Position numbers and translations under genes: made by a program | The notes under the pieces: generated by a model | Seen by the model: the letters and a program-made list of their open reading frames with translations, nothing else | The model's database searches: none | Told to the model about the DNA's origin: nothing | Source of the DNA: Escherichia phage UE-S1 | DNA: 64,000 nucleotides | Sequence record: ON568341.1 | Direction: 5' to 3' (one strand) | Part shown: piece by piece, positions 1 to 64,000 of the stretch | How positions within the stretch are numbered: position 1 is the first letter of the stretch | Layout of the letters: the number at the start of each line of letters is the position of its first letter

Positions 1-70
1 TACGCACAGATCAAGCTGTTGGTCATGCACATAATACTCGTATATGGGTATAAGTACTTAAAGGTTATTT

Positions 71-144
71 GGTCAGTTAGTTCAGTTGGTAGAACGCTTC
101 ACTTCATAATGAAGAACTTACAGGTTCAAATCCAGAACTGACCA
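71..144 (+). tRNA. tRNA-like element, atypical (possible pseudo-tRNA or variant tRNA)
   Basis: Acceptor stem GGTCAGT/ACTGACC, D-arm GTTC..GAAC, T-loop TTCAAAT; but anticodon stem CTTCA/TGAAG encloses an 8-nt loop CTTCATAA and T-stem has 2 mismatches. Confidence 0.3.
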
Positions 145-151
145 CAAAAAA

Positions 152-1849
<1,698 letters not shown>

Positions 1850-2108
1850 AATATTCTCCTGAATTTGCTAAAAGTTATAATAATATTTAGTTACAATATT
1901 TATGAAATAGATTAAAAATTTGAAATGTGTTCAAAAATATTATAATAAATTTATAAAAAAAAATAAATGATTTTTTTTGAAACGGTTCAAAAAAATGTGG
2001 TATAATATATATGTTGTTCACGGAAAGATTAAGCGGGGATGCATGAGTTTGCTTAACGGAGATGATTGCAAATCCGATGTTAGTGGGTTAGAATCCCACA
2101 CTCACTGT

Positions 2109-2206
<98 letters not shown>

Positions 2207-2207
2207 C

Positions 2208-2257
<50 letters not shown>

Positions 2258-2330
2258 CTTTTTAATTTAAAAGTACTTTACTGTAGTGTTTAGTACCGTA
2301 TAATGTAAACAAAAGGATAAAATAAAACTC

Positions 2331-2855
<525 letters not shown>

Positions 2856-2897
2856 TTAAAAAAATCAGTACTTTATTATTGACTAAATAGTTCAGTG

Positions 2898-3263
<366 letters not shown>

Positions 3264-3280
3264 TTCACATGATATAGGGA

Positions 3281-3542
<262 letters not shown>

Positions 3543-3550
3543 GAATTTAA

Positions 3551-3952
3551 ATGAAAAAGAATGACTTGATCAAAATGCTTCAAGAAATTGACGGCAATCC
3601 AGAGATTGTTATTTGGAATGGATACGTCGATGATTATATGAACATCGAAAAAGGCTTGACTAAAATCACTCTAGTCAAAGAAACCGAACAGTTTCTTCAG
3701 AGTGCATTAGAGCACGAATGGTGTGAACGTAACAATACATTCGACATTCCAGAAGACCAACGAACCAAGATTGCAGAACGTGCTAAAGAACTGCATAAGA
3801 AACGCGAATACGATTTCCAGAACCCATATGTCACTGAAGACGAATTCAATCGCTGGTACGGTAAAAAGAAATTGACAAAGTATGTCCTTTCACCTAAACT
3901 ACGTGGTAAGACTTCACTTGGTGTATTCAACGCCGCAGACTTAAACTACTAG
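3551..3952 (+). CDS. hypothetical protein (133 aa)
   Basis: Track ORF, AGGA RBS; N-terminus MKKNDLIKMLQEI paralogous to next gene. Confidence 0.55.
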   Translation: MKKNDLIKMLQEIDGNPEIVIWNGYVDDYMNIEKGLTKITLVKETEQFLQSALEHEWCERNNTFDIPEDQRTKIAERAKELHKKREYDFQNPYVTEDEFNRWYGKKKLTKYVLSPKLRGKTSLGVFNAADLNY

Positions 3953-3961
3953 CGGGTATTA

Positions 3962-4229
<268 letters not shown>

Positions 4230-4273
4230 GATTCCCGATTCAGTAGTTTTAAAGCTGACCCGTATGTGCCTAT

Positions 4274-4373
<100 letters not shown>

Positions 4374-4374
4374 T

Positions 4375-4508
<134 letters not shown>

Positions 4509-4510
4509 TA

Positions 4511-4592
<82 letters not shown>

Positions 4593-4593
4593 G

Positions 4594-4626
<33 letters not shown>

Positions 4627-4631
4627 GTGCT

Positions 4632-4753
<122 letters not shown>

Positions 4754-4774
4754 TATCTTACTTTTAAACAAACT

Positions 4775-4848
4775 GCCTCAATAGCAAAATTGGTAATGCA
4801 CACGATTTGTAATCGTGAGATTTTTCCGTTCGAGTCGGAATTGGGGCA
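4775..4848 (+). tRNA. tRNA-Thr (anticodon TGT)
   Basis: Acceptor GCCTCAA/TTGGGGC (one G-U), anticodon stem CACGA/TCGTG with loop TTTGTAA, T-arm TTCCG-TTCGAGT-CGGAA; 6-nt variable loop. Confidence 0.65.
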
Positions 4849-4864
4849 CAAATAAAGGCACATT

Positions 4865-5290
4865 ATGAAATACAACATCGTTGAAATGGTGAACTATGTA
4901 TTAAAAAACAACGCATGGTCACTGCATGATGTACAATTAGAAGATATTGGTGAAGTTAGAGTATTTTGCTATGATCCAGAGTTGAATCAAACCACAGATT
5001 TGAGTAAATGTTTTAATATTTTTCTTGGTTATGAATTCAATAATCATTTTTATTCATTTGATGTGTATTTTGAAAAAGTTATATTCAGAAGTTATGAATG
5101 TGATAATGAAGATTATGATTATGATGACGAATCAATTGAATTGAATGTTAACGACATTGATACTGAAGAAAAATTCTTCCAGTACTGCCTCGTTAACAAC
5201 ACATTAGGATTGTCATTTAAGGACATTGAATCTATACTTAAAGTTCAAAAGTTGATTCCAGAAGAGGTACTAAATCCATTAAATGACTAG
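4865..5290 (+). CDS. hypothetical protein (141 aa)
   Basis: Track ORF; C-terminal region paralogous to 5283-5648 and 6777-7205. Confidence 0.55.
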   Translation: MKYNIVEMVNYVLKNNAWSLHDVQLEDIGEVRVFCYDPELNQTTDLSKCFNIFLGYEFNNHFYSFDVYFEKVIFRSYECDNEDYDYDDESIELNVNDIDTEEKFFQYCLVNNTLGLSFKDIESILKVQKLIPEEVLNPLND

Positions 5291-5648
5291 TCTAATAGTA
5301 CGTATAATGCAAGATGTTTGTAATAACCTTTATACAGGTAATTTTGACGATCCGAACATAAAAATATTATGTTATGATGGTTTTACAATGGTACATCCAG
5401 CCTATTCAAATAATATCTACGTAGCATATACAGGTGAAAATCTATTGTATCAATTTGATATATATAGTACAATGACAAAGATAATTTTGGATGCATCTAA
5501 ACCAGCAATTATTATTGCTTCTCATGATTATCATTACACTGAAGAATCACTATTTCAGTACTCAATGATTAATGACATTGGTGGGTTGACATTGGATGAG
5601 GTTAATGCTATACTAGCTGTCTCACGTTTGGTTAAAACTCACAATTAG
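5283..5648 (+). CDS. hypothetical protein (121 aa), paralogue family
   Basis: Track ORF overlapping previous stop; shared C-terminal motif GLTLDEVNAIL. Confidence 0.55.
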   Translation: MTSLIVRIMQDVCNNLYTGNFDDPNIKILCYDGFTMVHPAYSNNIYVAYTGENLLYQFDIYSTMTKIILDASKPAIIIASHDYHYTEESLFQYSMINDIGGLTLDEVNAILAVSRLVKTHN

Positions 5649-5657
5649 GAGATTCAT

Positions 5658-5849
5658 ATGTTCTGGAATTTATTATGCTTGTTTGGTCGCACATTAGTTC
5701 TTGCAATTATTCATACACCTGGCATTCGTAATTATGTTTCTTATGAATTTAAGAAAGATTATCACAACGGTACTGAAGCACGTGCTACTAAAATGTGCAA
5801 AGACTTCAATGTATCAGTACCACCATTTAAGAAATACGAGGATGAATAA
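5658..5849 (+). CDS. hypothetical protein (63 aa)
   Basis: Track ORF with GGAG RBS. Confidence 0.45.
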   Translation: MFWNLLCLFGRTLVLAIIHTPGIRNYVSYEFKKDYHNGTEARATKMCKDFNVSVPPFKKYEDE

Positions 5850-6133
5850 TGGAATTCATTGTTGCCCCTGATGATATTAAAACATTTACGTTCAGAGATA
5901 ATAATAATTATCCTTATACAAATCATTCATTGAATTCATTACATGTTATTTCAATCATTGCATCTGAATACAGAGAAAATCCCTGTATTGATTTTAAAAC
6001 CACTGATGGTGAATATACATGGGTAATCCCAAAAGATAAATATAGTTATCAAGGGGCAGTAGAAATTCGCGACTTGATTCTAAAACAAATCGAAGATGGA
6101 AATACTCATCCTAAACTAAACACTCAGTACTGA
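5849..6133 (+). CDS. hypothetical protein (94 aa)
   Basis: Track ORF; ATG overlaps previous stop (TAATG coupling). Confidence 0.5.
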   Translation: MEFIVAPDDIKTFTFRDNNNYPYTNHSLNSLHVISIIASEYRENPCIDFKTTDGEYTWVIPKDKYSYQGAVEIRDLILKQIEDGNTHPKLNTQY

Positions 6134-6319
6134 AAATGTTCCCTCTGATAGCTTTTAATCAGTACTGATTTTCTCCTTATGTGTAGAAGCTATCACCATT
6201 ACAATGATATTATTATCAATTCATTATATTCTTTACCCTCCTAACAGTATCTAGATAAATTTATATTAGATACTGTGATTTTAGAAGTTGCATTTTAACT
6301 TCTTTCCTGTTATACTTAA

Positions 6320-6349
6320 GGCTGATTCATGTTCGAATCGGCCTTTTTT
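6320..6349 (+). terminator. intrinsic terminator
   Basis: Hairpin GGCTGATTC-ATGTTC-GAATCGGCC followed by TTTTTTC. Confidence 0.6.
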
Positions 6350-6358
6350 CTTATATAG

Positions 6359-6784
6359 GTGAATACAATGAATGATTTGTTTACTTTGATCGATAAGTAT
6401 GTTGACATTGTATACCATCAAGTTGGTAGTGATACGTTTGAAACAAAAAACCCAATTAGAGATGGCAATTTTGATGTTGTCGTTGGTTCATTTTTGAATG
6501 GATACACCGAGACATTATACAATAGTAATAATATTTTTATTTCAGTTCAATCCAGACATACATCAGACTATTCTGTTAGCATTGATATTTGGGAAAATAA
6601 TATAGAAATAGATATAACGGAATCTACTAATATTTGTGTTGATGATTCATTTAATCAATTAACTGAGGAAATGTACTTGCAGTTGAATTTTGTACATGAT
6701 CTTACAAATATCAGTTATAAAACATTAAGGAAAATATGTTTTCTTAGTGGGGTGATACGTAGTAATATGAATAAGGATGATTAG
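6359..6784 (+). CDS. hypothetical protein (141 aa), paralogue family
   Basis: Track ORF (GTG start; in-frame ATG at 6368 is an alternative). Confidence 0.5.
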   Translation: MNTMNDLFTLIDKYVDIVYHQVGSDTFETKNPIRDGNFDVVVGSFLNGYTETLYNSNNIFISVQSRHTSDYSVSIDIWENNIEIDITESTNICVDDSFNQLTEEMYLQLNFVHDLTNISYKTLRKICFLSGVIRSNMNKDD

Positions 6785-7205
6785 AGAAATGATAAAAATT
6801 CCACCTGATTCACTAACACATCTTATTGAATGTGGTGTAAAATTTTGCGAAGGAGATATCTCATCTTATACATCAGTTGATGAACCTTATAAATTTTTAT
6901 ATCAATCTTATAAAAATAATTCTAAAGTTTCTTGTAGAGAGGCTGACAACATATTAATTGATGTTTCGTTACATAATGTACCTAAATTTTATATTGATAT
7001 CTTTGGTGATTCTTTAACAATTCGAACATATGATTATTTTATTAATAAAGATCTCTTGAATCTTTCAATCGATCATGATACTATAGATTCAGAACTTTTC
7101 TTTCAACTATCAACGGTTTCTGATTTACAGGGTTTAACTGTTGAACAGTTGAATGGTCTGTTTGAGATTTCAAGAAACATACGAAGTAGGAACACAAATG
7201 TCTAA
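6777..7205 (+). CDS. hypothetical protein (142 aa), paralogue family
   Basis: Track ORF; C-terminal motif LQGLTVEQLNGLFEIS matches 4865 and 5283 genes. Confidence 0.55.
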   Translation: MIREMIKIPPDSLTHLIECGVKFCEGDISSYTSVDEPYKFLYQSYKNNSKVSCREADNILIDVSLHNVPKFYIDIFGDSLTIRTYDYFINKDLLNLSIDHDTIDSELFFQLSTVSDLQGLTVEQLNGLFEISRNIRSRNTNV

Positions 7206-7614
7206 TATTTTAAATGAAAAAACAGTTGATGTTGTCATTGATGTACTTGAGAACAGTAATACATTTGAGAAAAAATACAGAACAGTATACTTTGGTGAAT
7301 ATTGTTGGCTAAATTATACTTCAGAAAATTTATTTATAATTCGTGTTGAAACGGATGATATTGGATTAACTATACATAATGCACTTAATAAAAGTGGTAA
7401 GAAAATAACTATTATTTTGGATAAATCAAGTACATCTTCTTTCTGTGATAGAATTGATGATTGTGAACACTTCACGTCAACATTTTATGATACCGAAGAA
7501 GAACATTTTATGGCTAGTACTGTTAAAGAATTACCTATTCCATTCAAATTGATGAAAGCGACAAGGGATTTTATCTTAAAATATAAAAAATCAGGAGTTT
7601 ATAATGACATTTAA
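7198..7614 (+). CDS. hypothetical protein
   Basis: Track ORF 7153-7614 trimmed to internal ATG preceded by AGGAAC. Confidence 0.5.
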   Translation: MSNILNEKTVDVVIDVLENSNTFEKKYRTVYFGEYCWLNYTSENLFIIRVETDDIGLTIHNALNKSGKKITIILDKSSTSSFCDRIDDCEHFTSTFYDTEEEHFMASTVKELPIPFKLMKATRDFILKYKKSGVYNDI

Positions 7615-8053
7615 TGGTAATGTTTCTAAAGTTGGTTTAGTTTTTGAAAATTGTGAATTTGTTGAGATTGATGTAGAGAATGTTTTATGGATGCATATTG
7701 CTGATGAAAAGACACTTTGTAGTCGTTTTTCAAATGGACTGACAATTAATACTGGTATCGGTGAGTTTGGTATTGCATTACGTAGCAATACACCATCTGA
7801 TTTCATGGACAACTCTACATTATTGGAACGTTTGAAAATGCGTGACGTGACACACGTTTATCTTTATGATACTAACGGTGTTATTCAACGTTATGTAGTT
7901 GAATGGGCTGATTACAACCTTAATGGTCAATATTCCATCAACCAGCGTGTTCAACTGACACCTGGTGGTAATATTGTGTTTGTTAGTTCAACTGGTAAAT
8001 TAATCAGTGTAGATGATAAAAATATTGATCTGTTCACTTCATACAATCAATAA
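7604..8053 (+). CDS. hypothetical protein (149 aa)
   Basis: Track ORF, overlapping start/stop with previous gene. Confidence 0.5.
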   Translation: MTFNGNVSKVGLVFENCEFVEIDVENVLWMHIADEKTLCSRFSNGLTINTGIGEFGIALRSNTPSDFMDNSTLLERLKMRDVTHVYLYDTNGVIQRYVVEWADYNLNGQYSINQRVQLTPGGNIVFVSSTGKLISVDDKNIDLFTSYNQ

Positions 8054-8086
8054 GATGTTATTCTTCATTTAGGTTGAGGGTAAAAG

Positions 8087-8449
8087 ATGAGCTTTATAAC
8101 ATTTACGATTATTTGTTGCATCACTATTGTACTTTGTCGTCTAATTCATGCATACTCATATCACAAAGCGTTACGAATTGAGCAAGAGACTTATATTGAA
8201 AACCAACCAAAGAAAAAACCACCATCACCTTATGGATTAAAGCGTGAGATGCACTCTCAAAGTAAAGAGTGGGGGTATGCAATCACAAAACATGGTTACA
8301 TTTATACAGCAAGTAATGGTTATTTTCAAATTCATCACAAGTTAGATGTAGCTGTTAAGATTTTGTGGGAGATGGAGGATATTGGTGGTTATGAGCGTAC
8401 TAAGTTTGAATTCATATCAAATGATACAGGAACTTCACCAGAATCATGA
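8087..8449 (+). CDS. hypothetical protein (120 aa), N-terminal TM helix
   Basis: Track ORF; hydrophobic N-terminus ITFTIICCITIVLC. Confidence 0.5.
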   Translation: MSFITFTIICCITIVLCRLIHAYSYHKALRIEQETYIENQPKKKPPSPYGLKREMHSQSKEWGYAITKHGYIYTASNGYFQIHHKLDVAVKILWEMEDIGGYERTKFEFISNDTGTSPES

Positions 8450-8594
8450 TATAATTATTGATATTAATAAGAAGGAAGTTGTGATGAAAAAGGAAGTATA
8501 CCGTATGTTAGAAGACTTCCATTTAAAAGCATTTATAATGAAGTTCTGTACAGATGAACATCTTACGGGACGAGTAATACGTAAGGAGTTGTAA

Positions 8595-8936
8595 ATGAAC
8601 TTAAGTTCAACAATTCAGTTCTTGAGCAATAATTTCGAGAAAATTATTTCTCGCGGTGGAATGATTGTACATCCAGACACAGATGAAATGTACATCATTG
8701 GATTTGATAAAAATTCTTATGATCAAGTACTTGTAATTTCAAAGTTAGAACGTTATAATGAAGTGGTTCAGTTTTGTTGTACCGAATTTGGTATATACAT
8801 CAAAGACGCTGAAACAAATACCATTTCACATTATTTTTACCATACGCTGATGGGTACTAAAGACTTTGGATTGAAGTTTGATGATTTAGTGCAATGTCAT
8901 TATATGTTTAAAACCTTTCCTGCTAGTGGATACTAA
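8595..8936 (+). CDS. hypothetical protein (113 aa)
   Basis: Track ORF with AGGAG RBS. Confidence 0.5.
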   Translation: MNLSSTIQFLSNNFEKIISRGGMIVHPDTDEMYIIGFDKNSYDQVLVISKLERYNEVVQFCCTEFGIYIKDAETNTISHYFYHTLMGTKDFGLKFDDLVQCHYMFKTFPASGY

Positions 8937-9735
8937 GGAGTATTTCAATATGAACAACATTTTCTTCAAAACTATTTCTTTCAAAAAATCATCTTATTCT
9001 TACGCATATGTTGATGGTAAAGTACTCAATATTGTTCTTGATGGGGTTGATGTACCAGTCCAATTCAATTCACATGAAGAAGCAATTGATGGAGCAAAAG
9101 AATTGAATTCCATTCTTAATGGGGAAGTAAGTCTAAAACAAAATGTAAAATCTGATTTAGATGTACTTTTGGAAAAAATTAAAAGTGGGGAAGTTCTAGA
9201 AATTTTGGAAAATTGCAATGAAAAGTTATCTAATGTAGTAAATAATGTCCGTGAACATATTCAAGAAAAAGCACTAGACCAAGCATTCAAACATGTATCA
9301 AAGAAAGCTGAATCACGCATCGATAGTATGGTTAAAAATATTGATGATGTTCTATCCCATCTCTTTACTAAAGAATATGAACACGAAACCGAAGAACCAA
9401 AAGAAGAAGTCAAAAAAGAAAAACGTAGTTTTGGTTCAGGTGATGATGTGTTTGGTTTCACTAATGTACGAACAAGTTCAGATGAACCAAAGGAAATCAG
9501 TGAAATGCTTATTGGTGATATGACAACTACACAACTTCGTAAAGAAATTGATAAGTTTGTAACCACTTCGGTTCAATCAGAACGTGCACAAAATATGTTT
9601 AAAAGTATTAGTGATAATTTTGGACCAGAAGCAACTGAACAAGCACTAACTGCATTTAAAGAATTGATTTATAATGTAGCTATTCGTAATCCAGAAAAAA
9701 CGCTTGAAGAAGTACTGCGTGATAATTTCAAATAA
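8926..9735 (+). CDS. hypothetical protein (269 aa), K/E-rich, predicted coiled coil
   Basis: Track ORF; charged low-complexity composition. Confidence 0.55.
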   Translation: MDTKEYFNMNNIFFKTISFKKSSYSYAYVDGKVLNIVLDGVDVPVQFNSHEEAIDGAKELNSILNGEVSLKQNVKSDLDVLLEKIKSGEVLEILENCNEKLSNVVNNVREHIQEKALDQAFKHVSKKAESRIDSMVKNIDDVLSHLFTKEYEHETEEPKEEVKKEKRSFGSGDDVFGFTNVRTSSDEPKEISEMLIGDMTTTQLRKEIDKFVTTSVQSERAQNMFKSISDNFGPEATEQALTAFKELIYNVAIRNPEKTLEEVLRDNFK

Positions 9736-9750
9736 TTAGATAAAATTAAA

Positions 9751-9775
9751 GCCACTACAATGTAGTGGCTTTTTT
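9751..9775. terminator. bidirectional intrinsic terminator between convergent genes
   Basis: Hairpin GCCACTAC-AAT-GTAGTGGC flanked by A-run and T-run. Confidence 0.65.
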
Positions 9776-9776
9776 A

Positions 9777-10931
9777 TTATTCGTTATAGCCAACAATAAC
9801 TACTGAGCAGTCAAGTGGTTCACCAACTTTTACAATTACGTTATCATCTTCATCAACTTGTAAATCACTATGAATTACCTGTTTATCAGAAGAATACAAT
9901 TGAACTTGTGGAAGTGCTTTACCATGTTCAGTTGCAGGAATGGATAGAGAATACATTGAGTCTTCATCATGTTTCCAATCACTTAACGCATATTCCTTGT
10001 GGAACGGTGTAGTATGTAGAGTTTTACCCATAATACGTAAAGATATAGGAGAATTATCAGTTTGTTGTACTGTAATATTACCTTTATCATCAACTGACAT
10101 ATCAACGCCTATTTGATGGGAATCCCCATTATATGTTTGGAGAACCAATTTATGTCCACGTTTATGAACATCATATGGTACTACAGCAGAGAATGCACCA
10201 TCAGGTGATGGTTGAAAATCTGACAAGTGAACAGGTGTAACAAAATCTACATCTTCACCATGTTCCTGAACATCAAACTCAACAACTTTAGTATTATAAT
10301 ATGGAGAAGTTAGGGTAGCAGTACCTTTTCCTTTTTGTGTAATTGCATCAACTTGGATTGTAAATGTATCACCAGCAAATTGAGTAGTAGTGTATTCTGT
10401 TCCTTCAGGTAAAACAATTTTGATTTCCATTGAATTGGTATCAATTTCGGAACCAGCATTGAATAACTTACCACTAATTGATTTGTCACCAACAAATACA
10501 GGTGAAATAATAATATTATCTATATCACGATCAATAATACTACATTCAGGTGTGTACATATTGTAAAGAGTTTTTGAACTTCCTAATATTGTTTTATGTA
10601 ATAGGAATTTATATACAAAGCCAGTATCAGCCTCTTGATGGTCATCCGAATGTCCACGAACAAAGAAACTATTTTTATTAATTTCACTTAATAGTTCGTC
10701 AGTTGATTTACTATAATTTAATAGATAACCTTTATTATCTTTTGTTGTTAATTGGACTTTACGATAGATTATATTAGTTCTAGGATCAACTAAATCATAT
10801 AATTTATGACTTCTCTGACGATAGATTCTAATATTTTTTAGTTTAGATCCGTCATTAAGAATCGCACCATCAACGATATAACCACATTCACCAAACTTAT
10901 ATCTTCCAGCCGCTGCAATTGATCTTGACAT
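9777..10931 (-). CDS. hypothetical protein (384 aa)
   Basis: Track ORF on minus strand, GGAGGAAT RBS, convergent with 8926-9735. Confidence 0.6.
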   Translation of the reverse strand: MSRSIAAAGRYKFGECGYIVDGAILNDGSKLKNIRIYRQRSHKLYDLVDPRTNIIYRKVQLTTKDNKGYLLNYSKSTDELLSEINKNSFFVRGHSDDHQEADTGFVYKFLLHKTILGSSKTLYNMYTPECSIIDRDIDNIIISPVFVGDKSISGKLFNAGSEIDTNSMEIKIVLPEGTEYTTTQFAGDTFTIQVDAITQKGKGTATLTSPYYNTKVVEFDVQEHGEDVDFVTPVHLSDFQPSPDGAFSAVVPYDVHKRGHKLVLQTYNGDSHQIGVDMSVDDKGNITVQQTDNSPISLRIMGKTLHTTPFHKEYALSDWKHDEDSMYSLSIPATEHGKALPQVQLYSSDKQVIHSDLQVDEDDNVIVKVGEPLDCSVVIVGYNE

Positions 10932-11047
10932 TTATTCCTCCATTGATATAATTATTATAGCGTATTTATTAGGTATATCAAAAAAGTGCTTGACTGGTGC
11001 ATAACAAAGTGCTACTATATAGTGAATGAATAAATGAGGCGTTTTTT

Positions 11048-11632
11048 ATGAATGTTATTGACGATAGATTAGTACTGAAAAATGGAAAAATGACAGTTAA
11101 GTTATACAAAGACGAAGCTGATTCATTTATGGCAAAAGCTATTGAGAAATCAGAGCGATATAAACTACTAGCACCTGCAAGTAGATCACCCTACGGTTTT
11201 AATCATGCACATAGTCATTTTGTTGGTATGGTGTGTGAACATGCATCTTTAGTACTTTTTAATGAAATAGAAAATAATACCGGTATTAAACTTAACATCG
11301 ATGCAGCATTTCAGAATGAAGCACGTGATGGTGAATGTGATATTAAAGTAAACAATCTTCGCATAGAAGTTAAAGGTATTAAGTATAAATCTTGGACGGA
11401 CTTTGGACCATGTGTTAGTACTCGACAACTAAAAAATATTCAGAAAAAAGCTGACGTGATTCTATGGGTGTTGTATAATGAGAAAAAACAAGAGTTCACA
11501 TTTGAAGGATTTAACTATGTAAAAGATATTAGTTCTATCCCTGTTATTCTTACTGGTGTTCCTGGGCGACCAATGATTGAAAATCACCCAGTGCTAAGTA
11601 TTATGAAACCACTACAGGAGTTACCATTATGA
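11048..11632 (+). CDS. hypothetical protein (194 aa)
   Basis: Track ORF; upstream TTGACT and TACTAT promoter-like hexamers. Confidence 0.55.
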   Translation: MNVIDDRLVLKNGKMTVKLYKDEADSFMAKAIEKSERYKLLAPASRSPYGFNHAHSHFVGMVCEHASLVLFNEIENNTGIKLNIDAAFQNEARDGECDIKVNNLRIEVKGIKYKSWTDFGPCVSTRQLKNIQKKADVILWVLYNEKKQEFTFEGFNYVKDISSIPVILTGVPGRPMIENHPVLSIMKPLQELPL

Positions 11633-11856
11633 TTACTGCAACTGTATATCAGGATATTAATGAAGAATTTAATTCTAAAATTGCTTTTTTGTCATTTCCA
11701 GTACTACCCGAAATTGGTTCATCTTTAAATTTAAAAATTTGTGGGTTTGAAAAATATTATGAAGTAATAGATATTGAGTACTGTGCTGATGTTTATTCAT
11801 GTAATAGTGAATTTGCCATTCCGGTATCAATCGATATTATCGTAAAAGAGGTTTAA
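11629..11856 (+). CDS. hypothetical protein (75 aa)
   Basis: Track ORF, start overlaps previous stop. Confidence 0.45.
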   Translation: MITATVYQDINEEFNSKIAFLSFPVLPEIGSSLNLKICGFEKYYEVIDIEYCADVYSCNSEFAIPVSIDIIVKEV

Positions 11857-11859
11857 AAT

Positions 11860-12315
11860 ATGTTTAAAAATTTTATTGTTATTGTAGCAGTGCTTTTTGG
11901 TGTATCATATTTTATTTCCCCTGTACATGCAGAAGAACAACGACAAACAATTAAAACAATAGGTACTGGGAAAACTCCACCTAAACGCACTGCTGAAGAA
12001 TATATGCCTGAGATGCGTGAACGTTATCGCCAGACATATAGAGAAAAACATGCAAATGATAAACCAATCAAGAAACACAAATGGGAAGTCGTTAAATCAC
12101 CTTCATTTTGTGCTGGGTATGCTAAAGTAAAAGTTGAGCAACACAAAAACCAGTACTACAAAGATATGTATTATTTCTATAACTCCAGAATCTCAGACAC
12201 TGATATGATGGCAGGGAAAGTTAACAAAGAAGAGTTTCTTCAAGGTTATGATATGATGGATGATGATAAGATTATGGAATGTGTGGAAGTATATGAGAAA
12301 TACAGAGGGTTCTAA
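11860..12315 (+). CDS. secreted hypothetical protein (signal peptide)
   Basis: N-terminus MFKNFIVIVAVLFGVSYFISPVHA then charged region. Confidence 0.55.
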   Translation: MFKNFIVIVAVLFGVSYFISPVHAEEQRQTIKTIGTGKTPPKRTAEEYMPEMRERYRQTYREKHANDKPIKKHKWEVVKSPSFCAGYAKVKVEQHKNQYYKDMYYFYNSRISDTDMMAGKVNKEEFLQGYDMMDDDKIMECVEVYEKYRGF

Positions 12316-12788
12316 TGATAACAATGGTATTATTTTCAAGCCCGTTTGCTTATTTTATTCTGTATAATATTTTTAGTAATGCTCATCATTTTAAATACGC
12401 ACAAACAATTGCAAAACATGAAGGATTTTGGAATTTTTTCCCAGCGTTATTATGTTCCTACCAATATCATGAACGCTATTTTATATTTCCAGAATATCAA
12501 AAATATGGATATGATTCTAAAGTAAATGCACTAATTGAGTACTGTACACGAAACTATTTGAATAATAGTAATGATAATGTTCAGATACTAATAGGGAATG
12601 GAAGGATTCCAAGAATAGTTTTTATATCTGATATACAAGACCCGATTTACTTATATCTATATGAATATTGTATCAAGGCTGGTGGTTCTATGCACGGAAG
12701 TAGGTCCATGTATGAATACTTCATATTGCCACCAACGCATATCAGGCTAATAGAAAAATACTTAAAAAATATTGACAAAAATGATTAG
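12315..12788 (+). CDS. hypothetical protein (157 aa)
   Basis: Track ORF, ATG overlaps previous stop. Confidence 0.5.
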   Translation: MITMVLFSSPFAYFILYNIFSNAHHFKYAQTIAKHEGFWNFFPALLCSYQYHERYFIFPEYQKYGYDSKVNALIEYCTRNYLNNSNDNVQILIGNGRIPRIVFISDIQDPIYLYLYEYCIKAGGSMHGSRSMYEYFILPPTHIRLIEKYLKNIDKND

Positions 12789-12832
12789 TAGTATTATAAT
12801 CATAATACCATCTAACCAAAGAGGAATGGAAA

Positions 12833-13291
12833 ATGGACGTATTAGCTACCAACTTCAAACGCAATACTGAAGAACGTGAAGGGTATCTTAGTATTAATGA
12901 TGTTGTTGCCGACAATTTTAAACAATACATTTTTAATAGTGCAATTAAATTAAAATGCACAAAAGATGCACCTGACCGTAGTTTTACTAAATGGATTGCA
13001 TACTGGGAAGATTCCCCTGTTGCAATTGAAATGACAGTCATTACTACTGTTCTTGAAACTGGTTACATTAAAGCAATTGTAGTTGATAAAAAAGTTCACA
13101 CACTAGATGAAATTAATCCATATCCTGCACGAAATTCTAAAGTTTTTGGTGTATTAGTTGATGGTAAATTTATGGTAGAAAAAGATGCAAAAGAATATGT
13201 AATTAACAAACTTCAATCTACGGCAGAAAAAAAAGAAGTGGTGGACCAAAATTCAGTGGATGCAATTAAAAAAGCATGGGGATTGAACTAA
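12833..13291 (+). CDS. hypothetical protein (152 aa)
   Basis: Track ORF with GGAATGGAAA RBS region. Confidence 0.5.
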   Translation: MDVLATNFKRNTEEREGYLSINDVVADNFKQYIFNSAIKLKCTKDAPDRSFTKWIAYWEDSPVAIEMTVITTVLETGYIKAIVVDKKVHTLDEINPYPARNSKVFGVLVDGKFMVEKDAKEYVINKLQSTAEKKEVVDQNSVDAIKKAWGLN

Positions 13292-13292
13292 T

Positions 13293-13712
13293 ATGTTCAC
13301 ACTAAGTAATACAAAATATCTTTTTCTTATTAGTATTATTGGTTGGGTTATGGCTCCAGTGCTAAATGCACTGGGGTTTTCAGATGAACACAAACTTGTC
13401 ATCGTTTCAGGCGTAATTCAGGGTATTTCATGGTATACATTGATTATATTTTCAGTGTGTATCAATACCTTTGCCCGTGATTATCGACGTTTTTTATATC
13501 TGAAAGTATTCGGTACTACGCGATACAGTTTTGTTTATACTTTTATTTTAGTACCGTGCATGTTATATGCATTTGTATTTGATTACTATACATACCTATG
13601 GGTATGTGGAACTATGTTTGTCATGTTAGAATACATCAGAACAGTACAAAACTCATATGCTGACGAGTATTATGATTTAGAAGTTAAACGACAATTAACG
13701 GAGATAAACTAA
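13293..13712 (+). CDS. small multi-pass membrane protein
   Basis: Several hydrophobic segments. Confidence 0.5.
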   Translation: MFTLSNTKYLFLISIIGWVMAPVLNALGFSDEHKLVIVSGVIQGISWYTLIIFSVCINTFARDYRRFLYLKVFGTTRYSFVYTFILVPCMLYAFVFDYYTYLWVCGTMFVMLEYIRTVQNSYADEYYDLEVKRQLTEIN

Positions 13713-14137
13713 TGAGAGCGTATAATAAGATTTGTATTTTTGTATTTTTAGTTTGTGCATTCAATTCATTTGGATACTACTGCGTTGAAAACAACATTTC
13801 ATATGGTTTAAATCCGTTATGGTTTTCAATTGCCAATGTAGTTCAAATTGGTATTGCTGTCATGTCCGCACTTATGTTCTGTCCAATTGTCACGATAGAT
13901 AGTGAATATGAAAAGCTTGGATTTCTACGTGATACGGGAGATGAACCTTACAATAGATTGATCGTATTGTATCCATTTTTAATGATGTTAGGTATTAATA
14001 TTCAACTAGGTGCAACAACCAACAGTATTACATCAGCAGCCATTGCTGTATTTGCATTCACATTTTTAACGATTCACCGCTCTATAAGTCATTGGTACAT
14101 TGCAAAAATGGCAGAGGAAGGTACTCAAAATACTTGA
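13712..14137 (+). CDS. small multi-pass membrane protein
   Basis: Hydrophobic segments; ATG overlaps previous stop. Confidence 0.5.
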   Translation: MRAYNKICIFVFLVCAFNSFGYYCVENNISYGLNPLWFSIANVVQIGIAVMSALMFCPIVTIDSEYEKLGFLRDTGDEPYNRLIVLYPFLMMLGINIQLGATTNSITSAAIAVFAFTFLTIHRSISHWYIAKMAEEGTQNT

Positions 14138-14199
14138 CATAATTTAGTATTTTATATATAATTATTTCATAAAAAAAAAGAAATTTGAGTGAGGAACTT

Positions 14200-14451
14200 A
14201 TGAACATTGATAAGGTCAAAGAAATTAGTGCTGCACTAATTAAAAATGAAGAGGTTTGTGAAGAACTTCGCAGTACTATCAAATTTGAGTACGCGAGATT
14301 GCAAAGTATGCTTCAAGAATCTGAATGGGTAGTAACTAAATCTATCGAAGCAATCTATAAGGATATCGAATCCCTTTTCAACAAGAAAAGTAAGATTGAA
14401 TCTGATTCATACAATAAGCGTAAAGAATTAAATTCGGCACTCGGTATTTAA
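14200..14451 (+). CDS. hypothetical protein
   Basis: Track ORF (TTG at 14185) trimmed to ATG preceded by GAGTGAGGAA. Confidence 0.45.
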   Translation: MNIDKVKEISAALIKNEEVCEELRSTIKFEYARLQSMLQESEWVVTKSIEAIYKDIESLFNKKSKIESDSYNKRKELNSALGI

Positions 14452-14525
14452 AATTCATTTGACATAATAAAAAACATGGAGTACAATGTACTCCTAATTT
14501 AATTATAAGATAAAAGGAAATAGTT

Positions 14526-14795
14526 GTGAAATCTATTCTTGTAGCAGTTAATCTCATTGCTTCCCCATCTTTTAACTTCAAAAAAGTTGTTGCTGATAAT
14601 CTGAAGAAGATCTGCCCAAACGCTGAATTGACTTTTTGTGTGTTTGATTCAGAAAAAGTAACTAAAGTTGATTTGAACTATATTTTGAACGATGTACAAT
14701 GTATTTCAGGTGAAAGCAACTTAAAAGTTCTTCGTGAGATTGCAGACGATTATGATGACACTTTAGTAATTTCGGAGAAAATCCAAATCAAATGA
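14526..14795 (+). CDS. hypothetical protein (89 aa), GTG start
   Basis: Track ORF; AAAGGAAA upstream. Confidence 0.45.
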   Translation: MKSILVAVNLIASPSFNFKKVVADNLKKICPNAELTFCVFDSEKVTKVDLNYILNDVQCISGESNLKVLREIADDYDDTLVISEKIQIK

Positions 14796-15211
14796 TTAGA
14801 TTCATTCAGTACTTAATCATTAAATTTTTTGGCTGTTATACGATTGAAGGAAAAGCCACACTTGCACATAAAATTTTTGTAGCATTATGTACAGGTGATT
14901 ATGACGTATTGAATAAGTACTGTAAATCTCAAGCATGTATTGATATAATGGCACTTCGTATCTATGAGTGCCAGTTCTTTAGATACAATTTTTACAAGTA
15001 CAGATTTGATAAACAAGAATTTGATAGTTTTGAAATGTTAAAAAATTTATGTAACAATAAAAAGAATATGCATATATCAGAATTTGTTGCTTTGTATTTT
15101 TATTTAAAAAGTTCATTGTTTATGAACACGAGTAAACTTTTTGATACTAGATTTAATGTATTCGAAGGTAAAGAATTTTACATATATGATAAATTCTTAG
15201 ATAAGGTGTAA
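14792..15211 (+). CDS. hypothetical protein (139 aa)
   Basis: Track ORF, ATGA overlap with previous gene. Confidence 0.5.
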   Translation: MIRFIQYLIIKFFGCYTIEGKATLAHKIFVALCTGDYDVLNKYCKSQACIDIMALRIYECQFFRYNFYKYRFDKQEFDSFEMLKNLCNNKKNMHISEFVALYFYLKSSLFMNTSKLFDTRFNVFEGKEFYIYDKFLDKV

Positions 15212-15212
15212 T

Positions 15213-15710
15213 ATGACAACTGTTTATATTGATAAACGATTAAATTTGTTGATTACCGATTCTAGAGTTACATCAACTATACCACGAAACTTATTTGGTC
15301 TTTTTCCACTAAGACCAAAATATCAATATGGAGTTGTTAATCAAAAAACTTTATATGTACATGACCGTTTATTCAGTGCTAGTGGATCAGTAAGTGAAAT
15401 TGATAAAGTACTTAATTGGTTGATTAATAAAGTATCAATTATTCCTGACAGAAAATTAAGTTGTCATTGTATTTTACTTTCCAAAGATTATATCATTCAT
15501 TTGATTTTATCTAATGGTGAGTTTACTAAAAAACTTGAGTATCTACATAAAGACTACACATTCTTTATGGGAAGTGGTGGAGAATACATGATAGATGCAG
15601 CTATTCATGAAGAGTATACAACTTTATATGATAAAGTACTTAGAACTTTTATGGATGTGCATAATCATGATTGTTTCACCGATGATAATATTAATGTATA
15701 TCGTTTTTGA
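15213..15710 (+). CDS. hypothetical protein (165 aa)
   Basis: Track ORF. Confidence 0.5.
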   Translation: MTTVYIDKRLNLLITDSRVTSTIPRNLFGLFPLRPKYQYGVVNQKTLYVHDRLFSASGSVSEIDKVLNWLINKVSIIPDRKLSCHCILLSKDYIIHLILSNGEFTKKLEYLHKDYTFFMGSGGEYMIDAAIHEEYTTLYDKVLRTFMDVHNHDCFTDDNINVYRF

Positions 15711-15732
15711 TTTTTTTCATTAGGAGACGTAA

Positions 15733-16686
15733 TTGAAAAAACTAGATTTGAATGCAATTGCAGATGAAGTACTGGACGAATGTTTTTCTAATGAAGAAGT
15801 CAATACACTTGATGCATTAGATTCAGTACAAGATGAAGATAAAGTTCAAAGTAATTTCAAGTTTAATATTAGTCTTAAGCGTCCACATAATGTAACAAAT
15901 GAAGATCTAATCCGTGATATTCAAGCTGGTATCAATGTTAAGAAAAACACTGAACTATTAGTTCGTTATAATTATGGACTAATTGTTGATGTTGCAAGTA
16001 AATGCACGTGTTATATCCCATTTGAAGATAAGATATCATATGGTATTGAGGGATTCATGCGAGCACTAAAAACATTTGATCTTAGTAAGAATGTTAAGTT
16101 CGTTACATACGCATCTTCCAGCATTTATATGACAGTATACAATGAAAGTTCAGATGCCAATCATCTGGTACATTTTCCACGCTATATGAGTGTTAATAAG
16201 ATACAAGTTAAACGCTTTTGTCATGAATATGAGCGTAAGCACGGTTGTCGTCCAACACCTGAACTAATTTCAGAGGGGACGGGAATTGAAATTCAACATG
16301 TAAAGAATTGTTTGTTATTCCAAAGTGAATATACTGCATTGGATGCACCATTGGATGGTGTTTCGGATGGTACGTTAAGTGATATTCTTCATACATCTGA
16401 TTGCGATTACAATCTTAATGTTGATAGTATTCGTGCACCTTTGCGTTATGTCATTAATGATCTAACACATGAATTGAGTACGAAAGAACGTGAAATTATC
16501 CAGCGTGTTCATGGTTTAGGTGAATTTAATCCTGAATCACTTCGTGAAATTGCTGATAGTGGTTTTGTTGATGACAATGGCAAATGTGTTAAATCAAGAT
16601 CATCTGTACACCGTAAATATAGTGAAGCTATAAAAAAACTTAAGAAATTAGTACTTGAAAAAGGGTACGAATACGAAGATTTCTAA
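15733..16686 (+). CDS. sigma-70-family-like protein (regions 2 and 4 recognisable)
   Basis: LVRYNYGLIVDVASK...GIEGFMRALKTFD...VKFVTYASSSIYM resembles sigma region 2; C-terminal SLREIADS..KSRSSVHRKYSEAIKKLKKL resembles region 4.2; TTG start after AGGAG. Confidence 0.5.
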   Translation: MKKLDLNAIADEVLDECFSNEEVNTLDALDSVQDEDKVQSNFKFNISLKRPHNVTNEDLIRDIQAGINVKKNTELLVRYNYGLIVDVASKCTCYIPFEDKISYGIEGFMRALKTFDLSKNVKFVTYASSSIYMTVYNESSDANHLVHFPRYMSVNKIQVKRFCHEYERKHGCRPTPELISEGTGIEIQHVKNCLLFQSEYTALDAPLDGVSDGTLSDILHTSDCDYNLNVDSIRAPLRYVINDLTHELSTKEREIIQRVHGLGEFNPESLREIADSGFVDDNGKCVKSRSSVHRKYSEAIKKLKKLVLEKGYEYEDF

Positions 16687-16693
16687 AGAACAA

Positions 16694-16720
16694 GGGTTGA
16701 CTTAGGTCAACCCTTTTTTT
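16694..16720 (+). terminator. intrinsic terminator
   Basis: GGGTTGACC-TTAG-GTCAACCC hairpin plus T7 run. Confidence 0.7.
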
Positions 16721-17348
16721 ATGGGACAAATTATAAAGTTATGATATACTTATTATGTACAATCCTGTTGAATGCAGAAATGCATATAAATGAGAACCTG
16801 ATCCTATCGAAAATGTAGATGGCAGATGAGCAGTTCAACAGTGCGATGAGCAGAAGAAACCCGTCAGATGTGGGCATAGTTTGAACCCCTCACGGCAATG
16901 CGGCTCAATAAAGAACCATGTTAGGATAGCTGATGGTTCCTTGATAGACATATAAGGATAACACCTTACGAATTATCTAAGGGAGAGTACTCAAATTTTG
17001 TACAAGAAAGTTGCGTCCAAAATTTGAGTACTCACATTAAGTATTTGATTGCATAGATACTTAATGAAGATACACTATGTTTAAAAGTGTAGACCGTCAT
17101 ATGAAACTGAAGTAGAGAGAAACAGGATGACCCGCTTTCGCACTCGTTATGAGTAATCTTCAATGCAATAGCTCTGATACCATCAGCGTCAAATTTCCCT
17201 CCGCAGTGGGGGGAAGAAAAATCACCTCCTCAAATCCCGTCAATATTAAAAGTCCTTGACAGTTATTAATCATTCGCGTAGAATACGTAGTATTAGAAGC
17301 GAACAGACATCTCGAAGAGATGGATGATTAACTATTGAGGAATTTCCA

Positions 17349-17558
17349 ATGAATTCAGTAATCTTTTTAGTAGTCGCTCTTTCAATTCAATCCGGTGTAC
17401 AAATTACCCCAATGAACTCAATGAACCAATGTTTTTCAGTACGTGACAGTACTTATGAACAAGTAAACCACATGTCACTTATGACAGTTAGTAAAGAAAG
17501 TATGTGGTGTTACAATAGTAATACTAACACAAAGCTTATTGTAGGACAAAATCAATGA
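17349..17558 (+). CDS. hypothetical protein (69 aa), hydrophobic N-terminus
   Basis: Track ORF; upstream TTGACA-17-TAGAAT promoter-like. Confidence 0.45.
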   Translation: MNSVIFLVVALSIQSGVQITPMNSMNQCFSVRDSTYEQVNHMSLMTVSKESMWCYNSNTNTKLIVGQNQ

Positions 17559-17785
17559 GTTATGGTGTTCGTTTTGAGATTCGTTCTATTATTATCAATG
17601 GCGAGAAACAAGCATCGTTGGATGGAGATATACGAGAAAAATATCTATCATGTATCCGTGCAAAATCTGAAGCAGATGCATTAGCACAAATGTATAGTTT
17701 TAACTTTTTTCATGGATACCATTTGGTACGAGTTATCGAAGTTACAAAAATAATTATAGATTGTAGCATGGAAGGATTAATGTAA
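17555..17785 (+). CDS. hypothetical protein (76 aa)
   Basis: Track ORF, ATGA overlap. Confidence 0.45.
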   Translation: MSYGVRFEIRSIIINGEKQASLDGDIREKYLSCIRAKSEADALAQMYSFNFFHGYHLVRVIEVTKIIIDCSMEGLM

Positions 17786-17786
17786 A

Positions 17787-18575
17787 ATGAGCACTATAGA
17801 TGAACTGATTCGACGGAATTCAAAATACTACAAACCATCAGAAATTGTAGGTAACATTACCAAATCAGAGTTTGGTCCAAATACTCGAAAACTAATTCAT
17901 GTAATGTCACGTGATGGCTTTAAATGTGATTGTTGTGGTGAATCCAATGTGGTATTCACTTTGCATAAGCACAGTACTAAAGACCGTTATAAATTCAGAC
18001 CTTATGTACTTAAAGGGAAACGCCTTGTACGCATGACGTTAGACCATAATGTACTGGACTGTCTTCAGGGTGGTAATGATAAAGAGAACATGACTGCATT
18101 ATGTGAAGATTGTAACGCATTACGCCAACATAAGTTTGCTGAGTACAGTGAGTTTAAACACTGGTATCATAATGCGGAACGTTCAATCGAGCCGGACGTT
18201 AACTACTGCTTCATTGAGTACATTAAGAATGCTAAAGATACATATATTCTTAAATCTATGGAACCAATTACCGTGTTTCCAATGAACCTATTCACTACAT
18301 TAAAGAATAGTTTTATGGTAGGTGATATTGATGCATTCAAGTATTTTGACAAAGGTGCAAAACATTTTGAAGTTCAATGTCTTAGTACTGCACTATGTGA
18401 ACTTATTAAAATTTACATAAAAGATTATTTGGGTATTGACAATGTACGCGTACCAGAGTATACTTTTTCTATTGATTTCGATTGTGAATCAATCAAAGAG
18501 TTTGGGATTCTTTTCAATAAACAAATAGAACTTGCAATTCAAAACGAAATCAAGTACTATAATACTAACATTTAA
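17787..18575 (+). CDS. HNH-motif nuclease-domain protein with Cys cluster
   Basis: CDCCGE and LDHNVLDCLQGGNDKENMTALCEDCNALRQHK match the HNH D-H..GG..N..C..C..K pattern. Confidence 0.55.
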   Translation: MSTIDELIRRNSKYYKPSEIVGNITKSEFGPNTRKLIHVMSRDGFKCDCCGESNVVFTLHKHSTKDRYKFRPYVLKGKRLVRMTLDHNVLDCLQGGNDKENMTALCEDCNALRQHKFAEYSEFKHWYHNAERSIEPDVNYCFIEYIKNAKDTYILKSMEPITVFPMNLFTTLKNSFMVGDIDAFKYFDKGAKHFEVQCLSTALCELIKIYIKDYLGIDNVRVPEYTFSIDFDCESIKEFGILFNKQIELAIQNEIKYYNTNI

Positions 18576-18590
18576 TCAGAGGAAATTATT

Positions 18591-18773
18591 ATGCAAATCA
18601 TCATTCTTATCGTAGGTATCATTCTTGGTGTATATGGTCACTCCTGGATGAACGAGAAGTTCCCTAATACCCGTCCTGAGTATTGCAGTACTAATGTATT
18701 TCAGAATGGTGAGAAACCAAAGGAAAGTATTGGTAAAAAGCTGGACAAAGTACTTGATGTGATCAATGAATAA
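18591..18773 (+). CDS. small membrane protein (60 aa)
   Basis: N-terminal TM helix IIILIVGIILGVYG. Confidence 0.45.
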   Translation: MQIIILIVGIILGVYGHSWMNEKFPNTRPEYCSTNVFQNGEKPKESIGKKLDKVLDVINE

Positions 18774-18984
18774 GGGCCATAAAATGTTTAAACCGAATTC
18801 AAATGTTGGTAAGAAAGTCCAATTACTTGAAGATGTATCCACTATGAGTGGAACCTTCACTAAAGGCCACATCATGACTATTATTGCCGAAACATCCCGT
18901 GGTTGGGACTTGGAAGATGCTGATGGTAATCGCATCCTTGAGGCTGGTTTTTATGGTCATCGTGAATATAAAATCATCGATTAA
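18766..18984 (+). CDS. hypothetical protein (72 aa)
   Basis: Track ORF. Confidence 0.45.
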   Translation: MNKGHKMFKPNSNVGKKVQLLEDVSTMSGTFTKGHIMTIIAETSRGWDLEDADGNRILEAGFYGHREYKIID

Positions 18985-19080
18985 GGATATAAAATGATGT
19001 TAGAGGCTATCTTTGGTATTGTCAGTTTAGTCATCTGTGTTGGTTGGTTTGGGTATCTGATGATTTTTGGTGATTAATAC

Positions 19081-19108
19081 TTGACATAAGATATCAGTAC
19101 TGTATAAT
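19081..19108 (+). promoter_or_regulatory. sigma-70-type promoter (TTGACA-16-TATAAT, TG-extended)
   Basis: TTGACATAAGATATCAGTACTGTATAAT. Confidence 0.6.
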
Positions 19109-19153
19109 GTTTATATCAAACGAAATCCACTTTAACAAATGATAGGAAATATT

Positions 19154-19432
19154 ATGTCTTTTTCTAAAGAAGAACGTGACCTTATTAAAAAAGCAATCTG
19201 GTTTTATGCTAATGAAGGGAAGTGCGATGAAGAAAAAGCACGTGAACTGTGTAATATCTTTGAGAAGAAACAAGATCTGAAAGTGTATCGTATCCGTGAT
19301 TTGGATGAAGGGGATCGTATTGTCCTAGCTGAAACAAAAGAAGAAGCAGAACAAATCTTCACTGATAAAAACGAAAATCCACATTGGATGGAAGAAGTCT
19401 GTGATGTTAAAAAAGGTACTTATATCGATTGA
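19154..19432 (+). CDS. hypothetical protein
   Basis: Track ORF 19139 trimmed to ATG after AGGAAA. Confidence 0.45.
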   Translation: MSFSKEERDLIKKAIWFYANEGKCDEEKARELCNIFEKKQDLKVYRIRDLDEGDRIVLAETKEEAEQIFTDKNENPHWMEEVCDVKKGTYID

Positions 19433-19457
19433 CAGAACTGAATAATAGCAGTATAAT
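19429..19457 (+). promoter_or_regulatory. sigma-70-type promoter (TTGACA-17-TATAAT)
   Basis: TTGACAGAACTGAATAATAGCAGTATAAT. Confidence 0.6.
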
Positions 19458-19549
19458 GTTTATATCAAAGGGAATGCAGTGAAAGGAAAGACAGCATAAT
19501 CGTACTCGTCACTGCGTTTCCAACCTATTAATTAAATGAGGAATTAACT

Positions 19550-19858
19550 ATGTTTCAAACTAACACTCAAGGTTTTGTAATCATAGATTTGAATCAAAAC
19601 AGCGGTTATTGGATGAAACCTACTGACGCATGTATGCAGTTTGATTTCTTAGGTTACAGAATTAGTGTAAGTACTGGTGCTTCTGTACTGAGAGGTGGTT
19701 GTATCGTTGAACATCTGGTAACTGATCCAGAAGGTCGTGAGTATGAAATCGCAGGTTCAGTACAAGATGCCATTATGTTTGTATGTCAGCGTGAAATGAA
19801 TGGTTCGAATTCAAATGCACTGACTCATGCTCTTTCTCAAGAAGTGGAGATTCGTTAA
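19550..19858 (+). CDS. hypothetical protein (102 aa)
   Basis: Track ORF with GAGGAA RBS. Confidence 0.5.
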   Translation: MFQTNTQGFVIIDLNQNSGYWMKPTDACMQFDFLGYRISVSTGASVLRGGCIVEHLVTDPEGREYEIAGSVQDAIMFVCQREMNGSNSNALTHALSQEVEIR

Positions 19859-20109
19859 TGAAATACATTGTAGCAGTACTCGTCGCATTTTTACTCACTG
19901 CATGTGATGCTTCAACCAAAGAACGCACAAGTGATTTTGAACTCCCTACTGAATTAAAAGAAGCAGGATGTAAGATTTATCGTATGCAACAGGAAGGTGC
20001 TGGTGCAACGTTGTATACAGTTTATTGTCCTAATGCAAACACCAGTACTGGATACACTAGTGGAAAAACACGAATCAACACTTCAGTGATTAATGGAGTA
20101 CAACAATGA
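19858..20109 (+). CDS. putative lipoprotein (83 aa)
   Basis: MKYIVAVLVAFLLTAC signal peptide with lipobox LTAC. Confidence 0.55.
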   Translation: MKYIVAVLVAFLLTACDASTKERTSDFELPTELKEAGCKIYRMQQEGAGATLYTVYCPNANTSTGYTSGKTRINTSVINGVQQ

Positions 20110-20474
20110 GCCTTGATACAACCCGTGCAACAGATTTATTAACTCGTCTGAATGATGAAGAGTATCTTGCTGAAATAAAATACAAGCTTGATAAACTGGT
20201 TCGAAGTGCTGAAGTAATTGAAGTTGAAGGTCACTTACCAATGGATCAATTCCATACGTTCAACGAAGATATGGTTTATTATCCTAATGAAATTTGGATT
20301 GAGTGGCAACATTGGACTGGTAAAACACTACGTATTGAAGGGTATTGTGTGAAGTATGAACGTGATCCTGGTTATGTGACAAAAACTTTGTCAATTTGGT
20401 GTACAAAAACACATGAACTCGTTGAGGTGAATTTGAATTATATGAATGGCTTCCGTTGGGGTGATGTTAAATGA
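20106..20474 (+). CDS. hypothetical protein (122 aa)
   Basis: Track ORF, ATGA overlap. Confidence 0.5.
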   Translation: MSLDTTRATDLLTRLNDEEYLAEIKYKLDKLVRSAEVIEVEGHLPMDQFHTFNEDMVYYPNEIWIEWQHWTGKTLRIEGYCVKYERDPGYVTKTLSIWCTKTHELVEVNLNYMNGFRWGDVK

Positions 20475-20746
20475 TTAAAAAACTCTTGACGGTGTTCTTT
20501 GTATTCAGTATAATGTTTCTTACCGCATGTAATGACGATGGCACGTTAAGTGCAAAAGACTTAGCTCGATATGATTGTACATTCACAGGTAAGTCTTTTA
20601 TTAACGAATATGAAATATGTACACAAGCAGGACGTATCTGTGGTGGTTGGGAGAAACGTCAAGAGAAGTTGTATGTATACGAATGTCCCGGAAAACACAA
20701 TAAAGTTCTAAGTAAACAAAAACTTGTTTATGATAAGGTTGAATAA
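20471..20746 (+). CDS. putative lipoprotein (91 aa)
   Basis: MIKKLLTVFFVFSIMFLTAC with lipobox; Cys-rich mature part. Confidence 0.55.
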   Translation: MIKKLLTVFFVFSIMFLTACNDDGTLSAKDLARYDCTFTGKSFINEYEICTQAGRICGGWEKRQEKLYVYECPGKHNKVLSKQKLVYDKVE

Positions 20747-20961
20747 TGACTACCAATGAAATGATGCAGGTTATTTGGGATAAAGGATGTGATATTAAAA
20801 TCACTAGCACTGATGTTCGTGTGTTCAAAACTGAATACCTAGAGTACTTGGACCTTGATACTTATAATAATATTGTATCAATTGAACACAAAGGTGCAGT
20901 ACTTGAAACTATTGATGTGGTTCTGAAGAAAGCAACAGACCTATTAGGTGCGTCAGTGTGA
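20746..20961 (+). CDS. hypothetical protein (71 aa)
   Basis: Track ORF, TAATG coupling. Confidence 0.45.
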   Translation: MTTNEMMQVIWDKGCDIKITSTDVRVFKTEYLEYLDLDTYNNIVSIEHKGAVLETIDVVLKKATDLLGASV

Positions 20962-21111
20962 ATAATAAAGAGTGGGAAGAATATAGAAAAAATGCCGAGA
21001 GTTTGATAAAGAACTAACTGGTACTATTAATGCAATAATGGGTGTATCTGTTTTTATTGCAGTTGTGTCATTATTTTCTGTTATTATTAATAAATTTTTA
21101 TAGGAACTCCC

Positions 21112-21309
21112 ATGTTTACTTTATATCTTGCAGTGGTTCTTACTAATGGTGACATAACTCGAACTATTGGTGAAGGTGTATATAAAACTCCTGAGCAATG
21201 TTACTCTGCTACACATTGGCCTCGTGATAGTGATGATACTCGTACCGAATTTAAATGCATGAAAGTAAAAGGTGATTTTGTTAACCTTAAAGTTATCGAG
21301 GCTAAATGA
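21112..21309 (+). CDS. hypothetical protein (65 aa), hydrophobic N-terminus
   Basis: Track ORF. Confidence 0.45.
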   Translation: MFTLYLAVVLTNGDITRTIGEGVYKTPEQCYSATHWPRDSDDTRTEFKCMKVKGDFVNLKVIEAK

Positions 21310-21827
21310 TGAATATTAATGAGTTGTTAATATTATTGTTTAATCGTGAACGCCGCGATACAAGACCAATTGAATATCAAGATGTGATACGTATTGAAAC
21401 GGATTTCTGTTATGGTAAAACAACTCATGATCTTTTGAATCCATCTGGAAAACGCTATGCTGATGTTTGTTTTTCTGAAAGAAGTGATGGTTCAGAAATA
21501 ACAAGTACTGAAATTGTGTTTTATGATAGATCCTCGGCAGGTTCGTATGAAATAGAACTTATATATTGTCCTTGTTCAGAAACACACAATAAACATCAGA
21601 TATTATATGATGTTTATTCACCCCCAGGTATTGCTGAATATTTTGTTATTGATTACAGTACTGAAGAAAGTGTGTTTCAACAGAGCTTGATTCATAACTT
21701 CCAGTTGAATGATCCATTAGTACCGAAGATTTTCAAACTACTTGACACAATCGATGTTGATTTTGAATTTGTTATGTGCATTAGAACTTCTTTATTCAAT
21801 GAATTCATGGAACTTTTTAATATATGA
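21306..21827 (+). CDS. hypothetical protein (173 aa)
   Basis: Track ORF, ATGA overlap. Confidence 0.5.
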   Translation: MMNINELLILLFNRERRDTRPIEYQDVIRIETDFCYGKTTHDLLNPSGKRYADVCFSERSDGSEITSTEIVFYDRSSAGSYEIELIYCPCSETHNKHQILYDVYSPPGIAEYFVIDYSTEESVFQQSLIHNFQLNDPLVPKIFKLLDTIDVDFEFVMCIRTSLFNEFMELFNI

Positions 21828-22045
21828 ATAGATACTATGTTGTGTATGAACACGTTTCTGAATTTAATAACATACGAGGTTATTCCAGAGTTGTCACAAA
21901 GATGGATGTATTCATTCGTGCTCTTAGTGAAGTAGATGCACTGTTTAAATTGTTTGATGAAATTACAAAGTATAACACACCCAAAACACACCGCTATGTG
22001 GAAACTGTACATAGCATTATGCTAACTGAAAGTGATGAGGAATGA
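21824..22045 (+). CDS. hypothetical protein (73 aa)
   Basis: Track ORF. Confidence 0.45.
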   Translation: MNRYYVVYEHVSEFNNIRGYSRVVTKMDVFIRALSEVDALFKLFDEITKYNTPKTHRYVETVHSIMLTESDEE

Positions 22046-22048
22046 TAA

Positions 22049-22267
22049 ATGAATTTATATCTTGTTGAAGGATTGGTACAAGTCTATAAACTTGAATGTG
22101 AAGGGCAGCGTTTTTCACACGTAGAAGATTTTAAGTACGTTGTAAAGGCATCTTGTCAAAACGATGTTGAAATTCAAGTTCGAGAATCATTTCGTAATAA
22201 GAATGCAATTGGAAAATTCAAATATCAGCACTTACAATTCAAAGTATGGCCTAGCATAAATGACTAA
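22049..22267 (+). CDS. hypothetical protein (72 aa)
   Basis: Track ORF. Confidence 0.45.
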   Translation: MNLYLVEGLVQVYKLECEGQRFSHVEDFKYVVKASCQNDVEIQVRESFRNKNAIGKFKYQHLQFKVWPSIND

Positions 22268-22475
22268 GATGTGGTGGTGTCATGGTGTCTATAACGTGTA
22301 TGTAAATGGTCGATATAAAATGTCTAGTACCTATGCTAGACGTGTTCATGCGAAGAATAAAGTTGATGCGGCGTGTGATATCATTGAGTGGTATGCTGAG
22401 TTTAATACATTTGACTATATGTACGAAATAGTTACAATAAATGTTGTACAAATTGACACGTCTCTGATACAATAA
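22260..22475 (+). CDS. hypothetical protein (71 aa)
   Basis: Track ORF. Confidence 0.4.
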   Translation: MTKMWWCHGVYNVYVNGRYKMSSTYARRVHAKNKVDAACDIIEWYAEFNTFDYMYEIVTINVVQIDTSLIQ

Positions 22476-22508
22476 CTACATCAAAAAACAACTGCAACTG
22501 AGGATACT

Positions 22509-23171
22509 ATGTTAGTAAATCTTAATTTCATCACTTCTCCTGATTGGGCATTACGTGGTGTTTCTTTGAACTTTAAAGAAACTAATTTCGACTACATTGG
22601 GGATTGTACTTTAGTTAATGCTACATTTGATCCTCATCATCCTTTTTGGGCTAAGATTCATGATCCTAATGTAAACAATAGTGTATCTGTTATGACTATT
22701 GTACAGACGAAATATCCTGGCATTCTCGCAGGAGAACATCCTAAAGTTGCAATTAATCATTTCACTGATTATGATGTAGTAGATGAGTATCCAATGATTC
22801 ATAAAGATGGAAGTTTATACACATCTGAAGACGTTCGTGCTATCTTTAATAGTACTGATGATATTCTACCAAGTGGACGAACACGTCCTAAGTCTTATCT
22901 TATGCATTCATCTTATGGTGTAGCAGATACGCTTGAGCAGATTATGAAGAAGTACAAGAACCTAATTGAAGGTCCAGAAGAAGTTGTCATGTGCTATTAT
23001 CCAGTACTGAAATCAGACCAGCCAAAGAGTGGTGGGTGGCGTTGGCATAAAAACGGTGAGTACATTGGAAATAAACGTAGCAAAGAACGTTTTGAGTACT
23101 TGTATGATGAACCCGATATTGATGTTGTTTTGTGTTATAACTTCCTTAAGGTGAAAAAGAAATGTATCTAG
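22509..23171 (+). CDS. hypothetical protein (220 aa)
   Basis: Track ORF with GAGGA RBS. Confidence 0.55.
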   Translation: MLVNLNFITSPDWALRGVSLNFKETNFDYIGDCTLVNATFDPHHPFWAKIHDPNVNNSVSVMTIVQTKYPGILAGEHPKVAINHFTDYDVVDEYPMIHKDGSLYTSEDVRAIFNSTDDILPSGRTRPKSYLMHSSYGVADTLEQIMKKYKNLIEGPEEVVMCYYPVLKSDQPKSGGWRWHKNGEYIGNKRSKERFEYLYDEPDIDVVLCYNFLKVKKKCI

Positions 23172-23398
23172 TATTGAGTATTGTAACTGCACTATTGTTT
23201 ATGTTTTACCCTACACTAGTAGCACTAGTTACAAGACGAACTGTTGGAGATATCACTACAGTATTCTTGTTAAACGTGGTTCTGGCACTAGTGTCTATTA
23301 AAATCCCAGTAACCCCCACTGTTATTGATACGGTAACAGTATTTCTCTTTGTTTTCAGTTATCTTATGCTTATCGATGAGAAACCTGTTGACAAATAA
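23162..23398 (+). CDS. small membrane protein (78 aa)
   Basis: Two hydrophobic helices. Confidence 0.5.
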   Translation: MYLVLSIVTALLFMFYPTLVALVTRRTVGDITTVFLLNVVLALVSIKIPVTPTVIDTVTVFLFVFSYLMLIDEKPVDK

Positions 23399-23457
23399 TC
23401 TTAGTGCTGTATAATAATTCTTGAAATGTAAAAAACTTAAACATGAGGGTATAAAAT

Positions 23458-23778
23458 ATGTTATCAGTATTGTTTTCAATTCCATCTTTAATTCTAATTT
23501 GGATTATTGTGTATGAATGTTTTATTGTAGATGATACGGAGAAAAAAGAATTCAATGAGTTATTCATGCTTGATACGCCAGTTGTCCGCATTTTCTATTC
23601 TGTAGTTATCGTTTCAGTACTTGCATGGATTGTAAGTTTTATCTTCCCAATGGGTGCAATCATTAATGTATTGAATTTGGTTGAAAACACTATTGCTATT
23701 CTATGGCTTATCAAAGCGTGGTATGTAGGAAATGTTAATATTTGGATTGATATTGTTAAATCTAAATTTACAAAATAA
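23458..23778 (+). CDS. small membrane protein (106 aa)
   Basis: Hydrophobic segments; GAGGG RBS. Confidence 0.5.
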   Translation: MLSVLFSIPSLILIWIIVYECFIVDDTEKKEFNELFMLDTPVVRIFYSVVIVSVLAWIVSFIFPMGAIINVLNLVENTIAILWLIKAWYVGNVNIWIDIVKSKFTK

Positions 23779-23870
23779 GATGTAATAAGTAATAGTGAAA
23801 CAACCTAGATATGATTAAATACTTCTGTACATACATATAGTACAGAAGTATTTCTTAGTAGAGGTTTGTT

Positions 23871-24230
23871 ATGAATACTTATATAAAATTAATAGCACTT
23901 ACTTGCTTGTTATTGTCTTTTTTTAGTTACGGTTCGTCATCTGAAACACAATGTCGTAGTACTAATGGAACGATGTATTCATTAACTAACGATCCGGGAA
24001 ATGGTAAAAATATTGTTATTGATGGTGAAACTTATCGTTTTAAAGTACAAAGCACTATTGGTAATAAAAAGATAACGACTTATATTAATGATTCTGGAAC
24101 ACTTGCAAATGTTATATTAATTGTTAATCCAAAAACAGGTCGTGGTGATATCTATATAGTAATTTATTTAGATTCAGCACAACAACGAGAATTAGATATA
24201 GATGAATTAAATCTTCATTGCAAAATATAG
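23871..24230 (+). CDS. secreted small protein (signal peptide), paralogue of 24615-24971
   Basis: Signal-peptide-like N-terminus; shared motif DGxxYxF..TIG. Confidence 0.5.
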   Translation: MNTYIKLIALTCLLLSFFSYGSSSETQCRSTNGTMYSLTNDPGNGKNIVIDGETYRFKVQSTIGNKKITTYINDSGTLANVILIVNPKTGRGDIYIVIYLDSAQQRELDIDELNLHCKI

Positions 24231-24240
24231 GGTATAAAAT

Positions 24241-24618
24241 ATGATAGATTCTATTGTAATTGGGTTGATAAGTATTCCATTTATTTTGTCTTTTATAATT
24301 TCCATATGCATGATTGTGTATTTTATATTTGCTGGAATGTATTTTGTTTTAACAAACAAGTATATTTTTATTTCTAAGCTTGATTCAATATTTGCATGTG
24401 AAACTTTAGCTTACAACTTATGGATAATCTGCTCTAGTATTATGGGGTTGACTTACCTTTTATATAAATTTGATTTTATTAATGTAAATATTGTATATAT
24501 TAGTGCTGGATTAGCATTATATCCTGCTACATGGTACTTGATTTATGTTGTGGACATATGGTATAGTACTTACAAAGAATACCAGTGTAAGAAATCATTA
24601 AAAGTTGAGAGGAATTGA
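24241..24618 (+). CDS. small multi-pass membrane protein (125 aa)
   Basis: Hydrophobic segments. Confidence 0.5.
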   Translation: MIDSIVIGLISIPFILSFIISICMIVYFIFAGMYFVLTNKYIFISKLDSIFACETLAYNLWIICSSIMGLTYLLYKFDFINVNIVYISAGLALYPATWYLIYVVDIWYSTYKEYQCKKSLKVERN

Positions 24619-24971
24619 TTATGAAAATTATTTTATTTTTTGTATCTATGTTATTGAGTGGATTTGTATATGCTGAACCACTTGAAGGTTTAGTTTGCAC
24701 AGACGGACACATCAAACATATCTATCAAGGTGATAGTTATGATCATGATATTGTTTATATTGATGGTCAACAATATAACTTTGTTAAAGAGCATACTATT
24801 GGCGACATTAGCTTCAATGAGTTTTCAAATGATGAAGATCCTAACGCCTTGGCATTTATGGAAGTTGATTTGTATGAAGATAGTAATGGTACACAATATG
24901 CTAAACTTGTTATGATGCGTCGTGGTGCTAAAGAAACAAGTTTCGGTGGTTTATGTAAATATAAGGATTAA
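24615..24971 (+). CDS. secreted small protein (signal peptide)
   Basis: MIMKIILFFVSMLLSGFVYA then EP. Confidence 0.5.
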   Translation: MIMKIILFFVSMLLSGFVYAEPLEGLVCTDGHIKHIYQGDSYDHDIVYIDGQQYNFVKEHTIGDISFNEFSNDEDPNALAFMEVDLYEDSNGTQYAKLVMMRRGAKETSFGGLCKYKD

Positions 24972-24976
24972 TTATT

Positions 24977-25168
24977 ATGCTGATTTATAAATGTGATAAT
25001 ATTCGTGTTCTACAACATCCTTATCTTCAAATCTTTGATGTGCAGATGTTCATGGAAGGTGATAATCCGAGAACCTATGGACGTAAGTATGATTATTTCA
25101 CGGTCAAGCAGTGCAACAACATTGATGAAGTACGACGATTAGTACATGAACTCCAAAACAAAGGTTGA
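24977..25168 (+). CDS. hypothetical protein (63 aa)
   Basis: Track ORF ending inside terminator stem. Confidence 0.45.
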   Translation: MLIYKCDNIRVLQHPYLQIFDVQMFMEGDNPRTYGRKYDYFTVKQCNNIDEVRRLVHELQNKG

Positions 25169-25194
25169 CTTCGGTCAGCCTTTTTTGTTATAAT
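25163..25194 (+). terminator. intrinsic terminator overlapping promoter-like hexamers
   Basis: GGTTGAC-TTCG-GTCAGCC hairpin plus T6; the stem TTGACT and a downstream TATAAT are spaced 18 nt like -35 and -10. Confidence 0.65.
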
Positions 25195-25222
25195 TATTTT
25201 ATATTCTAATGGATTTTAAATT

Positions 25223-25663
25223 ATGTTAGTATATCGTTTTGAACTTAAATTTAGTTACATTGAACCTGATTTGAAACCAGCAACAAATGTTGGTCCATTT
25301 GCACGGTATTCTTCAAAATACAGTACTAAAAATGGTTTTGACCGTTTGTATATGTCTACGCCTACGCAGTTCCAACCTGAACCAACTGATGATGGAATCT
25401 ATTCAATCAAATATGGATGGGCATTTGGCTGTCAAAGTTTGAATGATTTGTTTCGGTTCTTTACTATGGACTTGGGTAAATTACATCGTGCTGGGTTTGC
25501 TATTTCCGTATATGATGTACCTGATAATCATGTGGATATTGGTCGTAATCAGGTTCAGTACTATTGCGGTAGTGCAACATTGGTTCGTATCATGTCAGTT
25601 AAGGATGCAAAGGTGGAGTACAGTCAAAGTAAAAGAGTAATACATGAGGCTATATATGGATAA
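25223..25663 (+). CDS. hypothetical protein (146 aa)
   Basis: Track ORF. Confidence 0.5.
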   Translation: MLVYRFELKFSYIEPDLKPATNVGPFARYSSKYSTKNGFDRLYMSTPTQFQPEPTDDGIYSIKYGWAFGCQSLNDLFRFFTMDLGKLHRAGFAISVYDVPDNHVDIGRNQVQYYCGSATLVRIMSVKDAKVEYSQSKRVIHEAIYG

Positions 25664-26000
25664 GACACAAATAGAATTGAAAAAATTTGTATCATTCTAT
25701 CTACCAAATGATCCACGTACTTCACAAAAAGATTTTGAATATTATAATATTCTAAGTAAACAGTTAATGAGAAAGTTTCAACAGTGTTTAAGTATATTCA
25801 ATACCGATGGTAGACGTAGATACCGAATCATTTCAATGAATGATGAAAACGCAAACTACTTTGATTATGATGTTGTTTTTAGAGCATATAATGATGACCG
25901 AATTAAATTAAATTATGATCAAATAATATTTGATCTAAGTGCTATATCTGTTATAATCACGCATATCGCCGAGATTAATGGTTTTAAAGAGTGGTATTGA
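25644..26000 (+). CDS. hypothetical protein (118 aa)
   Basis: Track ORF. Confidence 0.5.
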   Translation: MRLYMDKTQIELKKFVSFYLPNDPRTSQKDFEYYNILSKQLMRKFQQCLSIFNTDGRRRYRIISMNDENANYFDYDVVFRAYNDDRIKLNYDQIIFDLSAISVIITHIAEINGFKEWY

Positions 26001-26014
26001 TTAGAGGACAACAT

Positions 26015-26281
26015 ATGAAGCTTAAATTGCAATATAACGGATTTACTTTACGTAATGATACTGAGTTTGTAAATCGTTCACCTGGTGCTGAACTTTTTTT
26101 GCGAGAGATGAACATTCCTTTCATTGTCACCACTGTTGGGGATCGTGAAGTTTTACAATACGCAGAGCATCCTATTATTGATGTTCCTTGGTATTCTGAA
26201 CATATGTACATGGATATGGCACGTCGCTACAACTGTAAGTTCATAGTAGAAGGTGATAAAATTACAGTACAATTTAAATGA
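26015..26281 (+). CDS. hypothetical protein
   Basis: Track ORF 25991 trimmed to ATG after GAGGACAACAT. Confidence 0.45.
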   Translation: MKLKLQYNGFTLRNDTEFVNRSPGAELFLREMNIPFIVTTVGDREVLQYAEHPIIDVPWYSEHMYMDMARRYNCKFIVEGDKITVQFK

Positions 26282-26421
26282 TGTGAATTGAAATGAACAG
26301 TACTACACTCAATTTAAGCATCATCGCAAATGTAGAAATATAATATAAAAAGGGAAATCATATATGGTTCCCCCTTTTTCTTATTACGTACAATTAAGTA
26401 CATATATTAATTGAGGAAATT

Positions 26422-26994
26422 ATGAATCGTAAAGGCCGTTTTAAGGTATCAAAGAAGAATAAGAGTTCTAGGTTTAAACCTATAGTGTTAACAGTTAAAG
26501 CTAAAGAAGAATTAACTGCACTTAGTAAAAAGATCATTTCATCTAAGATCAAAATATCATATATAAATTCAGTAAAATATCAAAATGTAAAACCACGAGA
26601 TCAACTTATTTCACTTATATTTGAACGTAATGATTTTGAGATATCAGTAGATGATTATAGAGCCTATAATGCTGGCTTCATTAATGTTACTTGTAATAAA
26701 GAACTAACTGCATTAGAAAATTTGTCATGTATAATAAATCTAGATAAAGGTGTTGTGAAATACCATTTTGTACATTTCACTAATATCAATAATGGAATGG
26801 GCGTAGAATCCAGACCTATAGTGCCTACGTGTGATGTTACTAAATTAGCAAAACTCAATGATGAAGAATATTTTCAAGAAAGCATTGTAACTGAGCATTT
26901 AGATGATATAATAGCAACTTACAAAGAATGCATATGGGTTTTGAATGCCATTAAGCCTAAATTGTGTTTAATGAATATTGTTCGTGATTTATGA
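26422..26994 (+). CDS. hypothetical protein (190 aa), basic N-terminus
   Basis: Track ORF with GAGGAAA RBS. Confidence 0.55.
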   Translation: MNRKGRFKVSKKNKSSRFKPIVLTVKAKEELTALSKKIISSKIKISYINSVKYQNVKPRDQLISLIFERNDFEISVDDYRAYNAGFINVTCNKELTALENLSCIINLDKGVVKYHFVHFTNINNGMGVESRPIVPTCDVTKLAKLNDEEYFQESIVTEHLDDIIATYKECIWVLNAIKPKLCLMNIVRDL

Positions 26995-27007
26995 ATGGGA
27001 AATTAAA

Positions 27008-27451
27008 ATGGGTTGGGTAAATGTAAATAGTATTGAACTTAACGAACAAGATATTTTTGCATTTGTGAATTTGACCAATAATACAGTACTGAAAGGGCGT
27101 TTGTTCAGAGCGAGTGATGGATATAAATGGATCTCTTTGATGGATGATTGTGGTGTGATTTATAATGCAATGCAATTGCCACAGTGGGTATATAGTAATA
27201 CTTCTGACGATGTTCTTGCCGCTGTTATGCGTGAGTTTGAAAAACTACCAGGTGGTGATATGAAAAACAAAGTTTTTAATGCAGAACGTCATAATTATAC
27301 AGCACAGCAATTGGAATCACTTGCCATTGCTGCATATCAAGCTGCTATTAAGAAGCCAGAGTGTGTTATTCTTAAGTACGTCCCAGACTTAAAACTCACG
27401 TTGGAAGATATGGATGCATTCATTTTTACATCTGAACTTGAACAGTACTGA
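27008..27451 (+). CDS. hypothetical protein
   Basis: Track ORF (TTG at 26978) trimmed to first ATG. Confidence 0.45.
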   Translation: MGWVNVNSIELNEQDIFAFVNLTNNTVLKGRLFRASDGYKWISLMDDCGVIYNAMQLPQWVYSNTSDDVLAAVMREFEKLPGGDMKNKVFNAERHNYTAQQLESLAIAAYQAAIKKPECVILKYVPDLKLTLEDMDAFIFTSELEQY

Positions 27452-27565
27452 TTTAACTTTGGGACAAACTTTTCTATAATGATATAATTTTCTTGTCTGA
27501 TTATTTAAATGACATGTTGAAGTATAAATATTATTGTAAAGTTATCTCTTATAGGAGTTATAAAA

Positions 27566-27949
27566 ATGGTTGATAAATGGAATAAGAAAGATCCATCCCA
27601 TGATGTTGATATTTCTGATCTAGATGATGCACATAAGCATAAGTATCTAGATTCACTAGGTCTTCTCAAACCGGACCAAAGTCTTGCACACGAACGCCCA
27701 TCACGTGAAAAAGCATTCAGTCTAGAATCACTTGGTCATGAGCTAAATCGTGTGTTTGAAGAACACCCAATTTATGTACGTGATATTATTGAGAAACTTA
27801 AAGTAACTCCTAAAGAGCACTTTAAAGCAACTGTACATTCTGCATTCCGTGCATTGCATGATTCTCTCAAGAAAACTCATAATCTTCGTAAAATTCATGA
27901 TGAAATTGTGAATGCAATCGAAAGTGAAAAGCATAAGTTCAAGAAGTAA
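27566..27949 (+). CDS. hypothetical protein (127 aa), K/E-rich
   Basis: AGGAG RBS; shares LDSLGLL motif with next gene. Confidence 0.5.
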   Translation: MVDKWNKKDPSHDVDISDLDDAHKHKYLDSLGLLKPDQSLAHERPSREKAFSLESLGHELNRVFEEHPIYVRDIIEKLKVTPKEHFKATVHSAFRALHDSLKKTHNLRKIHDEIVNAIESEKHKFKK

Positions 27950-27957
27950 TAGAAAAT

Positions 27958-27983
27958 GGGTTGACTTCGGTCAGCCTTTTTTT
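27958..27983 (+). terminator. intrinsic terminator
   Basis: GGGTTGAC-TTCG-GTCAGCC plus T7. Confidence 0.7.
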
Positions 27984-28014
27984 ATATACTATAAATATAG
28001 TCATAGAGAAAAAC

Positions 28015-29289
28015 ATGAAATCTATGGAGAGAAATCAAATGCCAAGTAATTTTACTGATAAAAATGGTGGTAACATGGCAGGTCACTCGGATAAATGGAG
28101 TGAACGCAACCGCCGACCAAATAGTTACCAAGCAGGTCAAGGTTCTCGTGGCTCCAGAAACCAAGGAACTGGTCTAGCTGGTAAAGCAAATGCTGAACCT
28201 GGTGAAGTTAAAAGTACTGAGAACATGACTGAGCTAGAAAAACTACGCTACGTTAATTCATTGGGACTTCTTAATGCTACACAAAAACAACGTCTAGCTG
28301 ATATGGAACGTGAAGAAAAAGAAAAGACTGCTCCTGCGAAAGAAGAACCAAAACAAGAAGCACCAAAGGCGGTTAACCCTGTCAAAGAACTGTCTGATAA
28401 GTTAGGTAAGATCTTTGCAAATAAACCCCAACTTATTCAAGGTATTGTCAAAGAATTGCAATCTGTACCTAAAGAAGAATTAAAAGCCAAAGCACAAGCT
28501 GTTCTGGATGCAATGAAAGGAAATACCAGTACTGAACCAACCGAAGTATTCAGTACTATTATGCGTGCACTGGAAGGTAAACAACAAGGTGAAGAACGTG
28601 GTGATGAAGTAAGTCTTGAACGTGTTCTTAAAACATTTGATAGTATTGGGAAAGAAGACCGTGTTAATGCACAACAGGTTAAAAATGTACTAGCAAAATT
28701 GGAAAACCGTCTAGAAGGTAAAGATGATAAGATTAAATTGGTATCCGATGCAGTTGAAAATGCACTTAAATCTTATGTACAAGGTGAAAAGAGTCGTTTT
28801 GTAACTGCTATGGATGCTGCATTCAATACTATGAAAAAGTACGAAGCGGATCATGGAGAGAAGGTAACACGAGATGGTTATTTAATGCGTGATGATGAAG
28901 AAGGTGCAGTGGAACAGAATGATGCTCATTCTGACGAAGATATTGATGACATGGAAGCAGAACTGTCACAGGACCGCCAAATGACTGAAAAATCTCACAA
29001 TGAACTACAGAAATTAATGCAGTGGGTTGCAGAAGTAGGTGAAAAGGCTGGTGAAGATAAGAAGAGTATCAACCGAAACCTAAGTTGGATTAAAGATAAG
29101 GTTGGTAATAACGCTCGTAAACTACAAAAAGCATGGACTGATGTAGTGAATGGTGCGGTAGATATTGATGTTGAGTCTGGTGAAGCATATGATTATGCAT
29201 TGACTACACTTGATGATTCTTTTCGTGACTACGAAAAAGGAAACGTTACTCCTTGGGAAAAGGACATAATGAGTAAATATGGTAAATGA
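28015..29289 (+). CDS. hypothetical protein, highly charged K/E-rich
   Basis: Track ORF 27961 trimmed to ATG downstream of the terminator; paralogous motif SLGLL. Confidence 0.5.
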   Translation: MKSMERNQMPSNFTDKNGGNMAGHSDKWSERNRRPNSYQAGQGSRGSRNQGTGLAGKANAEPGEVKSTENMTELEKLRYVNSLGLLNATQKQRLADMEREEKEKTAPAKEEPKQEAPKAVNPVKELSDKLGKIFANKPQLIQGIVKELQSVPKEELKAKAQAVLDAMKGNTSTEPTEVFSTIMRALEGKQQGEERGDEVSLERVLKTFDSIGKEDRVNAQQVKNVLAKLENRLEGKDDKIKLVSDAVENALKSYVQGEKSRFVTAMDAAFNTMKKYEADHGEKVTRDGYLMRDDEEGAVEQNDAHSDEDIDDMEAELSQDRQMTEKSHNELQKLMQWVAEVGEKAGEDKKSINRNLSWIKDKVGNNARKLQKAWTDVVNGAVDIDVESGEAYDYALTTLDDSFRDYEKGNVTPWEKDIMSKYGK

Positions 29290-29298
29290 TAACAAAAA

Positions 29299-29322
29299 GG
29301 TTGACTTCGGTCAGCCTTTTTT
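29299..29322 (+). terminator. intrinsic terminator
   Basis: GGTTGAC-TTCG-GTCAGCC plus T6. Confidence 0.7.
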
Positions 29323-29358
29323 GTTATCATAGCTTTCCTAACTACAAAGGATGACGTG

Positions 29359-30000
29359 ATGACTAAGCAAGAAATATTCAAAACATTAATTGACATTTTA
29401 CGTTCATCTAAAACTCGTTGTGCAATGGAGTTTGATATTCCTTACGCTGAACGAGTCATCTTTCCACAAGTAAAAGCGGCAGGTCTTACTTTACTTGGTA
29501 TGGGGATGTACTCTGTAGTAGTTGAACATAAAAACTATCCAGGTCGTGCATTTAAAGTAACCACGTCACGATGGGATGGTTTTCGTGCTTATGCAAAGTA
29601 CTGTATTGATAACACAGGAACTAAGTTTCTTCCTGTAATATACAGTGCAAATGAACAAGGAAACTTTGGATGGTATGAAATGGATAAGTACTACCCTATC
29701 ATTAAACAAAAAAATAATTATGATGACTTTGTTAGTACTAAAATTGGAGATTTGTATTCGTATGCACATGCTGGTCAGTACGCAACTTCAGTGAATGAAC
29801 TGCGTGGAAATTCAGAAGAGATTGCCATTGCAACTGTTGCAGCTAACATAATGAAAGAGTTTCATGGTCGTTTTGTACCAGACATTCATTCCAGTAATGT
29901 GATGATGGATAAAGATGGAAATTTATTCATCACTGACCCTATTTCGTGTGATGTACGTCGAGAAATACCAATCACTGAAGAAGACCCAATTTTTTATTGA
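29359..30000 (+). CDS. protein-kinase-fold protein (putative kinase or phosphotransferase)
   Basis: DIHSSNVMMDKDGNLFITD matches catalytic-loop D..N and DFG-like spacing of eukaryotic-like kinases. Confidence 0.45.
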   Translation: MTKQEIFKTLIDILRSSKTRCAMEFDIPYAERVIFPQVKAAGLTLLGMGMYSVVVEHKNYPGRAFKVTTSRWDGFRAYAKYCIDNTGTKFLPVIYSANEQGNFGWYEMDKYYPIIKQKNNYDDFVSTKIGDLYSYAHAGQYATSVNELRGNSEEIAIATVAANIMKEFHGRFVPDIHSSNVMMDKDGNLFITDPISCDVRREIPITEEDPIFY

Positions 30001-30063
30001 CAGAACTTGTGTTCTGGTGTATATTAAGTGAATTATAAACAAATTGTGACACAGGATTAAATC

Positions 30064-30345
30064 ATGCGTTCATTTGAAAACTTAATAGGTAAACTTCTTT
30101 TATCTGAAATTGAAGAAGACGTTAAGGAATTATGCAAATCAAAAAGTTACATTCATTTGGATGAACTGTTTGTTAAGTACGGAGAGATTAGTTTTAAATC
30201 ATTATTTGTTTTTACTATGAAAGTACATAGTTTAAAGCACTTCGATTTAAGTTATAAAAATGATCAACCAAATCTATATCATATGTATTATCTCAAGAAT
30301 ATAGAAGAAGCTCATGCATTATTTTCTGAATATCTGAAGGTATAA
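30064..30345 (+). CDS. hypothetical protein (93 aa)
   Basis: Track ORF. Confidence 0.5.
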   Translation: MRSFENLIGKLLLSEIEEDVKELCKSKSYIHLDELFVKYGEISFKSLFVFTMKVHSLKHFDLSYKNDQPNLYHMYYLKNIEEAHALFSEYLKV

Positions 30346-30346
30346 A

Positions 30347-30685
30347 ATGGAACAATATTTTGAATTAATTAATAAAGTGTCATTCTATGTAGTGTCATTG
30401 ATGTGGGTTTATTTCATGTTTTGCTACATTATTGCATTCTTCCGATACACTACTTTATATGAACGTATCTATTATGATGCACCGATTTCATTCTTGGTAT
30501 TCTGTGCGTGTACGTGGGGAATATTAGAAGTACTGATATGTGGATATAGTACTGATGAATTAAATCTGGTATCGGTATTGACTGGGTTATCACTTGGCGT
30601 TATGATATCTTTCTTTCCAGTATGGTTGTTCTTTGAGCTGTTCCATCGCATTGATGTATGGCGTTCTAATATCCCTGAAAAATAA
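30347..30685 (+). CDS. small membrane protein, paralogue family A (1 of 3)
   Basis: 3-4 hydrophobic helices; C-terminal tail R.NIPEK. Confidence 0.55.
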   Translation: MEQYFELINKVSFYVVSLMWVYFMFCYIIAFFRYTTLYERIYYDAPISFLVFCACTWGILEVLICGYSTDELNLVSVLTGLSLGVMISFFPVWLFFELFHRIDVWRSNIPEK

Positions 30686-30688
30686 GGA

Positions 30689-31036
30689 TTGATAATGATT
30701 TATTACACTAACGTGTTTGCCTATGCTGTTGCTTGCATTTACATTGTTTACTTCTTATTTGGTGGAGTGCTTTACTTCTTTAAGTACAAAACACTGTTTA
30801 ATAGGATGTATCCAAATCACCCTATCGTAGTTGTACTTTTGATTCTTTCTGTTTCCCAAATAATCGTTGAAACTACAATGGGTATCAGTAGTGTACATTA
30901 TAGCTTCGGTACTATAGTAATTATTACTATGCTTATTGCATACATTTTAGTACTTGGATATGGTATATTTGGTAATGTTGGAATGAAAATGTATCATCGA
31001 ATTAAAACCTTACGTGATAATCTACCGGAGCGTTAA
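30689..31036 (+). CDS. small membrane protein, paralogue family A (2 of 3)
   Basis: Shared FxYxTLxxRxY motif and tail LRDNLPER. Confidence 0.55.
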   Translation: MIMIYYTNVFAYAVACIYIVYFLFGGVLYFFKYKTLFNRMYPNHPIVVVLLILSVSQIIVETTMGISSVHYSFGTIVIITMLIAYILVLGYGIFGNVGMKMYHRIKTLRDNLPER

Positions 31037-31037
31037 T

Positions 31038-31382
31038 ATGTATAATTTAAACCTAATCTCATATATTATAACAACACTGTTTACATTCTATGCCTTTGTT
31101 GGTATAATCCTACTGTACTTTAAATTTTATAAAGTGTTTAACCGTTTCTATCCTTCAATGGAGAATGAGTTTTTCTTTGTGTTGTACGTAGGTTACACAT
31201 TAATGGCTACATGTTTCACTGTAGCCGATGGTGTCATCGGCATTAAAACTGATGCACCAAATGGTAGTACGCTGGTTGCATTTATTCTTACCGGATTCCT
31301 TGCAACTTATATTGCCTTCATTACAACATGGTCAGTAGTTGAATTTCTCTTGCGACTACGTAAGAATATGCCGAATCGATAG
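31038..31382 (+). CDS. small membrane protein, paralogue family A (3 of 3)
   Basis: Track ORF 31014 (GTG) trimmed to ATG after GGAG; tail LRKNMPNR. Confidence 0.5.
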   Translation: MYNLNLISYIITTLFTFYAFVGIILLYFKFYKVFNRFYPSMENEFFFVLYVGYTLMATCFTVADGVIGIKTDAPNGSTLVAFILTGFLATYIAFITTWSVVEFLLRLRKNMPNR

Positions 31383-31391
31383 GAGACATAT

Positions 31392-31646
31392 ATGTTTGCA
31401 TTGCGTAATAAAGACACTAAAGAATTATTATGTATTGATACCGTATGGGATTGTGCGGGTTCAACTACTGTTCTTGAAGAAGGAACTGGTTGTTGTGTGT
31501 TTGTTGTTCAAGATAAGAATATTCTCGAATCATTACTTGCTGAGTTCAATGCTGGTGATAATCCTAATAGTACTGAATACCCTGAGATTATCAATCCAGC
31601 ACCTCCAGGTTCTTATGAAATCCTACCACTATGGGTGTTGAAATAA
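31392..31646 (+). CDS. hypothetical protein (84 aa)
   Basis: Track ORF. Confidence 0.5.
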   Translation: MFALRNKDTKELLCIDTVWDCAGSTTVLEEGTGCCVFVVQDKNILESLLAEFNAGDNPNSTEYPEIINPAPPGSYEILPLWVLK

Positions 31647-32026
31647 TGCGACAAATGTACAAAGTAACCGAGCTAAACAAGCGTCTGGTTAAACAATCTA
31701 TGTTTGAGGATAAAGAGTCTTACTATAACTTTAAACGTGCTGTAGAGGCTGCTATCCACATTCAGAAGCTTAAAGAACGTGGTTTTATTATTCTGGAAAA
31801 TGGTTCGGAAGTTGTAACGGATGACTTTAGTGTAGCGTTTGATGTTTCACCTGATGGCACGCTATCAATGCCCCGCTTAGGAACTGGAAACATGACTGTT
31901 TGGGTTGGCTTCACTATGGGGAATGTACCTGGTACTGTGTACGTAGATGATGCGGAATTGAAAGACAGTTTCAAAAACTTATCTTATCTGGAACCACAAT
32001 ACGCACATGAAATGAATTTATTTTGA
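31646..32026 (+). CDS. hypothetical protein
   Basis: Track ORF 31631 trimmed to ATG overlapping previous stop (TAATG). Confidence 0.45.
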   Translation: MRQMYKVTELNKRLVKQSMFEDKESYYNFKRAVEAAIHIQKLKERGFIILENGSEVVTDDFSVAFDVSPDGTLSMPRLGTGNMTVWVGFTMGNVPGTVYVDDAELKDSFKNLSYLEPQYAHEMNLF

Positions 32027-32027
32027 G

Positions 32028-32055
32028 TTGACAAACACATTCAGTACTGTATAAT
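32028..32055 (+). promoter_or_regulatory. sigma-70-type promoter (TTGACA-16-TATAAT) followed by stem-loop 32066-32083
   Basis: TTGACAAACACATTCAGTACTGTATAAT then GGGATGA-ACTTC-TCATCCC hairpin before RBS. Confidence 0.6.
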
Positions 32056-32102
32056 GTTTATCAAGGGGATGAACTTCTCATCCCTACAATCGAGGAACGA
32101 CC

Positions 32103-32657
32103 ATGATTACTTTTAAGAAAACTGCTAACCACATCCATGAAATCTACATTAACGGTCACAAAGCTGGCCTTCTTCGTTTACTCAGCCATCATCCTGATGT
32201 TACTGTATCTGATAATGAACCTAAAGATTGGCGTGTCTTTTTCTTTGGGAAGTACAGTGATTTTCAAGTATCAAACCTGAAGAACATTCGTTCAGTATGC
32301 ACGTTAACTGAAATTAAAGAAAAGTTAGTAAAAGCATTGAAAACTAATCCAGATGCAGTTCTTCCACCAGATAATTTTGTAGAGAAAGGTTATGCCTTAG
32401 CTCATTTCAAAGATGGCACTATTCAATCTATCAGTACTGCATATGAATATCAATGGACTGAGTACTTCACTTATGGCTCCCGTGAAACTTTGATGGCTTC
32501 ACGTAGTAAATTGGAAGAAGTAATAACTATTATAAATGAACGTGAACGTCATTTATATGATAAACCTGAAATGTGGAGTTCAACTTACATTGACCGTATT
32601 GACTATGTTATTATGTCTCCAATCTTTGACACTGCTTACTATGATTCTTTGAAATAA
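32103..32657 (+). CDS. hypothetical protein (184 aa)
   Basis: Track ORF, GAGGAA RBS. Confidence 0.55.
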   Translation: MITFKKTANHIHEIYINGHKAGLLRLLSHHPDVTVSDNEPKDWRVFFFGKYSDFQVSNLKNIRSVCTLTEIKEKLVKALKTNPDAVLPPDNFVEKGYALAHFKDGTIQSISTAYEYQWTEYFTYGSRETLMASRSKLEEVITIINERERHLYDKPEMWSSTYIDRIDYVIMSPIFDTAYYDSLK

Positions 32658-32668
32658 GGATAACTTAT

Positions 32669-32845
32669 ATGAAACTTCGTACTCGCAATCGTTTGATGGA
32701 TGCACTGTACCACGAACAATGTACATTGAATGACACAAAGCGTCAGTTAATGTATACATATCAGTTACCAGCCCGTGCTGCGAAACAACGTGCCAAAGAA
32801 TTACTAAAAGAAGCTATCGAGTACTGGGAATCTGATTCGTACTAA
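32669..32845 (+). CDS. hypothetical small protein (58 aa, below track cut-off)
   Basis: ATG after AAGGAT; fills gap between flanking genes. Confidence 0.4.
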   Translation: MKLRTRNRLMDALYHEQCTLNDTKRQLMYTYQLPARAAKQRAKELLKEAIEYWESDSY

Positions 32846-32884
32846 TATTACGTGAAATGTCACGTTAATTAATTGAGGCGATAA

Positions 32885-33136
32885 ATGAAAATTTTATTAG
32901 TTCTAATACTACTAGTTGTTTTACCATTTACTTTAGTATCACCTGAACTTGCATGGAATGTGTTTGTGTACTTAGTATGTACTATTGTAGTAAATGGTAT
33001 CTTGTTCTTAGTTCTATTCATAAATGGAATAGGACACGGTGGAGGATGGACCAATACTGCTGATATTGTACATAAAACCACTATGTCTTTATTTGTTGTG
33101 TGGAATTTATTCTGGACTTGGTTTGTGTTCTTCTAA
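32885..33136 (+). CDS. small membrane protein (83 aa)
   Basis: Three hydrophobic helices. Confidence 0.5.
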   Translation: MKILLVLILLVVLPFTLVSPELAWNVFVYLVCTIVVNGILFLVLFINGIGHGGGWTNTADIVHKTTMSLFVVWNLFWTWFVFF

Positions 33137-33145
33137 TTAAAAAAT

Positions 33146-33517
33146 ATGAATATAGATTTGAAAGGTGCAACCCGAACTGTTATTCTCATTGGGGAATACG
33201 CTATCAAGATTCCAACTTTCAAAAGCTGGAAGTTATTCTTAACGGGAATGATAGCTAACCTAAATGAACGTTCGTGGATGCAGTACTCCAATCGTAGTGA
33301 CAGTAGTATCTGTCCTACGTTGTGGTCATCATGTACTGGACTAGTAACTGTACAGAAACGTTGTAAGCCAATACATCATAGGGGTTTATTTTGGGTGGAG
33401 TTGTGTGCTTTAGCATTGAATTCAGAGTTAAGTGCTGACTTCTTCTATTCAGATGCGAAGCCAGAAAACTTTGGGTATCTGGGTGGTAAGTTAGTTAAAC
33501 TTGATTATGGAGATTAA
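33146..33517 (+). CDS. hypothetical protein (123 aa)
   Basis: Track ORF. Confidence 0.5.
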   Translation: MNIDLKGATRTVILIGEYAIKIPTFKSWKLFLTGMIANLNERSWMQYSNRSDSSICPTLWSSCTGLVTVQKRCKPIHHRGLFWVELCALALNSELSADFFYSDAKPENFGYLGGKLVKLDYGD

Positions 33518-33518
33518 T

Positions 33519-33788
33519 ATGTACGCACTGTATAATAAAGAAAAGAAACAATTTGCTAAGGTTGAAATTTCGATTGATACATTTGATATGTTGGAGTACT
33601 GTATTGTAACGGACCCATATGCTAATTTGTATTACGTTCATGATGACACATCAGTACTGCAACGATTGCTTGAGAGTTCAAAAAGTCAATGTCAGGGAAT
33701 CCATGATGGTTCATCCTATGAAACTCCTGAGTGTTCATATGGCTGTCTGGATGGATATGAGATTGTTAAGTTGGGGATCGTTGAATAA
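33519..33788 (+). CDS. hypothetical protein
   Basis: Track ORF 33501 trimmed to ATG after GGAGA. Confidence 0.45.
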   Translation: MYALYNKEKKQFAKVEISIDTFDMLEYCIVTDPYANLYYVHDDTSVLQRLLESSKSQCQGIHDGSSYETPECSYGCLDGYEIVKLGIVE

Positions 33789-33794
33789 AGAAAA

Positions 33795-33827
33795 GGGTTG
33801 ACTTTGGTCAGCCCTTTTTGTTATAAT
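33795..33827 (+). terminator. intrinsic terminator overlapping promoter-like hexamers
   Basis: GGGTTGAC-TTTG-GTCAGCCC plus T5; TTGACT and TATAAT 18 nt apart. Confidence 0.65.
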
Positions 33828-33855
33828 TTTTTCATCGAAACGTGAGGATGAATAC

Positions 33856-34371
33856 ATGACACGCATTAACTTAGTACACGTTAAAGAACTTGCAGACCAA
33901 CATCTGATGGCTGAATATCGTGAACTACCACGTGTATTTGGTGCTGTACGAAAACACGTTCACGCACGTAAGCGTGTACGTGATTTCAAAATTAACAGTA
34001 CTTATCTGTTAGGTTCAGGTCATGTGACCTTCTTTTACGACAAGTTGCTGTACTTACAGAAGCGTCATATCGATATTGTCAACGAATGTTTGCGTCGTGG
34101 GATGAAGATTCAAAATACTGAAGTAAACGACATTAGCAGCTTCCCTGCTGAGTTTTGTAATGACTATGTACCATCGGAGTCAGAGATTAAAATGTCTCGT
34201 GATCGTTTGATTGAGAAGCTCCAGATGAAGCCTACGTGGTATAAGTTTACTGACGTTGAACGTCCACAGTACGTTAAAGATATTCAGGACGTAAGTAGTA
34301 ATATAGAATCTAGTACGGATATGTTAGACGAAATTGAAGAACAAATCAAAAATGAAATGAATAATTATTAA
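33856..34371 (+). CDS. denV: pyrimidine-dimer DNA glycosylase / AP lyase (T4 endonuclease V homologue)
   Basis: N-terminus MTRINL...[33 protein letters not shown]...[10 protein letters not shown] matches recalled T4 DenV, including catalytic Thr2 and Glu23; ~30-residue C-terminal extension. Confidence 0.85.
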
Positions 34372-34409
34372 AGGAAAGGATTGACTTCGGTCACATAAAG
34401 GAACATAAC

Positions 34410-34604
34410 ATGTTATTAGTATATTCAAAGCGTTTCTGGATTTCTTTTATTGTACTATCGCTAATCGGCTTCGGTGTGAGTATGCTCTTTTCGTGGAATG
34501 AATTGGGCACATGGTATTATGAAGTCCCGTGGTACATGAAGATAGCTCCTTGTTACGCGGCTTTGTTCGTATCATTCCTTATTGTTGTCTTCAGCGAGGA
34601 TTAG
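34410..34604 (+). CDS. small membrane protein (64 aa)
   Basis: Two hydrophobic helices. Confidence 0.45.
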   Translation: MLLVYSKRFWISFIVLSLIGFGVSMLFSWNELGTWYYEVPWYMKIAPCYAALFVSFLIVVFSED

Positions 34605-34711
34605 TTGATGTAGTATGTTCTACATCAAAAGTATTTGGATATTTGAGATATAAACATTGACACATGTTCTATCTTTCTGTATTATGTACATCACCAAATG
34701 AGGAATACAAC

Positions 34712-35071
34712 ATGGCATCTTTAAGTGAAATCGCGGAATACAATCCACTAACAATCTCAACAATTCAACGTACAAAAACTTTTTATTTCCGTCCTGTTGA
34801 TGGATGGAAACGTGGAATGAATAGTGACTATCGAGTACTGGAAGATTCACTCATCGAGCGTATCAACTCTGAACTACAGAAGTATGAAGGTGTTAAAGTT
34901 GTACGTTCAACTTCTCGTTATTTTGAGTACTATATTGAGTCTTTAACAGTAAATGAAAACTCATCATCATCTGTGGATAACACTGATATTCTTCGTAATG
35001 CAGTTGGTCTGTTATGCAACATTGCAGAAGAAATGGGATTAACTATCACAACAATGAGTGAAATAGAATAA
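34712..35071 (+). CDS. hypothetical protein
   Basis: Track ORF 34664 trimmed to ATG after GAGGAA. Confidence 0.45.
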   Translation: MASLSEIAEYNPLTISTIQRTKTFYFRPVDGWKRGMNSDYRVLEDSLIERINSELQKYEGVKVVRSTSRYFEYYIESLTVNENSSSSVDNTDILRNAVGLLCNIAEEMGLTITTMSEIE

Positions 35072-35078
35072 CAAAAAA

Positions 35079-35103
35079 GGGTTGACTTTAGTCAGCCCTT
35101 TTT
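35079..35103 (+). terminator. intrinsic terminator (composite with downstream CTATAAT)
   Basis: GGGTTGAC-TTTA-GTCAGCCC plus T5. Confidence 0.65.
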
Positions 35104-35139
35104 GCTATAATCATTTCATCAACTGATGAGGATAACGAA

Positions 35140-35913
35140 ATGAACCGTACAGAGAAAGCACTCCAAATTGAAAAGAACTTCAACTCCATGATGGCAGCAC
35201 TGGAATGTCTTCTTGATACACAAACTAACTCGATCAACTCGCTGATCGTTTCTGGTAAAGGTGGTGTTGGTAAAACTTACAATGTTGACCAACGGTTACA
35301 GAAAGCTGATGACAACTTTGAAATCGACTACAAGAAAATCAGTGGTAAAGTAACTACTGTAGGTCTGTACGAAGCACTGTATCGTTCACGTCATGCTGCT
35401 TCAGTACTGTTACTTGACGACGTTGATATCTTCTCTGATGAAACGAATATTGATTTGCTTAAAGCTGTATTGGATACTTCTGAGAAGCGTGTAGTGTCTT
35501 ATGCTACATCTGCGAAGTACCTGGAACAGCAGGGTATCCCTAAACAGTTTGAATTCCGTGGTAAAGTAATCTTTCTGACTAACAAAAATCTGTCACAGAT
35601 TGCTAAAGGTAAAAGCAGTTTAGCACCACACATTGATGCACTGATTACTCGTAGTATCTTTGTTGACCTGCAACTGTTCACCAACGAAGAAGTTATGATT
35701 CACATTGAGAATATCATGAACAAAACTAACATCCTTGAGAACAATGGTGTTAACAAAAATGGTTGTAAAGCAATTTTGAACTGGATGTTGAGTAATGAAG
35801 ATCGTCTGCGTTCACCTTCACTGCGTATGCCAGTACTGATCGCTGGACTGTATAATAAATTCCCATATGATTGGGAGTCAATGGCAGAGAATATGTTCCT
35901 TGAGAAAATTTAA
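35140..35913 (+). CDS. P-loop NTPase (Walker A and B motifs)
   Basis: SGKGGVGKTY Walker A and LLLDDVD Walker B. Confidence 0.55.
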   Translation: MNRTEKALQIEKNFNSMMAALECLLDTQTNSINSLIVSGKGGVGKTYNVDQRLQKADDNFEIDYKKISGKVTTVGLYEALYRSRHAASVLLLDDVDIFSDETNIDLLKAVLDTSEKRVVSYATSAKYLEQQGIPKQFEFRGKVIFLTNKNLSQIAKGKSSLAPHIDALITRSIFVDLQLFTNEEVMIHIENIMNKTNILENNGVNKNGCKAILNWMLSNEDRLRSPSLRMPVLIAGLYNKFPYDWESMAENMFLEKI

Positions 35914-35966
35914 TTTCCATATTGACAGTACTAACAATGTGTAGTATTATACACTGGAGACACCTG

Positions 35967-36308
35967 ATGCGTATATTTTTTGAATCTAATATAATGCTTG
36001 GTATTACACTGATATACATGTTTGTATTCTTGTTTTATCATTCAATTGTAATTAGTCTTTGGTATTTTAAAAGGAAAATGGTTTTTAAATTATATTCGTA
36101 TGATAATGTATTCTTAGTTGTATATAGTATCATACAAGGTGGATTTGTTCTATTTGGTGTTATGACGTATGTGATTTATAGATTACAAATTGATAACACA
36201 CCATACATTACACAGTATGTTGTGTTCACAGGACTAATCGTATGGTTGTTGGTGTGTATCATGTATTTCATAATTAAAGCTCGTGATAGAATTAAAGGGG
36301 AGTTCTAA
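35967..36308 (+). CDS. small membrane protein, paralogue family B (1 of 8)
   Basis: Track ORF trimmed to ATG after GGAGA; tail ARDRIKGEF. Confidence 0.5.
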   Translation: MRIFFESNIMLGITLIYMFVFLFYHSIVISLWYFKRKMVFKLYSYDNVFLVVYSIIQGGFVLFGVMTYVIYRLQIDNTPYITQYVVFTGLIVWLLVCIMYFIIKARDRIKGEF

Positions 36309-36646
36309 TGTTAGAATTTTTTAAATCAGATGTGATGCTTAGTATTACATTGATTTATATGTTTGGGTTTTTATTTTATCATATACTAGTTGTAGTTCTA
36401 TGGTATTTTAAAAAGAAAATAGTTTTCAAACTGTATCCACCTAGTAATATTTTATTGTTTCTTTACACACTTATTCAAGGTATGTTTGTGATTGTTGGTG
36501 TTATCACTCACTTAATTTATTGTACTAATCCACATTTAAACTCGATAACACAATATGTTGTTTTCTTTGGGTTGTTCATTTGGTTAGTTGTATACTTAAT
36601 CCATCTCATTATTCATGGTAGAGATAAAATTCGCGGAGACTTCTAA
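36308..36646 (+). CDS. small membrane protein, paralogue family B (2 of 8)
   Basis: Highly similar to previous (ITLIYMFxFLFYH...WYFKRK); tail GRDKIRGDF; TAATG coupling. Confidence 0.55.
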   Translation: MLEFFKSDVMLSITLIYMFGFLFYHILVVVLWYFKKKIVFKLYPPSNILLFLYTLIQGMFVIVGVITHLIYCTNPHLNSITQYVVFFGLFIWLVVYLIHLIIHGRDKIRGDF

Positions 36647-36993
36647 TGTTTGAAGCTTATCTTGAGTTTTTAAGGAGTAGTCCAGTTGCACATTCACTTG
36701 CAGGGATTATTCTAACAACTTATGTAACATTTTGGGTAGTTATGTTTATAGGATGGTATTTTAAACGACAATTCTATAAACGTAATGTTGAAGATTTTAT
36801 GAATTCTGCAATTAATCAATCGTTGTTTGCATCAACATTTATTGCATGTATTGTAGCAACACTCACAGGAAAGGTACTACCAGCTTTTTCCGCAGTTTAC
36901 GGTACACTTGGGATGATATGTTTAACTTTTATATTGACCATTAAAATTTGTTGTGTTATGATTGAACTTCGAAACAAGATACCGGAGGAATGA
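36646..36993 (+). CDS. small membrane protein, paralogue family B (3 of 8)
   Basis: Hydrophobic helices, WYFKRQ motif, tail LRNKIPEE. Confidence 0.55.
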   Translation: MFEAYLEFLRSSPVAHSLAGIILTTYVTFWVVMFIGWYFKRQFYKRNVEDFMNSAINQSLFASTFIACIVATLTGKVLPAFSAVYGTLGMICLTFILTIKICCVMIELRNKIPEE

Positions 36994-37328
36994 TGGAGTA
37001 CTTTATTGATTTACTACCGTGGTATATGAAAGTTAGTACTTTGTACTATATTATTAGTGCTGGATTCTATTTCCTGATGTGGTTCTTTAAACGACCAATT
37101 TCAGTATTCATCTCTGACAACCTACTGCAATTAAAATTACACGCATGGTTTGGTATGTCCATGATTATGCCAATTATTCATTACTCGATGATTAGTAATG
37201 GTTTTCGTTCTAGTGGTGAGCCAGTTGTAATTGTATTTTATTGGGGTTCAACTATAGTATATGTCGGTTTTCTATTGTTCCCGATCATTCATAAATTACG
37301 TGCTAAAGTTCCTGATGCGAGGTACTAA
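36990..37328 (+). CDS. small membrane protein, paralogue family B (4 of 8)
   Basis: WFFKRP motif, tail LRAKVPDARY. Confidence 0.55.
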   Translation: MMEYFIDLLPWYMKVSTLYYIISAGFYFLMWFFKRPISVFISDNLLQLKLHAWFGMSMIMPIIHYSMISNGFRSSGEPVVIVFYWGSTIVYVGFLLFPIIHKLRAKVPDARY

Positions 37329-37642
37329 TGGATATAGTAACATTGATTTACACGTTGTATTCATTCTATTTTATTATGTGTTGGGTTGGATTTGTATTTG
37401 TACTCAAGATGTTTGATTATGTTGAAAGACAGATAAAAGATTTTTGTATTCCTTTTATCGGTTCAACCATTATTAGTGTTTCTTGTGTGTATTTTTTGGT
37501 GTTTGATCCACCAGATAACACTGCGATGATTGACTTCATGTTACTACCAACCACTATTATTTTTTTATGTAGTCTGATGCCACCTATTAGTCGTGGATTG
37601 ACTGAATTTAGACGCAAACAAAAGCGTAAAAGAGGGATGTAA
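37328..37642 (+). CDS. small membrane protein, paralogue family B (5 of 8)
   Basis: Hydrophobic; basic tail RRKQKRKRGM. Confidence 0.5.
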   Translation: MDIVTLIYTLYSFYFIMCWVGFVFVLKMFDYVERQIKDFCIPFIGSTIISVSCVYFLVFDPPDNTAMIDFMLLPTTIIFLCSLMPPISRGLTEFRRKQKRKRGM

Positions 37643-38010
37643 TGGAAATTGCTCTTATTATCTTAACTGCTATGCTGTTTATTAGTACTGTGGTTATAAT
37701 TGGTAAATTCTTTTGTGTATCATTTTTAGAAACGGTATACGATGAAATTGCTGATGATTATGAATTACAAGCCGGATTTTTTATTACGTATTGGCTTAGT
37801 TTATTTTGTCTAGTCATTGCTTGGATTTTGCATATCTTTAAATGGGGTATGGTAGATGGTGATCCTGTCATGGGAATTATTGTTCTAGTGTTTGGTATCC
37901 TTGGTGGTGCAGTGCATAATCTGATGGTTATCTGGCAAACTGTTCAATATGTTTTGGTTCCCTATTTTGAAAAGATGCACAGTACAATTAAAAAACGTAA
38001 ACGAGGTTAG
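37642..38010 (+). CDS. small membrane protein, paralogue family B (6 of 8)
   Basis: Hydrophobic; basic tail IKKRKRG. Confidence 0.5.
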   Translation: MEIALIILTAMLFISTVVIIGKFFCVSFLETVYDEIADDYELQAGFFITYWLSLFCLVIAWILHIFKWGMVDGDPVMGIIVLVFGILGGAVHNLMVIWQTVQYVLVPYFEKMHSTIKKRKRG

Positions 38011-38011
38011 T

Positions 38012-38374
38012 ATGAACGGGATAGAATTATCTTTCATTGGTCAATTACTAGTAATGGTGAATACTTTCATTTTCTCATTTATTGCATTGATGTGCATTGG
38101 AAAGTATTTCCACAAACGACCATTATCAAATTTATATGATGTAATAAAAAAGAAATATAGTCCAGCACACACTGTACTTATTAGTAGTTTCAATTTTGGG
38201 TTTGTTGTATTAATAATTGGATTGTTAACATCAACGTCGAATGTACTAATCTTCGGTCTTATGATTTGTTCATTGGTATTAGCAGCAATTATATGTTGTT
38301 TAGTACTGCACCTTGTAGTACTATTATATATAAAGCTCGTTGAAATCCATCAACGTTTAGGGATGAGGAAATAA
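38012..38374 (+). CDS. small membrane protein, paralogue family B (7 of 8)
   Basis: Track ORF 37949 trimmed to ATG after GAGG. Confidence 0.5.
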   Translation: MNGIELSFIGQLLVMVNTFIFSFIALMCIGKYFHKRPLSNLYDVIKKKYSPAHTVLISSFNFGFVVLIIGLLTSTSNVLIFGLMICSLVLAAIICCLVLHLVVLLYIKLVEIHQRLGMRK

Positions 38375-38375
38375 T

Positions 38376-38747
38376 ATGAGTTACCGTGAGATATTTTCCA
38401 TTATTTCAATTATTATGTTCAGTACTGGAACATTGGTGTGGGTATTATATTTTTTCTGTGTAGCACCAGTGTATAATATGTTATGTAATATTAAATCAAG
38501 TGCTGGATATATTACTTTTATGGTCTTTATGGGATATTATTGTCTAAGCATTTTAGGTGTTGTTTTGGTTGTTATATTAGATGTTGGACCGAATAGGGAT
38601 GGTCTGAAAATGTATGAGTTATTAACTATGTTTGGGTGTATGATACCAACAGCACTAATGTTTGTAGCTATTGGTGGTGGATGCATAAAGTTATACAATT
38701 ATTTAAAATCTATTCATCATTCCATTCACAATAAGCGTATGTCATAA
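38376..38747 (+). CDS. small membrane protein, paralogue family B (8 of 8)
   Basis: Hydrophobic helices; tail HNKRMS. Confidence 0.5.
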   Translation: MSYREIFSIISIIMFSTGTLVWVLYFFCVAPVYNMLCNIKSSAGYITFMVFMGYYCLSILGVVLVVILDVGPNRDGLKMYELLTMFGCMIPTALMFVAIGGGCIKLYNYLKSIHHSIHNKRMS

Positions 38748-38788
38748 TAAAAATCCAGTACTGAATAGTACTGGACTAATAAGGAGTT

Positions 38789-39439
38789 ATGATGAAATCA
38801 AAATTAGGTTTGTTTTATGGAAACTACTTCATTAAACAGCGTAAATTCATAAAAAAATACTTCTCTACAGAGAAATCTAGTCCTCTAATTTTTAAAAGAC
38901 CAAAATATAATTTTTACTTAGCTGGTGCTAAACAGTCTAAGAAATTCATTACATTTTTAAATAAAAACAAAATTAAAGCTTCTTATGTTGAAACCAGAAA
39001 GAACTCATCAATAATTCCTGGTGATTTTATTGAATACGGATGTTTCAATATTAAGCACAATGATAACACATACTTTATGGATATTGATTGTAATACATCA
39101 AATCTTTTTAACATTGTAATAAATCCATCAAAACAATATAATGTTTATGGTGATTCAATTATCAAATTAATAAGAAACAAAGATTGGTTTGATTTTGAAA
39201 TAAATGTTTTAGATGAAAACTTTGATGAAGTTCCAGTTAATCCTGAAATATGTGATATATTAAACAGTTTAAAAGGTAGTAGCTACAATATACCATCTGA
39301 TTTAATGTTCCAGTACTCATTAATCCATAAAGATATTGAACAGTACATTATGTGTGCTAAAATCTTGAATTATCTGTATGATGAATTTAAAATGAGTTCT
39401 AAAATAACAGCATATACTCTTTATAATATTTCTATATAA
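38789..39439 (+). CDS. hypothetical protein (216 aa)
   Basis: Track ORF, AAGGAG RBS. Confidence 0.55.
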   Translation: MMKSKLGLFYGNYFIKQRKFIKKYFSTEKSSPLIFKRPKYNFYLAGAKQSKKFITFLNKNKIKASYVETRKNSSIIPGDFIEYGCFNIKHNDNTYFMDIDCNTSNLFNIVINPSKQYNVYGDSIIKLIRNKDWFDFEINVLDENFDEVPVNPEICDILNSLKGSSYNIPSDLMFQYSLIHKDIEQYIMCAKILNYLYDEFKMSSKITAYTLYNISI

Positions 39440-39450
39440 TTTAAAATATT

Positions 39451-39476
39451 AAAGCCAGCACAAGAGCACTGGCTTT
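39451..39476. terminator. bidirectional terminator hairpin between convergent genes
   Basis: AAAGCCAG-loop-CTGGCTTT with flanking A/T runs. Confidence 0.55.
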
Positions 39477-39480
39477 AATA

Positions 39481-40626
39481 TTATTTTTTCCAAGGAAGTA
39501 ACGAAGTTGGAATCTTGATAGGTATATTTGATGCAGCAACATCAGGAAAATTTGCATCTCCACAAACATACAAATTATCGATTTCGTCAATCAATAATGT
39601 ATAGTTGTAACTTCTACAAAAACCGCTTAAGCCTCTTCCCTCTAATGCAGATAAATTCATTTCAGTGAATTGAGTTATATATGTTTCATTTGAACCAACA
39701 CCACATTGACCATTAGCATTTATACCACAAGTAAGCAATTTATTATTGTTTTGAATTACACATGATGGTCCAGCAAGGTTCGTACCTAGTTCACCTACAA
39801 CATTAACTTCACCTTTTAATGATAAATTTTGGATCACTGTACTCATAGGGACACGCGATGTATTTCCAACACCTGCTTGTCCTGAGCCATTAGTGGATGC
39901 AACTTTAACAGTACCGTCATTAAGAAAAATATAAGATGTTTCGATGGTATTAACTGCTTGTGTAGCTGTTGTTATTGTCGTATCCTGCTTGAATTTAAGT
40001 ACATTTGTTGTTGTTGAACCAGATATAAATGTAGCACCTGCGTACCAATAGGTTCCATCTTGAAGTACTAAACCAGTACTTCTAATTGAACACCCTGCAC
40101 TGCGAACATTTTCTATATGACTATATGTAAAGGTTGATACGATTGAAGATTCACCATTACCGAACACCCCACCAGTACCTGCACCACAGAAAAACCATTT
40201 ACCGTTTTTCAAAAATACACGCATACAAGCAGAAATAACCACACTATCAATATCACTTGCAGCTACACCAAAATCGGTAAAGAAATGAGTTATATCAATC
40301 CAATTACCACCAGTATTTGATGGGAGATGGGGAATTACAACTCTAGTCCCTGTGTACCAGATTGTATCATCATCTTTAATAACAAGAGTACCTTGAACAC
40401 CACCCCAATACCTTGTTACATTTGTATTAACAAGCCTCCACTCAGTAGATGATTCAGTGGAGCCATTACCACCTTGACCATAAGATGATGAGCCGTGCCA
40501 GTATAAATTTCCATTTTTATCTAAATAAAATTTTGCATCAGCCGAACATTGCAATCTGTATTTGAATACGGTTTTTGGTGCTGGTGCAATATTTGCATAT
40601 TTTAGCATTCTACCAAAAGGTAACAT
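39481..40626 (-). CDS. RCC1-like beta-propeller protein with conserved MLPFGRM N-terminus (array member 9, most downstream)
   Basis: N-terminus MLPFGRMLKYANIAP; repeats such as GSSSYGQGGNG, CGAGTGGVFGNG, CGINANGQCGVG. Confidence 0.7.
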   Translation of the reverse strand: MLPFGRMLKYANIAPAPKTVFKYRLQCSADAKFYLDKNGNLYWHGSSSYGQGGNGSTESSTEWRLVNTNVTRYWGGVQGTLVIKDDDTIWYTGTRVVIPHLPSNTGGNWIDITHFFTDFGVAASDIDSVVISACMRVFLKNGKWFFCGAGTGGVFGNGESSIVSTFTYSHIENVRSAGCSIRSTGLVLQDGTYWYAGATFISGSTTTNVLKFKQDTTITTATQAVNTIETSYIFLNDGTVKVASTNGSGQAGVGNTSRVPMSTVIQNLSLKGEVNVVGELGTNLAGPSCVIQNNNKLLTCGINANGQCGVGSNETYITQFTEMNLSALEGRGLSGFCRSYNYTLLIDEIDNLYVCGDANFPDVAASNIPIKIPTSLLPWKK

Positions 40627-40665
40627 AATTTTTCTCCTTCATTCATTATACTGTATTTAATCCAA

Positions 40666-40693
40666 TTAAGAAAAGCTAGTATCAAGTACTGGC
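40666..40693 (-). terminator. inter-cassette hairpin plus T-run
   Basis: GCTAGTA-TCAAG-TACTGGC with T-rich tract on minus strand. Confidence 0.5.
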
Positions 40694-40704
40694 ATTTAAA
40701 AGAA

Positions 40705-41880
40705 TCAAATTGTCGGAAGTGGGAATTCTTTCATCACCGATGAACTGTTTGCTGCAATATTATCAGGAGATTTACCAGCGTAGTATAATTTATTATTAAT
40801 AAACATATATAGCGTTGCATCGTTCCCTGCTACAAGAGAATTACTTTTCTTAAAAATAACCCCTGGGGGTAAAATAGCTTCAACAAATGAACCTGATTCT
40901 CGTGTTGAATTGTTTGCCAATTGACCATTATTATTATAACCAGTACTATAAATTTTACCTGAACTATAATACACAAGACCACGTGTACTAATGTTTTCTA
41001 TACGAATGAATTCACTATCGTCCGGTACTGTAGTTGATAGAACTGGGTATAACTTATAAGCTGATGTTACATTATTATTACCCAATTGACCATAACCTTG
41101 AAAGCCTAGTGCATACATAGGACATGATTCTGGTGTACCTTTTGTTATAATACCAATATAATTCGAACTACAAAAAATATCCACTGCTTCTACAACATTT
41201 GTACCCTTATATTGAACCCAAGGAAATACATATGATTGTTGTTTGCCATTACCCAAAACACCGGAAGTTGTTGTACCTGTACGCCACATTGTATCATCAA
41301 GTTTAATAATCCAGTTAGCAGTTGTTATAGTTGAACAGAATTTTTTAACATTATCAACCAAGTATGTAAATTTATTATAATATGATGCAGTGTTTATTCC
41401 AAATTTAGCACCAGTATTGTCACCTAACAAATATAAACTATTATCTGTACCTAAAATCAAAACATAATCATGACCCACGTATATCTTTTTGATTTTTGAA
41501 ATACCAAATTGTGTAAAATAGCTGGTACATTCAGTGAATATTGTTACATGATTTGATGTATTATTACCTAGCCATTTATCTAAACCACTATAAAAGAACC
41601 TATCATCATTTGTGCGTATTAGACAAAAAGAATTATTTGTACTGCACCAGAAATCTTTGACATTACTATATATTTTTGTCCATTCAGTTACTTGATTAGT
41701 ATGACCTAAACCAAAAATTCCACCATTTTGTAGTCCCATAGCCCATATTGAACCATTTTTATCAAGAAGCATTGTGCATGTAAATGAATACCCACACGCT
41801 GGAGTAACTAATTTAACAAAATTGGGAATATATGGTAAAACTTTATTCCCATAATTCACCATTCTTCCAAAAGGTAACAT
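40705..41880 (-). CDS. RCC1-like beta-propeller protein with conserved MLPFGRM N-terminus (array member 8)
   Basis: MLPFGRMVNYGN; repeats GYGQLGNNN, NNNGQLANNS. Confidence 0.7.
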   Translation of the reverse strand: MLPFGRMVNYGNKVLPYIPNFVKLVTPACGYSFTCTMLLDKNGSIWAMGLQNGGIFGLGHTNQVTEWTKIYSNVKDFWCSTNNSFCLIRTNDDRFFYSGLDKWLGNNTSNHVTIFTECTSYFTQFGISKIKKIYVGHDYVLILGTDNSLYLLGDNTGAKFGINTASYYNKFTYLVDNVKKFCSTITTANWIIKLDDTMWRTGTTTSGVLGNGKQQSYVFPWVQYKGTNVVEAVDIFCSSNYIGIITKGTPESCPMYALGFQGYGQLGNNNVTSAYKLYPVLSTTVPDDSEFIRIENISTRGLVYYSSGKIYSTGYNNNGQLANNSTRESGSFVEAILPPGVIFKKSNSLVAGNDATLYMFINNKLYYAGKSPDNIAANSSSVMKEFPLPTI

Positions 41881-41916
41881 ATTCTCTCCTTATTCATTAT
41901 AATATATATTTAATAC

Positions 41917-41948
41917 AAATAATAATGCCAGTACTCAAATACTGGCAT
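41917..41948 (-). terminator. inter-cassette hairpin plus T-run
   Basis: ATGCCAGTA-CTCAA-ATACTGGCAT. Confidence 0.5.
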
Positions 41949-41953
41949 TATTA

Positions 41954-43144
41954 TTACAATTGTCTAGGTGTATCCAGAACATATCTATTTGTGCTAGGAC
42001 CGCCATCATCATAAGTTCCGGTTGAATATATATTTTTCATATCAGCAGTTAGAAATGTACGATACGAACCTCTATATATTTTTATTTTATCATACATATT
42101 ATATGTAATTTGTGCTGGCATTGGACATATAGTAAATCTTCCAATAGTCCCCACTGAACCTACCCCCAATGAGCCAGCATAACTACTCGCATTTAAACCA
42201 GTTGCATATACACCAGAACTCGTAACTAGTATACTAGATTGTGATGGGTATCCAGTATGAATTGAATACAAAGTTCCAGGTGGTAATGTCGTACTATTTC
42301 TCCCTAATACAGCAAGTGCCGAACTGGATGTGGTATTATTACCCCATGCACCATTACTTGCTAAACCACCAACTAGGAACTGACGTACACCCGTACTTGG
42401 ATTTTCCACCAAAGCACTGACTGAACCCATTGAGCATCCAGTGTATTGTAACGTTTTTGTGTATGTTGTACTTGGCTGATATAAAGTATATTCATTATAT
42501 AAAGTCCATGTAGTACTGGAACTTATACCGGATGTACCACCACCAATATATAAATTATTTTGTTTATCAAACAACATTACACAGTTATTTGTTGACATTA
42601 TTTGTGCAATATCAACATTAGGTGTTACTGCTTTTACAAATGAACCATCTGTTATTTGTTGAGTTTTTCCAGTACCATCAGCGAATTGTCTAGCCCCACT
42701 CCAACCAGTACTCCATATTGTATTATTATCCATTAAGAAAGTAAACCACGTAGTACCTGCATACATCTGTTTAATTGAAGTACTTGAACTTTGTTTGTAC
42801 AAATTTTCAATATATTGGTTATAACTTAAAAATGATGTAGTACTGGTTGGTAAACCAATATGACTACCAAATCCACAATAGAAATAATTTAAGTCATTAT
42901 CTTGAACTAACAAAGTTCCTTGTGTGATCCAGCAATCATTAACGTTTTCTCTAATTAATGTCCATGTTCTTAATGCAGTGTTGTTTCCTCTCCCAAACTG
43001 CCCAAAACTATTATTACCTCGTGCATATAGTTGACCATCAGTATAAAGTACAACAACATCAGTATCGGTTGTTAGTATTTTCTTAATTTGAAGTGGGATA
43101 GGTACAATATTCCCGTACTTAACCATTCTTGCAAAAGGTAACAT
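41954..43144 (-). CDS. conserved-N-terminus family protein, beta-propeller-like (array member 7)
   Basis: MLPFARMVKYGNIVP; G/S/T/N-rich with NSFGQFGRGNN repeat. Confidence 0.65.
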   Translation of the reverse strand: MLPFARMVKYGNIVPIPLQIKKILTTDTDVVVLYTDGQLYARGNNSFGQFGRGNNTALRTWTLIRENVNDCWITQGTLLVQDNDLNYFYCGFGSHIGLPTSTTSFLSYNQYIENLYKQSSSTSIKQMYAGTTWFTFLMDNNTIWSTGWSGARQFADGTGKTQQITDGSFVKAVTPNVDIAQIMSTNNCVMLFDKQNNLYIGGGTSGISSSTTWTLYNEYTLYQPSTTYTKTLQYTGCSMGSVSALVENPSTGVRQFLVGGLASNGAWGNNTTSSSALAVLGRNSTTLPPGTLYSIHTGYPSQSSILVTSSGVYATGLNASSYAGSLGVGSVGTIGRFTICPMPAQITYNMYDKIKIYRGSYRTFLTADMKNIYSTGTYDDGGPSTNRYVLDTPRQL

Positions 43145-43180
43145 ATTTTCCTCCTTTATTCATTATACTATATTTAATCA

Positions 43181-43208
43181 AAAAGAAAAGCCAGTATCAA
43201 GTACTGGC
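43181..43208 (-). terminator. inter-cassette hairpin plus T-run
   Basis: GCCAGTA-TCAAG-TACTGGC; minus strand followed by TTTTCTTTT. Confidence 0.55.
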
Positions 43209-43215
43209 CTATATT

Positions 43216-43953
43216 TTAGACTGAATTGTTAGGATAATATCTCCCCCTTCCCCATATTATTCGCACAGCACCACCACCAGCAGCCGTATAAGAAGAATTA
43301 TCCCATATACTACCACCACCACCATACCTCTTACCAGCACCACCACTACCAGCACCACCATTATATGAACCACCGTAGCTACCACCAATACCATTAGCAC
43401 CTTGAACAATGATACCAGTACCACCACCCGTACCAATGAACGAGGTACTATAGAATGTACCACCCCCACCGCCGCCACCAGCACCATTTTCACCAGTGAT
43501 TGCATCTCCGTTACCACCTTTACCAGTGTAGCCACCAGCACCACCACCAATGACTGCACCACCACTTACACCAGTGTTGCCACCATTACCACCACCATCA
43601 TTAATAGCGTTAGCAGCTTTTCCACCTAGTCCACCAACCGTATATGCACCAGTGAAGCTAACACATAGTTTTTCAGTTCCACGATATAAACCGTTTTCAA
43701 CTGCTGTAGTAGTGTTGGGATGTGTAAGAGAAACACTTAAGTACTCACCACCAGAAACCGGAATATTATTACGCCACGATAAGCCGCCACCAGCACCACG
43801 TTGACCACCCGGCGAAATAACACATACTGATATTTCGGTAACGCCAGCAGGAACTGTAAATTGTGTTGTTCCTATTGTCGTGATTAATTGTTCACCATGT
43901 GGCTTATATTCAATTTTATTCCCGAACTTAACCATTCTTCCAAAAGGTAACAT
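43216..43953 (-). CDS. conserved-N-terminus family protein with glycine-rich body (array member 6)
   Basis: MLPFGRMVKFGN then long GGxGG tracts. Confidence 0.65.
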   Translation of the reverse strand: MLPFGRMVKFGNKIEYKPHGEQLITTIGTTQFTVPAGVTEISVCVISPGGQRGAGGGLSWRNNIPVSGGEYLSVSLTHPNTTTAVENGLYRGTEKLCVSFTGAYTVGGLGGKAANAINDGGGNGGNTGVSGGAVIGGGAGGYTGKGGNGDAITGENGAGGGGGGGTFYSTSFIGTGGGTGIIVQGANGIGGSYGGSYNGGAGSGGAGKRYGGGGSIWDNSSYTAAGGGAVRIIWGRGRYYPNNSV

Positions 43954-43990
43954 AATTCCCTCCTTTATTTGTTATACTATATTTAATACA

Positions 43991-44018
43991 AAAAGAAAAG
44001 CCAGTACTCAGTACTGGC
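43991..44018 (-). terminator. inter-cassette hairpin plus T-run
   Basis: GCCAGTACT-CA-GTACTGGC. Confidence 0.55.
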
Positions 44019-44024
44019 ATAATG

Positions 44025-45167
44025 TCAATAAGTATCCCAAGGTAATGGTGTCTTCCTAAATCCATACCTGGTTGTGCTCGCACCATCACCAGCAATGTAT
44101 CTACCTATACCACATTGGTATAACTCTGTACTACTACATATAGCACCACCTATAGTACCACTACTCCACTGAATTATATTAGAATATGTTATTGGTAAAT
44201 CACTACATTTAGTATATACAGCAACGGTAGAAGCACCACTAATACCACCAAACATACTTCGCTTAGCACCAGTGTAATATATACCATCTGGACTCATAAA
44301 TGCAGAGGTGTAAGTTGTACTGCAATCCACTGGACTTCTTATTGTATTAAGATCGCCTGGATATGTTCTGACACCAAAGGTGTATACATTACCATCAGTT
44401 GTAATACCATTACCTAACTGCCCACTGTTTTGTCCACCACATGTAAGCAACGATGCAGAACCAGAAACAATTGCAGTAGCATTATACGAAGTGCCCATTG
44501 CAATAGAAGCACCAGACAATAGTTTTGGAGTAACAATAGCTGTTGTATTACCCTGGCCTAATTCACCATTTGTGTTTCGTCCCCATGCGTATATGGAAGT
44601 AGTATCCAACCTACATAGTACTGAACCATAACTAAACGTATATCGCATGTCAATTACCGCAGAAGGCAAATTAACCTTAGTTGCAACACTAATAACACCA
44701 CCAGTAACACCACTGTTTGCGTTCATGTTACGACCATATGCATATAAAGAACCATCTGAAGTTTTAATATGCATCATACCATCTGTACAATATAATGCAT
44801 CTATACTCTCCACCGCAACCGGACCCATACTGGTAGTTATATCGGTCCACCCAAGAGTAGTAGTACTAGAAATTAAGTTATTTCCTGCGTATAGTATTCT
44901 ATTATTATTAGTAACTACAACTGTATATCTGGCAGTAACACCAATTAATCGAACATCAGTATATATCTTAGACCACGCACCTAATGAATTGGTGTTTGCA
45001 TCCAAAAAGCCCAACTGCCCATCTGTATTGTATCCAATGCCCCATACATCACCTGCACTGTCCAATAACACTTCATGTGAAAATCCAATCTTAAAATCTT
45101 TTATTGTAGGAACTACCGGATCTGGTGCAATATTCCCGTACTTAACCATTCTAGTAAAAGGTAACAT
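44025..45167 (-). CDS. RCC1-like beta-propeller protein with conserved N-terminus (array member 5)
   Basis: MLPFTRMVKYGNIAP; repeats GYNTDGQLGF, GRNTNGELGQGN, GGQNSGQLGNG. Confidence 0.7.
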   Translation of the reverse strand: MLPFTRMVKYGNIAPDPVVPTIKDFKIGFSHEVLLDSAGDVWGIGYNTDGQLGFLDANTNSLGAWSKIYTDVRLIGVTARYTVVVTNNNRILYAGNNLISSTTTLGWTDITTSMGPVAVESIDALYCTDGMMHIKTSDGSLYAYGRNMNANSGVTGGVISVATKVNLPSAVIDMRYTFSYGSVLCRLDTTSIYAWGRNTNGELGQGNTTAIVTPKLLSGASIAMGTSYNATAIVSGSASLLTCGGQNSGQLGNGITTDGNVYTFGVRTYPGDLNTIRSPVDCSTTYTSAFMSPDGIYYTGAKRSMFGGISGASTVAVYTKCSDLPITYSNIIQWSSGTIGGAICSSTELYQCGIGRYIAGDGASTTRYGFRKTPLPWDTY

Positions 45168-45203
45168 AATTCCCTCCCTTATTCATTATAATATATTTAA
45201 TAC

Positions 45204-45234
45204 AAAAAAGAAAAGCCAGTACTTGAGTACTGGC
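45204..45234 (-). terminator. inter-cassette hairpin plus T-run
   Basis: GCCAGTACT-TG-AGTACTGGC. Confidence 0.55.
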
Positions 45235-45240
45235 ATTATG

Positions 45241-46350
45241 TTATTTTGGTAAATCAATTTTAGTAAAGACTGCAACATCCTCGCTTGCCCCAGGAATGGC
45301 GTAATACGATCCAGTACTATATACATCTCCGTCTTTGGTTAATATTGATGTTAAACCATCACTAAAAAGAACATCCCTAATCTCACTAACTTCAACGGGT
45401 AATTGTAAATTAGTAGCACTATATATTGCACCAGTTTGAGAATTGTTTAATCCCAAACCACGGTTCGCCCCAACACCCTTCTGATATGTACTAGTAATTA
45501 TCATTTGTGTAGCAGTATTTAAGGCAGGTGAATTCGTCATAAACAACGGAGAACTATTAGGCAAAGTACTTGCAGGAACTGCACGAAATGAAGTTGTATC
45601 TGAACTAAGAAAGTTTGGCGTTTGACCACATACGAAATATGATGTACCATTATAGTAATTAAATGCATTACCACCAATGACTGCATCGATTACACCAGAG
45701 CTACGTAATCCCCACGTGTTAATTTGTGTTCGGTTCCCCGTGCCATGCTGACCCCTGTCATTCCACCCAGAACTATATAACTTATTATCTAATGTAATAT
45801 ACATACTGTCATTTGCATTCGTCATTACTTTACGCACATTAGTAGCACATTGAGTTAATGTGTAAATTGATGATGAACCAATACCTAAAGCACCACGATA
45901 TCCATTAGCTCCTGCACCATAGAGTACTGAACTAGTGCTAAGTACAAATATTAAACCATACGAACATACAATATTAGCAATTTCACTCACTGGTATAGCA
46001 CTGGTAAACCAATTAGTTCTTTCAACTAATACTGTGCTGTAAGAAGTAGTTGTAGACGATGTGAACCAATATGTTTCCCCTGATGTCCATATAGTATTAT
46101 CATTTTTAATAATAACAAGTGCACGATCACCTACGAAAAAATTAGAAACATCTGCACTTACTAATATCCATGAAGATACCGTGTTTTTATTACCATTTCC
46201 AGATTCACCACCTTGATTTCTACCTATGTAATATAAATCATGTGAATCAGTTAATAAGAATTGACCCTGTGTAGATGCACCAACTTTAATTATATTTTTA
46301 GGACCAGGTACAATATTCCCATAATCAAACATTCTTACAAAAGGTAACAT
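45241..46350 (-). CDS. RCC1-like beta-propeller protein with conserved N-terminus (array member 4)
   Basis: Track ORF to 46365; start moved to internal ATG (MLPFVRMFDYGNIVP) with GGAG 9 nt upstream. Confidence 0.65.
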   Translation of the reverse strand: MLPFVRMFDYGNIVPGPKNIIKVGASTQGQFLLTDSHDLYYIGRNQGGESGNGNKNTVSSWILVSADVSNFFVGDRALVIIKNDNTIWTSGETYWFTSSTTTSYSTVLVERTNWFTSAIPVSEIANIVCSYGLIFVLSTSSVLYGAGANGYRGALGIGSSSIYTLTQCATNVRKVMTNANDSMYITLDNKLYSSGWNDRGQHGTGNRTQINTWGLRSSGVIDAVIGGNAFNYYNGTSYFVCGQTPNFLSSDTTSFRAVPASTLPNSSPLFMTNSPALNTATQMIITSTYQKGVGANRGLGLNNSQTGAIYSATNLQLPVEVSEIRDVLFSDGLTSILTKDGDVYSTGSYYAIPGASEDVAVFTKIDLPK

Positions 46351-46387
46351 AACTAAAATCTCCATATAATAATTATAATGTATTTAC

Positions 46388-46420
46388 AAAAAAATACCAG
46401 CACATATTTCAGTACTGGTA
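46388..46420 (-). terminator. inter-cassette hairpin plus T-run
   Basis: TACCAG..AGTACTGGTA stem with T7 on minus strand. Confidence 0.5.
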
Positions 46421-46425
46421 TAATG

Positions 46426-47607
46426 TTATGGTAAAATAATAGCTTGTAACGAACTCATACCCAATGTTGGAACACTCGCCTGTGGTGCTGGAGAATTCAA
46501 TTTTGGTGATGAAACCGCATATGACATTCCTGAACCCAAATCTGGATCAAAAACTACAGCACAATAATTCCCACTATATATAAGTCCATTCTTGTATCCT
46601 TGTGCACTTTGAATGCATTTCGTGAACGTACCAATATCTGTAGTGGCATTTATTAAGTTCCTCCCACGATAACCGCAGGTGTATATGAAATTATCATCGC
46701 CTATGTACATACTAGAATCCCCAGAAGAACTACATAGATACGACATATAAGCACGCATGTTTTTAGGAGCAACTGACAATGTACCTGCATAGAATTTATT
46801 ATTCGAACCCGTAATATTACCATCACCCAATGCACCAAAACTTCCCCAGCCAGTACCGTAATATCTCTTATCACTCAAAAATATAATACAGTTGTTATTA
46901 CACATCTTGATTTGATATATCAATGAAGGATCAATCCCAGGGAATGATTCAGTGAATGTTAGAACAGCCGGATCAGTACTAGCATTACATTGATGATATG
47001 TATTAGTACCAGCGGACAAGATTGTTCCATTAGCTAACAGAATTCTCGCAGTACCAGTACCAGCAGTACAAGCAACTGCACTTCCTGCACTTCCGGTGTA
47101 TATTTGTCTGAAAGTAAAGAAACCAACAGTTTTACTTCCCTGCCCACTCCAACCAGTATTATCAACTCCACACGCCCATACTGAACCATCTTGCATGATC
47201 ATCATTACACCAAAGCGTTCTATTGAAATATAAACAATCTTCGTTGTATCAACTGCACTAAATCTAGAAGTTATATCAGTCCATACCTTAACACTTACCG
47301 CCGTCGCACTGGAAGTAGGATCTTCACCAGCTATCATTATCCTCCCATTGTTAGTAAGATACATTGTCTGACTATAACCAGTACTACAAAACTTAACACT
47401 ATCAGTCTCTGGAACTTTTAACCACTCGTTGTAACGTGTTACGTTAGTGTTATTACCTAACTGATAATAGTTATTCATCCCAGATACATATAACACACCA
47501 TCCTTTATTAAACTATAAGTCGCACTATAGTCACTACAGGTATAACGTGTACCCACAGGTGGCTCAACGACGTTCCCGTACTTAACCATTCTCCCAAAAG
47601 GTAACAT
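46426..47607 (-). CDS. RCC1-like beta-propeller protein with conserved N-terminus (array member 3)
   Basis: MLPFGRMVKYGNVVEP; repeats NNYYQLGNN, DNTGWSGQGS, GSFGALGDGN. Confidence 0.7.
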   Translation of the reverse strand: MLPFGRMVKYGNVVEPPVGTRYTCSDYSATYSLIKDGVLYVSGMNNYYQLGNNTNVTRYNEWLKVPETDSVKFCSTGYSQTMYLTNNGRIMIAGEDPTSSATAVSVKVWTDITSRFSAVDTTKIVYISIERFGVMMIMQDGSVWACGVDNTGWSGQGSKTVGFFTFRQIYTGSAGSAVACTAGTGTARILLANGTILSAGTNTYHQCNASTDPAVLTFTESFPGIDPSLIYQIKMCNNNCIIFLSDKRYYGTGWGSFGALGDGNITGSNNKFYAGTLSVAPKNMRAYMSYLCSSSGDSSMYIGDDNFIYTCGYRGRNLINATTDIGTFTKCIQSAQGYKNGLIYSGNYCAVVFDPDLGSGMSYAVSSPKLNSPAPQASVPTLGMSSLQAIILP

Positions 47608-47642
47608 AATAAAATCTCCGTAATTAAATTATATAGTATTTA

Positions 47643-47676
47643 CAAAAAATACCAGTACATATTTCAGTACTGACCT
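47643..47676 (-). terminator. inter-cassette hairpin plus T-run
   Basis: CAGTAC-loop-GTACTG palindrome with T-run. Confidence 0.5.
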
Positions 47677-47680
47677 ATTA

Positions 47681-48802
47681 TTAAAAGGGCAACGGTAACT
47701 CAGTAAAAGTACTTACGTCCGGTAAACCATACATTAAATTAGCATCACCACAGTAATACCACTTCGTAGAATCATGTACCACCGATAAACGCTGTGCACA
47801 TAACACTTCCTGTATGTCATTAAACACCATCGGGACTAACTCATATGTATCTGCAAATGAAGATTCACTACCACTCGCATGAAAAGTATTTGTCCCAGCA
47901 TAAAATAACTGATTAGTGTTCTTACCCACAGCAAATGTTATCAAAACCCCATCATTCTCCCATAAAGAAGAAAACTTATCAACACTACCAGAAAGCTCTG
48001 TGTAAGTACTCGTAATGGCACTCGCCGCCGCCGCATTACCCATCTGTTTATTCAAGTTCTGTCCAGCAATAAAATATCTCGTTCGTGCACTAGAATCAGT
48101 ATATAATAACCCAGTGTTCGTAGTCATCATTCCAATGTCCTTAATCGTCATATCAGTCTGTGAATAACTTAGATACGAAGTTAAATTAACATTATTACCC
48201 AACGAACCGTTAGAACTCATGCCACAACGATGTAATATACCACTTGTATCAACGTAGATAGTACTAACTAAACTCGTATACAACTCTTGTACATTATTCG
48301 CAATAAACACAGCAGTCGCCTTATTACTAACCCCACCAAATGATAGGTTATTATCAAATCCCTTAGCGTATAATTGATTATTAGTAGTCAATAATCCAAT
48401 CGTGTAATAAGACATTTTCATATCCCTTACTGTACTCAAATCTACTGCCCCAAATTGATACGTAACATCTGTCCATTTGAAAATCTGTGCACTACCAACA
48501 CCACCCGTTTCAAACCATTTGTCACCACAGTACAATATGCGATTATCCTTAGTAAAGATAACTGTTAACAATCCACTACCACACGCAAACTTTACATCAC
48601 TTCTAACCTTCGTCCAATCAAGTACATAGGTAGTGGTGTTATTACCTATACCTAACTTGCCATAACGGTTATAACCACGCACCCATAAATCACCACTCTT
48701 AGTAATTAATAGTAATGCGTCTCCTGTACTTATTATTCGAAATCCCGAACTAGGATCAGGGGCAATATTCCCGTACTTAACCATTCTCCCAAAAGGTAAC
48801 AT
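47681..48802 (-). CDS. RCC1-like beta-propeller protein with conserved N-terminus (array member 2)
   Basis: MLPFGRMVKYGNIAPDP; repeats GYNRYGKLGIGNN, SSNGSLGNN. Confidence 0.7.
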   Translation of the reverse strand: MLPFGRMVKYGNIAPDPSSGFRIISTGDALLLITKSGDLWVRGYNRYGKLGIGNNTTTYVLDWTKVRSDVKFACGSGLLTVIFTKDNRILYCGDKWFETGGVGSAQIFKWTDVTYQFGAVDLSTVRDMKMSYYTIGLLTTNNQLYAKGFDNNLSFGGVSNKATAVFIANNVQELYTSLVSTIYVDTSGILHRCGMSSNGSLGNNVNLTSYLSYSQTDMTIKDIGMMTTNTGLLYTDSSARTRYFIAGQNLNKQMGNAAAASAITSTYTELSGSVDKFSSLWENDGVLITFAVGKNTNQLFYAGTNTFHASGSESSFADTYELVPMVFNDIQEVLCAQRLSVVHDSTKWYYCGDANLMYGLPDVSTFTELPLPF

Positions 48803-48837
48803 ATTTTCCTCCTTTATTCATTATACTATATTTAATA

Positions 48838-48869
48838 CAAAAAGAAATGCCAGTATCAAGTACTGGCAT
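48838..48869 (-). terminator. inter-cassette hairpin plus T-run
   Basis: ATGCCAGTA-TCAAG-TACTGGCAT. Confidence 0.55.
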
Positions 48870-48875
48870 ATTAAT

Positions 48876-50024
48876 TCATTGTATAAATGACATATCTACT
48901 TCTGTATAATTAAGAACGTTCTGTCCAGAAATACCACCCATTACTACTATTGCAAGGCCACAATAATATAATTTTCCAGTATCCGTAAGTATAAGTGATC
49001 CAGATGGACTGCGTACCAAATCACACGAACTATTAAAAGAAGTATAAGAAGGAGTATAGGAGTACTGATTATTATTATTACCAACACCTAATTGCCCAAA
49101 CCCATTCGATCCAGAAGCATATAGAACTTCATCTGCTTTGACAATATGTGATGCCATGTTACCAACACAAGTATATAGAGTATAAACTCCTGAACTCAAT
49201 AATGTCGGAGTTTTATATTGTATATCTGTAGATGTAGAAGTACCACCTGTACCAAATTCGTTCCCATATTGTGCACCGAACTGTTTGCCACAAGCGTACA
49301 AATTATTATCCGATTTGATAAAAAATGTACTCTGATAACTTACATTAAAATCTATAACATCCGAAGAAATCATCGTCACCCCAGTAATAGAAGTTTGATT
49401 ACCCGTGCCCAACTGGTAGTAATAGTTAAAACCACAACCCCATAAAGTATTATCTTCTCGCAAATAAATGTTACCAACTGCCTTTTTAACCGAAGTTATA
49501 GTATCTACTCTTTTGAATGTGTTAAAAGAATTAATGTTTGTACCATCACCAAATGATGATATGTTCGATATATTGTTAACTCCACAACAATACAATGTAC
49601 CATCTTTTGTTATCAAATTCACCTTCATATCATAAAAACTACTCATGTATTTTATATCAGAAACATTAACACCACTTGATGTTATCCACGTAGTACAGTC
49701 CGTCCACAAAGTTTTTCTATCAGTTACACCAGTGAATGCCTTCGTGTTACCAGTGATAAAAACTTTTCCAGTACCTTTCTCTTCATACAATTGACAATCA
49801 CTACTGTTATCTTCCAATAGAACTCGTTTAACATTCTCCGCACAAAGAATAAATTTACTCGATGCTACACCTGTACCAGTACCCCAATTCGTCGCAGAAG
49901 ATGCATACAACTTATCAGTATAAGTATCATGAAGATACATAGAATCACTGGAATATATTTTAAAACGCCCTTCTTTCTCAGGTATAATATTCCCGTACTT
50001 AACCATTCTCCCAAAAGGTAACAT
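48876..50024 (-). CDS. RCC1-like beta-propeller protein with conserved N-terminus (array member 1, most upstream)
   Basis: MLPFGRMVKYGNIIPE; repeats GFNYYYQLGTGN, GSNGFGQLGVGNN. Confidence 0.7.
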   Translation of the reverse strand: MLPFGRMVKYGNIIPEKEGRFKIYSSDSMYLHDTYTDKLYASSATNWGTGTGVASSKFILCAENVKRVLLEDNSSDCQLYEEKGTGKVFITGNTKAFTGVTDRKTLWTDCTTWITSSGVNVSDIKYMSSFYDMKVNLITKDGTLYCCGVNNISNISSFGDGTNINSFNTFKRVDTITSVKKAVGNIYLREDNTLWGCGFNYYYQLGTGNQTSITGVTMISSDVIDFNVSYQSTFFIKSDNNLYACGKQFGAQYGNEFGTGGTSTSTDIQYKTPTLLSSGVYTLYTCVGNMASHIVKADEVLYASGSNGFGQLGVGNNNNQYSYTPSYTSFNSSCDLVRSPSGSLILTDTGKLYYCGLAIVVMGGISGQNVLNYTEVDMSFIQ

Positions 50025-50066
50025 ATTCCCTCCTTATTCATTATATCATATTTACCCAAAAAACAC

Positions 50067-50095
50067 TTGACACCCTTTCAGTACTGTTGTACAAT
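50067..50095 (+). promoter_or_regulatory. sigma-70-type promoter (TTGACA-17-TACAAT)
   Basis: TTGACACCCTTTCAGTACTGTTGTACAAT in divergent intergenic region. Confidence 0.5.
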
Positions 50096-50120
50096 AGAAG
50101 GAATATTAGGAGAACTACAT

Positions 50121-50348
50121 ATGACAAATACCCTTAAGTACTACCTCAATACTCTGCCCGACCTAGAGTACGGGAAGTTTCTCGCAGATAGTTCGTGGCT
50201 GATTGAGCTAAAAAAATATAATAGTCCCGGATGCACCCTTATGATGAACAATGCAATTGATACCCTTATAGTGAGTATTTTACATAGCAACATCTACGGG
50301 GATAACAATAAACAATTAACAAAAATCTTAGTACTGCTATCTCTATGA
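50121..50348 (+). CDS. small protein, tandem paralogue family C
   Basis: Track ORF trimmed to ATG after AGGAG; N-terminus MTNTLKYYLNTLP. Confidence 0.5.
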   Translation: MTNTLKYYLNTLPDLEYGKFLADSSWLIELKKYNSPGCTLMMNNAIDTLIVSILHSNIYGDNNKQLTKILVLLSL

Positions 50349-50557
50349 ACACTATGAGCACTGAACAGTTCTACATCAATGCACTACCAACTAAAAGTCT
50401 TCAAGAAAGCTTACTGTATACACAAAAGAATTTTAAAAACTTCAAACGTTGCCCTAAACTACTGAACTCGTACAGGAATAATATTATAAGAAATGTTTTA
50501 CAAGGAGAAGAAAGTATGCAATACTATCACATCCTTATACTTATATTGGAGTACTAA
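50345..50557 (+). CDS. small protein, family C
   Basis: ATGA overlap; ends LILILEY. Confidence 0.5.
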   Translation: MNTMSTEQFYINALPTKSLQESLLYTQKNFKNFKRCPKLLNSYRNNIIRNVLQGEESMQYYHILILILEY

Positions 50558-50558
50558 T

Positions 50559-50768
50559 ATGAATACTGAACATAAAGAATTCTACACCAAATACCTCAGT
50601 AACGAAGAACAATTGTTTCTAAGAAGTGTATCACCGGTAAGTACCAATACTCAATTCGGTAGAGATTGCTTTAATAATTGTATACGTAGTACCCTAGAAG
50701 CAATCGAATATAATAACAAAAATATTATGTACTCAGGTTTAATAGGACTAATATTCTTCTATGAATAA
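50559..50768 (+). CDS. small protein, family C
   Basis: Start in TACTAATATGAATA junction; MNTEHKEFYTKYL ... LIFFYE. Confidence 0.55.
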   Translation: MNTEHKEFYTKYLSNEEQLFLRSVSPVSTNTQFGRDCFNNCIRSTLEAIEYNNKNIMYSGLIGLIFFYE

Positions 50769-50955
50769 TCATAAAGATTTCTATGGTAGTAAACTACACA
50801 AACATGAACAGCTATCATTCTCTTTAGCACCACCTATGAGAAAGGATAATCTATATTATAATTACGATTTCAGGATGGCGACACGTTATGCAATAGAACA
50901 TCAGTTCCCTGAAACTAAGTACCGCTCTATCCTGAACCTCATCTTTAAGTTCTAA
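50761..50955 (+). CDS. small protein, family C
   Basis: MNNHKDFYGSKL ... LIFKF. Confidence 0.55.
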   Translation: MNNHKDFYGSKLHKHEQLSFSLAPPMRKDNLYYNYDFRMATRYAIEHQFPETKYRSILNLIFKF

Positions 50956-51002
50956 AAACAGCACCAGGGTCCGAGTACTTTAACATAGTAAGGCTAATTA
51001 CA

Positions 51003-51188
51003 ATGAATCATATACGCTACTATTACCAACAACTATCCGACAGGGACAAGTACAGCCACAATTCCCATGTATGGTACTACAAACGCGGCAGTATAAGAGA
51101 CAAACAACATTACTTCTGTATTTCTATTAAAGAAGCACTAACAACTAAGTACACGTACAGAGCAGTACTTAAACTAATCTCTATCTAA
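51003..51188 (+). CDS. small protein, family C-like
   Basis: Track ORF in array. Confidence 0.45.
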   Translation: MNHIRYYYQQLSDRDKYSHNSHVWYYKRGSIRDKQHYFCISIKEALTTKYTYRAVLKLISI

Positions 51189-51196
51189 GGAATACT

Positions 51197-51376
51197 ATGC
51201 AAGAATTCTATATAGAACATATAACCATAAAAGACCGTTTCATGTACCACACCTTCGTGAAATACTACAAACTGGGAACAAAAAGTACTAAAAATATTAA
51301 TCTCAATAGCTGCATTCATTCTGCACTAACAAAAGATAATCCCTTCAGGGAAATCCTCGCACTAGCATCTGTATAA
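51197..51376 (+). CDS. small protein, family C (59 aa, below track cut-off)
   Basis: ATG after AAGGAATACT; MQEFYIEHI. Confidence 0.45.
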   Translation: MQEFYIEHITIKDRFMYHTFVKYYKLGTKSTKNINLNSCIHSALTKDNPFREILALASV

Positions 51377-51386
51377 AGGAAACCAA

Positions 51387-52046
51387 ATGAAACTTAATGC
51401 ACACAGCAAACAATACCTTAAGCACTTTAAGTACCTCAACAGTATTCAAGCAGAATCTTTTACACCAGCATATACGTATCACCCTAATGTACTAAAGAAA
51501 CGAAATAAAAAGAAAAAATCCAGAAATGTTCTCGTATCTAAGAACCTCAAATCGTACTTGAAGAAAAATAATATAGCTCTTGCTTTTATTAATATCTATA
51601 ATACTGATTTAAAAGTATTGAGTACTAATACCAGCACAAAAGCACTAAAGAATGCATCTATCTATATACACATGGATAATATCCCGTGCACTATAATTCT
51701 ATCTTCCGGGAATGTATACTTCTTCGGGAATTGTAATAGCACCCATGATATCAGTACTGCACAATTCCAAATCGGAGATATGTACTGCATGGGTTCAGAA
51801 AAAATACACGATAATATGCACTTCTTCCAAAAGCAACGTACTAACGAAACTGATACAGTACTGCAATTCCTCAAAGAACTAGAACACAAAGAATTATCCG
51901 AGGAAGAAGAATTCATGTACAGTACTGTAATCGATAATCCAGGACTCTATAAAAACGCGTACAAACTAACAAAACATGTACAGGAACTTATCAGTACTGA
52001 TAAGAAAATTCATCACCTCATTACGTATATTTCAAACTATGTATAA
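51387..52046 (+). CDS. hypothetical protein (219 aa) within family C array
   Basis: Track ORF; basic N-terminal region. Confidence 0.5.
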   Translation: MKLNAHSKQYLKHFKYLNSIQAESFTPAYTYHPNVLKKRNKKKKSRNVLVSKNLKSYLKKNNIALAFINIYNTDLKVLSTNTSTKALKNASIYIHMDNIPCTIILSSGNVYFFGNCNSTHDISTAQFQIGDMYCMGSEKIHDNMHFFQKQRTNETDTVLQFLKELEHKELSEEEEFMYSTVIDNPGLYKNAYKLTKHVQELISTDKKIHHLITYISNYV

Positions 52047-52221
52047 AGAATACTACATAGAGAAACTCCCAATGCATCTACAACACCATATACCAAACGT
52101 TGCATTGGGCATAACCGAGCACGCAAAGATAATGTTCCAACAATGTACTAAGTACACGCTCATATACGATGATAATCCATATATGCTGTACTACGTAGTA
52201 ATGCTAACATTCAGGTACTAA
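52039..52221 (+). CDS. small protein, family C
   Basis: Track ORF trimmed; MYKEYYIEKLPMHL ... TFRY; ATGTATAA overlap. Confidence 0.55.
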   Translation: MYKEYYIEKLPMHLQHHIPNVALGITEHAKIMFQQCTKYTLIYDDNPYMLYYVVMLTFRY

Positions 52222-52222
52222 T

Positions 52223-52402
52223 ATGAATACTTATAAAGAATTCTACCTCTCGTACCTTAATTCCGATATAGTAACATCCAATACATTCAGTACTAAAATT
52301 ATCTATAATGAAGTAATGAAAGAATGTATTAAAGGTGCTATTAACCCTAAAGATACGTATGACTTGTACTATGCAGTACTAACCCTTGTTTTCACGAAAT
52401 AA
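52223..52402 (+). CDS. small protein, family C (59 aa, below track cut-off)
   Basis: TACTAATATGAATA junction; MNTYKEFYLSYL. Confidence 0.5.
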   Translation: MNTYKEFYLSYLNSDIVTSNTFSTKIIYNEVMKECIKGAINPKDTYDLYYAVLTLVFTK

Positions 52403-52410
52403 CACATAAT

Positions 52411-52602
52411 ATGAATAACCACAAAGAATACTACATAGAGAAACTCCCAATGTATCTCCAACACCTTCTACCAACAGAACCATTGCGTATAGAAAAAAAC
52501 TACGAAAAAGACTACTTCATTCAGTGCACTAAATCCTCGATATATATTGAAGACTATAATCGAGTACTGTATCACATCCTTTTACTAATATATAAGTACT
52601 AA
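52411..52602 (+). CDS. small protein, family C
   Basis: MNNHKEYYIEKLPMYL ... LLLIYKY. Confidence 0.55.
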   Translation: MNNHKEYYIEKLPMYLQHLLPTEPLRIEKNYEKDYFIQCTKSSIYIEDYNRVLYHILLLIYKY

Positions 52603-52603
52603 T

Positions 52604-52792
52604 ATGAATAACCACAAAGAATACTACACACAATTTCTCCCCAGCATTTTGGAACAATACGCCAGATATAAAGTCCCCCTCGATAACGATTTGGCAGTAC
52701 TGGGATTCAATAACTGCATAGAACGAAGTATAGAAAATAGTAATAGCTATGAACAATTATATAACACTATCCTACTTATATTCAGGTACTAA
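52604..52792 (+). CDS. small protein, family C
   Basis: MNNHKEYYTQFLP ... LLIFRY; TAATATG coupling. Confidence 0.55.
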   Translation: MNNHKEYYTQFLPSILEQYARYKVPLDNDLAVLGFNNCIERSIENSNSYEQLYNTILLIFRY

Positions 52793-52793
52793 T

Positions 52794-52982
52794 ATGTATA
52801 AAGAATACTACGCAAAATATTTCCCAATGTATCTCAGAACTAATCTATTAGATAAACCTCGCGATATCAATGCACAAAACGATAAAGTGTACTTTATTAT
52901 GTGCACTAAAGCATGTATACTAGATCATGACAGCTACCATCGAGTACTGTATCATACACTGTACCTAGCTTTCGTATACTAA
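52794..52982 (+). CDS. small protein, family C
   Basis: Track ORF trimmed; MYKEYYAKYFPMYL ... LAFVY. Confidence 0.55.
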   Translation: MYKEYYAKYFPMYLRTNLLDKPRDINAQNDKVYFIMCTKACILDHDSYHRVLYHTLYLAFVY

Positions 52983-52983
52983 A

Positions 52984-53042
52984 ATGTACTCCGGTTTAAT
53001 AGGACTAATATTCTTCTATGAATAATCATAAAGATTTCTACA
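52984..53042 (+). repeat. 59-bp near-identical direct repeat of 50728-50786 (gene-junction duplication)
   Basis: ATGTACTC(A/C)GGTTTAATAGGACTAATATTCTTCTATGAATAATCATAAAGATTTCTA present twice. Confidence 0.8.
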
Positions 53043-53197
53043 TAAGCCATCTGGATATAAACTCCCAAATGCTTATACTACTAAACACAATAGATTTCAA
53101 GGATAAGAAAAAGATCCAACAATTCATTGACCATACGGACCGTGCTGTGAACCAAAATTATATGTACTACATTCTCGCCCTAATATACAGGTACTAA
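53018..53197 (+). CDS. small protein, family C (59 aa, below track cut-off)
   Basis: MNNHKDFYISHL ... LALIYRY; preceded by duplicated junction. Confidence 0.5.
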   Translation: MNNHKDFYISHLDINSQMLILLNTIDFKDKKKIQQFIDHTDRAVNQNYMYYILALIYRY

Positions 53198-53198
53198 T

Positions 53199-53384
53199 AT
53201 GCATAGAGAATACTATATACAATTTGTTAAAGAAAACTACAAACACGCCGTCCCCGTAAACCCTTTAAATTCTAATGACCCAAGTACTATATTCTTGTTC
53301 CATGACGCAATACGTACAGTACTCAATACTAAAGATGAACAAGTGCAGTACGTATTCTTACTTTTACTTATATACAGACACTAA
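53199..53384 (+). CDS. small protein, family C
   Basis: MHREYYIQFV ... LLLIYRH. Confidence 0.55.
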   Translation: MHREYYIQFVKENYKHAVPVNPLNSNDPSTIFLFHDAIRTVLNTKDEQVQYVFLLLLIYRH

Positions 53385-53397
53385 AGCACTAACTAAT

Positions 53398-53598
53398 ATG
53401 AATAAAGAATATAAAGACTTCTATATAAGTAAACTAAAAGAAAATGAACAAGCATGGATTCAACCACTAATAATACTTCCATTTAATAGATATTCATTGA
53501 ACCGATGTACCGAGATTGCTATAGACCCTTGTCCTATTAAAGAGAATGTACAATACAATCAGTACTACTATATCTTAATGCTTATATATAGGAAGTAA
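53398..53598 (+). CDS. small protein, family C
   Basis: Track ORF trimmed; MNKEYKDFYISKL ... LMLIYRK. Confidence 0.55.
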   Translation: MNKEYKDFYISKLKENEQAWIQPLIILPFNRYSLNRCTEIAIDPCPIKENVQYNQYYYILMLIYRK

Positions 53599-54285
53599 TT
53601 AAACACATATAGACAGGGGAAGCTCCGTAGTGGAAGCATTATACAGGCTTTAACATATGTTGCATATGTTAAAATTCAGCCTGGACAAATGCGATCACTA
53701 GGATTCTCCCCAGGCTAAACCCCGTAACTCTACAGAGAAGCCAATAGCTTCTCTTTGTCATAGGTAGTCATAAGTAATCATATATAAACATTTAAGTAAT
53801 CATTCATACGCACGGTAGTGATTAGTATTGAGTACTAGAGTACAGGAATGTTCACGTTTAATCAAGAACGTAGCAGTACTGCCCCAAAAGTATTCAGTAC
53901 TGAAGGTGTCGATATCCCACTAAGTAGGCAGAGGAAGTCTGCCGTACTTTGTAGTTTCCAAGCTCCTTTTCCATTTTTCAAATTACATCAAATGTATTCA
54001 AAAGTAATCACGTAATGATTAGTACTGAATTATTACTTTCACCTTAATTCCAAATACTCTTTTACCCTTCGGGGAAAATCCCATTACCCCTTGAGGCTCC
54101 AGCAAAAAGTTGGAAAGTACTCCATCGTAAATCTGGATCGTAAAAATTTTGGAGTACCTATGAAATAAAAGTTGGATCTTCGAAAGTTGAAATTTACGTT
54201 GGGACATATAGGATTGATGGGATATAATGAGTTTTGTAGAGATACAGATTATACGATTTCAGTACTGAATAATGAAAGAAAGCTA

Positions 54286-54313
54286 TTGACTTTATGATTC
54301 AGTACTGTATAAT
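54286..54313 (+). promoter_or_regulatory. sigma-70-type promoter (TTGACT-16-TATAAT) with no downstream ORF
   Basis: TTGACTTTATGATTCAGTACTGTATAAT inside ORF-free region. Confidence 0.5.
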
Positions 54314-54689
54314 GTTCTATATAGAGAGATGAGTTGCCGCAAACAATTCATTCACTCTACCTCCTGTCGTGAGACAGTACAGAAAAGATAGTTCCTCCTA
54401 TGGGTGGTACATCTTTTTATAACCTCTTTTTTCGTAATATAAACAGTACTGATATTAACAGAATGGTGTCAGTACTGATTTTAATCTAATACAATACACC
54501 CACCAGCTTGTGCTGGTGGATTATCCACTAACAGTATTCAGTACTACATGATAGTCTTCATCCTCCTAGGGTAACATAGTGAGGGCTATTGTGGGAGTAC
54601 TGAATACTCCTTTCACAAGATAGATCTATGGTATAGTACTGACGGATTTTGGGCGTAGTAAGCCTAGGTTAAATTTAGACGTAGAGATG

Positions 54690-54835
54690 TCTAGACCTCC
54701 AGATGGTTGGAAGTAAAGATGGCTATCCCTCTAGGCGGCTGGATGGCTAGATTTCTAGATGGCTGTACTGCTAGACGTTTGGACGGCTAAACGGCTAGAT
54801 GGTTACACGTCTGGAAGTATAGACGGCTAAATCAA
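54690..54835. repeat. iteron-like cluster of short degenerate direct and inverted repeats
   Basis: Recurring CTAGATGG, GGCTAGAT and AGACGGCTAAA units. Confidence 0.6.
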
Positions 54836-55452
54836 AATTTTTATTCTGTTTTTTCCAATAGTTCCCCTACCGCGTGAGGATGTTTTTCCCCGCAGTATCT
54901 GGTGTTAGATTTTTCTGAATCTGGAATCATTATCTAATAAACTGGGGGCAATGTCAACGGCCTGGATGAATATTTTTAAAAAATAATCTAGTACTAAATT
55001 TTGGGCGTAACTATGCACCCGGTGGGCTTGAGTCTTTCTCGACTTGATGAAATAATTATATCAGTACTGGAAAAATAAAGCAATACCATGGAAGCAAAAA
55101 AGTTTTAATTAATTTGCTTGCTATCCTGGGCCGGACTATGGTACTATATTTCAGTACTGAGAAAGTGCGTTTACCTGCTAGGGTGCGGGAGTGTATCCTT
55201 TTTTTATATCTTGAATTTTGGGCGTAATTCCGCACCCTCTGGGGTTTCCGCTTTCTCGCGTCTATGTAGTAATTATACGCTTTTTTAGTACTGAGTCAAT
55301 AGCCAAAAACAAAATAATTGAAAATAATTTAACGCGTTTAAACGGCCTGTAAAGCCCTGAAATGATTAGAATGGTGCAAATGTATAGCTTAGGTGTATTA
55401 ATGCGTTAGAATGCGTCTGAGGCCGTTTTACGTGGTATAGGGATGATTTAGT

Positions 55453-55548
55453 GGATTGATTCAGTACTGAATAATAGTACTCCTATATAGAAAGATAGTT
55501 CCCCTGGATTGATTCAGTACTGAATAATAGTACTCCTATATAGAAAGA
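55453..55548 (+). repeat. tandem direct repeat (~43-bp unit, 2 copies, period ~53)
   Basis: GGATTGATTCAGTACTGAATAATAGTACTCCTATATAGAAAGA twice. Confidence 0.8.
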
Positions 55549-55579
55549 AAACTATTTTAAAAGTATTTGTAGAAAGTAC

Positions 55580-55607
55580 TTGCACAGTACTGAAAAAAGC
55601 GTATAAT
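55580..55607 (+). promoter_or_regulatory. early-type sigma-70 promoter (TTGCAC-16-TATAAT) followed by 5-prime stem-loop 55624-55636
   Basis: Conserved AGTACTTGCA..GCGTATAATGTTTTACATC module then GGGAA-CAC-TTCCC. Confidence 0.6.
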
Positions 55608-55661
55608 GTTTTACATCGAGAGCGGGAACACTTCCCTACTCACTTTTAAGAGATTAAAACG

Positions 55662-56024
55662 ATGGCGACTCAAATCACTAAAATCATTGCTAACCTGGTT
55701 AACTTCCGCGACGATATGAAAGATCTTCCGGCGGCAACGGTTAAAACTCACATTGACGCATACCGCGAACTGATTAAAATGTTGCCGCTTAAGCGTGAAC
55801 AATACGCCGCTAAACTGATGCTTGATGCGATGATCCATAAGATGATCGCCAGTGATTTGACGATGGTTTATCAGTATATGGGCGAAAATTTCGCGGTGTA
55901 TAGTAAACCAGTACCAGGAATGGAAAGTACAGAAGTATTACACGGTTTAAATTTAAAACAAGATGCATGGGATAATATGCCTCGTTTCCTGGTATGGGCT
56001 GACAGTGGCAAAATTTACGAATAA
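55662..56024 (+). CDS. hypothetical protein (120 aa)
   Basis: Track ORF; own promoter and 5-prime hairpin. Confidence 0.6.
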   Translation: MATQITKIIANLVNFRDDMKDLPAATVKTHIDAYRELIKMLPLKREQYAAKLMLDAMIHKMIASDLTMVYQYMGENFAVYSKPVPGMESTEVLHGLNLKQDAWDNMPRFLVWADSGKIYE

Positions 56025-56037
56025 GTTAAAAATTAGT

Positions 56038-56065
56038 TTGACAGTACTGAATAAAAGCGTATAAT
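56038..56065 (+). promoter_or_regulatory. early-type promoter (TTGACA-16-TATAAT) followed by stem-loop 56078-56096
   Basis: TTGACAGTACTGAATAAAAGCGTATAAT then GTGGGGAA-TAG-TTCCCCAC. Confidence 0.6.
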
Positions 56066-56116
56066 GTTTTACATCAGGTGGGGAATAGTTCCCCACTATA
56101 TAAGAGGATTAAAAAA

Positions 56117-56356
56117 ATGGCTAAATCAAAAATGTTCTTAGGTCACAAAAACAAAACTCATTGGAATGTAAGCCTGTGGATTAATAACGATGAGGGATTG
56201 TATCGGTTGGCCCTGGACTTTATTGCCGCCCATACTAATCGCAATGATGCGGCCCGTCATATGATGTTATTTTTAGAACAGACTGGACAAGATAAAACAC
56301 CGGACGGATTCAAATATAGCACTACTGCGATCCGTGCGGCGATGGTTGGAATGTAA
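56117..56356 (+). CDS. hypothetical protein, paralogue of 58157-58396
   Basis: Track ORF trimmed to ATG after AGAGGA; conserved GHKNKTHWNVSLWINN and PDGFKYSTTAIRAAMVGM. Confidence 0.55.
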   Translation: MAKSKMFLGHKNKTHWNVSLWINNDEGLYRLALDFIAAHTNRNDAARHMMLFLEQTGQDKTPDGFKYSTTAIRAAMVGM

Positions 56357-56442
56357 TAGAATTTATTTAAAGTACTATCATTTTTTTGCGATAGTACTTT
56401 ATAATAGTGTTTTATTCATACACCAACGATAAGGGCAACAGC

Positions 56443-56709
56443 ATGAATATTAAGTATTTTGCGACGCGTGAACAAGCTCGGATCGCCGCACGCCAGGACG
56501 GGGCAACGTTTAAAGATATGGGCGTACAATCGGAACGTGGTAAACGTTGGGCCATTGTAAAGCGTAGTACCGCCAGATCATTACAGTACTGGTTAGCGGC
56601 CTTAAAAAGTCCCGATAGTGTATCGCGTCGAGTGGTAGAAATAAAGCTCGACCGAAAGGGCAACCGCGTGACTGTGTACCGTACTAAAAAGATTGCAGTA
56701 CTTGAATAA
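56443..56709 (+). CDS. hypothetical protein
   Basis: Track ORF trimmed to ATG at MNIKYFATRE. Confidence 0.45.
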   Translation: MNIKYFATREQARIAARQDGATFKDMGVQSERGKRWAIVKRSTARSLQYWLAALKSPDSVSRRVVEIKLDRKGNRVTVYRTKKIAVLE

Positions 56710-56716
56710 AAAGTAC

Positions 56717-56744
56717 TTGCAAACTATGTTTAAAGGCGTATAAT
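56717..56744 (+). promoter_or_regulatory. early-type promoter (TTGCAA-16-TATAAT) followed by stem-loop 56759-56775
   Basis: TTGCAAACTATGTTTAAAGGCGTATAAT then GCGGGAA-CTC-TTCCCGC. Confidence 0.6.
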
Positions 56745-56796
56745 GTTTTACATCGAGAGCGGGAACTCTTCCCGCCTATAACCTGGAGTAATAAAA

Positions 56797-57027
56797 ATGA
56801 CTAATATGTATATGACTGAAGTTAAAACCGTAAAAGATACTACCACGAATAAAACTACTTACTTACAGCGGATCTGTGGTGTATGGCAACGTATCAGCAA
56901 ATCAAAGTACTTTAAATTAACATCATATGCAAACCGTTCGGATTCATTCAGTACTGAAATAAAAGGTAATAAAGTACACCAATACGGCACTTATTATTAT
57001 TACAGCCTGGACGCGATTGCAGTATAA
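56797..57027 (+). CDS. hypothetical protein (76 aa)
   Basis: Track ORF after promoter, hairpin and GGAG RBS. Confidence 0.55.
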   Translation: MTNMYMTEVKTVKDTTTNKTTYLQRICGVWQRISKSKYFKLTSYANRSDSFSTEIKGNKVHQYGTYYYYSLDAIAV

Positions 57028-57278
57028 TCATATTTTTTGAAAAATTTACAATTGCCGGTATTGACTTATTTTGTCAGTACTGGCATAATGTATTCATTGG
57101 CAGATAAGCCGTAGCCCATAGGGTGCGGGAGTGTATCTATAGAAAAATTAGTTTAGTATAGTTACAATTGTGCACCCGGTGGGTTAGCTGTTGTCATGGG
57201 GTATATTATGCCAGTACTTGATAATGCTGTCAATACTTTTTTTACTATTCAGTACTGAAAACTATTTTTAAAAAGTAC

Positions 57279-57306
57279 TTGCTAACTATGTTTAAAGGCG
57301 TATAAT
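57279..57306 (+). promoter_or_regulatory. early-type promoter (TTGCTA-16-TATAAT) with stem-loop but no ORF
   Basis: Promoter and ACGGGG..CCCCGT hairpin with no ATG before the next promoter. Confidence 0.5.
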
Positions 57307-57394
57307 GTTTTACATCAGGACGGGGAACGAAATAAGTAACCCCGTTAAGTAGTCCAGGAGTAAGACATACGAAAAACTCCCCTGATAAAATAGT

Positions 57395-57422
57395 TTGACA
57401 AATGTTTTTAAAAGCGTATAAT
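57395..57422 (+). promoter_or_regulatory. early-type promoter (TTGACA-16-TATAAT)
   Basis: TTGACAAATGTTTTTAAAAGCGTATAAT upstream of 57455 gene. Confidence 0.6.
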
Positions 57423-57454
57423 ACTTACATCAACTACTGAATGAGGGTTACAAA

Positions 57455-58066
57455 ATGAAAACTATCACTACTACTACTTTTGTTATGGCTTTTTCTGAAC
57501 TGAACGCAGAACAAAAAACGGCGGCTATCGAACTGGTTCGGGATCGTGAGCGTTCATGTGAGGATAATTTCTTTGCTGAGGGCGTTATCGAGTACTATAA
57601 AGAAACAGTACTACCAGAATACGGCATAGATGAAGCTGAATTGCAATACAGTGGTTTTTGGTCGCAAGGTGACGGTGCATCAATCAGTACTGACAGCGTG
57701 GACGCGGAGAAGTTTTTACGCAAGATTAAAGCGTTAACGAAATATCGTTCTATCCGTCACTTGTTGAATGAAGATGATTTGGCAATGAGTGTAGAACGTT
57801 CACACTCTCGCTACGCACACGAAAACACGGTAAGCGGTTGCGTTGATACTCGCTACACTGATTTAACTGTAAAACAAGCGGCACTTGCTGATGACCTGGA
57901 AAACTTACTGACTGATGCGATCCGTGAATTATCTCGTAAGTTGTACCGTGATTTAGAGAATGCATATGAGGATCAATTCACTACTGAAAACATTACTGCA
58001 CTGATTGAGGGTAACGAATATCAATTCAATGTTATTGATGGCGTAGTGGAATCAATCGAATATTAA
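57455..58066 (+). CDS. acidic hypothetical protein (203 aa)
   Basis: Track ORF with GAGGG RBS; D/E-rich. Confidence 0.6.
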   Translation: MKTITTTTFVMAFSELNAEQKTAAIELVRDRERSCEDNFFAEGVIEYYKETVLPEYGIDEAELQYSGFWSQGDGASISTDSVDAEKFLRKIKALTKYRSIRHLLNEDDLAMSVERSHSRYAHENTVSGCVDTRYTDLTVKQAALADDLENLLTDAIRELSRKLYRDLENAYEDQFTTENITALIEGNEYQFNVIDGVVESIEY

Positions 58067-58156
58067 TTCAAAAAGTACTTGTAAACTAAGTTTAAAAGCG
58101 TATAATACTTTACATCAAGGCGGGGAGTGGTTCCCCGCTCAAACGAGGATTTAAAA

Positions 58157-58396
58157 ATGGCTAGTACTAAAACTTACAACGGACACAAAAACAAAACTCA
58201 TTGGAATGTAAGCCTTTGGATTAATAACGGTGAGTCATTGTATCGGCTTGCACAAAGTTGCATCGCACAAAGTAGAACTAAAGATATTGCTGCGGAATGT
58301 ATGTACCGCAGATTAAAAGCCAACGGTACTACTACAACACCGGACGGATTCAAATATAGCACTACTGCGATCCGTGCTGCAATGGTTGGAATGTAA
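58157..58396 (+). CDS. hypothetical protein, paralogue of 56117-56356
   Basis: Track ORF trimmed to ATG after GAGGA; conserved N- and C-terminal blocks. Confidence 0.55.
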   Translation: MASTKTYNGHKNKTHWNVSLWINNGESLYRLAQSCIAQSRTKDIAAECMYRRLKANGTTTTPDGFKYSTTAIRAAMVGM

Positions 58397-58453
58397 TATT
58401 CAGTACTGAGATAATGGCGGGTAATAGTTCCCGCCTTTACTGAGGGTTATCTA

Positions 58454-58714
58454 ATGAGTAAAGTAATTAGCTATACAGCACTAAGCAAGACATTATCTAT
58501 TAGCCAGTGCACCGATGGTTATTGGCTATTTGATGAAACGCGTGGCATGAATTTAGCCATGCGTGCAAAAACTGCTGAGGCGGCGTATCTTGAAGCATTG
58601 GAATACTACCAGGAACGTTTAAAGGAAGTAGAAGAAGATTATAAAAGCCTCAAAGCGAAAGTAGATCATTTCGTCGGTCAATTCATCGAGGAAGACGACG
58701 ACAAACAATATTGA
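58454..58714 (+). CDS. hypothetical protein (86 aa)
   Basis: Track ORF after GCGGG..CCCGCC hairpin and GAGGG RBS. Confidence 0.55.
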   Translation: MSKVISYTALSKTLSISQCTDGYWLFDETRGMNLAMRAKTAEAAYLEALEYYQERLKEVEEDYKSLKAKVDHFVGQFIEEDDDKQY

Positions 58715-58800
58715 AAAAGTACTTGCAATTAGTTTTCAGTACTGTATAATGGTTTACATCAAAGGGAGAAATGGTTCTCCCTGGTAATGAGGAAAATAAA

Positions 58801-59022
58801 ATGGCTAATATCACTACTCTTTCCCAACTGGAAGCACTGGTGAAATCTATGCGGGAACATGCCGACAAAATCGGCGTACAAGATCCAGCCGTTTGCTTCT
58901 GCGACGAATTGAATGATGATACACTGGTAATAGCAGAAGTCCAGGACGTTTCTAACTATTCCTCGCGTTACACTGGCGGCGTAGCAAATAAAGGCGACTT
59001 CTGTTTATACCTTACAAAATAA
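58801..59022 (+). CDS. hypothetical protein
   Basis: Track ORF trimmed to ATG after promoter, GGGAGAAATGGTTCTCCC hairpin and GAGGAAAA RBS. Confidence 0.55.
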   Translation: MANITTLSQLEALVKSMREHADKIGVQDPAVCFCDELNDDTLVIAEVQDVSNYSSRYTGGVANKGDFCLYLTK

Positions 59023-59265
59023 CAACGCGGGGAGATAATAACTCCCCGTTACTTTTTCAGTACTGAATCATTTAATAGACGGATCTCGGCACCCGGTGGG
59101 TTAGTGACTGTTTCGTCTTGATGTAGTAATTATGCCAGTACTGGATGCACTTGTCAACAACTATTTTTCAAATACTTTTTATTAAAATACTTGCAATTAG
59201 TTTTTAAACGCGTATAATGTTTTGCATAGGGGGAGCGGTTCCCCTGGTAACTAAGGAATAAGAAA

Positions 59266-59502
59266 ATGCTCGAACAAATCAAATCAACGTCTGCGAATGT
59301 AACGGGAACTGTATCACACTTTACTAGTGATGAATCGCGTGGTGTTCCTTATTGTGCTGTACATGTAAACACTGATGGCAACTACTGGTTTACGGTTTAC
59401 GGATCATATTCATTTGGTCGGCCAGGACATCAAAAAATCCTGGATAAAGTACAGCCAACGGGTAAAAATATCACTGCTGAAATGTTTTATAAAAAATCAT
59501 AA
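59266..59502 (+). CDS. hypothetical protein (78 aa)
   Basis: Promoter, GGGGGAGCGGTTCCCC hairpin, AAGGAA RBS. Confidence 0.55.
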   Translation: MLEQIKSTSANVTGTVSHFTSDESRGVPYCAVHVNTDGNYWFTVYGSYSFGRPGHQKILDKVQPTGKNITAEMFYKKS

Positions 59503-59586
59503 AGTACTTGATAATAGTTTTTAGTACTGTATAATATTTTACATCGCAAGGGGGAGCGGTTCCCCCTGGTAACTAAGGATAATAAA

Positions 59587-59886
59587 ATGAAAATTGCAAT
59601 CATCGCCCTGGCTTTATCTGTTTCCTCTTTCGCTGTTAATGCGTCATTAGATGTAAGTAGTGAAAAATTCATTCAGTGCACTGTTGCAATGACCGATGAA
59701 AGTACTGGCGAGATTGTATTAAAGGATTTAGAGATCCAGCCGGAAGCATTTAAAAACGGCCCGTTCCATGAAGAAGACGAAAACGGTAGCACATCAATTT
59801 ATTATGATGCCAGTACTAAACGCGGTTCGGTCACTGTAATGGATACTGAGAAAGTAACGCATACCGGCGTTATTAATTGCCGTTGA
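59587..59886 (+). CDS. secreted small protein (signal peptide)
   Basis: MKIAIIALALSVSSFAVNA; promoter and hairpin upstream. Confidence 0.6.
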   Translation: MKIAIIALALSVSSFAVNASLDVSSEKFIQCTVAMTDESTGEIVLKDLEIQPEAFKNGPFHEEDENGSTSIYYDASTKRGSVTVMDTEKVTHTGVINCR

Positions 59887-59907
59887 TAGATACTACGGGG
59901 TAACATC

Positions 59908-60138
59908 ATGACTAAGCGAATTGTTTTACTTAACGAAAGCAGTACTACACAACTACTTAACGCCGTGCATTATGATATTGAAACGAGCGTTAATCTTATC
60001 AGTACTGTAGTACTGTTGGACACTGGAAAGGTCGCCAATGATAAAGCGATTGCAGGTATATTAACGGATCTTGAGCCTGGTAGCAGTGCACCAATAACGT
60101 TAAATGGTAAAGTGTTTAATATTTTACTCACTGATTAA
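59908..60138 (+). CDS. hypothetical protein (76 aa)
   Basis: Track ORF followed by terminator. Confidence 0.5.
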   Translation: MTKRIVLLNESSTTQLLNAVHYDIETSVNLISTVVLLDTGKVANDKAIAGILTDLEPGSSAPITLNGKVFNILLTD

Positions 60139-60144
60139 GTACAT

Positions 60145-60166
60145 AGCCCACCTGGTGGGCTTTTTT
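60145..60166 (+). terminator. intrinsic terminator
   Basis: AGCCCAC-CTG-GTGGGCT plus T6. Confidence 0.7.
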
Positions 60167-60371
60167 GTTTTTGTAGTATCGTAGTACTGAGATACTTTGA
60201 AAATAGTTTTAAGAAAGTAGTTGACATTACCGCAGAAAAGCGTAGAATGTATTACATCAAGACGGGGAGCACTAAGTAGACCGCCAGTAAGTCGAACGAA
60301 AAACTGGACACGTCGAGAAAACTTTGATACACTAATAAACGTAAACTAAACTTTAATTGAGGATTTATAAA

Positions 60372-60854
60372 ATGGCTAATGTAAAATCATTTCTGAAAGC
60401 ACTGATTTCTAACGACACTGCTATTGCGGCTGAATTGCTGGCGGATCTGGATAGCGATACCATGAAAGCAGTACGCAACAATTTTAACATTGCGTACAGT
60501 GAAGCTAAAGAACTGCAAGCCAAAAAGATAGCAGAACTGGAAGAACAGAAAAAAGCCCGTGAAGAAGAACTACAAGCAACGATTGAAAGTATTCAGGCGG
60601 CGGTTGCAGGGTTGGATCTGGAAGTAGTTATTGAAATGGCACATAAAGCACTGGCAGTTAAGTACGGGGAAGATAAGCCAGTAACTAAACCTAAAAAATG
60701 GATTCAGGAACGCGTAACGGTTGTTCTTGATAATGGCGAGGAACATTTAATTCCCGTGCGTGGTAACTGCATTGCGGTAGTTCTGGATGCTATCAAAGAA
60801 AGCGGATTGACTCGCGAGGAATGGATCGAAGCTCACCGCAAAATTGAAGCATAA
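60372..60854 (+). CDS. hypothetical protein (predicted coiled coil)
   Basis: Track ORF trimmed to ATG after GAGGA; promoter TTGACA..TAGAAT upstream. Confidence 0.55.
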   Translation: MANVKSFLKALISNDTAIAAELLADLDSDTMKAVRNNFNIAYSEAKELQAKKIAELEEQKKAREEELQATIESIQAAVAGLDLEVVIEMAHKALAVKYGEDKPVTKPKKWIQERVTVVLDNGEEHLIPVRGNCIAVVLDAIKESGLTREEWIEAHRKIEA

Positions 60855-60875
60855 CAATTAAAGTACTGAATCACT

Positions 60876-60902
60876 AGCCCACTTCTTATAGTGGGCTTTT
60901 TT
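60876..60902 (+). terminator. intrinsic terminator
   Basis: AGCCCAC-TTCTTATA-GTGGGCT plus T6. Confidence 0.65.
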
Positions 60903-61129
60903 GTGTTTATCGTTTACCAGTCCACTAGCACCGCCTAGAATCGATTCTAACGCATTAAACTGATTATCTGATGAATAGCCCTAGCTGGTGGCGTTAATGC
61001 CGTTAGAAAGCGATTGAGGACGTTTAAAGTATTTTGCAAAAAGTAATAAAAAGTACTTGCACGATTAAGAGATTAGAGTATAATTAATTACATCAAGACA
61101 AGACACCTTAACTAACTGAGGATATAAAG

Positions 61130-61282
61130 ATGAATACTTATGAACTGGATTGTTTCACTTTACAAGTAATGTCAGTATGCAGTAAAAAAGATTGGTCATC
61201 AAAGGAATTTAAAGCAGTTATTGCGTGTGCAAAACACGGCAAGACTATCAATGAAACGGCATCAATCATTGATAAACTTTAA
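61130..61282 (+). CDS. hypothetical small protein (50 aa, below track cut-off)
   Basis: ATG after GAGGATATAAAG; own promoter upstream. Confidence 0.45.
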   Translation: MNTYELDCFTLQVMSVCSKKDWSSKEFKAVIACAKHGKTINETASIIDKL

Positions 61283-61290
61283 AAAATAGT

Positions 61291-61319
61291 TTGACAATAG
61301 TTTTAAGTACTGCGATAAT
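61291..61319 (+). promoter_or_regulatory. early-type promoter (TTGACA-17-GATAAT)
   Basis: TTGACAATAGTTTTAAGTACTGCGATAAT. Confidence 0.5.
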
Positions 61320-61354
61320 ACATACATCAACTACTGAATAGGAATAAAAAAACA

Positions 61355-61582
61355 ATGGCTATCATCATTACTTACGTATCTGGTACTACTGGCACTGCTT
61401 CAACTGTTGCTGTAATTACTAATAAGAAAGGAGCGGAATTACATTTTGCAATGGATAATTGGGCCGTGAAGGAGTTCGGACCGTGGGCAAGTGTAGCATA
61501 CATTGAAACCTATCAAGTGCCATCGATTAGCTTAACTGATTTAGGTGTAGATCGAATCTTATGCCTGGATGAATTAATTTAA
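61355..61582 (+). CDS. hypothetical protein (75 aa)
   Basis: Track ORF. Confidence 0.5.
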   Translation: MAIIITYVSGTTGTASTVAVITNKKGAELHFAMDNWAVKEFGPWASVAYIETYQVPSISLTDLGVDRILCLDELI

Positions 61583-61668
61583 AAAAGTACTTGCAAAGTA
61601 AATCGAATAAAGTATAATACATTACATCAAGGGGAGAAAATGGTTCTCCCCACTAAGAGGAAACTAAT

Positions 61669-61812
61669 ATGAAAACTTGTCAATGTGGTAAAAAATCTAT
61701 TACTGGTTTGAAACGGGGCGTTGCACTTTGCCAGTACCATTATAATTTACAAGTATGGGGTAAAGAATGGGCCGATCAAGTGGAAGCAATTAAGAAAGCA
61801 AAAAGTAAGTAA
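61669..61812 (+). CDS. Cys-rich small protein (47 aa), possible zinc ribbon
   Basis: MKTCQCGKK...ALCQYHYN; promoter, GGGGAGAAAATGGTTCTCCCC hairpin and AGAGGA RBS upstream. Confidence 0.45.
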   Translation: MKTCQCGKKSITGLKRGVALCQYHYNLQVWGKEWADQVEAIKKAKSK

Positions 61813-61893
61813 AAATATTATCACAGTACTATTGACATAGATTGATAGTACTGGCATAATAGATTTTATCAAGACAACTAAGAGGAAATTAAA

Positions 61894-62238
61894 ATGGCTA
61901 ACATCAATACTATAGCAGCACAAAATATTAACCTGTCTTCTGTTGAAGTTGTACACATTGCCGCCCGGCGTTGGTTCCAGGCGTCTTATGGTAATACTTA
62001 TTTCTCTTTAACGGTAGATGTTGAAATCAATGGCGAATTTATTGAAGTAGTAAACGTGCCGTTCCAATATGGCTACGGGGATCATTTTGACACTGTAGCA
62101 ATGGAAGAATTTAGCAAGGTTATTAATATGGAAGGTAAAGAGTTTTTACGCGGTTCTTATCTTTCCCGTTTTTGCCGTGATAATAATATTACTGTTTATA
62201 GTTCTGTTAGTGATGTTAAACGCAAAAAAGATCTTTAA
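61894..62238 (+). CDS. hypothetical protein (114 aa)
   Basis: Track ORF; promoter TTGACA..CATAAT upstream, AGAGGA RBS. Confidence 0.55.
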   Translation: MANINTIAAQNINLSSVEVVHIAARRWFQASYGNTYFSLTVDVEINGEFIEVVNVPFQYGYGDHFDTVAMEEFSKVINMEGKEFLRGSYLSRFCRDNNITVYSSVSDVKRKKDL

Positions 62239-62318
62239 TTAGCTTTACTTTATGCAGATACTTTGATATAGTGTCTGCATAGGGGAAAGAAATTAAATCA
62301 ACTTAAGAGGATAGTAAA

Positions 62319-62588
62319 ATGAAAAATATCAGTACTTTAATCGATGCAGGCACACATGTTCGTCGGTCTATGGTTGCAACCAGTTCTACAAAACAAGTAG
62401 CGAGCGGTTATCTTGTATTTGTGCACGATGGAAAACTCCTGGAACGTTCAATCAATTTTGATGTTAAAAACAATTGCCGTTTTATTATCTTTAAGCGTGA
62501 GCAATATAAAATTGATTTACCAGCAAAGCCCATTAGTGGGGCGTACAACGTGCAATCATTGTTTGAGCGTCAACCATACACCTATTAA
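62319..62588 (+). CDS. hypothetical protein (89 aa)
   Basis: Track ORF after hairpin and AGAGGA RBS. Confidence 0.55.
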   Translation: MKNISTLIDAGTHVRRSMVATSSTKQVASGYLVFVHDGKLLERSINFDVKNNCRFIIFKREQYKIDLPAKPISGAYNVQSLFERQPYTY

Positions 62589-62639
62589 TCAAAACAACGT
62601 TAGCGGTCGATTTAGGCCGCTTATACTGGGGATTATATA

Positions 62640-62810
62640 ATGAATACTAATCAAGTACTGAACGAGATTGAAAGCATCATTAAACCGATGAAGCGTACTG
62701 ATGCAATGTTAACACCGGAAGAATGCCGCTTATATGAGCGTTACAGCGTCGAACAAGTCCAGGCAATGGCCCGTATCCGTCCGGTTGCCAGTACTGATAA
62801 GGCGGCGTAA
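62640..62810 (+). CDS. hypothetical small protein (56 aa, below track cut-off)
   Basis: ATG after GGGG; followed by TAATATG-coupled next gene. Confidence 0.4.
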   Translation: MNTNQVLNEIESIIKPMKRTDAMLTPEECRLYERYSVEQVQAMARIRPVASTDKAA

Positions 62811-62811
62811 T

Positions 62812-63021
62812 ATGCTTACTGTACAGGATAAGATCGACATCTTAAAGGTTAATATGTATGTGATTGATGCCGTACCTGGTAAAGTATTTGCATACGATGA
62901 CACCACTGTAAGCAATTTCTACTATAGCCAGGACGTGGGGGATCTTTCTGTACAGTCGGTTATTGAAAATGTAGTTAATGCAGCGTATGAGCATTTACTT
63001 TCAAATAGTACTTGCAATTAG
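62812..63021 (+). CDS. hypothetical protein
   Basis: Track ORF 62734 trimmed to ATG coupled to upstream stop. Confidence 0.45.
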   Translation: MLTVQDKIDILKVNMYVIDAVPGKVFAYDDTTVSNFYYSQDVGDLSVQSVIENVVNAAYEHLLSNSTCN

Positions 63022-63090
63022 TTTTCAGTACTGTATAATGTTTTACATGAAGGGGAGAAATAGTACTCCCCACTAATTAAGGAATATGAA

Positions 63091-63237
63091 ATGAAAGCAT
63101 CAAAAAAGAGTAATACTAAGAAAGCATGTTCACCTTTCGCTGGGGTATTCCCTTTACGTTTCGTTGATGAAGTGGTTTCCTACCCGCCGGGCCTTACTCC
63201 TGAGATGGTAGAAAGTTTGCGTAAATCTAAAAAATAA
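63091..63237 (+). CDS. hypothetical small protein (48 aa, below track cut-off)
   Basis: Promoter, GGGGAGAAATAGTACTCCCC hairpin and AAGGAA RBS upstream. Confidence 0.45.
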   Translation: MKASKKSNTKKACSPFAGVFPLRFVDEVVSYPPGLTPEMVESLRKSKK

Positions 63238-63318
63238 TACTTGCAATTAGTTTTTAGTACTGTATAATGTTTTACATGAAGGGGAGAAATGATTCTCCCC
63301 AAGAACAGGAGAAACAAA

Positions 63319-63471
63319 ATGAAACAATACAACGCTCGGTTTGATGTTACTATCGGCAACGGCAAAGGTCAATTCTCTTTCAGTACTCGTAAGAGTTATA
63401 CAGAAAACTTCTTGCGTAATTGTGCACTGACCGCCGCACAAATTAAACATTATTTTCAGGCTAAAAAATGA
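63319..63471 (+). CDS. hypothetical small protein (50 aa)
   Basis: Track ORF 63289 trimmed to ATG after AGGAGA; promoter and hairpin upstream. Confidence 0.5.
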   Translation: MKQYNARFDVTIGNGKGQFSFSTRKSYTENFLRNCALTAAQIKHYFQAKK

Positions 63472-63557
63472 AATCATTAGCTTATTATAGTTCGGCCCTG
63501 GTCGGTGCATTGATCGCGGCATTGTTAGTAGCTTATCTATTCTTTATGGTGATTTAA
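63468..63557 (+). CDS. possible 29-aa hydrophobic micro-protein
   Basis: ATGA overlap with previous stop; single TM-like helix. Confidence 0.3.
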   Translation: MKSLAYYSSALVGALIAALLVAYLFFMVI

Positions 63558-63695
63558 ATGAATCCTAACGGTATAATTTACAGTACTCCTAAAACGAAAG
63601 CAGATAAAGCTAAAGCACGTAAAGCGAAAGTAAAGGAATACATCAAGCAAGGCATGACACGAAAGGCGGCGATTCTAAAAGCTAAAAATAAATGA
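63558..63695 (+). CDS. hypothetical small basic protein (45 aa)
   Basis: ATG directly after previous stop (TAAATG); K/A-rich; followed by terminator. Confidence 0.4.
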   Translation: MNPNGIIYSTPKTKADKAKARKAKVKEYIKQGMTRKAAILKAKNK

Positions 63696-63702
63696 AAAAA
63701 GT

Positions 63703-63726
63703 GGTTGACTTCGGTCAGCCATTTTG
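63703..63726 (+). terminator. intrinsic terminator (weaker T-run)
   Basis: GGTTGAC-TTCG-GTCAGCC then ATTTTG. Confidence 0.55.
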
Positions 63727-63916
63727 CTATTATATAATCATTGAGAGATAGCTCACTAGCCCACGGGGTGCGGGAGTGTATCTATTATATAAGCATTGAG
63801 TACTGAAAACTATTTTAAAAGTATTTGCAGAAAGTACTTGCAAACTATCTCAATTGGCGTATAATGTTTTACATCGCAAGGGGAAACGGTTTCCCCTAGT
63901 AATAAGGAATAAAATC

Positions 63917-64000
63917 ATGACTATTGCAATTGTACAATCTAACTTTGAAAATGAAATCATCGCCCAAGCACTGCGTTTAAATGATGGTCGGGCCGAAATT
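63917..64000 (+). CDS. hypothetical protein, 5-prime partial (runs off window)
   Basis: Promoter TTGCAA..TATAAT, GGGGAAACGGTTTCCCC hairpin, AAGGAA RBS, ATG at 63917. Confidence 0.5.
   Translation, partial: MTIAIVQSNFENEIIAQALRLNDGRAEI

Follow-up and report, generated by a model that had tools for sequence, protein, structure and literature searches.

The element at positions 71–144 (plus strand) of the window, the 64-kb stretch of phage DNA analysed here, derives from a tRNA(CAU) gene and has an 8-nt anticodon loop. It is probably a pseudo-tRNA at an early stage of decay, a jumbo-phage tRNA-Met(CAU) gene copy that is damaged but still full length. The assignment draws on ARAGORN, on the Rfam tRNA model and on orthology to the tRNA-Met(CAU) genes of phages CBB, GAP32, BF and others. 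As expected of a pseudogene, the element descends from a constrained family, carries lineage-specific disabling changes and diverges at a rate not below neutral. The source is an E. coli jumbo phage, a divergent one of Asteriusvirus-like type (121Q/PBECO4 group), whose best matches in the phage collection are 89–97% identical over partial coverage, and the element lies at the edge of its tRNA array. The first-pass annotation had left two readings side by side, a decaying pseudo-tRNA and a variant of the frameshift-suppressor type. The former is supported by the orthologues, by the uncompensated changes specific to this lineage, by the substitution rate and by truncation or absence of the gene in relatives.

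A tRNA body with an expanded loop and a damaged T stem

The sequence itself, ARAGORN and Rfam agree on an 8-nt anticodon loop (102–109; CTTCATAA, or CUUCAUAA as RNA) enclosed by the anticodon stem CTTCA/TGAAG (97–101/110–114), as initially described. The good acceptor stem (GGTCAGT at 71–77 and ACTGACC at 137–143, followed by the discriminator A144), the D arm (GTTC/GAAC at 80–83/92–95, loop AGTTGGTA) and the canonical T loop TTCAAAT of that description are likewise present, and all 16 pairs of the acceptor (7 bp), D (4 bp) and anticodon (5 bp) stems are Watson–Crick. The tertiary bases G18, G19, T54, T55, C56 and A58 are all intact. The variable region (115–119, plus strand) reads AACTT, in place of AAGTC in the orthologues, and the T arm (120–136, plus strand) reads ACAGG-TTCAAAT-CCAGA. 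The two T-stem mismatches reported at the outset correspond to A·A oppositions at pairs 49–65 and 51–63, both flagged as non-standard by Rfam. The element therefore has neither the 7-nt loop of a canonical tRNA, with U33 and a purine at position 37 around a 3-nt anticodon, nor its fully paired 5-bp T stem.

ARAGORN, which had been proposed as a check on the loop, called positions 71–145 as tRNA-??? with a 4-base anticodon, tcat (UCAU), in the 8-nt loop and returned no fold with a 7-nt loop. An alternative register with a 7-nt loop was sought and not found: the bases that close the loop, C32 and A, form no pair, and both ARAGORN and Infernal model an insertion. In a scan of the 64-kb window, the element aligned end to end with RF00005 (model positions 1–71) at 51.8 bits and E = 3e-8, with one inserted anticodon-loop base of low posterior probability; this full-length alignment exceeds the curated gathering threshold of 29 bits. 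The resemblance to tRNA is far beyond that of a chance fold, there are clear orthologues, and the tRNA-derived gene is real.

An orthologous family in Rak2-like jumbo phages

To find orthologues, a sensitive search of 50,697 phage records was run with window positions 40–175. Syntenic genes annotated as tRNA-Met(CAU) were found in Pectobacterium phage CBB, Cronobacter phage GAP32, Xanthomonas phage XbC2 and Serratia phage BF, with further syntenic copies in six Erwinia pEa_SNUABM phages, Yersinia phages fHe-Yen9-03 and fHe-Yen9-04, and Erwinia phage Kaldavass. Four jumbo-phage genomes from IMG/VR also have the orthologue. Among Escherichia phages in the 50,697 records, only JNE01 carried one. 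The orthologues stand after the same small ORF (CBB_492/GAP32_471-like), and a minus-strand gene often comes after them.

The same arrangement is found in the window. The 3′ end of a CBB_492-like small ORF (3–53, plus strand), recognized from translations and from the upstream alignment, precedes the tRNA as it does in Mimasvirus CBB, and the 70 nt upstream of the element encode the CBB_492 C-terminus (…DQAVGHAHNTR[I/V]WV…). This flank is about 92% identical to that of CBB, and an 8-nt GGTTATTT insertion just 5′ of the tRNA is common to both. Because the C-terminus and the insertion are shared, the locus is orthologous to the Rak2-like jumbo-phage tRNA(CAU) genes, and not a chance tRNA-like fold. 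In synteny and descent it resembles the tRNA-Met(CAU) genes of Mimasvirus (CBB_tRNA26, GAP32, XbC2) and Eneladusvirus (BF_tRNA29, pEa_SNUABM, fHe-Yen9-04), and it matches the Erwinia pEa_SNUABM and Serratia BF copies exactly in the acceptor stem, D arm and anticodon stem. It departs from these genes in the 8-nt loop, the two A·A mismatches, G46C, C48U and a weaker cloverleaf. An origin from the host, or as an attachment-site duplicate, was rejected: E. coli genomes match only weakly (73–81%), and to tRNA-Lys and tRNA-Met.

The family alignment comprised 14 copies and 12 distinct sequences. The loop CTCATAA and a T stem of the form (A/G)CTGG/CCAGT are common to all 11 intact orthologues, those of the four IMG/VR jumbo phages included. 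Because 96.4% of stem cells across the alignment are paired and four pairs (6–67, 11–24, 28–42 and 29–41) show compensatory double changes, the family is under structural selection.

Several features of the upstream region were observed in passing. The CBB_492-like ORF of the window stops at a TAA at 51–53 (GAA to TAA), eight codons earlier than in CBB, where the small ORF extends 9 nt into the tRNA. In the window and in CBB, GGTTATTT is a degenerate copy of the tRNA 5′ end, lying between an AGTACTnAAA motif and the tRNA. In the upstream flanks of all orthologues (window 40–70) this motif adjoins the tRNA 5′ end, strings such as GTACT…TATAAT precede other tRNAs of the array, and the AGTACTnAAA motif may be a phage promoter or processing signal. 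No sigma-70 promoter or terminator was found beside the element within positions 1–150, which include 70 nt of upstream sequence.

Lesions specific to the window copy

The extra T in the anticodon loop (position 103 or 104; placed at 103 in the alignment of the window with JNE01) is unique to the window and occurs in none of the other 13 orthologous copies. Four substitutions are likewise confined to the window copy: G46 to C (window 117) and C48 to T (window 119) in the variable region, and T51 to A (window 122) and T65 to A (window 136) in the T stem. The last two are uncompensated, and no other copy varies at columns 51 and 65; among the 12 distinct sequences only the window contributes unpaired cells at pairs 49–65 and 51–63. 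A further change, G59 to A (window 130), is common to the window and XbC2. Rfam scores were 60–73 bits for intact orthologues and 54.5–73.4 bits for full-length orthologues; the 51.8 bits of the window copy is the lowest for any full-length member.

These changes affect the predicted fold. The cloverleaf of 71–144 has a free energy of −15.9 kcal/mol, 3 kcal/mol above the minimum free energy (MFE) structure, which lacks a T arm; in its place the MFE fold has a GAACU/GGUUC hairpin made by the variable-region changes together with the 5′ strand of the T arm. In orthologues the cloverleaf (−18.7 to −23.6 kcal/mol) is the MFE structure or lies within 0.7 kcal/mol of it, and that of the window is about 6 kcal/mol weaker. 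With U51 and U65 put back in silico, the cloverleaf went from −15.9 to −22.2 kcal/mol. Removing the extra U alone left it still 3 kcal/mol above the MFE.

The T-stem pairs 49–65, 50–64 and 51–63 determine EF-Tu affinity, and recognition by MetRS depends on a CAU anticodon in normal loop geometry; because EF-Tu reads those pairs and MetRS the CAU loop, the lesions strike functionally critical places. The transcript would fold poorly into a cloverleaf and, for the same reason, the RNA would probably be poorly charged and poorly delivered, and hence have no programmed decoding role.

The clustering of changes in the 3′ half raised gene conversion as a possible source. No locus with ACAGGTTCAAATCC was found that could have acted as donor, and the best match to the 3′ half of 71–144 in the phage database was the JNE01 orthologue itself, at 83.7%. 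With no donor tRNA found, gene conversion was rejected.

Divergence at or above the neutral rate

The window shares a cassette (78–2330) at 94–98% identity with JNE01, its closest relative, which allows the tRNA element to be compared with its surroundings. Within the cassette, a 565-aa tail-fibre/hydrolase-like gene (152–1849, minus strand; identified by PHROG matches and 97.8% identical to JNE01) diverges by 2.2% overall, by 4.4% at third codon positions and by 6.3% (13 of 207) at 4-fold degenerate sites, and intergenic DNA diverges by 2.7–4.7%. The corresponding value for 71–144 is 10.4% (7 substitutions over 67 aligned sites), plus the loop indel, and for a Cys/Ser chimeric pseudo-tRNA (2035–2107) it is 12.5%. 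All seven substitutions in the tRNA element fall in its 3′ half, where they form the densest cluster of the 2.2-kb alignment. The excess over the 4-fold rate is significant for the 3′ half (P = 0.01) and not for the whole gene (P = 0.13). Together, these values suggest that the tRNA element evolves at least at the neutral rate, and possibly above it.

Control tRNAs of the same array, Ser(ACU), the CAU tRNA at 3017 and Asn, show no differences over 242 positions in comparisons with JP4 and ph0011, and tRNA-Ser(ACU) is 100% identical in JNE01 as well. Of 11 window-lineage substitutions in the tRNA element and the Cys/Ser chimera, with polarity read by eye from outgroup alignments, seven are G/C to A/T and one is the reverse, a bias that appears to match the expectation for unconstrained sequence in a 34% GC genome.

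A functional link between the element and the adjacent 565-aa gene was considered and rejected; the gene is tail-fibre/hydrolase-like, lacks a Pfam domain and bears no relation to tRNA biology. Its IMG/VR homologues (49% identity) have no adjacent tRNA(CAU).

Loss and damage in relatives

The JNE01 copy is truncated. It keeps a 7-nt loop and a good T arm, and its 5′ acceptor strand has been replaced: comparison of positions 3234–3306 of the JNE01 locus (L001) with window 71–144 places a recombination junction exactly at tRNA position 7/8. The Rfam alignment of this copy is confined to model positions 8–63, and the cloverleaf of the copy reaches −5.0 kcal/mol. Beyond JNE01, the gene was found in no other Escherichia phage and in no other sequenced Asteriusvirus among the 50,697 phage records. 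The copy in Yersinia phage fHe-Yen9-03 (positions 301–372 of locus L003) has the loop CTCATGA (A37G) and a 1-nt T-arm deletion, scores 54.5 bits and is not called by ARAGORN, though annotated as tRNA-Met; that of its sister phage fHe-Yen9-04 is intact. The fHe-Yen9-03 copy is thus independently degenerate. Because the gene is truncated in JNE01, absent from other Escherichia phages and damaged in fHe-Yen9-03, it has been repeatedly lost or broken and is dispensable in this genus.

These observations allow us to propose how the element arose. The ancestor would be an elongator-type tRNA(CAU) gene of Rak2-like jumbo phages, located after a CBB_492/GAP32_471-like ORF. In the source phage the gene belongs to a mosaic cassette of about 2 kb that holds the tRNA, the tail-fibre-like gene and the Cys/Ser chimeric pseudo-tRNA. 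The cassette is set inside a tRNA array that includes a gene for an HNH homing endonuclease and whose order has presumably been rearranged as tRNA genes recombined with one another. The comparisons show that this copy, released from purifying selection, has gained one loop U and five substitutions, of which two disrupt T-stem pairs 49–65 and 51–63 and two change G46 and C48.

Other tRNA pseudogenes and gene fragments of prokaryotic and phage genomes, for example those of PMC9897764, the JNE01 copy and the chimera at 2035–2107, resemble 71–144 in their descent from a functional family and in their disabling changes. They also resemble it in a neutral-like rate, in a recombination-scrambled array and in a homing endonuclease neighbour. 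In contrast to tRNA fragments, 71–144 is full length, has three perfect helices and is called by both finders, which would place it at an early stage of decay. Some evidence weighs against decay. Three helices and the tertiary bases are intact, so that some folding and processing is possible, and real tRNAs sometimes tolerate stem mismatches. Six changes are too few, and their absence from three helices is statistically uninformative either way; the non-significant excess over the 4-fold rate for the whole gene also counts on this side.

Rival readings: possible decoding roles and sequencing error

One rival reading takes the element as a functional tRNA that promotes +1 frameshifting or decodes quadruplets, with UCAU, or CAU plus an extra 5′ U, reading AUG-A and shifting by +1. 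The shift would either allow a frameshifted gene of the phage to be expressed or disturb translation in the host. A single-base insertion 5′ of the anticodon is the route by which SufJ-type suppressors arise (PMC4238358), the anticodon given by ARAGORN has four bases, and only one of the four helices is damaged, the T loop being intact. Many E. coli tRNAs, from a third of the isoacceptor classes, have also become weak decoders of quadruplets through point insertions (PMC9094753). Yet elongator Met, the scaffold at hand, is a poor quadruplet decoder in E. coli: it is one of only two classes that yielded no functional quadruplet tRNA from simple anticodon changes, and both needed the unrelated anticodon AGGG for even weak activity (PMC9094753). 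The known suppressors sufD (tRNA-Gly), SufA6 and SufB2 (tRNA-Pro) and SufJ (tRNA-Thr) share with 71–144 an 8-nt loop that arose by single-nucleotide insertion, and in SufJ the extra base is 5′ of the anticodon, as here (PMC4238358). Those tRNAs are otherwise intact, charged and laboratory-selected, whereas 71–144 has a damaged T stem and a Met(CAU) scaffold, and its expanded loop is kept in no relative. Yeast mitochondrial tRNA-Thr1, which reads CUN, is a natural tRNA with an 8-nt loop; it is conserved across species and is tied to a codon reassignment and a dedicated synthetase, whereas the window element is a singleton in a phage that uses the standard code (PMC3113583; PMC4267643). Pattern scans for the D arm and CTTCATAAT loop (TGGTAGARC-N6-CTTCATAAT) gave 1 match in IMG/VR, 23 in 241 M metagenome records and 21 in 185,579 GTDB genomes, none of them in a tRNA; the insertion was found in no relative or collection. 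It is accompanied by two uncompensated mismatches at pairs read by EF-Tu, by the loss of G46 and by divergence at or above neutral. The 64-kb window contains five in-frame ATGA sites at which a +1 shift could join two long frames. All five are ordinary gene junctions, with a start codon of the downstream gene's own 2–17 codons on, and control quadruplets are similar in count; no AUGA-dependent ORF fusion was found in the window. The frameshift-suppressor-type alternative offered at the outset is thus left without support, by a singleton insertion, a damaged body, a poor Met scaffold and the lack of an AUGA-dependent gene in the window, and we regard a functional frameshift tRNA as very unlikely. 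A more specific version, in which an expressed and charged 8-nt-loop Met-tRNA promotes +1 frameshifting at AUG-A during infection and its weak T stem keeps the activity tolerable, we give a very slim chance. If expressed and charged, the element would be a rare natural 8-nt-loop phage tRNA; literature on natural expanded-loop phage tRNAs yielded nothing specific to phages or to Asteriusvirus. SufJ offers the nearest mechanistic parallel to an insertion on the 5′ side of the anticodon. In the SufJ anticodon stem–loop, residues 34–37 of the 8-nt loop superimpose on a normal loop and decoding in the A site is in the zero frame, its frameshifting being attributed to distortion of the tRNA (PMC4238358), and a working 71–144 tRNA would be expected to behave in a SufJ-like manner at AUG-N.

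That same zero-frame decoding by SufJ (PMC4238358) would permit an impaired but active elongator that reads ordinary AUG triplets and makes a marginal contribution to Met-tRNA supply. The Rfam score, well above the gathering threshold, is consistent with such a tRNA, and the other CAU tRNA of the window (3017–3091) is probably Ile2, so that 71–144 is not strictly redundant within the phage. The host, however, provides tRNA-Met, and the gene is missing from almost every sequenced relative in the genus; the T stem is destabilized, the cloverleaf is not the MFE structure and there is no sign of purifying selection, all of which make an impaired elongator unlikely. Alternatively, the extra T could be a sequencing or assembly error that masks a true 7-nt loop, CUCAUAA. 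CT to CTT lengthens a homopolymer by the least possible amount and is seen in this record alone, but a 2-nt run is not a typical context for indel errors, and an error would not explain five lineage-specific substitutions in the same 34-nt stretch. Nor does removal of the T rescue the T stem, the cloverleaf staying above the MFE by the margin given above. An error is accordingly highly improbable. Last, U-C-A of the expanded loop, which directly follows a U, could be taken as the anticodon of an opal (UGA) suppressor. Position 37 would then be U and not a purine, and all orthologues are CAU tRNAs. Moreover, long ORFs in the window end in TGA (19 of 74), TAG (9 of 74) and TAA (46 of 74), such that all three codons terminate, UGA reassignment is ruled out by TGA serving as a normal terminator, and the standard code fits the coding pattern; opal suppression has next to no probability. 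The decayed tRNA-Met(CAU) copy remains the preferred reading. For annotation, the tRNA-??? call at 71–144 is better labelled as a pseudo-tRNA from tRNA-Met(CAU), and the element should enter neither counts of functional tRNAs nor arguments for quadruplet decoding. It is ordinary and, taken alone, of low general interest.

Turnover of the tRNA array

The element nevertheless offers a snapshot of turnover in a jumbo-phage tRNA array. Downstream of the 565-aa gene, the Cys/Ser chimera (2035–2107, plus strand), 1.9 kb from 71–144, takes its 5′ three-quarters from a CBB-type tRNA-Cys(GCA) and its 3′ end from an Asteriusvirus tRNA-Ser that is intact in JP4, the join lying within a T-arm sequence common to both, GTGGGTT.GAATCCCAC. 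Its acceptor stem is unpaired; it is called neither by ARAGORN nor by Rfam at E ≤ 10, and to judge from its sequence it is plainly a dead pseudo-tRNA. With the JNE01 junction at position 7/8 and the T-arm join of the chimera, tRNA genes themselves would form the recombination junctions: crossovers at conserved tRNA segments seem to reshuffle the array on either side of the NUMOD4/HNH homing endonuclease gene (2331–2855). Redundant tRNA copies would then decay at about the neutral rate, and neighbouring functional tRNAs stay 100% identical.

Some further observations concern the array. JNE01 has the same Cys/Ser chimera with different lesions. An extended −10-like TGTGGTATAAT lies about 20 nt upstream of the window chimera, and positions 1933–1990, also upstream of it, are a 58-nt AT-rich insertion relative to JNE01, apparently a promoter-like GTTCAAAAA…TATAAT segment duplicated in tandem.

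The array continues with tRNA-Ser(ACU) (2918–3009, plus strand), the CAU tRNA (3017–3091, plus strand), tRNA-Asn and then tRNA-Thr. tRNA-Ser(ACU), identical in JNE01, JP4 and ph0011, has the unusual anticodon ACU (A34) in the loop CUACUAA and could serve to read AGU specifically in an AT-rich genome; its loop differs from that of the TadA substrate tRNA-Arg(ACG) only at position 36. The CAU tRNA at 3017–3091 is tRNA-Met according to ARAGORN and tRNA-Ile in the ph0011 annotation. It has C4–G69, C5–G68 and G27·U43 and the T loop AUCGUUC (A54 instead of U54), and is probably a lysidine-type tRNA-Ile2. The T loop ATCGTAG of the CBB and Serratia BF orthologues of 71–144 is similar to this AUCGUUC. 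In JNE01, a 90-nt CAU tRNA with a long class-II-like variable arm (OR670491.1, 249265–249354; L001 3140–3229) scores 50.4 bits with Rfam and lies directly upstream of the truncated copy; its architecture is odd for a Met or Ile2 tRNA.

What the first reader, a model, noticed from the sequence alone, without database searches (positions are those of the whole stretch)
15733..16686. Phage-encoded sigma-70-family-like protein
The ORF has blocks resembling sigma region 2 (GLIVDVASK..GIEGFMRALKTFD..VKFVTYA) and region 4.2 (helix-turn-helix SLREIADS..SRSSVHRKYSEAIKKL). A full sigma factor in a phage that otherwise uses host-like TTGACA/TATAAT promoters would imply a second promoter class, perhaps the divergent TATAATGAATAA elements before the minus-strand genes.
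Basis: inference. Interest (0 to 1): 0.6.

Follow-up and report, generated by a model that had tools for sequence, protein, structure and literature searches.

The report
Jumbo-phage sigma factor, already annotated

Summary
ORF 15733-16686 (+, 317 aa, TTG start) passes the curated cut-offs for Pfam Sigma70_r2 and r3 and for NCBIfam TIGR02937. It matches PHROG 351 at 2e-53 and folds like sigmaS/sigmaA.

It is 100% identical to the annotated sigma factor of Escherichia phage UE-S1 and orthologous to 121Q gp167. [quoted passage not shown] The gene itself is therefore already known, but no experiment on its promoter specificity turned up.

The gene ends an early operon driven by perfect host-type promoters. 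Three promoter classes exist in the relative 121Q:
- E: TTGACA-N16-17-TATAAT.
- M: GRGACA-N14-TGnTATAAT, before replication genes and the gp55-like late sigma gene.
- L: ATAAATA.

I infer, at about 50%, that this sigma reads class M. Its -35 recognition helix co-varies with the M-box across four phage clades. The clade also carries a conserved 7-residue hairpin insertion in the region 4.2 helix-turn-helix and lacks the tryptophan dyad of region 2.

In passing: directly downstream lies one copy of an unannotated, multi-copy, roughly 450-nt structured RNA with strong covariation and no Rfam match.

The parts
14134..14162 (+). Perfect host-type (class E) promoter TTGACA-N17-TATAAT. It is the nearest consensus promoter upstream of the sigma gene.
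14459..14487 (+). Second class E promoter, TTGACA-N17-TACAAT, inside the same transcription unit.
14200..15710 (+). Four co-oriented, tightly packed upstream ORFs (83, 89, 139 and 165 aa) of unknown function. The last one (15213-15710) is weakly HslV-like. No terminator-like site is followed by a clean T-run between them and the sigma gene, apart from a hairpin at 14478-14494 with a poor tail.
15722..15727 (+). Shine-Dalgarno AGGAGA, 5 nt before the TTG start.
15733..16686 (+). Sigma-70-family sigma factor gene (317 aa). It is identical to the annotated sigma of Escherichia phage UE-S1 and is the orthologue of 121Q gp167.
15958..16143 (+). Sigma2 domain (aa 76-137). It has the core-binding 2.2 motif DK(I/V)(S/Q)YG and the -10 pocket motif F..TYA, but Ser-Ser where sigma70 has W433/W434.
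16204..16398 (+). Sigma3 domain (aa 158-222).
16321..16437 (+). Acidic region 3.2 linker, the 'sigma finger' (aa 197-235; net charge -7). It aligns with the region 3.2 linker of the solved RpoD chain 7ye1_F (isletpigdeedshlgdfie).
16438..16662 (+). Sigma4 domain (aa 236-310), modelled at pLDDT 77-89.
16567..16587 (+). Clade-specific 7-residue insertion (VDDNGKC, aa 279-285) in the turn of the region 4.2 helix-turn-helix. It is predicted to form a beta-hairpin. Every sequence alignment to bacterial sigmas stops just before it.
16692..16720 (+). Intrinsic terminator (10-bp stem plus T-run) that ends the early operon 6 nt after the sigma stop codon.
16723..16750 (+). Class M promoter GGGACA-N14-GATATACT. 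It is the candidate target class of this sigma and heads the gene-free stretch downstream.
   Evidence: 121Q counterpart
16760..17290 (+). One copy of a multi-copy structured non-coding RNA of about 450 nt, behind the class M promoter (side finding).
27461..27488 (+). Class M promoter GGGACA-N14-GATATAAT. The orthologous site in 121Q is at 101440.
54201..54228 (+). Class M promoter GGGACA-N14-GATATAAT, heading a gene-free stretch of about 0.9 kb. The orthologous site in 121Q is at 135737.
40639..50054 (-). There are nine leaders of the form hairpin, TAAATA-N3-4-TATAAT(GAATAA), Shine-Dalgarno, one before each RCC1-like paralogue. They are late-type (class L) boxes, not the sigma-70-like protein's likely target.

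Best explanation
What it is (near certain): a phage-encoded member of the sigma-70 family. It has sigma2, sigma3, a region 3.2 finger and a sigma4 domain, and it belongs to the clade found in RaK2/121Q/GAP32-like ('group 2') jumbo phages. How it is expressed (shown by sequence layout): it is the last gene of an early operon. That operon is driven by consensus host sigma70 promoters and closed by an intrinsic terminator, so the unmodified host holoenzyme makes it right after infection. What it does (inferred, about 50%): it binds host core RNA polymerase in place of sigma70 and directs it to the phage's 'middle' promoter class. In this genus that class reads GRGACA, then 14 nt, then (T)GnTATAAT. 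Class M promoters precede the replication and nucleotide-metabolism genes, the gene for the second (gp55-like) phage sigma, and a family of structured RNAs. The result would be a three-step cascade: host sigma70 reads early genes including this sigma; the phage sigma-70-like factor reads middle genes including the gp55-like sigma; the gp55-like sigma reads ATAAATA late promoters. The altered -35 reading would come from the changed recognition helix of region 4.2. By my manual alignment the E. coli positions read R584 kept, E585S, R586S, R588H, Q589R. The conserved beta-hairpin inserted in the helix-turn-helix turn may also contribute.
For: Identity. The exact protein is annotated as a sigma factor, and orthologues are annotated in 121Q, PBECO4, RaK2, GAP32 and CBB. 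Residues matching the sigma70 region 2.2 core-binding segment (D99; Q in most clade members), the A-11 pocket (F115, F123, T125, Y126, A127) and the region 3.2 motif are conserved across the clade. Early expression: E promoters at 14134 and 14459, the terminator at 16692, and 10 perfect E promoters in the window, all on the + strand. CBB's orthologue also sits in the early region. Class M is real: in 121Q, GRGACA-N14-GnTATAAT occurs 15 times on the + strand, 0 times on the - strand, against 0.05 expected. A looser form gives 28 against 0. The sites lie before ssb, primase, exonuclease, topoisomerase II, the DNA polymerase operon and the late sigma gene gp591. An M promoter also precedes the gp55-like sigma in 7t3 and in CBB. 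Class L is accounted for by the gp55-like sigma. That leaves M as the class without a dedicated reader. Co-variation: Asteriusvirus and the 7t3/fENko clade share the helix pattern R-x-x-x-H-R, and both use GGGACA, although their sigmas are only about 37% identical. RaK2 (43% identical, helix R...H-Y) uses (T)TGAACA. Mimasvirus and Eneladusvirus (helix K...S-R) use TGAAAC.
Against: No experiment exists for any member. Class M promoters carry a perfect extended -10 (TGnTATAAT) plus GACA, so host sigma70 should read them unaided. The phage sigma lacks the sigma70 residues that read -12 and the TG (Q437M, T440Y, H455Y, E458V) and lacks the W433/W434 dyad. That fits poorly with a canonical TATAAT target. 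The mapping of the recognition helix onto sigma70 is manual: phmmer, hhalign and Pfam all stop before the insertion. The co-variation rests on four clades, which are not phylogenetically independent. A separate MotA-like activator co-evolving with the box would give the same pattern. RaK2's box (TTGAAC) is close to a normal -35.
Confidence: 0.5

Rival explanations
1. The protein is a general surrogate for host sigma70. It reads the same early and extended -10 promoters as sigma70. Its role would be to keep phage transcription going when host sigma70 is scarce, sequestered or inactivated, for example in stationary-phase hosts or after a phage anti-sigma acts. Its changed region 4 and hairpin would make it immune to factors that target sigma70 region 4.
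For: The best profile matches are to RpoD and RpoS types and to solved sigmaS and sigmaA structures. E and M boxes differ in only two bases of the -35 element, and both classes carry TATAAT. RaK2's M-type box, TTGAAC, is nearly a normal -35. Region 4 is the most diverged part and is the usual target of anti-sigmas such as AsiA (established knowledge; Iyer et al. list AsiA homologues in group 2 phages).
Against: Nearly all sigma70 residues that contact -12, the TG and the -35 bases are replaced. E and M boxes form two discrete classes with different genomic distributions, not a continuum. The M-box changes between clades along with the recognition helix.
Confidence: 0.22
2. The sigma-70-like protein reads the TATAATGAATAA elements before the minus-strand genes, using TATAAT as a -10 element with no -35 element.
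For: The element is under selection. The RCC1-like paralogues are only 18-27% identical as proteins, yet their leaders are nearly identical. It contains a perfect TATAAT.
Against: It is confined to one paralogue array plus 121Q gp155. A terminator hairpin occupies the -35 position. A start site 7 nt after the TATAAT would fall on the Shine-Dalgarno sequence. The conserved unit is really TAAATA-N3-4-TATAA. This is the late-type box found before several 121Q virion and morphogenesis genes and resembles the ATAAATA motif before capsid and sheath genes. It matches the T4 late motif, for which a dedicated gp55-like sigma exists.
Confidence: 0.06
3. The protein reads a promoter class not recognised here, or it does not act as an initiation factor at all. 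In the second case it could be a decoy that titrates host core polymerase, an anti-sigma or another partner.
For: It lacks the tryptophan dyad, which is needed in group 1-3 sigmas to hold the upstream edge of the bubble. Its helix-turn-helix is interrupted, and region 4 fails the Pfam cut-off. I ran no exhaustive de novo motif search.
Against: The A-11 pocket motif, the region 3.2 finger and the region 2.2 core-binding motif are conserved over about 20 clusters at 50% identity. That argues for a working initiation factor. The three classes E, M and L already sit before most of the intergenic gaps I inspected, though I did not tally this systematically.
Confidence: 0.2

Closest known systems
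Annotated sigma factors of RaK2-like ('group 2') jumbo phages: Escherichia phage UE-S1, 121Q gp167, PBECO4, RaK2, GAP32_490, CBB_513
   Same: 100% identical to the UE-S1 protein. It is 84-88% identical to the 121Q, ph0011 and PBECO4 proteins, in the same gene order. It is 33-44% identical to the RaK2, GAP32 and CBB proteins. All share the conserved N-terminal MKKLDL...LDECF motif and the helix-turn-helix insertion. [quoted passage not shown]
   Different: Nothing of substance; this is the same gene. None of these proteins has been tested experimentally.
Bacterial group 1 and group 2 sigmas (E. coli sigma70/RpoD and sigmaS/RpoS)
   Same: The same sigma2-sigma3-3.2-sigma4 domain order and fold. 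The region 2.2 core-binding motif, the A-11 pocket motif and the region 3.2 motif are conserved.
   Different: Scores are far below the equivalog cut-offs (78.6 against 354 bits for RpoD_Cterm; 67.5 against 378.7 for RpoS). There is no region 1.1 or 1.2 Pfam hit. By manual alignment: W433S, W434S, Q437M, T440Y, H455Y, E458V, and in region 4.2 E585S, R588H, Q589R. A 7-residue hairpin is inserted in the helix-turn-helix turn.
Bacillus phage SPO1 gp28 and gp33/34 sigma cascade
   Same: It works alike if the best explanation holds. An early gene transcribed by the host primary sigma encodes a phage sigma that redirects host core polymerase to middle promoters, and the middle genes include the late sigma (established knowledge; cited, PMC13401047).
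   Different: The SPO1 sigmas are small and highly diverged, and I did not test homology to them. Here the late factor is of the T4 gp55 type.
T4 middle transcription (MotA/AsiA sigma appropriation) and T4 gp55 late sigma
   Same: The same three promoter tiers: sigma70-type early; middle promoters that keep a sigma70-like -10 but have a replaced -35 box; late TATAAATA read by gp55. These phages have T4-like core genes and a gp55 homologue.
   Different: T4 remodels host sigma70 rather than encoding a sigma-70-like protein. Here a complete extra sigma is encoded. I did not search for MotA homologues. The CBB authors found no gp33 or gp45 homologues, whereas Iyer et al. report a gp33 orthologue in group 2 phages.
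'Divergent RpoD-like promoters' of GAP32 and CBB (TGAAACG ... TATA)
   Same: This is the class M described here. In CBB it lies before DNA-synthesis genes and before the gp55-like gene. I found TGAAAC(C/G/A)-N15-GnTATAAT before the structured RNA in CBB, GAP32, XbC2 and Yen9-03.
   Different: In Asteriusvirus and the 7t3 clade the box reads GRGACA, and in RaK2 it reads (T)TGAACA. The papers did not assign the class to the phage sigma.

Membership tests
Sigma-70 family (superfamily level) | Sigma2 domain (regions 2.1-2.4) | tested here: met
   Pfam PF04542, aa 76-137, 24.7 bits against a 24.0 cut-off. It aligns to solved sigma chains.
Sigma-70 family (superfamily level) | Curated superfamily model TIGR02937 | tested here: met
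   47.5 bits against a 42.9 cut-off, aa 76-305.
Sigma-70 family (superfamily level) | Sigma4 domain with the region 4.2 helix-turn-helix | tested here: inconclusive
   Pfam PF04545 matches only aa 247-275, at 16.3 bits against 24.1. hhalign and phmmer stop at aa 273-278. Sigma4 alone finds no sigma in the PDB by sequence. AlphaFold gives helix, beta-hairpin, long helix at pLDDT 77-89. The rpoS_proteo and Thermus SigA alignments do run to aa 299-315.
Sigma-70 family (superfamily level) | Binds core RNA polymerase and confers promoter-specific initiation | not testable with these tools
   Indirect evidence only: conserved region 2.2 motif, region 3.2 finger motif and A-11 pocket motif.
Groups 1-3 rather than ECF (group 4) | Presence of a sigma3 domain | tested here: met
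   Pfam PF04539, aa 158-222, 38 bits against 25.3.
Primary sigma RpoD (group 1) | Regions 1.1 and 1.2 and the equivalog score | tested here: not met
   No PF03979 or PF00140 hit at E up to 1. TIGR02393 scores 78.6 against 354, and the NF004208 and NF006666 models fall far below their cut-offs.
Primary and group 2 sigmas | Invariant W433/W434 dyad and the Q437/T440 readers of position -12 (E. coli numbering, from my own knowledge) | tested here: not met
   Ser129 and Ser130, Met133, Tyr136. These positions vary across the whole phage clade.
RpoS | Equivalog score | tested here: not met
   TIGR02394 scores 67.5 against 378.7, and NF004207 scores 64.6 against 394.
T4 gp55-type late sigma | Membership of the gp55 family (PHROG 234) | tested here: not met
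   This ORF hits only PHROG 351. The gp55-type protein is a different gene: 121Q gp591 and 7t3_0440.
Jumbo-phage (group 2) RpoD-like sigma clade | Full-length homology and conserved gene order with 121Q gp167, RaK2, GAP32 and CBB sigmas | tested here: met
   About 20 clusters at 50% identity align end to end. All carry the insertion G-x-x-D-x-x-G before the recognition helix.

The most novel reading that the evidence does not exclude
This sigma belongs to a phage-only clade with an unusual build: a beta-hairpin inserted in the turn of the region 4.2 helix-turn-helix, and no tryptophan dyad. The clade has its own -35 code, GGGACA / TGAACA / TGAAAC, which changes along with helix residues R289, H293 and R294. 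It forms the middle tier of a three-sigma cascade that turns on replication genes, the gp55-like late sigma, and a so far undescribed multi-copy structured RNA of about 450 nt. One copy of that RNA sits directly behind the sigma gene. The RNA might act as an origin or primer RNA, or as a regulator.
Probability: 0.4. Interest if true: 0.55.

Novelty: already known. Interest (0 to 1): 0.3.

Why it matters
The gene itself adds nothing new. It is annotated in this very phage, and reviews list it as a hallmark of jumbo phages that lack their own RNA polymerase.

What remains open is which promoters it reads. The analysis here turns that into a concrete experiment with a built-in specificity control:
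- the three promoter classes;
- M promoters placed before the late-sigma gene in three clades;
- an M-box that tracks the recognition helix.

The experiment is core polymerase plus this protein on GRGACA against TTGACA templates, followed by helix swaps with the CBB-type protein.

If the assignment holds, these phages run a three-sigma cascade like that of SPO1 on a T4-like chassis. The sigma's interrupted helix-turn-helix would be an unusual way to read a -35 element.

The structured RNA next door may prove the more novel object and deserves its own follow-up.

Tried and rejected
1. TATAATGAATAA as this sigma's promoter. Rejected as unlikely: the motif is confined to one paralogue array and is part of the late-type TAAATA-N3-4-TATAA box.

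2. Exceptional conservation of the post-sigma gene-free stretch as proof of function. It is 94-100% identical to 121Q, but so are neighbouring coding blocks because the genomes are mosaics, so identity to 121Q alone proves nothing. The case for an RNA rests on cross-genus conservation and covariation instead.

3. A known RNA family for that stretch. There is no Rfam match at gathering score, at E up to 1, or at E up to 10. I saw a resemblance to RNase P RNA motifs by eye, but no RNase P model scored, so I dropped it.

4. The four PA5oct ncRNAs as homologues. The paper reports no sequence similarity to anything outside phage MIJ3, and I established no link.

5. Sequence-based mapping of the recognition helix onto solved sigmas. 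phmmer with sigma4 alone found only spurious matches to designed repeat proteins, and hhalign stops at aa 273. The residue mapping in region 4.2 is therefore manual.

6. The search for related loci with the wide alignment A2 failed because no conserved stretch was available. With A1 it returned only 4 loci. Those loci lie in early regions and hold few M promoters.

7. A neat one-residue-to-one-base -35 'code'. I weakened this after RaK2 showed a box (TTGAAC) close to the normal -35, with spacing that varies by 1 nt.

8. Functional clues from neighbouring genes. All are PHROGs of unknown function with no Pfam hits, except the HNH endonuclease and a weak HslV-like match.

9. A literature search for functional work on this sigma or for Asteriusvirus transcriptomes found nothing.
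Full report
**The observation**

Window 15733-16686 (+) is an uninterrupted ORF of 317 codons. It starts at TTG, 5 nt after the Shine-Dalgarno AGGAGA, and ends at TAA 16684-16686.

- Pfam Sigma70_r2 at aa 76-137: 24.7 bits against a 24.0 cut-off.
- Pfam Sigma70_r3 at aa 158-222: 38 bits against 25.3.
- A partial Sigma70_r4 match at aa 247-275: E 0.0068, below the cut-off.
- NCBIfam superfamily model TIGR02937, passed at 47.5 against 42.9 bits.
- RpoD, RpoS and SigB models at 1e-22 to 1e-17, all far below their equivalog cut-offs.
- PHROG 351 'RNA polymerase sigma factor' at 2.3e-53 over the whole length.
- Solved RpoD, SigA, SigB and RpoS chains at 5e-14 to 1e-9.

An AlphaFold2 model built on 15 homologues has mean pLDDT 66.8. 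The sigma2, sigma3 and sigma4 domains score about 75-89, and the linkers are disordered. Its best Foldseek matches are sigmaS and sigmaA inside holoenzyme structures (E 3e-10).

**What the window is, and whether the gene is known**

The window comes from a jumbo coliphage of the 121Q/PBECO4 type (Asteriusvirus-like).
- The sigma gene is 83-86% identical in DNA, and 84-88% in protein, to annotated 'RNA polymerase sigma factor' genes of ph0011, 121Q (gp167), PBECO4, phAPEC6 and others, in the same gene order.
- Orthologues at 29-44% identity exist in RaK2/K64-1, the SE_PL/fENko-Kae01/7t3 group, GAP32, CBB, the Erwinia, Serratia and Yersinia phages, and XbC2.
- The protein is 100% identical to a GenBank entry named 'sigma-70 family RNA polymerase sigma factor [Escherichia phage UE-S1]'.
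- Iyer et al. 2021 describe RpoD-like sigmas as a defining trait of 'group 2' jumbo phages, which lack their own RNA polymerase. [quoted passage not shown]
- I found no experimental work on promoter specificity and no Asteriusvirus transcriptome.

As a gene, this is already known. As a mechanism, it is untested.

**Anatomy of the protein**

A profile search of 1.84 billion representative proteins gives about 20 clusters at 50% identity that align end to end. After those come ordinary bacterial sigmas, whose alignments all stop at aa 275-278.

Conserved across the phage clade:
- An acidic N-terminus with the motif MKKLDL..I..E.LDECF. Residues 1-50 carry net charge -6.
- The segment DK(I/V)(S/Q)YG, which aligns with the core-binding region 2.2 of sigma70 (DLIQEG).
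- F..(T)YA, which aligns with the pocket that holds the flipped -11 adenine.
- An acidic region 3.2 linker, (L)D.P....D..L.D, with net charge -7.

Not conserved relative to sigma70 are the following. E. coli numbering is from my own knowledge of the sequence. It agrees to within one residue with the HMMER coordinates 70-274 to 373-577 for chain 4jk1_X; the residue offsets I used are 304 in region 2 and 303 near residue 274.
- W433 and W434 become Ser-Ser, and these positions vary across the clade.
- R436Y, Q437M, T440Y, R441N, H455Y and E458V.

In region 4.2 the first helix (SLREIADS) is followed by G-F-V-D-D-N-G-K-C-V, and only then by the recognition helix SRSSVHRKYSEAIKKL. AlphaFold predicts the extra residues as a beta-hairpin, with strands at 278-279 and 285-286 and pLDDT about 87.
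- G277, D280, G283 and H293 are invariant among close homologues.
- G283 and R294 are more than 90% conserved across the wide clade.
- By manual alignment the helix reads R584 kept, E585S, R586S, R588H and Q589R.
- This mapping is an inference. Pfam, phmmer and hhalign all stop before the insertion, and sigma4 alone finds no sigma in the PDB by sequence.

**Context and expression**

The sigma gene is the last of five tightly packed + strand genes.
- Upstream are a perfect TTGACA-N17-TATAAT promoter at 14134-14162 and a TTGACA-N17-TACAAT promoter at 14459-14487.
- Six bases after the stop codon comes a 10-bp hairpin with a T-run, at 16692-16720.
- The window holds 10 perfect consensus promoters, all on the + strand, against 0.42 expected.
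- Neighbouring proteins are PHROGs of unknown function. The exceptions are a weak HslV-like match upstream and an HNH endonuclease downstream.

The layout indicates that the unmodified host holoenzyme transcribes the gene early. The CBB authors reached the same view for CBB_513.

**Promoter classes**

I assembled the 348.5-kb genome of the annotated relative 121Q and found three classes.

- Class E is TTGACA-N16-17-TATAAT. There are 48 sites on the + strand and 1 on the - strand. They concentrate at 75-100 kb and 125-150 kb, among small early genes.
- Class M is G(G/A)GACA, then 14 nt, then G(A/C)TATAAT, usually preceded by T.
  - Counts: the strict form occurs 15 times on the + strand, 0 times on the - strand, against 0.05 expected. 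A looser form gives 28 against 0.
  - Enrichment: among NNGACA-N16-18-TATAAT combinations, GG and GA are enriched after TT.
  - Locations: M sites precede ssb (two sites), primase, exonuclease, topoisomerase II, a nudix gene and the DNA polymerase operon. One lies 85 nt upstream of gp591.
- Class L is (T)ATAAATA. It lies before capsid, scaffold, sheath, tube and baseplate genes. The heptamer is strongly depleted genome-wide: 35 and 20 copies on the two strands, against about 132 expected per strand. That depletion fits a functional signal.
- gp591 is the gp55-type late sigma: PHROG 12791 at 3e-154 and PHROG 234 at 8e-18.

The CBB paper reports the same three classes for CBB and GAP32: RpoD-like; 'divergent RpoD-like' with TGAAACG plus TATA before DNA-synthesis genes and before the gp55-like gene; and ATAAATA.

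The window itself carries M promoters at 16723-16750, 27461-27488 and 54201-54228.

TATAATGAATAA is real, but it occurs only in the leaders of nine tandem minus-strand paralogues at 39481-50024. These genes are annotated in 121Q as RCC1-like.
- The proteins are only 18-27% identical, yet the leaders are nearly identical, so the leader is under selection.
- The conserved unit is hairpin, then TAAATA-N3-4-TATAAT(GAATAA), then the Shine-Dalgarno sequence.
- The same TAAATA-N3-4-TATAA composite precedes 121Q gp5, gp31, neck, tail tube, gp597 and gp569. In the window it also precedes the virion Ig-domain gene (9777-10931) and ORF 152-1849.

These are therefore late-type boxes. Their natural reader is the gp55-like sigma, not the sigma-70-like protein.

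**Who reads class M?**

This step is inference.

For the sigma-70-like protein:
- It is made early, as a middle-gene activator should be.
- Class L already has its own sigma, and class E is a consensus sigma70 class.
- M promoters precede the late-sigma gene in three clades: 121Q, 7t3 and CBB. That gives a coherent cascade.
- The M-box differs from E at the bases that region 4.2 reads, and it tracks the recognition helix rather than overall sigma similarity:
  - Asteriusvirus (helix SRSS[VI]HRKY) uses GRGACA.
  - The 7t3/fENko clade (helix SRTSLHRCY; sigma only about 37% identical) also uses GGGACA, with 7 sites in 40 kb.
  - RaK2 (helix VRGTLHYKF; 43% identical) uses (T)TGAACA.
  - Mimasvirus and Eneladusvirus (helix SKATLSRRY; about 33% identical) use TGAAAC.

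Against it:
- M promoters carry a textbook extended -10 element that host sigma70 should use without help.
- The phage sigma lacks the sigma70 residues that read -12 and the TG.
- Four related clades are few, and a co-evolving activator would mimic the pattern.
- RaK2's box is close to a normal -35 element.

I put the M assignment at about 0.5.

**A side finding next to the gene**

The 660-nt gene-free stretch after the terminator begins with an M promoter. It is one copy of a repeated non-coding element.
- 121Q has four copies, at 90.3, 192.8, 247.5 and 326.6 kb, each directly behind an M-type promoter.
- blastn finds 257 places in 61 phage records, 3-5 per genome, mostly with no annotation. 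Identity is about 70% between genera whose sigma proteins are only about 33% identical.
- A 12-sequence alignment from five groups (Asteriusvirus including the divergent EJP2, Mimasvirus, Eneladusvirus and phage 7t3) gives a consensus of 70 pairs in 13 helices.
- In that structure 96.5% of cells are paired, against 38-46% when partners are slid. 38 pairs show changes on both sides, against 8-12 for the slid controls. None of 500 shuffles reaches the observed values.
- No Rfam family matches, even at E up to 10, and I found no paper describing it.

Its function is unknown. A structured primer or origin RNA is one idea. This idea draws on T4 oriF and oriG, which use middle promoters, and on ColE1 RNA II, and rests on established knowledge only. 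A regulatory RNA is another.

**Verdict**

The finding is correct but ordinary: a known, annotated jumbo-phage sigma factor. This work adds a specific, testable target class, two clade-specific structural oddities of the sigma, and an unannotated structured RNA family beside it.

Noticed in passing
window 16716-17348 (core about 16760-17290); paralogues in 121Q at L003:40261-40882, L005:42844-43316, L006:47505-47923 and L008:26645-27060: An unannotated structured RNA family of about 450 nt, each copy behind a class M promoter. There are 3-5 copies per genome in 61 jumbo-phage records (257 places). Identity is about 70% at the nucleotide level across genera. The consensus has 13 helices with 96.5% of cells paired, against 38-46% for slid controls, and 38 pairs with compensatory changes. 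No Rfam match even at E up to 10.
   Followed up: partly
window, 53 sites, e.g. 19095-19102, 32042-32049, 55462-55469: The 8-bp palindrome CAGTACTG occurs 53 times against 0.75 expected. It is mostly intergenic. It often abuts the -10 element of early promoters (TTGACA...CAGTACTGTATAAT), lies inside terminator-like hairpins, or stands alone as ATTCAGTACTGAAT. It could be an operator, a modification site or a processing site.
   Followed up: partly
window 71-145 (+): A tRNA with an 8-nt anticodon loop (CUUCAUAA). ARAGORN calls a 4-base anticodon 'tcat', and the Rfam tRNA model scores 51.8 bits. It is not the counterpart of the 121Q tRNA-Gly that I compared it with, which I picked by approximate position. 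It might be a suppressor or frameshift-type tRNA.
   Followed up: partly
window 39481-50024 (-): A tandem array of nine paralogous genes of about 380 aa, annotated as RCC1-like in 121Q. All begin MLPF(G/A)RM. The proteins are only 18-27% identical, but the leaders (hairpin, late-type box, Shine-Dalgarno) are almost identical.
   Followed up: partly
window 25157-25194, 29300-29336, 33790-33827, 35074-35111: Repeated composite modules. A terminator hairpin (aaagggTTGACTtcggtcagccc + T-run) carries a TTGACT -35 hexamer in its stem and is followed at promoter spacing by G(C/T)TATAAT. This forms a back-to-back terminator and promoter.
   Followed up: no
window 54298-55217 (and 121Q 135194-137161): Another long gene-free stretch directly behind a class M promoter (window 54201-54228). 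It is dense in CAGTACTG sites, is not homologous to the RNA family above, and has no Rfam hit at gathering score.
   Followed up: no
window 15213-15710 (+): The ORF just upstream of the sigma gene starts MTTVYID and weakly matches the HslV peptidase family (PHROG 1040, E 6e-5). Its N-terminal Thr resembles that of Ntn hydrolases. It has no Pfam hit.
   Followed up: no
121Q genome (L002-L008): The late-promoter heptamer ATAAATA is strongly depleted genome-wide: 35 on the + strand and 20 on the - strand, against about 132 expected per strand. This suggests selection against stray late promoters.
   Followed up: no
window 17787-18575 (+); GAP32 locus L021:1150-1266: An HNH endonuclease gene lies close downstream of the sigma gene here and in 121Q. 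In GAP32 an HNH endonuclease immediately follows the sigma gene. The sigma neighbourhood seems to attract homing endonucleases.
   Followed up: no

What the first reader, a model, noticed from the sequence alone, without database searches (positions are those of the whole stretch)
16721..17340. ORF-free, GC-elevated 600-bp island with a 16-bp perfect inverted repeat
Between the terminator of the sigma-like gene and the next promoter there is no ORF, the base composition looks GC-richer, and GAGTACTCAAATTTTG..(17 nt)..CAAAATTTGAGTACTC forms a long perfect hairpin (about 16984-17032). This could be a structured non-coding RNA, an intron or ribozyme remnant, or a protein-binding site.
Basis: seen in the sequence. 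Interest (0 to 1): 0.5.

Follow-up and report, generated by a model that had tools for sequence, protein, structure and literature searches.

The report
New large structured phage RNA gene
The ORF-free island is a free-standing gene for a roughly 490-nucleotide, heavily folded and pseudoknotted non-coding RNA. It is kept in 3-5 diverged copies in Rak2-like jumbo phages, occurs in a few enterobacterial prophage islands, and matches no catalogued RNA family.

Summary
Window 16721-17340 has no credible ORF and is modestly GC-richer (38.4% against 34.3%). It contains a perfect 16-bp hairpin at 16985-17000/17018-17033.

The hairpin is one helix (P8) of a much larger element. This is an RNA of about 490 nt (about 16757-17246, + strand) with its own extended -10 sigma-70 promoter. 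I mapped about 15 helices and three pseudoknots.

Homologues lie in ORF-free gaps of 61 jumbo-phage genomes (Asteriusvirus, Mimasvirus, Eneladusvirus, Munch-like), at 3-5 places per genome. They also occur in mobile islands of Serratia, Citrobacter and E. coli chromosomes.

Covariation is strong: 98-99% of pair cells are canonical, against 31-55% when the partners are slid. A 7-bp loop-to-strand pairing exists in about ten compensatory versions. G-U outnumbers A-C by 130 to 11, which fixes the + strand.

Rfam 15, ARAGORN and the literature searches found no known family. Flanking genes differ between copies, so the RNA most likely acts in trans as a folded RNA. Its biochemical role is unknown and untested.

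The parts
16692..16715 (+). Intrinsic terminator of the upstream sigma-like gene. Not part of the RNA; it marks the upstream boundary.
   Evidence: 10-bp stem followed by a T-run. Annotated as a terminator in phage G17.
16723..16750 (+). Promoter of the RNA gene: -35-like GGGACA (16723-28), TG (16742-43) and -10 TATACT (16745-50). The predicted start is about 16755-16760.
   Evidence: An extended -10 of the TGnTATAAT type lies 10-50 nt upstream of P1 in 35 of 36 homologous copies. The start site is inferred, not measured.
16757..17246 (+). The structured non-coding RNA gene (conserved block 16761-17246; homologues are 461-536 nt).
   Evidence: nhmmer and CM hits over the full length; conservation; covariation; G-U to A-C ratio of 130:11.
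16765..16841 (+). 5' domain. P1 (16765-72/16834-41) encloses hairpin P2 (16773-76/16781-84, GAAA loop) and hairpin P3 (16804-08/16818-22, conserved loop GAAAAUGUA).
   Evidence: 4-6 of 8 P1 pairs and all P2 and P3 pairs show changes on both sides.
16830..16844 (+). PK1: G16830-C16844 and N16831-N'16843 enclose the 3' strand of P1, forming a pseudoknot within the GAG-N...N'-CGA motif.
   Evidence: helix 4: pair 83/96 occurs as UA:9, AU:8, CG:5 with no broken cell.
16847..16907 (+). P4 (16847-51/16903-07), P5 (16861-64/16892-95) and P5a (16872-74/16886-88) with the conserved 11-nt loop CAUAGUUUGAA. The joining strands AGAAGAAAC and CAAUGCG are invariant.
   Evidence: P5a is replaced by a larger insert or deleted in some paralogues.
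16913..16939 (+). Hairpin P6 (16913-19/16933-39).
   Evidence: 5 of 6 pairs have changes on both sides, with 3-4 pair types per position.
16943..16985 (+). Invariant strand GAUAGACAUAU, hairpin P7 (16953-57/16964-68) and invariant AAGGGAG.
   Evidence: P7 occurs as UAAGG/CCUUA, UAGG/CCUA, UGAG/CUCA, UUGAG/CUCAA and UAUGG/CCAUA.
16985..17033 (+).
   Evidence: Every one of 36 copies folds into a hairpin at this place, with different stem sequences. The loop module sits on P12 instead in two paralogue groups, and on both P8 and P12 in four chromosomal copies (L063, L066, L068, L054).
17035..17066 (+). Hairpin P9 (17035-47/17054-66) with apical loop AUUGCAU.
17048..17169 (+). PK2: the P9 loop AUUGCAU (17048-54) pairs with AUGCAAU (17163-69).
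   Evidence: a loop-strand complement of at least 7 nt is found in every copy scored, all Watson-Crick in 34 of 36 and always 14-18 nt upstream of the next conserved block. The 121Q 192-kb paralogue type (L004, L043) is the exception: I read a 6-bp UCAUAU/AUAUGA pairing there by eye. About ten different compensatory sequences occur.
17071..17091 (+). Hairpin P9a (17071-76/17086-91).
17092..17162 (+). 3' core. Invariant GACCGU; PK3 (17096-100/17127-31) interleaved with P11 (17115-19/17135-39); P10 (17108-12/17158-62); P12 (17143-46/17150-53); invariant GAAACAG and ACCCGC.
   Evidence: 99.3% of cells are paired against 35-55% when slid. PK3, P10, P11 and P12 all show changes on both sides.
17184..17246 (+). 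3' region. Conserved CAGCGUCAA (17184-92); hairpin P14 with a C-rich arm and an invariant G6 arm (17194-202/17208-16); conserved tail ending CCCGUCAAUAU. The role is unresolved.
   Evidence: P14 varies only by C-to-U changes, giving G-U pairs. The two ...YGUCAR motifs vary in parallel. In 15 of 36 copies an intrinsic terminator lies between the first motif and P14; the window copy has none.
17256..17284 (+). Separate sigma-70 promoter (TTGACA, 17 nt, TAGAAT) for the downstream genes. Not part of the RNA.
   Evidence: 11 of 12 consensus matches.

Best explanation
The island is a free-standing gene for a large structured non-coding RNA. The RNA is about 490 nt, on the + strand, spanning about 16757-17246.

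Host sigma-70 RNA polymerase would start at an extended -10 promoter placed just after the terminator of the sigma-like gene. The transcript folds into a conserved architecture of about 15 helices held together by three pseudoknots (PK1, PK2, PK3) and long invariant single-stranded segments. The 16-bp hairpin is helix P8. It presents a conserved 17-nt loop that most likely makes a tertiary or protein contact.

The RNA most likely works in trans as a folded molecule: an RNA-protein scaffold or decoy, a ribozyme, or a self-assembling RNA. It is unlikely to act by regulating the gene next to it.

Shown here: homology, multi-copy distribution, promoter motif, secondary structure with covariation, and strand. 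Inferred: the transcript ends, action in trans, and any biochemical activity.
For: 1. The core 16797-17245 matches at 68-75% DNA identity in ORF-free gaps of 61 jumbo-phage records, at 3-5 places each. The flanking proteins are far more diverged or unrelated: the sigma-like protein is 33% identical to its Serratia phage BF homologue, and the other neighbours do not match.

2. 36 distinct full-length copies came from IMG/VR and GenBank phages. A further 39 full-length copies (48 loci with true hits) came from metagenomes and bacterial genomes.

3. Covariation. In the 5' domain 98.2% of pair cells are canonical against 35-43% when slid; the covariation score is 0.53 against at most 0.11; 0 of 500 shuffles reach it. 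In the 3' domain the figures are 99.3% against 35-55%. On a partly independent CM alignment that adds prophage and metagenome copies not used to build the model, the figures are 98.5% against 31-47%.

4. PK2, a 7-bp pairing, is kept through about ten different sequence versions.

5. All 36 copies fold on their own into the same P8-P9-P9a arrangement.

6. G-U to A-C in paired columns is 130:11, so the + strand is the folded strand.

7. TGnTATAAT lies 10-50 nt upstream of P1 in 35 of 36 copies.

8. Downstream genes differ between paralogues and are on the opposite strand in phage Munch and locus L054. A separate promoter serves the downstream genes here. 15 of 36 copies carry an intrinsic terminator.

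9. The P8 loop module moves to P12 or is duplicated, as peripheral tertiary-contact elements do in large RNAs.

10. The 5' domain of the window copy is 98.9% identical to that of another paralogue (121Q, 326 kb) and only 64% identical to its positional orthologue. Domains are therefore interchangeable between paralogues.
Against: No expression data exist for any member, so the 5' and 3' ends are predicted only.

The window copy has no terminator within 160 nt after the conserved block. The RNA may therefore be the 5' part of a longer transcript, or need processing.

P14 and the tail stay conserved even where a terminator precedes them, which a simple 'RNA ends at the terminator' picture does not explain.

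Both strands of the region fold better than shuffles (z = -3.8 and -4.0), so thermodynamic stability alone says nothing about strand.

The sequences are related, so the shuffle controls overstate significance; the slide controls are the stronger ones.

Nothing here reveals the biochemical function.
Confidence: 0.85

Rival explanations
1. The RNA is a cis-acting leader. It modifies or regulates transcription of the co-oriented gene cluster downstream, for example as a processive antiterminator of the HK022 put or EAR type, or as a very large attenuator.
For: Each jumbo-phage copy sits at the head of a co-oriented gene block behind a strong promoter. 15 of 36 copies have an intrinsic terminator right after the conserved core, whose 5' arm is the conserved GUCAG motif. 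Conserved sequence continues beyond that terminator. No terminator follows the window copy, so read-through into 17349 and beyond is likely.
Against: Downstream genes are unrelated between paralogues. In phage Munch and in locus L054 the next gene is on the opposite strand. A separate near-consensus promoter lies between the RNA and the downstream genes here and in BF, GAP32 and CBB. At about 490 nt with three pseudoknots, it is far beyond known put or EAR elements.
Confidence: 0.08
2. The RNA is an origin-of-replication primer. A folded transcript would form a persistent RNA-DNA hybrid at the G6/C-rich segment and prime DNA synthesis, as ColE1 RNA II or the T4 oriF/oriG R-loops do. The 3-5 copies would then be the several origins of a 350-kb genome.
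For: Several dispersed copies per genome, each promoter-driven and non-coding. An invariant G6 run lies about 450 nt from the promoter. P14 and the tail are conserved regardless of an upstream terminator, which would fit a DNA-level role. One Serratia chromosomal copy lies after a serine recombinase gene and two ParB/RepB-like genes.
Against: R-loop priming does not need invariant loops and three covarying pseudoknots. Terminators upstream of the G-run in 15 of 36 copies would stop the primer transcript. Cumulative GC skew shows no inflection at the locus. No replication protein is linked to the copies.
Confidence: 0.05
3. It is a DNA-level palindrome, such as an operator or other protein-binding site, or the remnant of an intron or mobile element, and has no RNA function of its own.
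For: A 16-bp perfect inverted repeat is a classic dimer-binding or cruciform shape. The element is multi-copy. An HNH-like ORF lies 450 nt downstream.
Against: The stem sequence of P8 is not conserved; only its pairing is. Pairing tolerates G-U but not A-C, at 130:11, which means RNA rather than duplex DNA. Conservation spans about 490 nt, not only the palindrome. No gene is interrupted: the sigma-like ORF is complete and ends at a terminator. No terminal repeats or target duplications were seen. Paralogues are 55-70% identical and syntenic across genera, so they are ancient and not recently transposed. No match to Rfam intron models.
Confidence: 0.02

Closest known systems
GOLLD, ROOL and OLE: large 'ornate' bacterial and phage RNAs (Rfam; cryo-EM structures in PMC12286853)
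   Same: A very large (over 400 nt), intricately folded and pseudoknotted non-coding RNA with many invariant unpaired nucleotides. It is carried by phages and prophages as a free-standing gene, and its function is unknown. The paralogue-specific 7-bp PK2 pairing could in principle be intermolecular, like the contacts that build ROOL and GOLLD homo-oligomers.
   Different: No covariance-model match even at E up to 10. The hosts are Enterobacterales and their jumbo phages, not Lactobacillales, rumen or lake organisms. There are 3-5 diverged paralogues per genome. It is not next to tRNA genes: the nearest tRNA in the window is 12 kb away. Oligomerisation is untested.
phi29 pRNA (packaging RNA)
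   Same: A phage-encoded structured RNA with its own promoter, whose loop complementarity covaries. For pRNA this is knowledge from the literature, not tested here.
   Different: pRNA is about 120-174 nt and present as one copy near a genome end. No Rfam match was found. The present RNA also occurs in small chromosomal islands that have no visible packaging genes.
PA5oct ncRNA001-004 (PMC7318152)
   Same: ORF-free regions of 236-619 nt in a jumbo phage related to 121Q, PBECO4 and GAP32. Two of them are highly transcribed in RNA-seq. This shows that such phages do express long non-coding RNAs.
   Different: ncRNA001 and ncRNA002 were tested and show no detectable homology by nhmmer or by the 5'-domain covariance model. 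ncRNA003 and ncRNA004 were not fetched or tested. The authors reported no similarity of ncRNA1 and ncRNA2 to any GenBank sequence other than phage MIJ3.
ColE1 RNA II and T4 oriF/oriG primer transcripts
   Same: A promoter-driven non-coding transcript of about 0.5 kb with a G-run near its 3' part. T4 has several origins per genome, comparable with the several copies here (literature knowledge).
   Different: Those RNAs lack a deeply conserved pseudoknotted fold. Here terminators often precede the G-run.
HK022 put and Bacillus EAR processive antitermination RNAs
   Same: A structured RNA just downstream of a promoter at the head of a phage gene block, sometimes followed by a terminator.
   Different: put is about 70 nt and EAR about 120 nt. 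Here the downstream genes are not conserved, are sometimes on the other strand, and have their own promoter.

Membership tests
Any Rfam 15 family (4227 covariance models) | A covariance-model score at or above the family's gathering threshold, or at least a consistent sub-threshold hit across homologues | tested here: not met
   At gathering threshold the whole window gives only 5 tRNAs. At E up to 10 on 16600-17450 there are only chance-level hits, such as terminator-like sRNAs and miRNA hairpins on P8. At E up to 10 on 12 diverse homologous loci, no family hits the element.
Group I intron | An interrupted host gene with flanking exons; a P3-P7 pseudoknot enclosing P4-P6; a match to the Intron_gpI model | tested here: not met
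   The sigma-like ORF upstream is complete (Sigma70 r2-r4) and ends at a terminator. The element has its own promoter. PK3 and P11 interleave without a P4-P6-like domain between them. No Rfam hit.
RNase P RNA and tmRNA | A match to the RNase P models with the CR-I/CR-V P4 pairing; for tmRNA, a tRNA-like domain and tag ORF detected by ARAGORN | tested here: not met
   No Rfam hit at E up to 10. ARAGORN finds no tmRNA in the window. The resemblance of GAAACAG...ACCCGCUU to RNase P CR-V is recalled from memory only, and here that segment pairs locally (PK3 and P11).
GOLLD, ROOL or OLE as families | A match to the family covariance model | tested here: not met
Large ornate RNA as a kind (over 400 nt, multi-pseudoknot, conserved by covariation, no coding capacity) | Length over 400 nt; many covarying helices; pseudoknots; invariant unpaired nucleotides; no ORF | tested here: met
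   Length 461-536 nt. Changes on both sides in 21 of 34 pairs (5' domain), 18 of 29 pairs (middle domain) and 12 of 29 pairs (3' domain). PK1, PK2 and PK3 are supported. Invariant blocks. No conserved ORF.
Large ornate RNA as a kind | Homo-oligomeric assembly, as shown for GOLLD, ROOL and OLE | not testable with these tools
   Covariation cannot tell intra- from intermolecular PK2 pairing. It needs native gels, SEC-MALS or cryo-EM of the transcript.
Riboswitch or cis-regulatory leader | A constant functional class of downstream gene, and an expression platform overlapping the conserved fold | tested here: not met
   Downstream genes are unrelated between paralogues and sometimes on the opposite strand. 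A separate downstream promoter is present. A terminator sharing the GUCAG motif exists in only 15 of 36 copies.
Transcribed RNA gene | A detectable transcript with defined ends | not testable with these tools
   Only promoter motifs (35 of 36 copies) and the strand asymmetry of wobble pairs are available. No RNA-seq for Asteriusvirus was found in the literature library.
Mobile element (IS, MITE or homing element) | Terminal inverted repeats or target-site duplications; near-identical copies within a genome | tested here: not met
   No flanking repeats. Paralogues are 55-73% identical and sit at syntenic loci in different genera.

The most novel reading that the evidence does not exclude
This is a previously undescribed class of large RNA that works through its three-dimensional fold. 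It would be either a new natural ribozyme, or an RNA that self-assembles into a higher-order particle through the paralogue-specific PK2 pairing, as ROOL and GOLLD do. Enterobacterial jumbo phages would keep it as a set of 3-5 orthogonal paralogues, and it would be exchanged with temperate elements.
Probability: 0.3. Interest if true: 0.9.

Novelty: categorically new. Interest (0 to 1): 0.8.

Why it matters
Only about a dozen classes of bacterial or phage non-coding RNA longer than 300-400 nt are known. Nearly every one whose function was solved turned out to be a ribozyme, the core of a ribonucleoprotein machine, or an unexpected RNA-only assembly.

This RNA lives in E. coli, Salmonella, Serratia and Erwinia phages that can be grown and engineered. 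Its function is therefore directly testable, unlike GOLLD, ROOL or OLE, whose hosts are harder to work with.

It is among the most conserved sequences across these 350-kb genomes and is currently unannotated, or overlaid with spurious 'hypothetical protein' calls. The several paralogues with private PK2 sequences, and the movable P8 loop module, provide a ready-made set of natural variants for structure-function work.

Tried and rejected
- **Rfam.** Gathering threshold on the whole window; E up to 10 on the locus; E up to 10 on 12 homologous loci. Nothing found.
- **ARAGORN**: only the five tRNAs at 71-4849.
- **A second copy in the window.** blastn with word size 7, nhmmer and CM R1 find only this one.
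- **PA5oct ncRNA001 and ncRNA002 as homologues.** Rejected by nhmmer --max and by CM R1.
- **A constant protein partner next to the RNA.** All-against-all BLASTP and tblastn of neighbours found only paralogue-specific synteny. Large serine recombinase and CI-like repressor neighbours occur only in the chromosomal copies. PADLOC hits in the E. coli island (PDC-M45) belong to separate genes on the other strand.
- **Hammerhead reading of CAGAUGAG...CGAA.** Rejected, because the required C3, U4, A6 and A14 positions vary.
- **A small ORF starting at GGGGGGAUG in the tail.** Rejected: the window has AAG instead of AUG, and 1-nt indels break the frame.
- **Pairing of the 3' tail with UUGAG at 16826, and a conserved P13 hairpin.** Neither is supported: there are no compensatory changes, and the window and BF use different registers.
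- **RNAalifold on the full-length MAFFT alignment.** It gave a poor structure because of variable inserts; per-domain alignments were used instead. mafft-qinsi is not installed.
- **Plasmid collection.** No match.
- **Literature.** Seven searches and the jumbo-phage genome papers and reviews I read give no description of this RNA.
Full report
**1. The observation**

The window is from an Asteriusvirus-type jumbo phage: 91-92% DNA identity to Escherichia phages 121Q, PBECO4, slurp01 and G17.

- The upstream ORF 15733-16686 carries Sigma70 regions 2 and 3 above Pfam's cut-offs, plus a sub-threshold region 4. It ends at a clean intrinsic terminator at 16692-16715.
- The next ORF starts at 17349. 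It lies behind a near-consensus promoter: TTGACA 17256-61, 17 nt, TAGAAT 17279-84.
- Between these two genes the longest ORF on either strand is 48 aa.
- GC is 38.4% for 16721-17340 and 40.1% for the conserved core. The window mean is 34.3%, which puts the island at the 85th percentile of 620-nt windows. This is a real but unremarkable rise.
- The inverted repeat is exact: 16985-17000 pairs perfectly with 17018-17033, with 17 nt between the arms. Only two such 16-bp perfect repeats exist in the 64 kb, and shuffles give essentially none.

**2. What is there: homologues**

A blastn search of 50,697 phage genomes finds the core 16797-17245 in 61 records, and only there. They are Escherichia and Salmonella Asteriusvirus, Cronobacter GAP32, Pectobacterium CBB, Xanthomonas XbC2 and XaC1 (Mimasvirus), Serratia BF, Erwinia pEa_SNUABM and Yersinia fHe-Yen9 (Eneladusvirus), and the Munch, 7t3 and fENko-Kae01 group.

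- Identity outside the genus is 68-75%.
- There are 3-5 separate places per genome.
- Almost every place is listed with 'none' under annotated features.
- In all eight loci inspected the match fills an ORF-free gap of 600-740 nt.

An exact-pattern scan of IMG/VR followed by nhmmer gave 36 distinct full-length copies of 461-536 nt. Scans of metagenomes and of one genome per bacterial species added 48 loci with true hits, 39 of them full length. The window holds one copy only.

The neighbouring proteins are far less conserved than the element. The sigma-like protein is 33% identical to its BF homologue, and most other neighbours are unrelated between paralogue loci.

Each paralogue has kept its own synteny across genera. 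One example is the copy followed by a hypothetical gene, Dam methylase and cytidylyltransferase, seen both in Asteriusvirus ph0011 and in Mimasvirus CBB. The paralogues are therefore old and individually retained.

**3. It is a transcription unit on the + strand**

- In 35 of 36 copies a TGnTATAAT extended -10 element lies 10-50 nt upstream of the first helix.
- In the window this is TG 16742-43 and TATACT 16745-50, with a -35-like GGGACA at 16723-28.
- Where the distance is about 45-50 nt, the predicted start falls inside the terminator hairpin of the upstream gene, a compact arrangement.
- In the paired columns G-U occurs 130 times and A-C 11 times. If the other strand were the folded one, the ratio would be reversed.
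- Thermodynamic stability does not discriminate: z = -3.8 for the + strand and -4.0 for the - strand.

**4. Structure**

RNAalifold was run domain by domain. It predicted 32, 29 and 27 pairs, of which 20, 18 and 9 show changes on both sides that keep the pair. I added the pseudoknots by hand and obtained these counts:

| Alignment | Cells paired | Cells paired when partners slid 1-3 columns | Covariation score | Score when slid | Shuffles reaching it |
|---|---|---|---|---|---|
| 5' domain | 98.2% | 35-43% | 0.53 | at most 0.11 | 0 of 500 |
| 3' domain | 99.3% | 35-55% | 0.38 | at most 0.14 | 0 of 500 |
| CM alignment adding prophage and metagenome copies not used to derive the structure | 98.5% | 31-47% | 0.47 | at most 0.07 | 0 of 500 |

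Alignments fitted to a model lean towards that model, and related sequences inflate the shuffle control. The slide control is the fairer one, and it is decisive.

Window map:

| Element | Coordinates |
|---|---|
| P1 | 16765-72 / 16834-41 |
| P2 | 16773-76 / 16781-84 |
| P3 | 16804-08 / 16818-22 |
| PK1 | 16830-31 / 16843-44 |
| P4 | 16847-51 / 16903-07 |
| P5 | 16861-64 / 16892-95 |
| P5a | 16872-74 / 16886-88 |
| P6 | 16913-19 / 16933-39 |
| P7 | 16953-57 / 16964-68 |
| P8 | 16985-17000 / 17018-33 |
| P9 | 17035-47 / 17054-66 |
| PK2 | 17048-54 / 17163-69 |
| P9a | 17071-76 / 17086-91 |
| PK3 | 17096-100 / 17127-31 |
| P10 | 17108-12 / 17158-62 |
| P11 | 17115-19 / 17135-39 |
| P12 | 17143-46 / 17150-53 |
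| P14 | 17194-202 / 17208-16 |

Three findings go beyond ordinary helices.

- **PK2.** The apical loop of P9 pairs with a single strand about 110 nt downstream. A loop-strand complement of at least 7 nt is found in every copy scored, all Watson-Crick in 34 of the first 36 and at a fixed place. The two copies of the 121Q 192-kb paralogue type are the exception; there I read a 6-bp UCAUAU/AUAUGA pairing by eye. The versions include AUUGCAU, AUUGUAU, UUCAUGU, GUCGAAU, UUCGAAU, CUGAAUU, UCAUAU, UUUAUGUA and UUCAUACA, each with its exact complement.
- **A constant three-hairpin arrangement.** Every one of the 36 copies, folded alone, gives the same three hairpins P8-P9-P9a after the invariant GGGAG, with quite different stem sequences.
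- **A movable loop module.** Its stem is variable in sequence and length, but its 17-nt loop is conserved (family consensus UACAAUAUAGAUCCGUC). In two paralogue groups P8 is a short stub and the same loop module sits on an extended P12. Four chromosomal copies (L063, L066, L068, L054) carry it on both. Relocation of a peripheral element while the core stays fixed is how tertiary-contact modules behave in RNase P and group I introns. That comparison is established knowledge, not tested here.

Long unpaired stretches are invariant: GAAAAUGUA, GAAACCCGU, CGGCAAUGCGGC, GAUAGACAUAU, AAGGGAG, GACCGU, ACCCGC and GGGGGGA.

**5. Distribution outside jumbo phages**

True copies lie in the chromosomes of:

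- Serratia fonticola GTA-SR07
- Serratia sp. 2723
- Serratia sp. L9 (a truncated copy)
- Citrobacter amalonaticus P55
- an Enterobacteriaceae MAG
- two of 5,426 complete E. coli genomes

In most of them the RNA sits close to where ordinary chromosomal genes resume. It is next to a large serine recombinase (Resolvase, Recombinase and Zn-ribbon domains), a CI-type repressor, or both. In E. coli LR-29-1 it lies in a 1.4-kb unannotated gap inside a 10.7-kb island. That island is inserted beside ffs and also carries an IS3-disrupted integrase and PDC-M45 candidate defence genes. No plasmid carries it.

No protein family accompanies the RNA in all contexts.

**6. How it most likely works**

- **Shown:** a conserved, promoter-equipped, non-coding unit on the + strand, whose fold is under strong selection.
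- **Inferred:** it acts in trans as a folded RNA. Its neighbours differ, the next gene is sometimes convergent, the downstream genes have their own promoter, and 15 of 36 copies end in a canonical terminator.

Its size, its pseudoknots and its invariant unpaired nucleotides are the signature of a ribozyme, a ribonucleoprotein core or an RNA-only assembly. They are not the signature of a base-pairing sRNA. I commit to 'trans-acting structured RNA' at 0.85. Within that, I regard a protein-binding scaffold or decoy, a ribozyme and a self-assembling particle as unresolved.

Paralogues within one genome carry different PK2 sequences. In 121Q they are AUUGCAU, AUUGUAU and UCAUAU. This would keep the molecules orthogonal if PK2 were intermolecular, but covariation cannot decide that.

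Domains can be swapped between paralogues. The window's first 90 nt are 98.9% identical to the 121Q copy at 326 kb and only 64% identical to the positional orthologue.

**7. What remains unexplained**

- The conserved motif before P14 (CAGCGUCAA) and the one in the tail (CCCGUCAA) change in parallel across copies: CGUCAG/CGUCAG, UGUCAG/UGUCAG and CGUCAA/CGUCAA. This suggests that both can pair with one common partner, or both bind the same factor.
- In group C the terminator's 3' arm, CUGAC, is such a common partner. I found none in the window.
- P14 and the tail are conserved even downstream of a terminator.
- The window copy has no terminator at all, so its 3' end is unknown.

**8. Comparison with what is known**

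No Rfam 15 family matches, and ARAGORN finds no tmRNA. The membership features of group I introns, RNase P, tmRNA, riboswitches and mobile elements were tested and are not met.

The closest kind is the small set of large ornate RNAs (GOLLD, ROOL, OLE). It resembles them in size, complexity and phage association, but it is not a member of any of those families.

ncRNA001 and ncRNA002 of the related phage PA5oct were detected by RNA-seq, which shows that such phages express long non-coding RNAs. They are not detectably homologous to this RNA.

Seven full-text searches and the genome papers on phAPEC6 and fEgEco12, plus two jumbo-phage reviews, do not mention this RNA. A large-scale screen of IMG/VR reported motifs averaging 67 nt (PMC10690425). 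It may contain fragments of this RNA, but not the whole. I cannot exclude a description in literature outside the held library.

**9. Verdict**

The finding is real and much larger than reported. It is a new class of large, pseudoknotted RNA, present in several copies in enterobacterial jumbo phages and shared with a few temperate elements. Its function is unknown but experimentally accessible.

Noticed in passing
window 16761-16850, compared with L019:1725-1815 and L014:340-430: The 5' domain (P1-P3) of the window's RNA is 98.9% identical to the 121Q paralogue at 326 kb but only 64% identical to the positional orthologue in 121Q. The remaining roughly 400 nt are 95-97% identical to the orthologue. 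This points to recombination or gene conversion between paralogous RNA genes.
   Followed up: partly
L063:3531-4116, L066:5393-5900, L068:3692-4159 (- strand), L054:6459-7030, L065:3513-3873, L174:20001-20583: The same RNA occurs in bacterial chromosomes (Citrobacter, Serratia, E. coli, an Enterobacteriaceae MAG). It lies in integrated elements next to large serine recombinases or CI-like repressors. In E. coli LR-29-1 it sits in an unannotated 1.4-kb gap of an island beside ffs that also carries PDC-M45 candidate defence genes.
   Followed up: partly
window 17184-17192 and 17235-17243: Two direct copies of a ...YGUCAR motif flank the G6/C-rich hairpin P14 and change in parallel across homologues. 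In 15 of 36 homologues an intrinsic terminator is inserted between the first motif and P14. No explanation found.
   Followed up: partly
window 41918-41955: The only other perfect 16-bp inverted repeat in the window (AATAATAATGCCAGTA / TACTGGCATTATTATT). It lies in the 73-nt gap between two - strand ORFs (40705-41880 and 41954-43144) and looks like an ordinary terminator. Its loop region gave a weak blastn match to 17022-17068.
   Followed up: partly
window 71-145: ARAGORN calls a tRNA of undetermined identity with a four-base anticodon (tcat), that is, an enlarged anticodon loop. Rfam scores it as a tRNA at 51.8 bits. Four more tRNAs lie at 2918-4849.
   Followed up: no
window 17787-18575: A 262-aa ORF annotated in relatives as HNH-endonuclease-like has Cys-rich motifs (CDCCGES...CEDCN) but no Pfam hit at E up to 0.01. 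Short regions (47-98 aa) match at 30-49% identity in several other jumbo-phage loci that hold copies of the RNA.
   Followed up: no
many phage records under the match, for example OR699282.2, PP886230.1 and PQ330092.1: Several GenBank records lay 3-5 short 'hypothetical protein' CDSs over this non-coding RNA gene. GAP32 has a 37-aa CDS (GAP32_503A) inside it. These are probably spurious gene calls.
   Followed up: no

Follow-up and report, generated by a model that had tools for sequence, protein, structure and literature searches.

The closest described counterparts of the gene studied here are gp170 of phage 121Q (AIT14060.1), already entered as "HNH endonuclease" in GenBank, and its orthologues in PBECO4, ph0011 and WPEC5, among others, whose entries are annotation only. 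In the paper on phage CBB, the HNH genes of this supergroup were given the same annotation-level label, that of the homing type (PMC5259590). The free-standing HNH homing endonucleases of the T-even phages (MobA-E type) stand alone between conserved genes, are patchily distributed and non-essential, and in these respects resemble our gene. PhiPA3 gp210 is an intron-encoded HNH homing endonuclease that takes part in phage-phage competition and has a mapped target (PMC11620839). At the level of the nuclease domain, the layout CxxC...DH...N...CxxC-N/H and the fold are shared with the EcoKMcrA nuclease domain, the Gme HNH and the phage GVE2 HNH.

We analysed a stretch of 64,000 nucleotides from Escherichia phage UE-S1 (ON568341.1), referred to below as the window, of which the DNA in this region is ~93-94% identical to that of 121Q/PBECO4-like jumbo coliphages (320-385 kb, genus Asteriusvirus). 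The gene and the features around it are, by window position:

16792-17252, plus strand: candidate large structured RNA, a ~460-nt gene-free stretch between a terminator (16692-16715) and the putative operon promoter
17256-17284, plus strand: sigma-70-type promoter-like site TTGACA-N17-TAGAAT, found by scan, heading the 69-aa/76-aa/HNH string
17349-17558, plus strand: left flanking gene, 69 aa, kept in all lineages including RaK2 (tblastn synteny)
17528-18552, no strand: presence/absence block relative to HNH-less Asteriusviruses, which have 73-94 bp in its place
17555-17785, plus strand: 76-aa ORF, homologue of 121Q gp169, coupled to the HNH gene in translation and deleted along with it
17787-18575, plus strand: HNH endonuclease gene, 262 aa, with ATG start in the ORF listing, orthologue of phage 121Q gp170
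17787-17921, plus strand: N-terminal basic helical region, aa 1-45 (model helices 4-10, 17-20 and 31-43; pI 9.7)
17799-18329, plus strand: HNH module, aa 5-181, absent in frame from phage A4 (blastn breakpoints 17797/18331)
17922-18176, plus strand: zinc-finger HNH (beta-beta-alpha-metal) core, aa 46-130, with C47/C50, D86-H87, N101, C106/C109 and N110
18177-18311, plus strand: family-specific extension or linker, aa 131-175, from the family alignment, with the conserved N139 motif NYCxIDFxKN
18312-18572, plus strand: C-terminal orphan helical domain, aa 176-262, with two deeply diverged alleles in the genus
18436-18464, plus strand: sigma-70-type promoter-like site TTGACA-N17-TATACT (11/12), found by scan inside the C-terminal coding region
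18591-18773, plus strand: right flanking gene, 60 aa, a small membrane-protein gene by its N-terminal hydrophobic helix (tblastn synteny in L012, L013 and RaK2)

The first-pass annotation had described a 262-aa ORF with CDCCGE and an HNH core, not beside tRNA genes, and each of these points was confirmed. The ORF has 262 codons and an ATG start, its translation places CDCCGE at residues 47-52, LDHNV at 85-89, GGND at 95-98, N101 and LCEDCN at 105-110, with CxxC pairs at 47-50 and 106-109, and the closest tRNA gene (4775-4849) lies ~13 kb away. Chance is an inadequate explanation of the ORF, because it is kept in ~30 related phage records and its dN/dS is low. The orthologues are the same gene at the same position with the same neighbours, and amino acid identity was 95-97% for the window-type allele, as in the annotated HNH endonucleases of 121Q, PBECO4 and ph0011, or 79% for the WPEC-type allele. 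The protein matched PHROG 35175 with E=5.6e-183 and in fact defines this family, and tblastn gave no paralogue inside the 64-kb window. With no substantive difference from 121Q gp170 and its orthologues, this is an ordinary zinc-finger HNH gene of a 121Q-like jumbo coliphage, already annotated in relatives.

Relative to 121Q, the dN/dS was 0.11 for the whole gene and 0.016 for the HNH core, which for the selection counts was taken as residues 31-130 (13 synonymous changes and 1 non-synonymous). For the core, the comparison with WPEC5 gave 10 synonymous changes, 0 non-synonymous changes and a dN/dS of 0, and that with L012, a 58%-identical relative, a dN/dS of 0.14. Judging from these counts, the protein is maintained in a functional state by purifying selection, which is very strong on the core.

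The Pfam search that had been proposed as a check on the HNH assignment returned matches below the gathering score for the protein itself, both for PF01844 (HNH; 15.7 bits vs 21.4) and for PF14279 (HNH_5; 15.0 bits vs 27.5). PHROG HNH families also matched, and among 26 aligned family members HNH_5 was matched by 21 proteins (best E 6.3e-7) and HNH by 18 (best E 3.4e-6), in both cases at E<=0.01. In the family alignment C47, C50, H87, N101, C106 and C109 were invariant and D86 and N110 nearly so, and the four invariant cysteines form a CCCC zinc finger that frames the HNH motif. The AlphaFold model built on this alignment had a pLDDT of 87.3, and by model and fold comparison the protein has the beta-beta-alpha-metal fold. 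The assignment was thus borne out by the PHROG and family profiles, the invariant catalytic and zinc residues and the fold; because of the family matches, the invariant residues and the confident model, the protein belongs to the CCCC zinc-finger HNH enzymes of the "H-N-N" type. In structure and NCBIfam comparisons the core came closest to the HNH domains of Cas9 and IscB, and sequence and profile searches of the PDB gave nothing significant. H87 would serve as general base, the catalytic metal would be bound by N110 and D86, and a structural zinc by C47/C50/C106/C109; by its residues and model, it is plausible that the protein cuts DNA as an active metal-dependent endonuclease.

Compared to the EcoKMcrA, Gme and GVE2 domains, our protein has an insertion of ~35 residues forming a beta-hairpin between the first CxxC and the DH, and adds the family-specific helical extension and the orphan C-terminal domain. 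The window holds another HNH gene at 2331-2855 (plus strand), among tRNA genes, which is of the NUMOD4 + HNH_3 homing type (Pfam E=6e-10 and 4e-7) and unrelated to the gene at 17787-18575. Like the MobA-E type, it is a stand-alone, patchy and non-essential gene between conserved genes. The protein studied here differs from both in being of the CCCC zinc-finger HNH/HNH_5 type and not HNH_3, in lacking NUMOD, IENR1 and HTH, and in its long vertical residence. PhiPA3 gp210, as a jumbo-phage HNH nuclease in which selfish and competitive roles coincide, offers a model for our gene; it differs in being intron-encoded and from a nucleus-forming phiKZ-like phage, and the likeness considered here is that of the HNH motif (PMC11620839).

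The C-terminal region of ~120 residues had initially been set apart as unrelated to the HNH half. This needs to be qualified: residues ~112-175 extend the HNH domain and are conserved in the family (R113, FAEYxEFKxWY, N139), with lower model confidence at 131-160, and residues ~176-262 form a separate helical domain that occurs in more distant family members too. Residues 1-45 could be aligned across the family. For aa 176-262 no fold match was found, making this an orphan fold, and Pfam detected no NUMOD, IENR1 or HTH DNA-binding modules in the protein. Since the C-terminal domain is acidic in the window allele (pI 4.7) and mildly basic in the others, a conserved sequence-specific DNA-binding role for it is doubtful.

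Between the window and WPEC5, nucleotide identity fell to 0.61-0.65 exactly over 18300-18575, compared to 0.86-1.0 in the flanks, and dS was 1.35 in the C-terminal part vs 0.20 in the core. Only this segment stands out from the flanks, as an island of low identity. These values indicate that the C-terminal domain exists as two old alleles within Asteriusvirus; an orphan domain with two such alleles is a modestly useful aspect of the family. We do not over-read the divergence, because mosaicism is common in the region, including the sigma-factor gene. The HNH module was also considered as a recently spread island of high identity and this was rejected, as its identity is like that of the flanks. 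The sigma-factor gene (15733-16686, plus strand) is itself strongly mosaic between Asteriusvirus subgroups, its 3' half having an identity to WPEC5 of 0.51-0.64 vs 0.8-1.0 in neighbouring DNA.

The HNH gene stands alone, free of intron or intein, between the 69-aa and 60-aa genes, which are adjacent or nearly so in gene-less relatives. It belongs to a run of small genes without known function downstream of the phage sigma-factor gene; these are its neighbours, and no terminase or portal genes lie nearby. The ORFs of the 69-aa/76-aa/HNH string overlap or abut, the start of the 76-aa ORF overlapping the upstream stop (ATGA) and its own stop lying 1 nt before the HNH start. The promoter-like site at 17256-17284 occurs at the same place in the related loci L002 and L005, and together with the gene layout it suggests that the string is early and read by the host RNA polymerase. 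The 76-aa ORF belongs to PHROG 28392, of which the function is not annotated, and ECO103 4-12-1, JNE01 and Turkey5 lack both it and the HNH gene. It was rejected as a conserved partner, having no family annotation and being absent beside the HNH gene in the metagenomic contigs L012 and L013.

The embedded promoter-like site at 18436-18464 has an unchanged codon position in 121Q, WPEC5, WPEC3 and L012, and in A4 the match is 12/12; the site is kept despite saturated synonymous divergence around it and is absent in the L013 lineage. The 60-aa gene directly follows the HNH gene or the empty site in four syntenic lineages (Asteriusvirus, L012, L013 and RaK2), and a comparable site occurs in the short remnant of gene-less phages and in the RaK2 gap. 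The embedded site presumably drives transcription of the 60-aa and 72-aa genes that follow.

A comparison with related genomes lacking the gene had been proposed in the search for a target-site insertion. Such genomes exist (ECO103 4-12-1, JNE01, Turkey5, EC22.5-2 and A4), and the states were mapped by pairwise blastn breakpoints and junction alignments. Most Asteriusviruses carry the 76-aa ORF and the HNH gene. ECO103 4-12-1, JNE01 and Turkey5 are without window positions 17528-18552/18571, that is, both ORFs, and in the 73-94 bp found instead lie a near-consensus promoter and the next gene's ribosome-binding site. EC22.5-2 matched in flanking DNA only, like the gene-less phages, and gave no HNH protein match. 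In the third state, that of A4, the 76-aa ORF has a homologue, and an 87-aa ORF joins MSTI directly to the C-terminal domain (MSTI|NAFKHLDKG), with just 3-4 nt of microhomology at the junction; its C-terminal gene has 91.6% DNA identity to the WPEC5-type allele, and its upstream genes 72%. A second HNH copy elsewhere was found in none of the gene-less phages.

No target-site insertion was supported: the gaps resemble deletion scars in an anciently occupied locus, and no virgin insertion target was seen. The ECO103 remnant resembles the promoter region inside the HNH gene (score 41 vs a shuffle maximum of 31), a similarity that may partly reflect the shared promoter consensus and is kept as supporting evidence only, and the same shuffle test gave no significance for the JNE01 and Turkey5 remnants. 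RaK2 has both flanking genes and a promoter-bearing gap of 65 bp between ORF248 and the homologue of the 60-aa gene. ORF248 (296 aa), at a similar position, was rejected as a diverged family member (hhalign probability 0.3%). Taken over these genomes, the gene is dispensable and appears to have been lost by deletion several times, at least three of them independent (the RaK2 lineage, the ECO103/JNE01/Turkey5 lineage and A4).

Both kinds of deletion leave a promoter-like site ahead of the 60-aa gene, and we infer that the embedded DNA doubles as a downstream promoter and constrains how the nuclease gene is lost: both kinds of loss would keep a 3' piece because it holds this putative promoter. 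The locus would thus be an example of a promoter within a nuclease gene limiting the routes of gene loss. In Salmonella phage SD-1_S14 (OR699183.1 165646-166397) and in CMSTMSU (MH494197.1 182654-183428), the matches to the HNH orthologue come in 2-3 pieces and are annotated as two ORFs, which could be decaying pseudogenes or sequencing frameshifts.

In a HMMER scan of 1.84 billion representatives, 94 family proteins were found at E<=1e-3. The family is almost confined to RaK2/121Q-related jumbo phages and is conserved down to ~20% identity. L012 and L013, one of them 324 kb, encode full-length homologues that are 58% and ~40-41% identical, in the same order of sigma factor ... 69-aa gene ... 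HNH and then a homologue of the 60-aa gene. The HNH and sigma-factor identities run in parallel, with 58% vs 64% in L012 and 40% vs 44% in L013. The gene occupies one locus in Asteriusvirus, L012 and L013, and probably in 7t3-like phages. Because of the shared synteny in L012 and L013, the divergence that tracks the flanks and the scar-like gene-less alleles, it is best seen as an old resident, in place since before the genus diverged and sporadically deleted. No virgin target site or recent invasion was found in the compared genomes. Horizontal spread was not indicated, as divergence tracks the flanks and the empty alleles look scar-like with the promoter-like site kept, a reading drawn from sequence identities and allele structure. 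The gene neighbourhoods of the homologues in GAP32 and Yersinia fHe-Yen9-03 are unrelated to this one, and of seven phages outside the genus that carry a homologue, six match at two places in the genome; over longer times the family has therefore moved.

As to function, the first-pass annotation had offered a free-standing homing endonuclease or a nuclease of DNA metabolism or packaging. Homing is still plausible, and a packaging or essential DNA-metabolism role was not supported, on account of dispensability, the early-gene setting and the separate endonuclease VII homologue in relatives. We favour, with about even confidence, an active free-standing HNH endonuclease of the homing or competition type, dispensable in single infection and maintained via mixed infections, in the manner of PhiPA3 gp210 and the free-standing T-even nucleases. 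The gene would be accessory and early, transcribed with two small ORFs from a promoter of host type; in mixed infection the enzyme would cut the genome of a relative lacking the gene or carrying a sensitive allele. The break would then be mended with the carrier genome as template, which transfers the gene, or the cut would put the rival at a disadvantage, or both. The stand-alone gene and its presence or absence at the same site among close relatives are as expected of homing; a recognisable sequence-specific DNA-binding module was not found. Against homing also stand the lack of recent movement and of a virgin target, and a C-terminal domain that is orphan and acidic. The allele series (full gene, module deleted in frame, cassette deleted) makes the homing or competition reading testable by crossing existing isolates.

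The main alternative, given less confidence, is a domesticated, non-mobile nuclease that benefits the phage, for host-DNA degradation or nicking, for attack on superinfecting phages or plasmids, or for anti-defence, with the C-terminal domain as a partner-binding or dimerisation module. The long stay at one locus with divergence tracking the flanks fits such a role, as do the very strong purifying selection on the core, a window-allele C-terminal domain that is not DNA-binding-like, and the position among early genes with host-type promoters. The gene has been lost independently at least three times with no paralogue in replacement, which speaks against it, and it has no conserved linked partner, the 76-aa ORF being genus-specific. 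Profiles of defence systems gave no significant match either; membership in such a system was rejected, the matches being just weak REase_II ones outside the HNH core.

It is very unlikely that the protein is a structure-specific resolvase, debranching DNA like T4 endonuclease VII, or a packaging helper such as the terminase-associated HNH of HK97. It does share the zinc-finger beta-beta-alpha-metal layout CxxC...DH...CxxC-N with T4 endonuclease VII and has a weak match to a PHROG 'endonuclease VII' (E=0.054). However, Pfam Endonuclease_7 was not matched even at E<=10, several close relatives dispense with the gene, in both respects unlike T4 endonuclease VII (gp49), and the endonuclease VII homologue of related phages is a different gene (CBB_248, PMC5259590; 7t3_0443). 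Packaging is opposed by the same dispensability and by the setting beside a sigma-factor gene and small ORFs, where HK97 gp74-type genes adjoin terminase and portal genes.

The candidate structured RNA lies ~0.5 kb upstream of the HNH gene, as a single copy in the 64-kb window. The stretch is 99-100% conserved within Asteriusvirus and ~70% identical in Eneladusvirus, Mimasvirus and 7t3-like phages, and the element was found at 257 places in 61 jumbo-phage records, with 3-5 copies per genome. All eight copies fetched from other phages (8/8) lie in a gene-free gap of ~600 bp and are oriented as the flanking genes. An alignment of 10 sequences had 88 consensus pairs, of which 46 showed compensatory double changes. 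Pairing covered 95.6% of its cells, compared to 79.8% after shuffling and 33-48% when the register was slid, and only on the plus strand do the G-U pairs fit. Nine copies gave no Rfam match at gathering or permissive thresholds, no literature on the element was found, and a resemblance to conserved RNase P motifs had no Rfam match in support. From its pairing and conservation, the element looks like an undescribed large structured RNA; it is more unusual than the HNH gene nearby and merits separate evaluation.

A profile search detected a diverged copy in RaK2 under "ORF245" (NC_019526.1, L011 1933-2389), which overlaps it, and syntenic copies in L012, L013 and 7t3. Copies are likewise overlapped by 7t3_079-081 (L008 756-1165), GAP32_503A (L018 480-593) and several 'hypothetical protein' ORFs of WPEC5 and SHEFM2K; such small ORFs over the RNA copies are probably mis-annotations. 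In 7t3 (MK773491.1 243625-244320, L021) one copy adjoins 7t3_0443, a gene annotated as T4-type endonuclease VII.

That the HNH protein and this RNA form a functional pair, as an RNA-associated or RNA-guided nuclease like IscB with its omega-RNA, we consider even less probable. A copy lies 0.5-1.7 kb upstream of an HNH homologue in four lineages (window, L012, L013 and 7t3), both are part of a block whose synteny is ancient, and the closest similarities of the core are to the HNH domains of Cas9 and IscB. This similarity is at the domain level only: the protein has no RuvC, bridge helix or RNA-binding part, and NCBIfam guided_IscB scored 20 bits against a cutoff of 175, with the HNH segment alone aligning. 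Neither the RuvC + PLMP domains nor the HEARO omega-RNA of IscB were found, and other Rfam families were unmatched as well. Phages that have lost the HNH gene (RaK2, JNE01, Turkey5, EC22.5-2 and A4) still carry the RNA, and for this reason we treat it as independent of the gene. Moreover, there are 3-5 RNA copies per genome vs 1-2 HNH genes, none within 3 kb of the GAP32 or Yen9-03 homologues, and the RNA and the gene have separate promoter-like sites. In a less exotic variant, the two C-terminal alleles may be specificity or immunity types in nuclease competition between co-infecting jumbo phages.

Least probable of all is an inactive relic whose ORF is retained only for the downstream promoter in its DNA: the embedded promoter-like site is conserved, A4 retains the promoter-bearing part only and split copies may exist in SD-1_S14 and CMSTMSU, but this site takes up 29 bp out of 789, none of the catalytic and zinc residues varies within a family that reaches down to ~20% identity, and the dN/dS of the core is 0-0.14.

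Some further features of the window were observed. A presence/absence block at ~19100-19450, absent in WPEC3 and present in WPEC5 and 121Q, contains a 97-aa ORF (19139-19432) whose homologue in A4 bears the annotation sigma-70 family protein. It has a promoter-like site on either side, at 19081 and at 19429, both with a perfect 12/12 match. Repeat family D8, at 16692-16750 and also at 25158, 29294, 33791 and 35075, comprises the terminator hairpin AAGGGTTGAC...GTCAACCCTTTTTT; a TTGAC -35-like element lies within this hairpin and a TATAAT-like -10 comes after it. The module looks like a combined terminator-promoter unit. A paper on phage fEgEco12 offered no usable information on the DNA modification status of the genus. 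A tRNA gene at 71-145 (plus strand; Rfam tRNA 51.8 bits) has a four-base anticodon (tcat) and was given an undetermined identity by ARAGORN; it may have an unusual anticodon loop or be a frameshift-suppressor-like tRNA. Two arrays of intergenic repeats lie at 55500-63900 (plus strand) and 40600-50100. One has 11 copies of the promoter-like AAAGTACTTGCA-N17-GCGTATAATGTTTTACATC with a GC hairpin and then a ribosome-binding site behind it, and the other has nine copies of a 79-nt unit at a spacing of ~1.2 kb.
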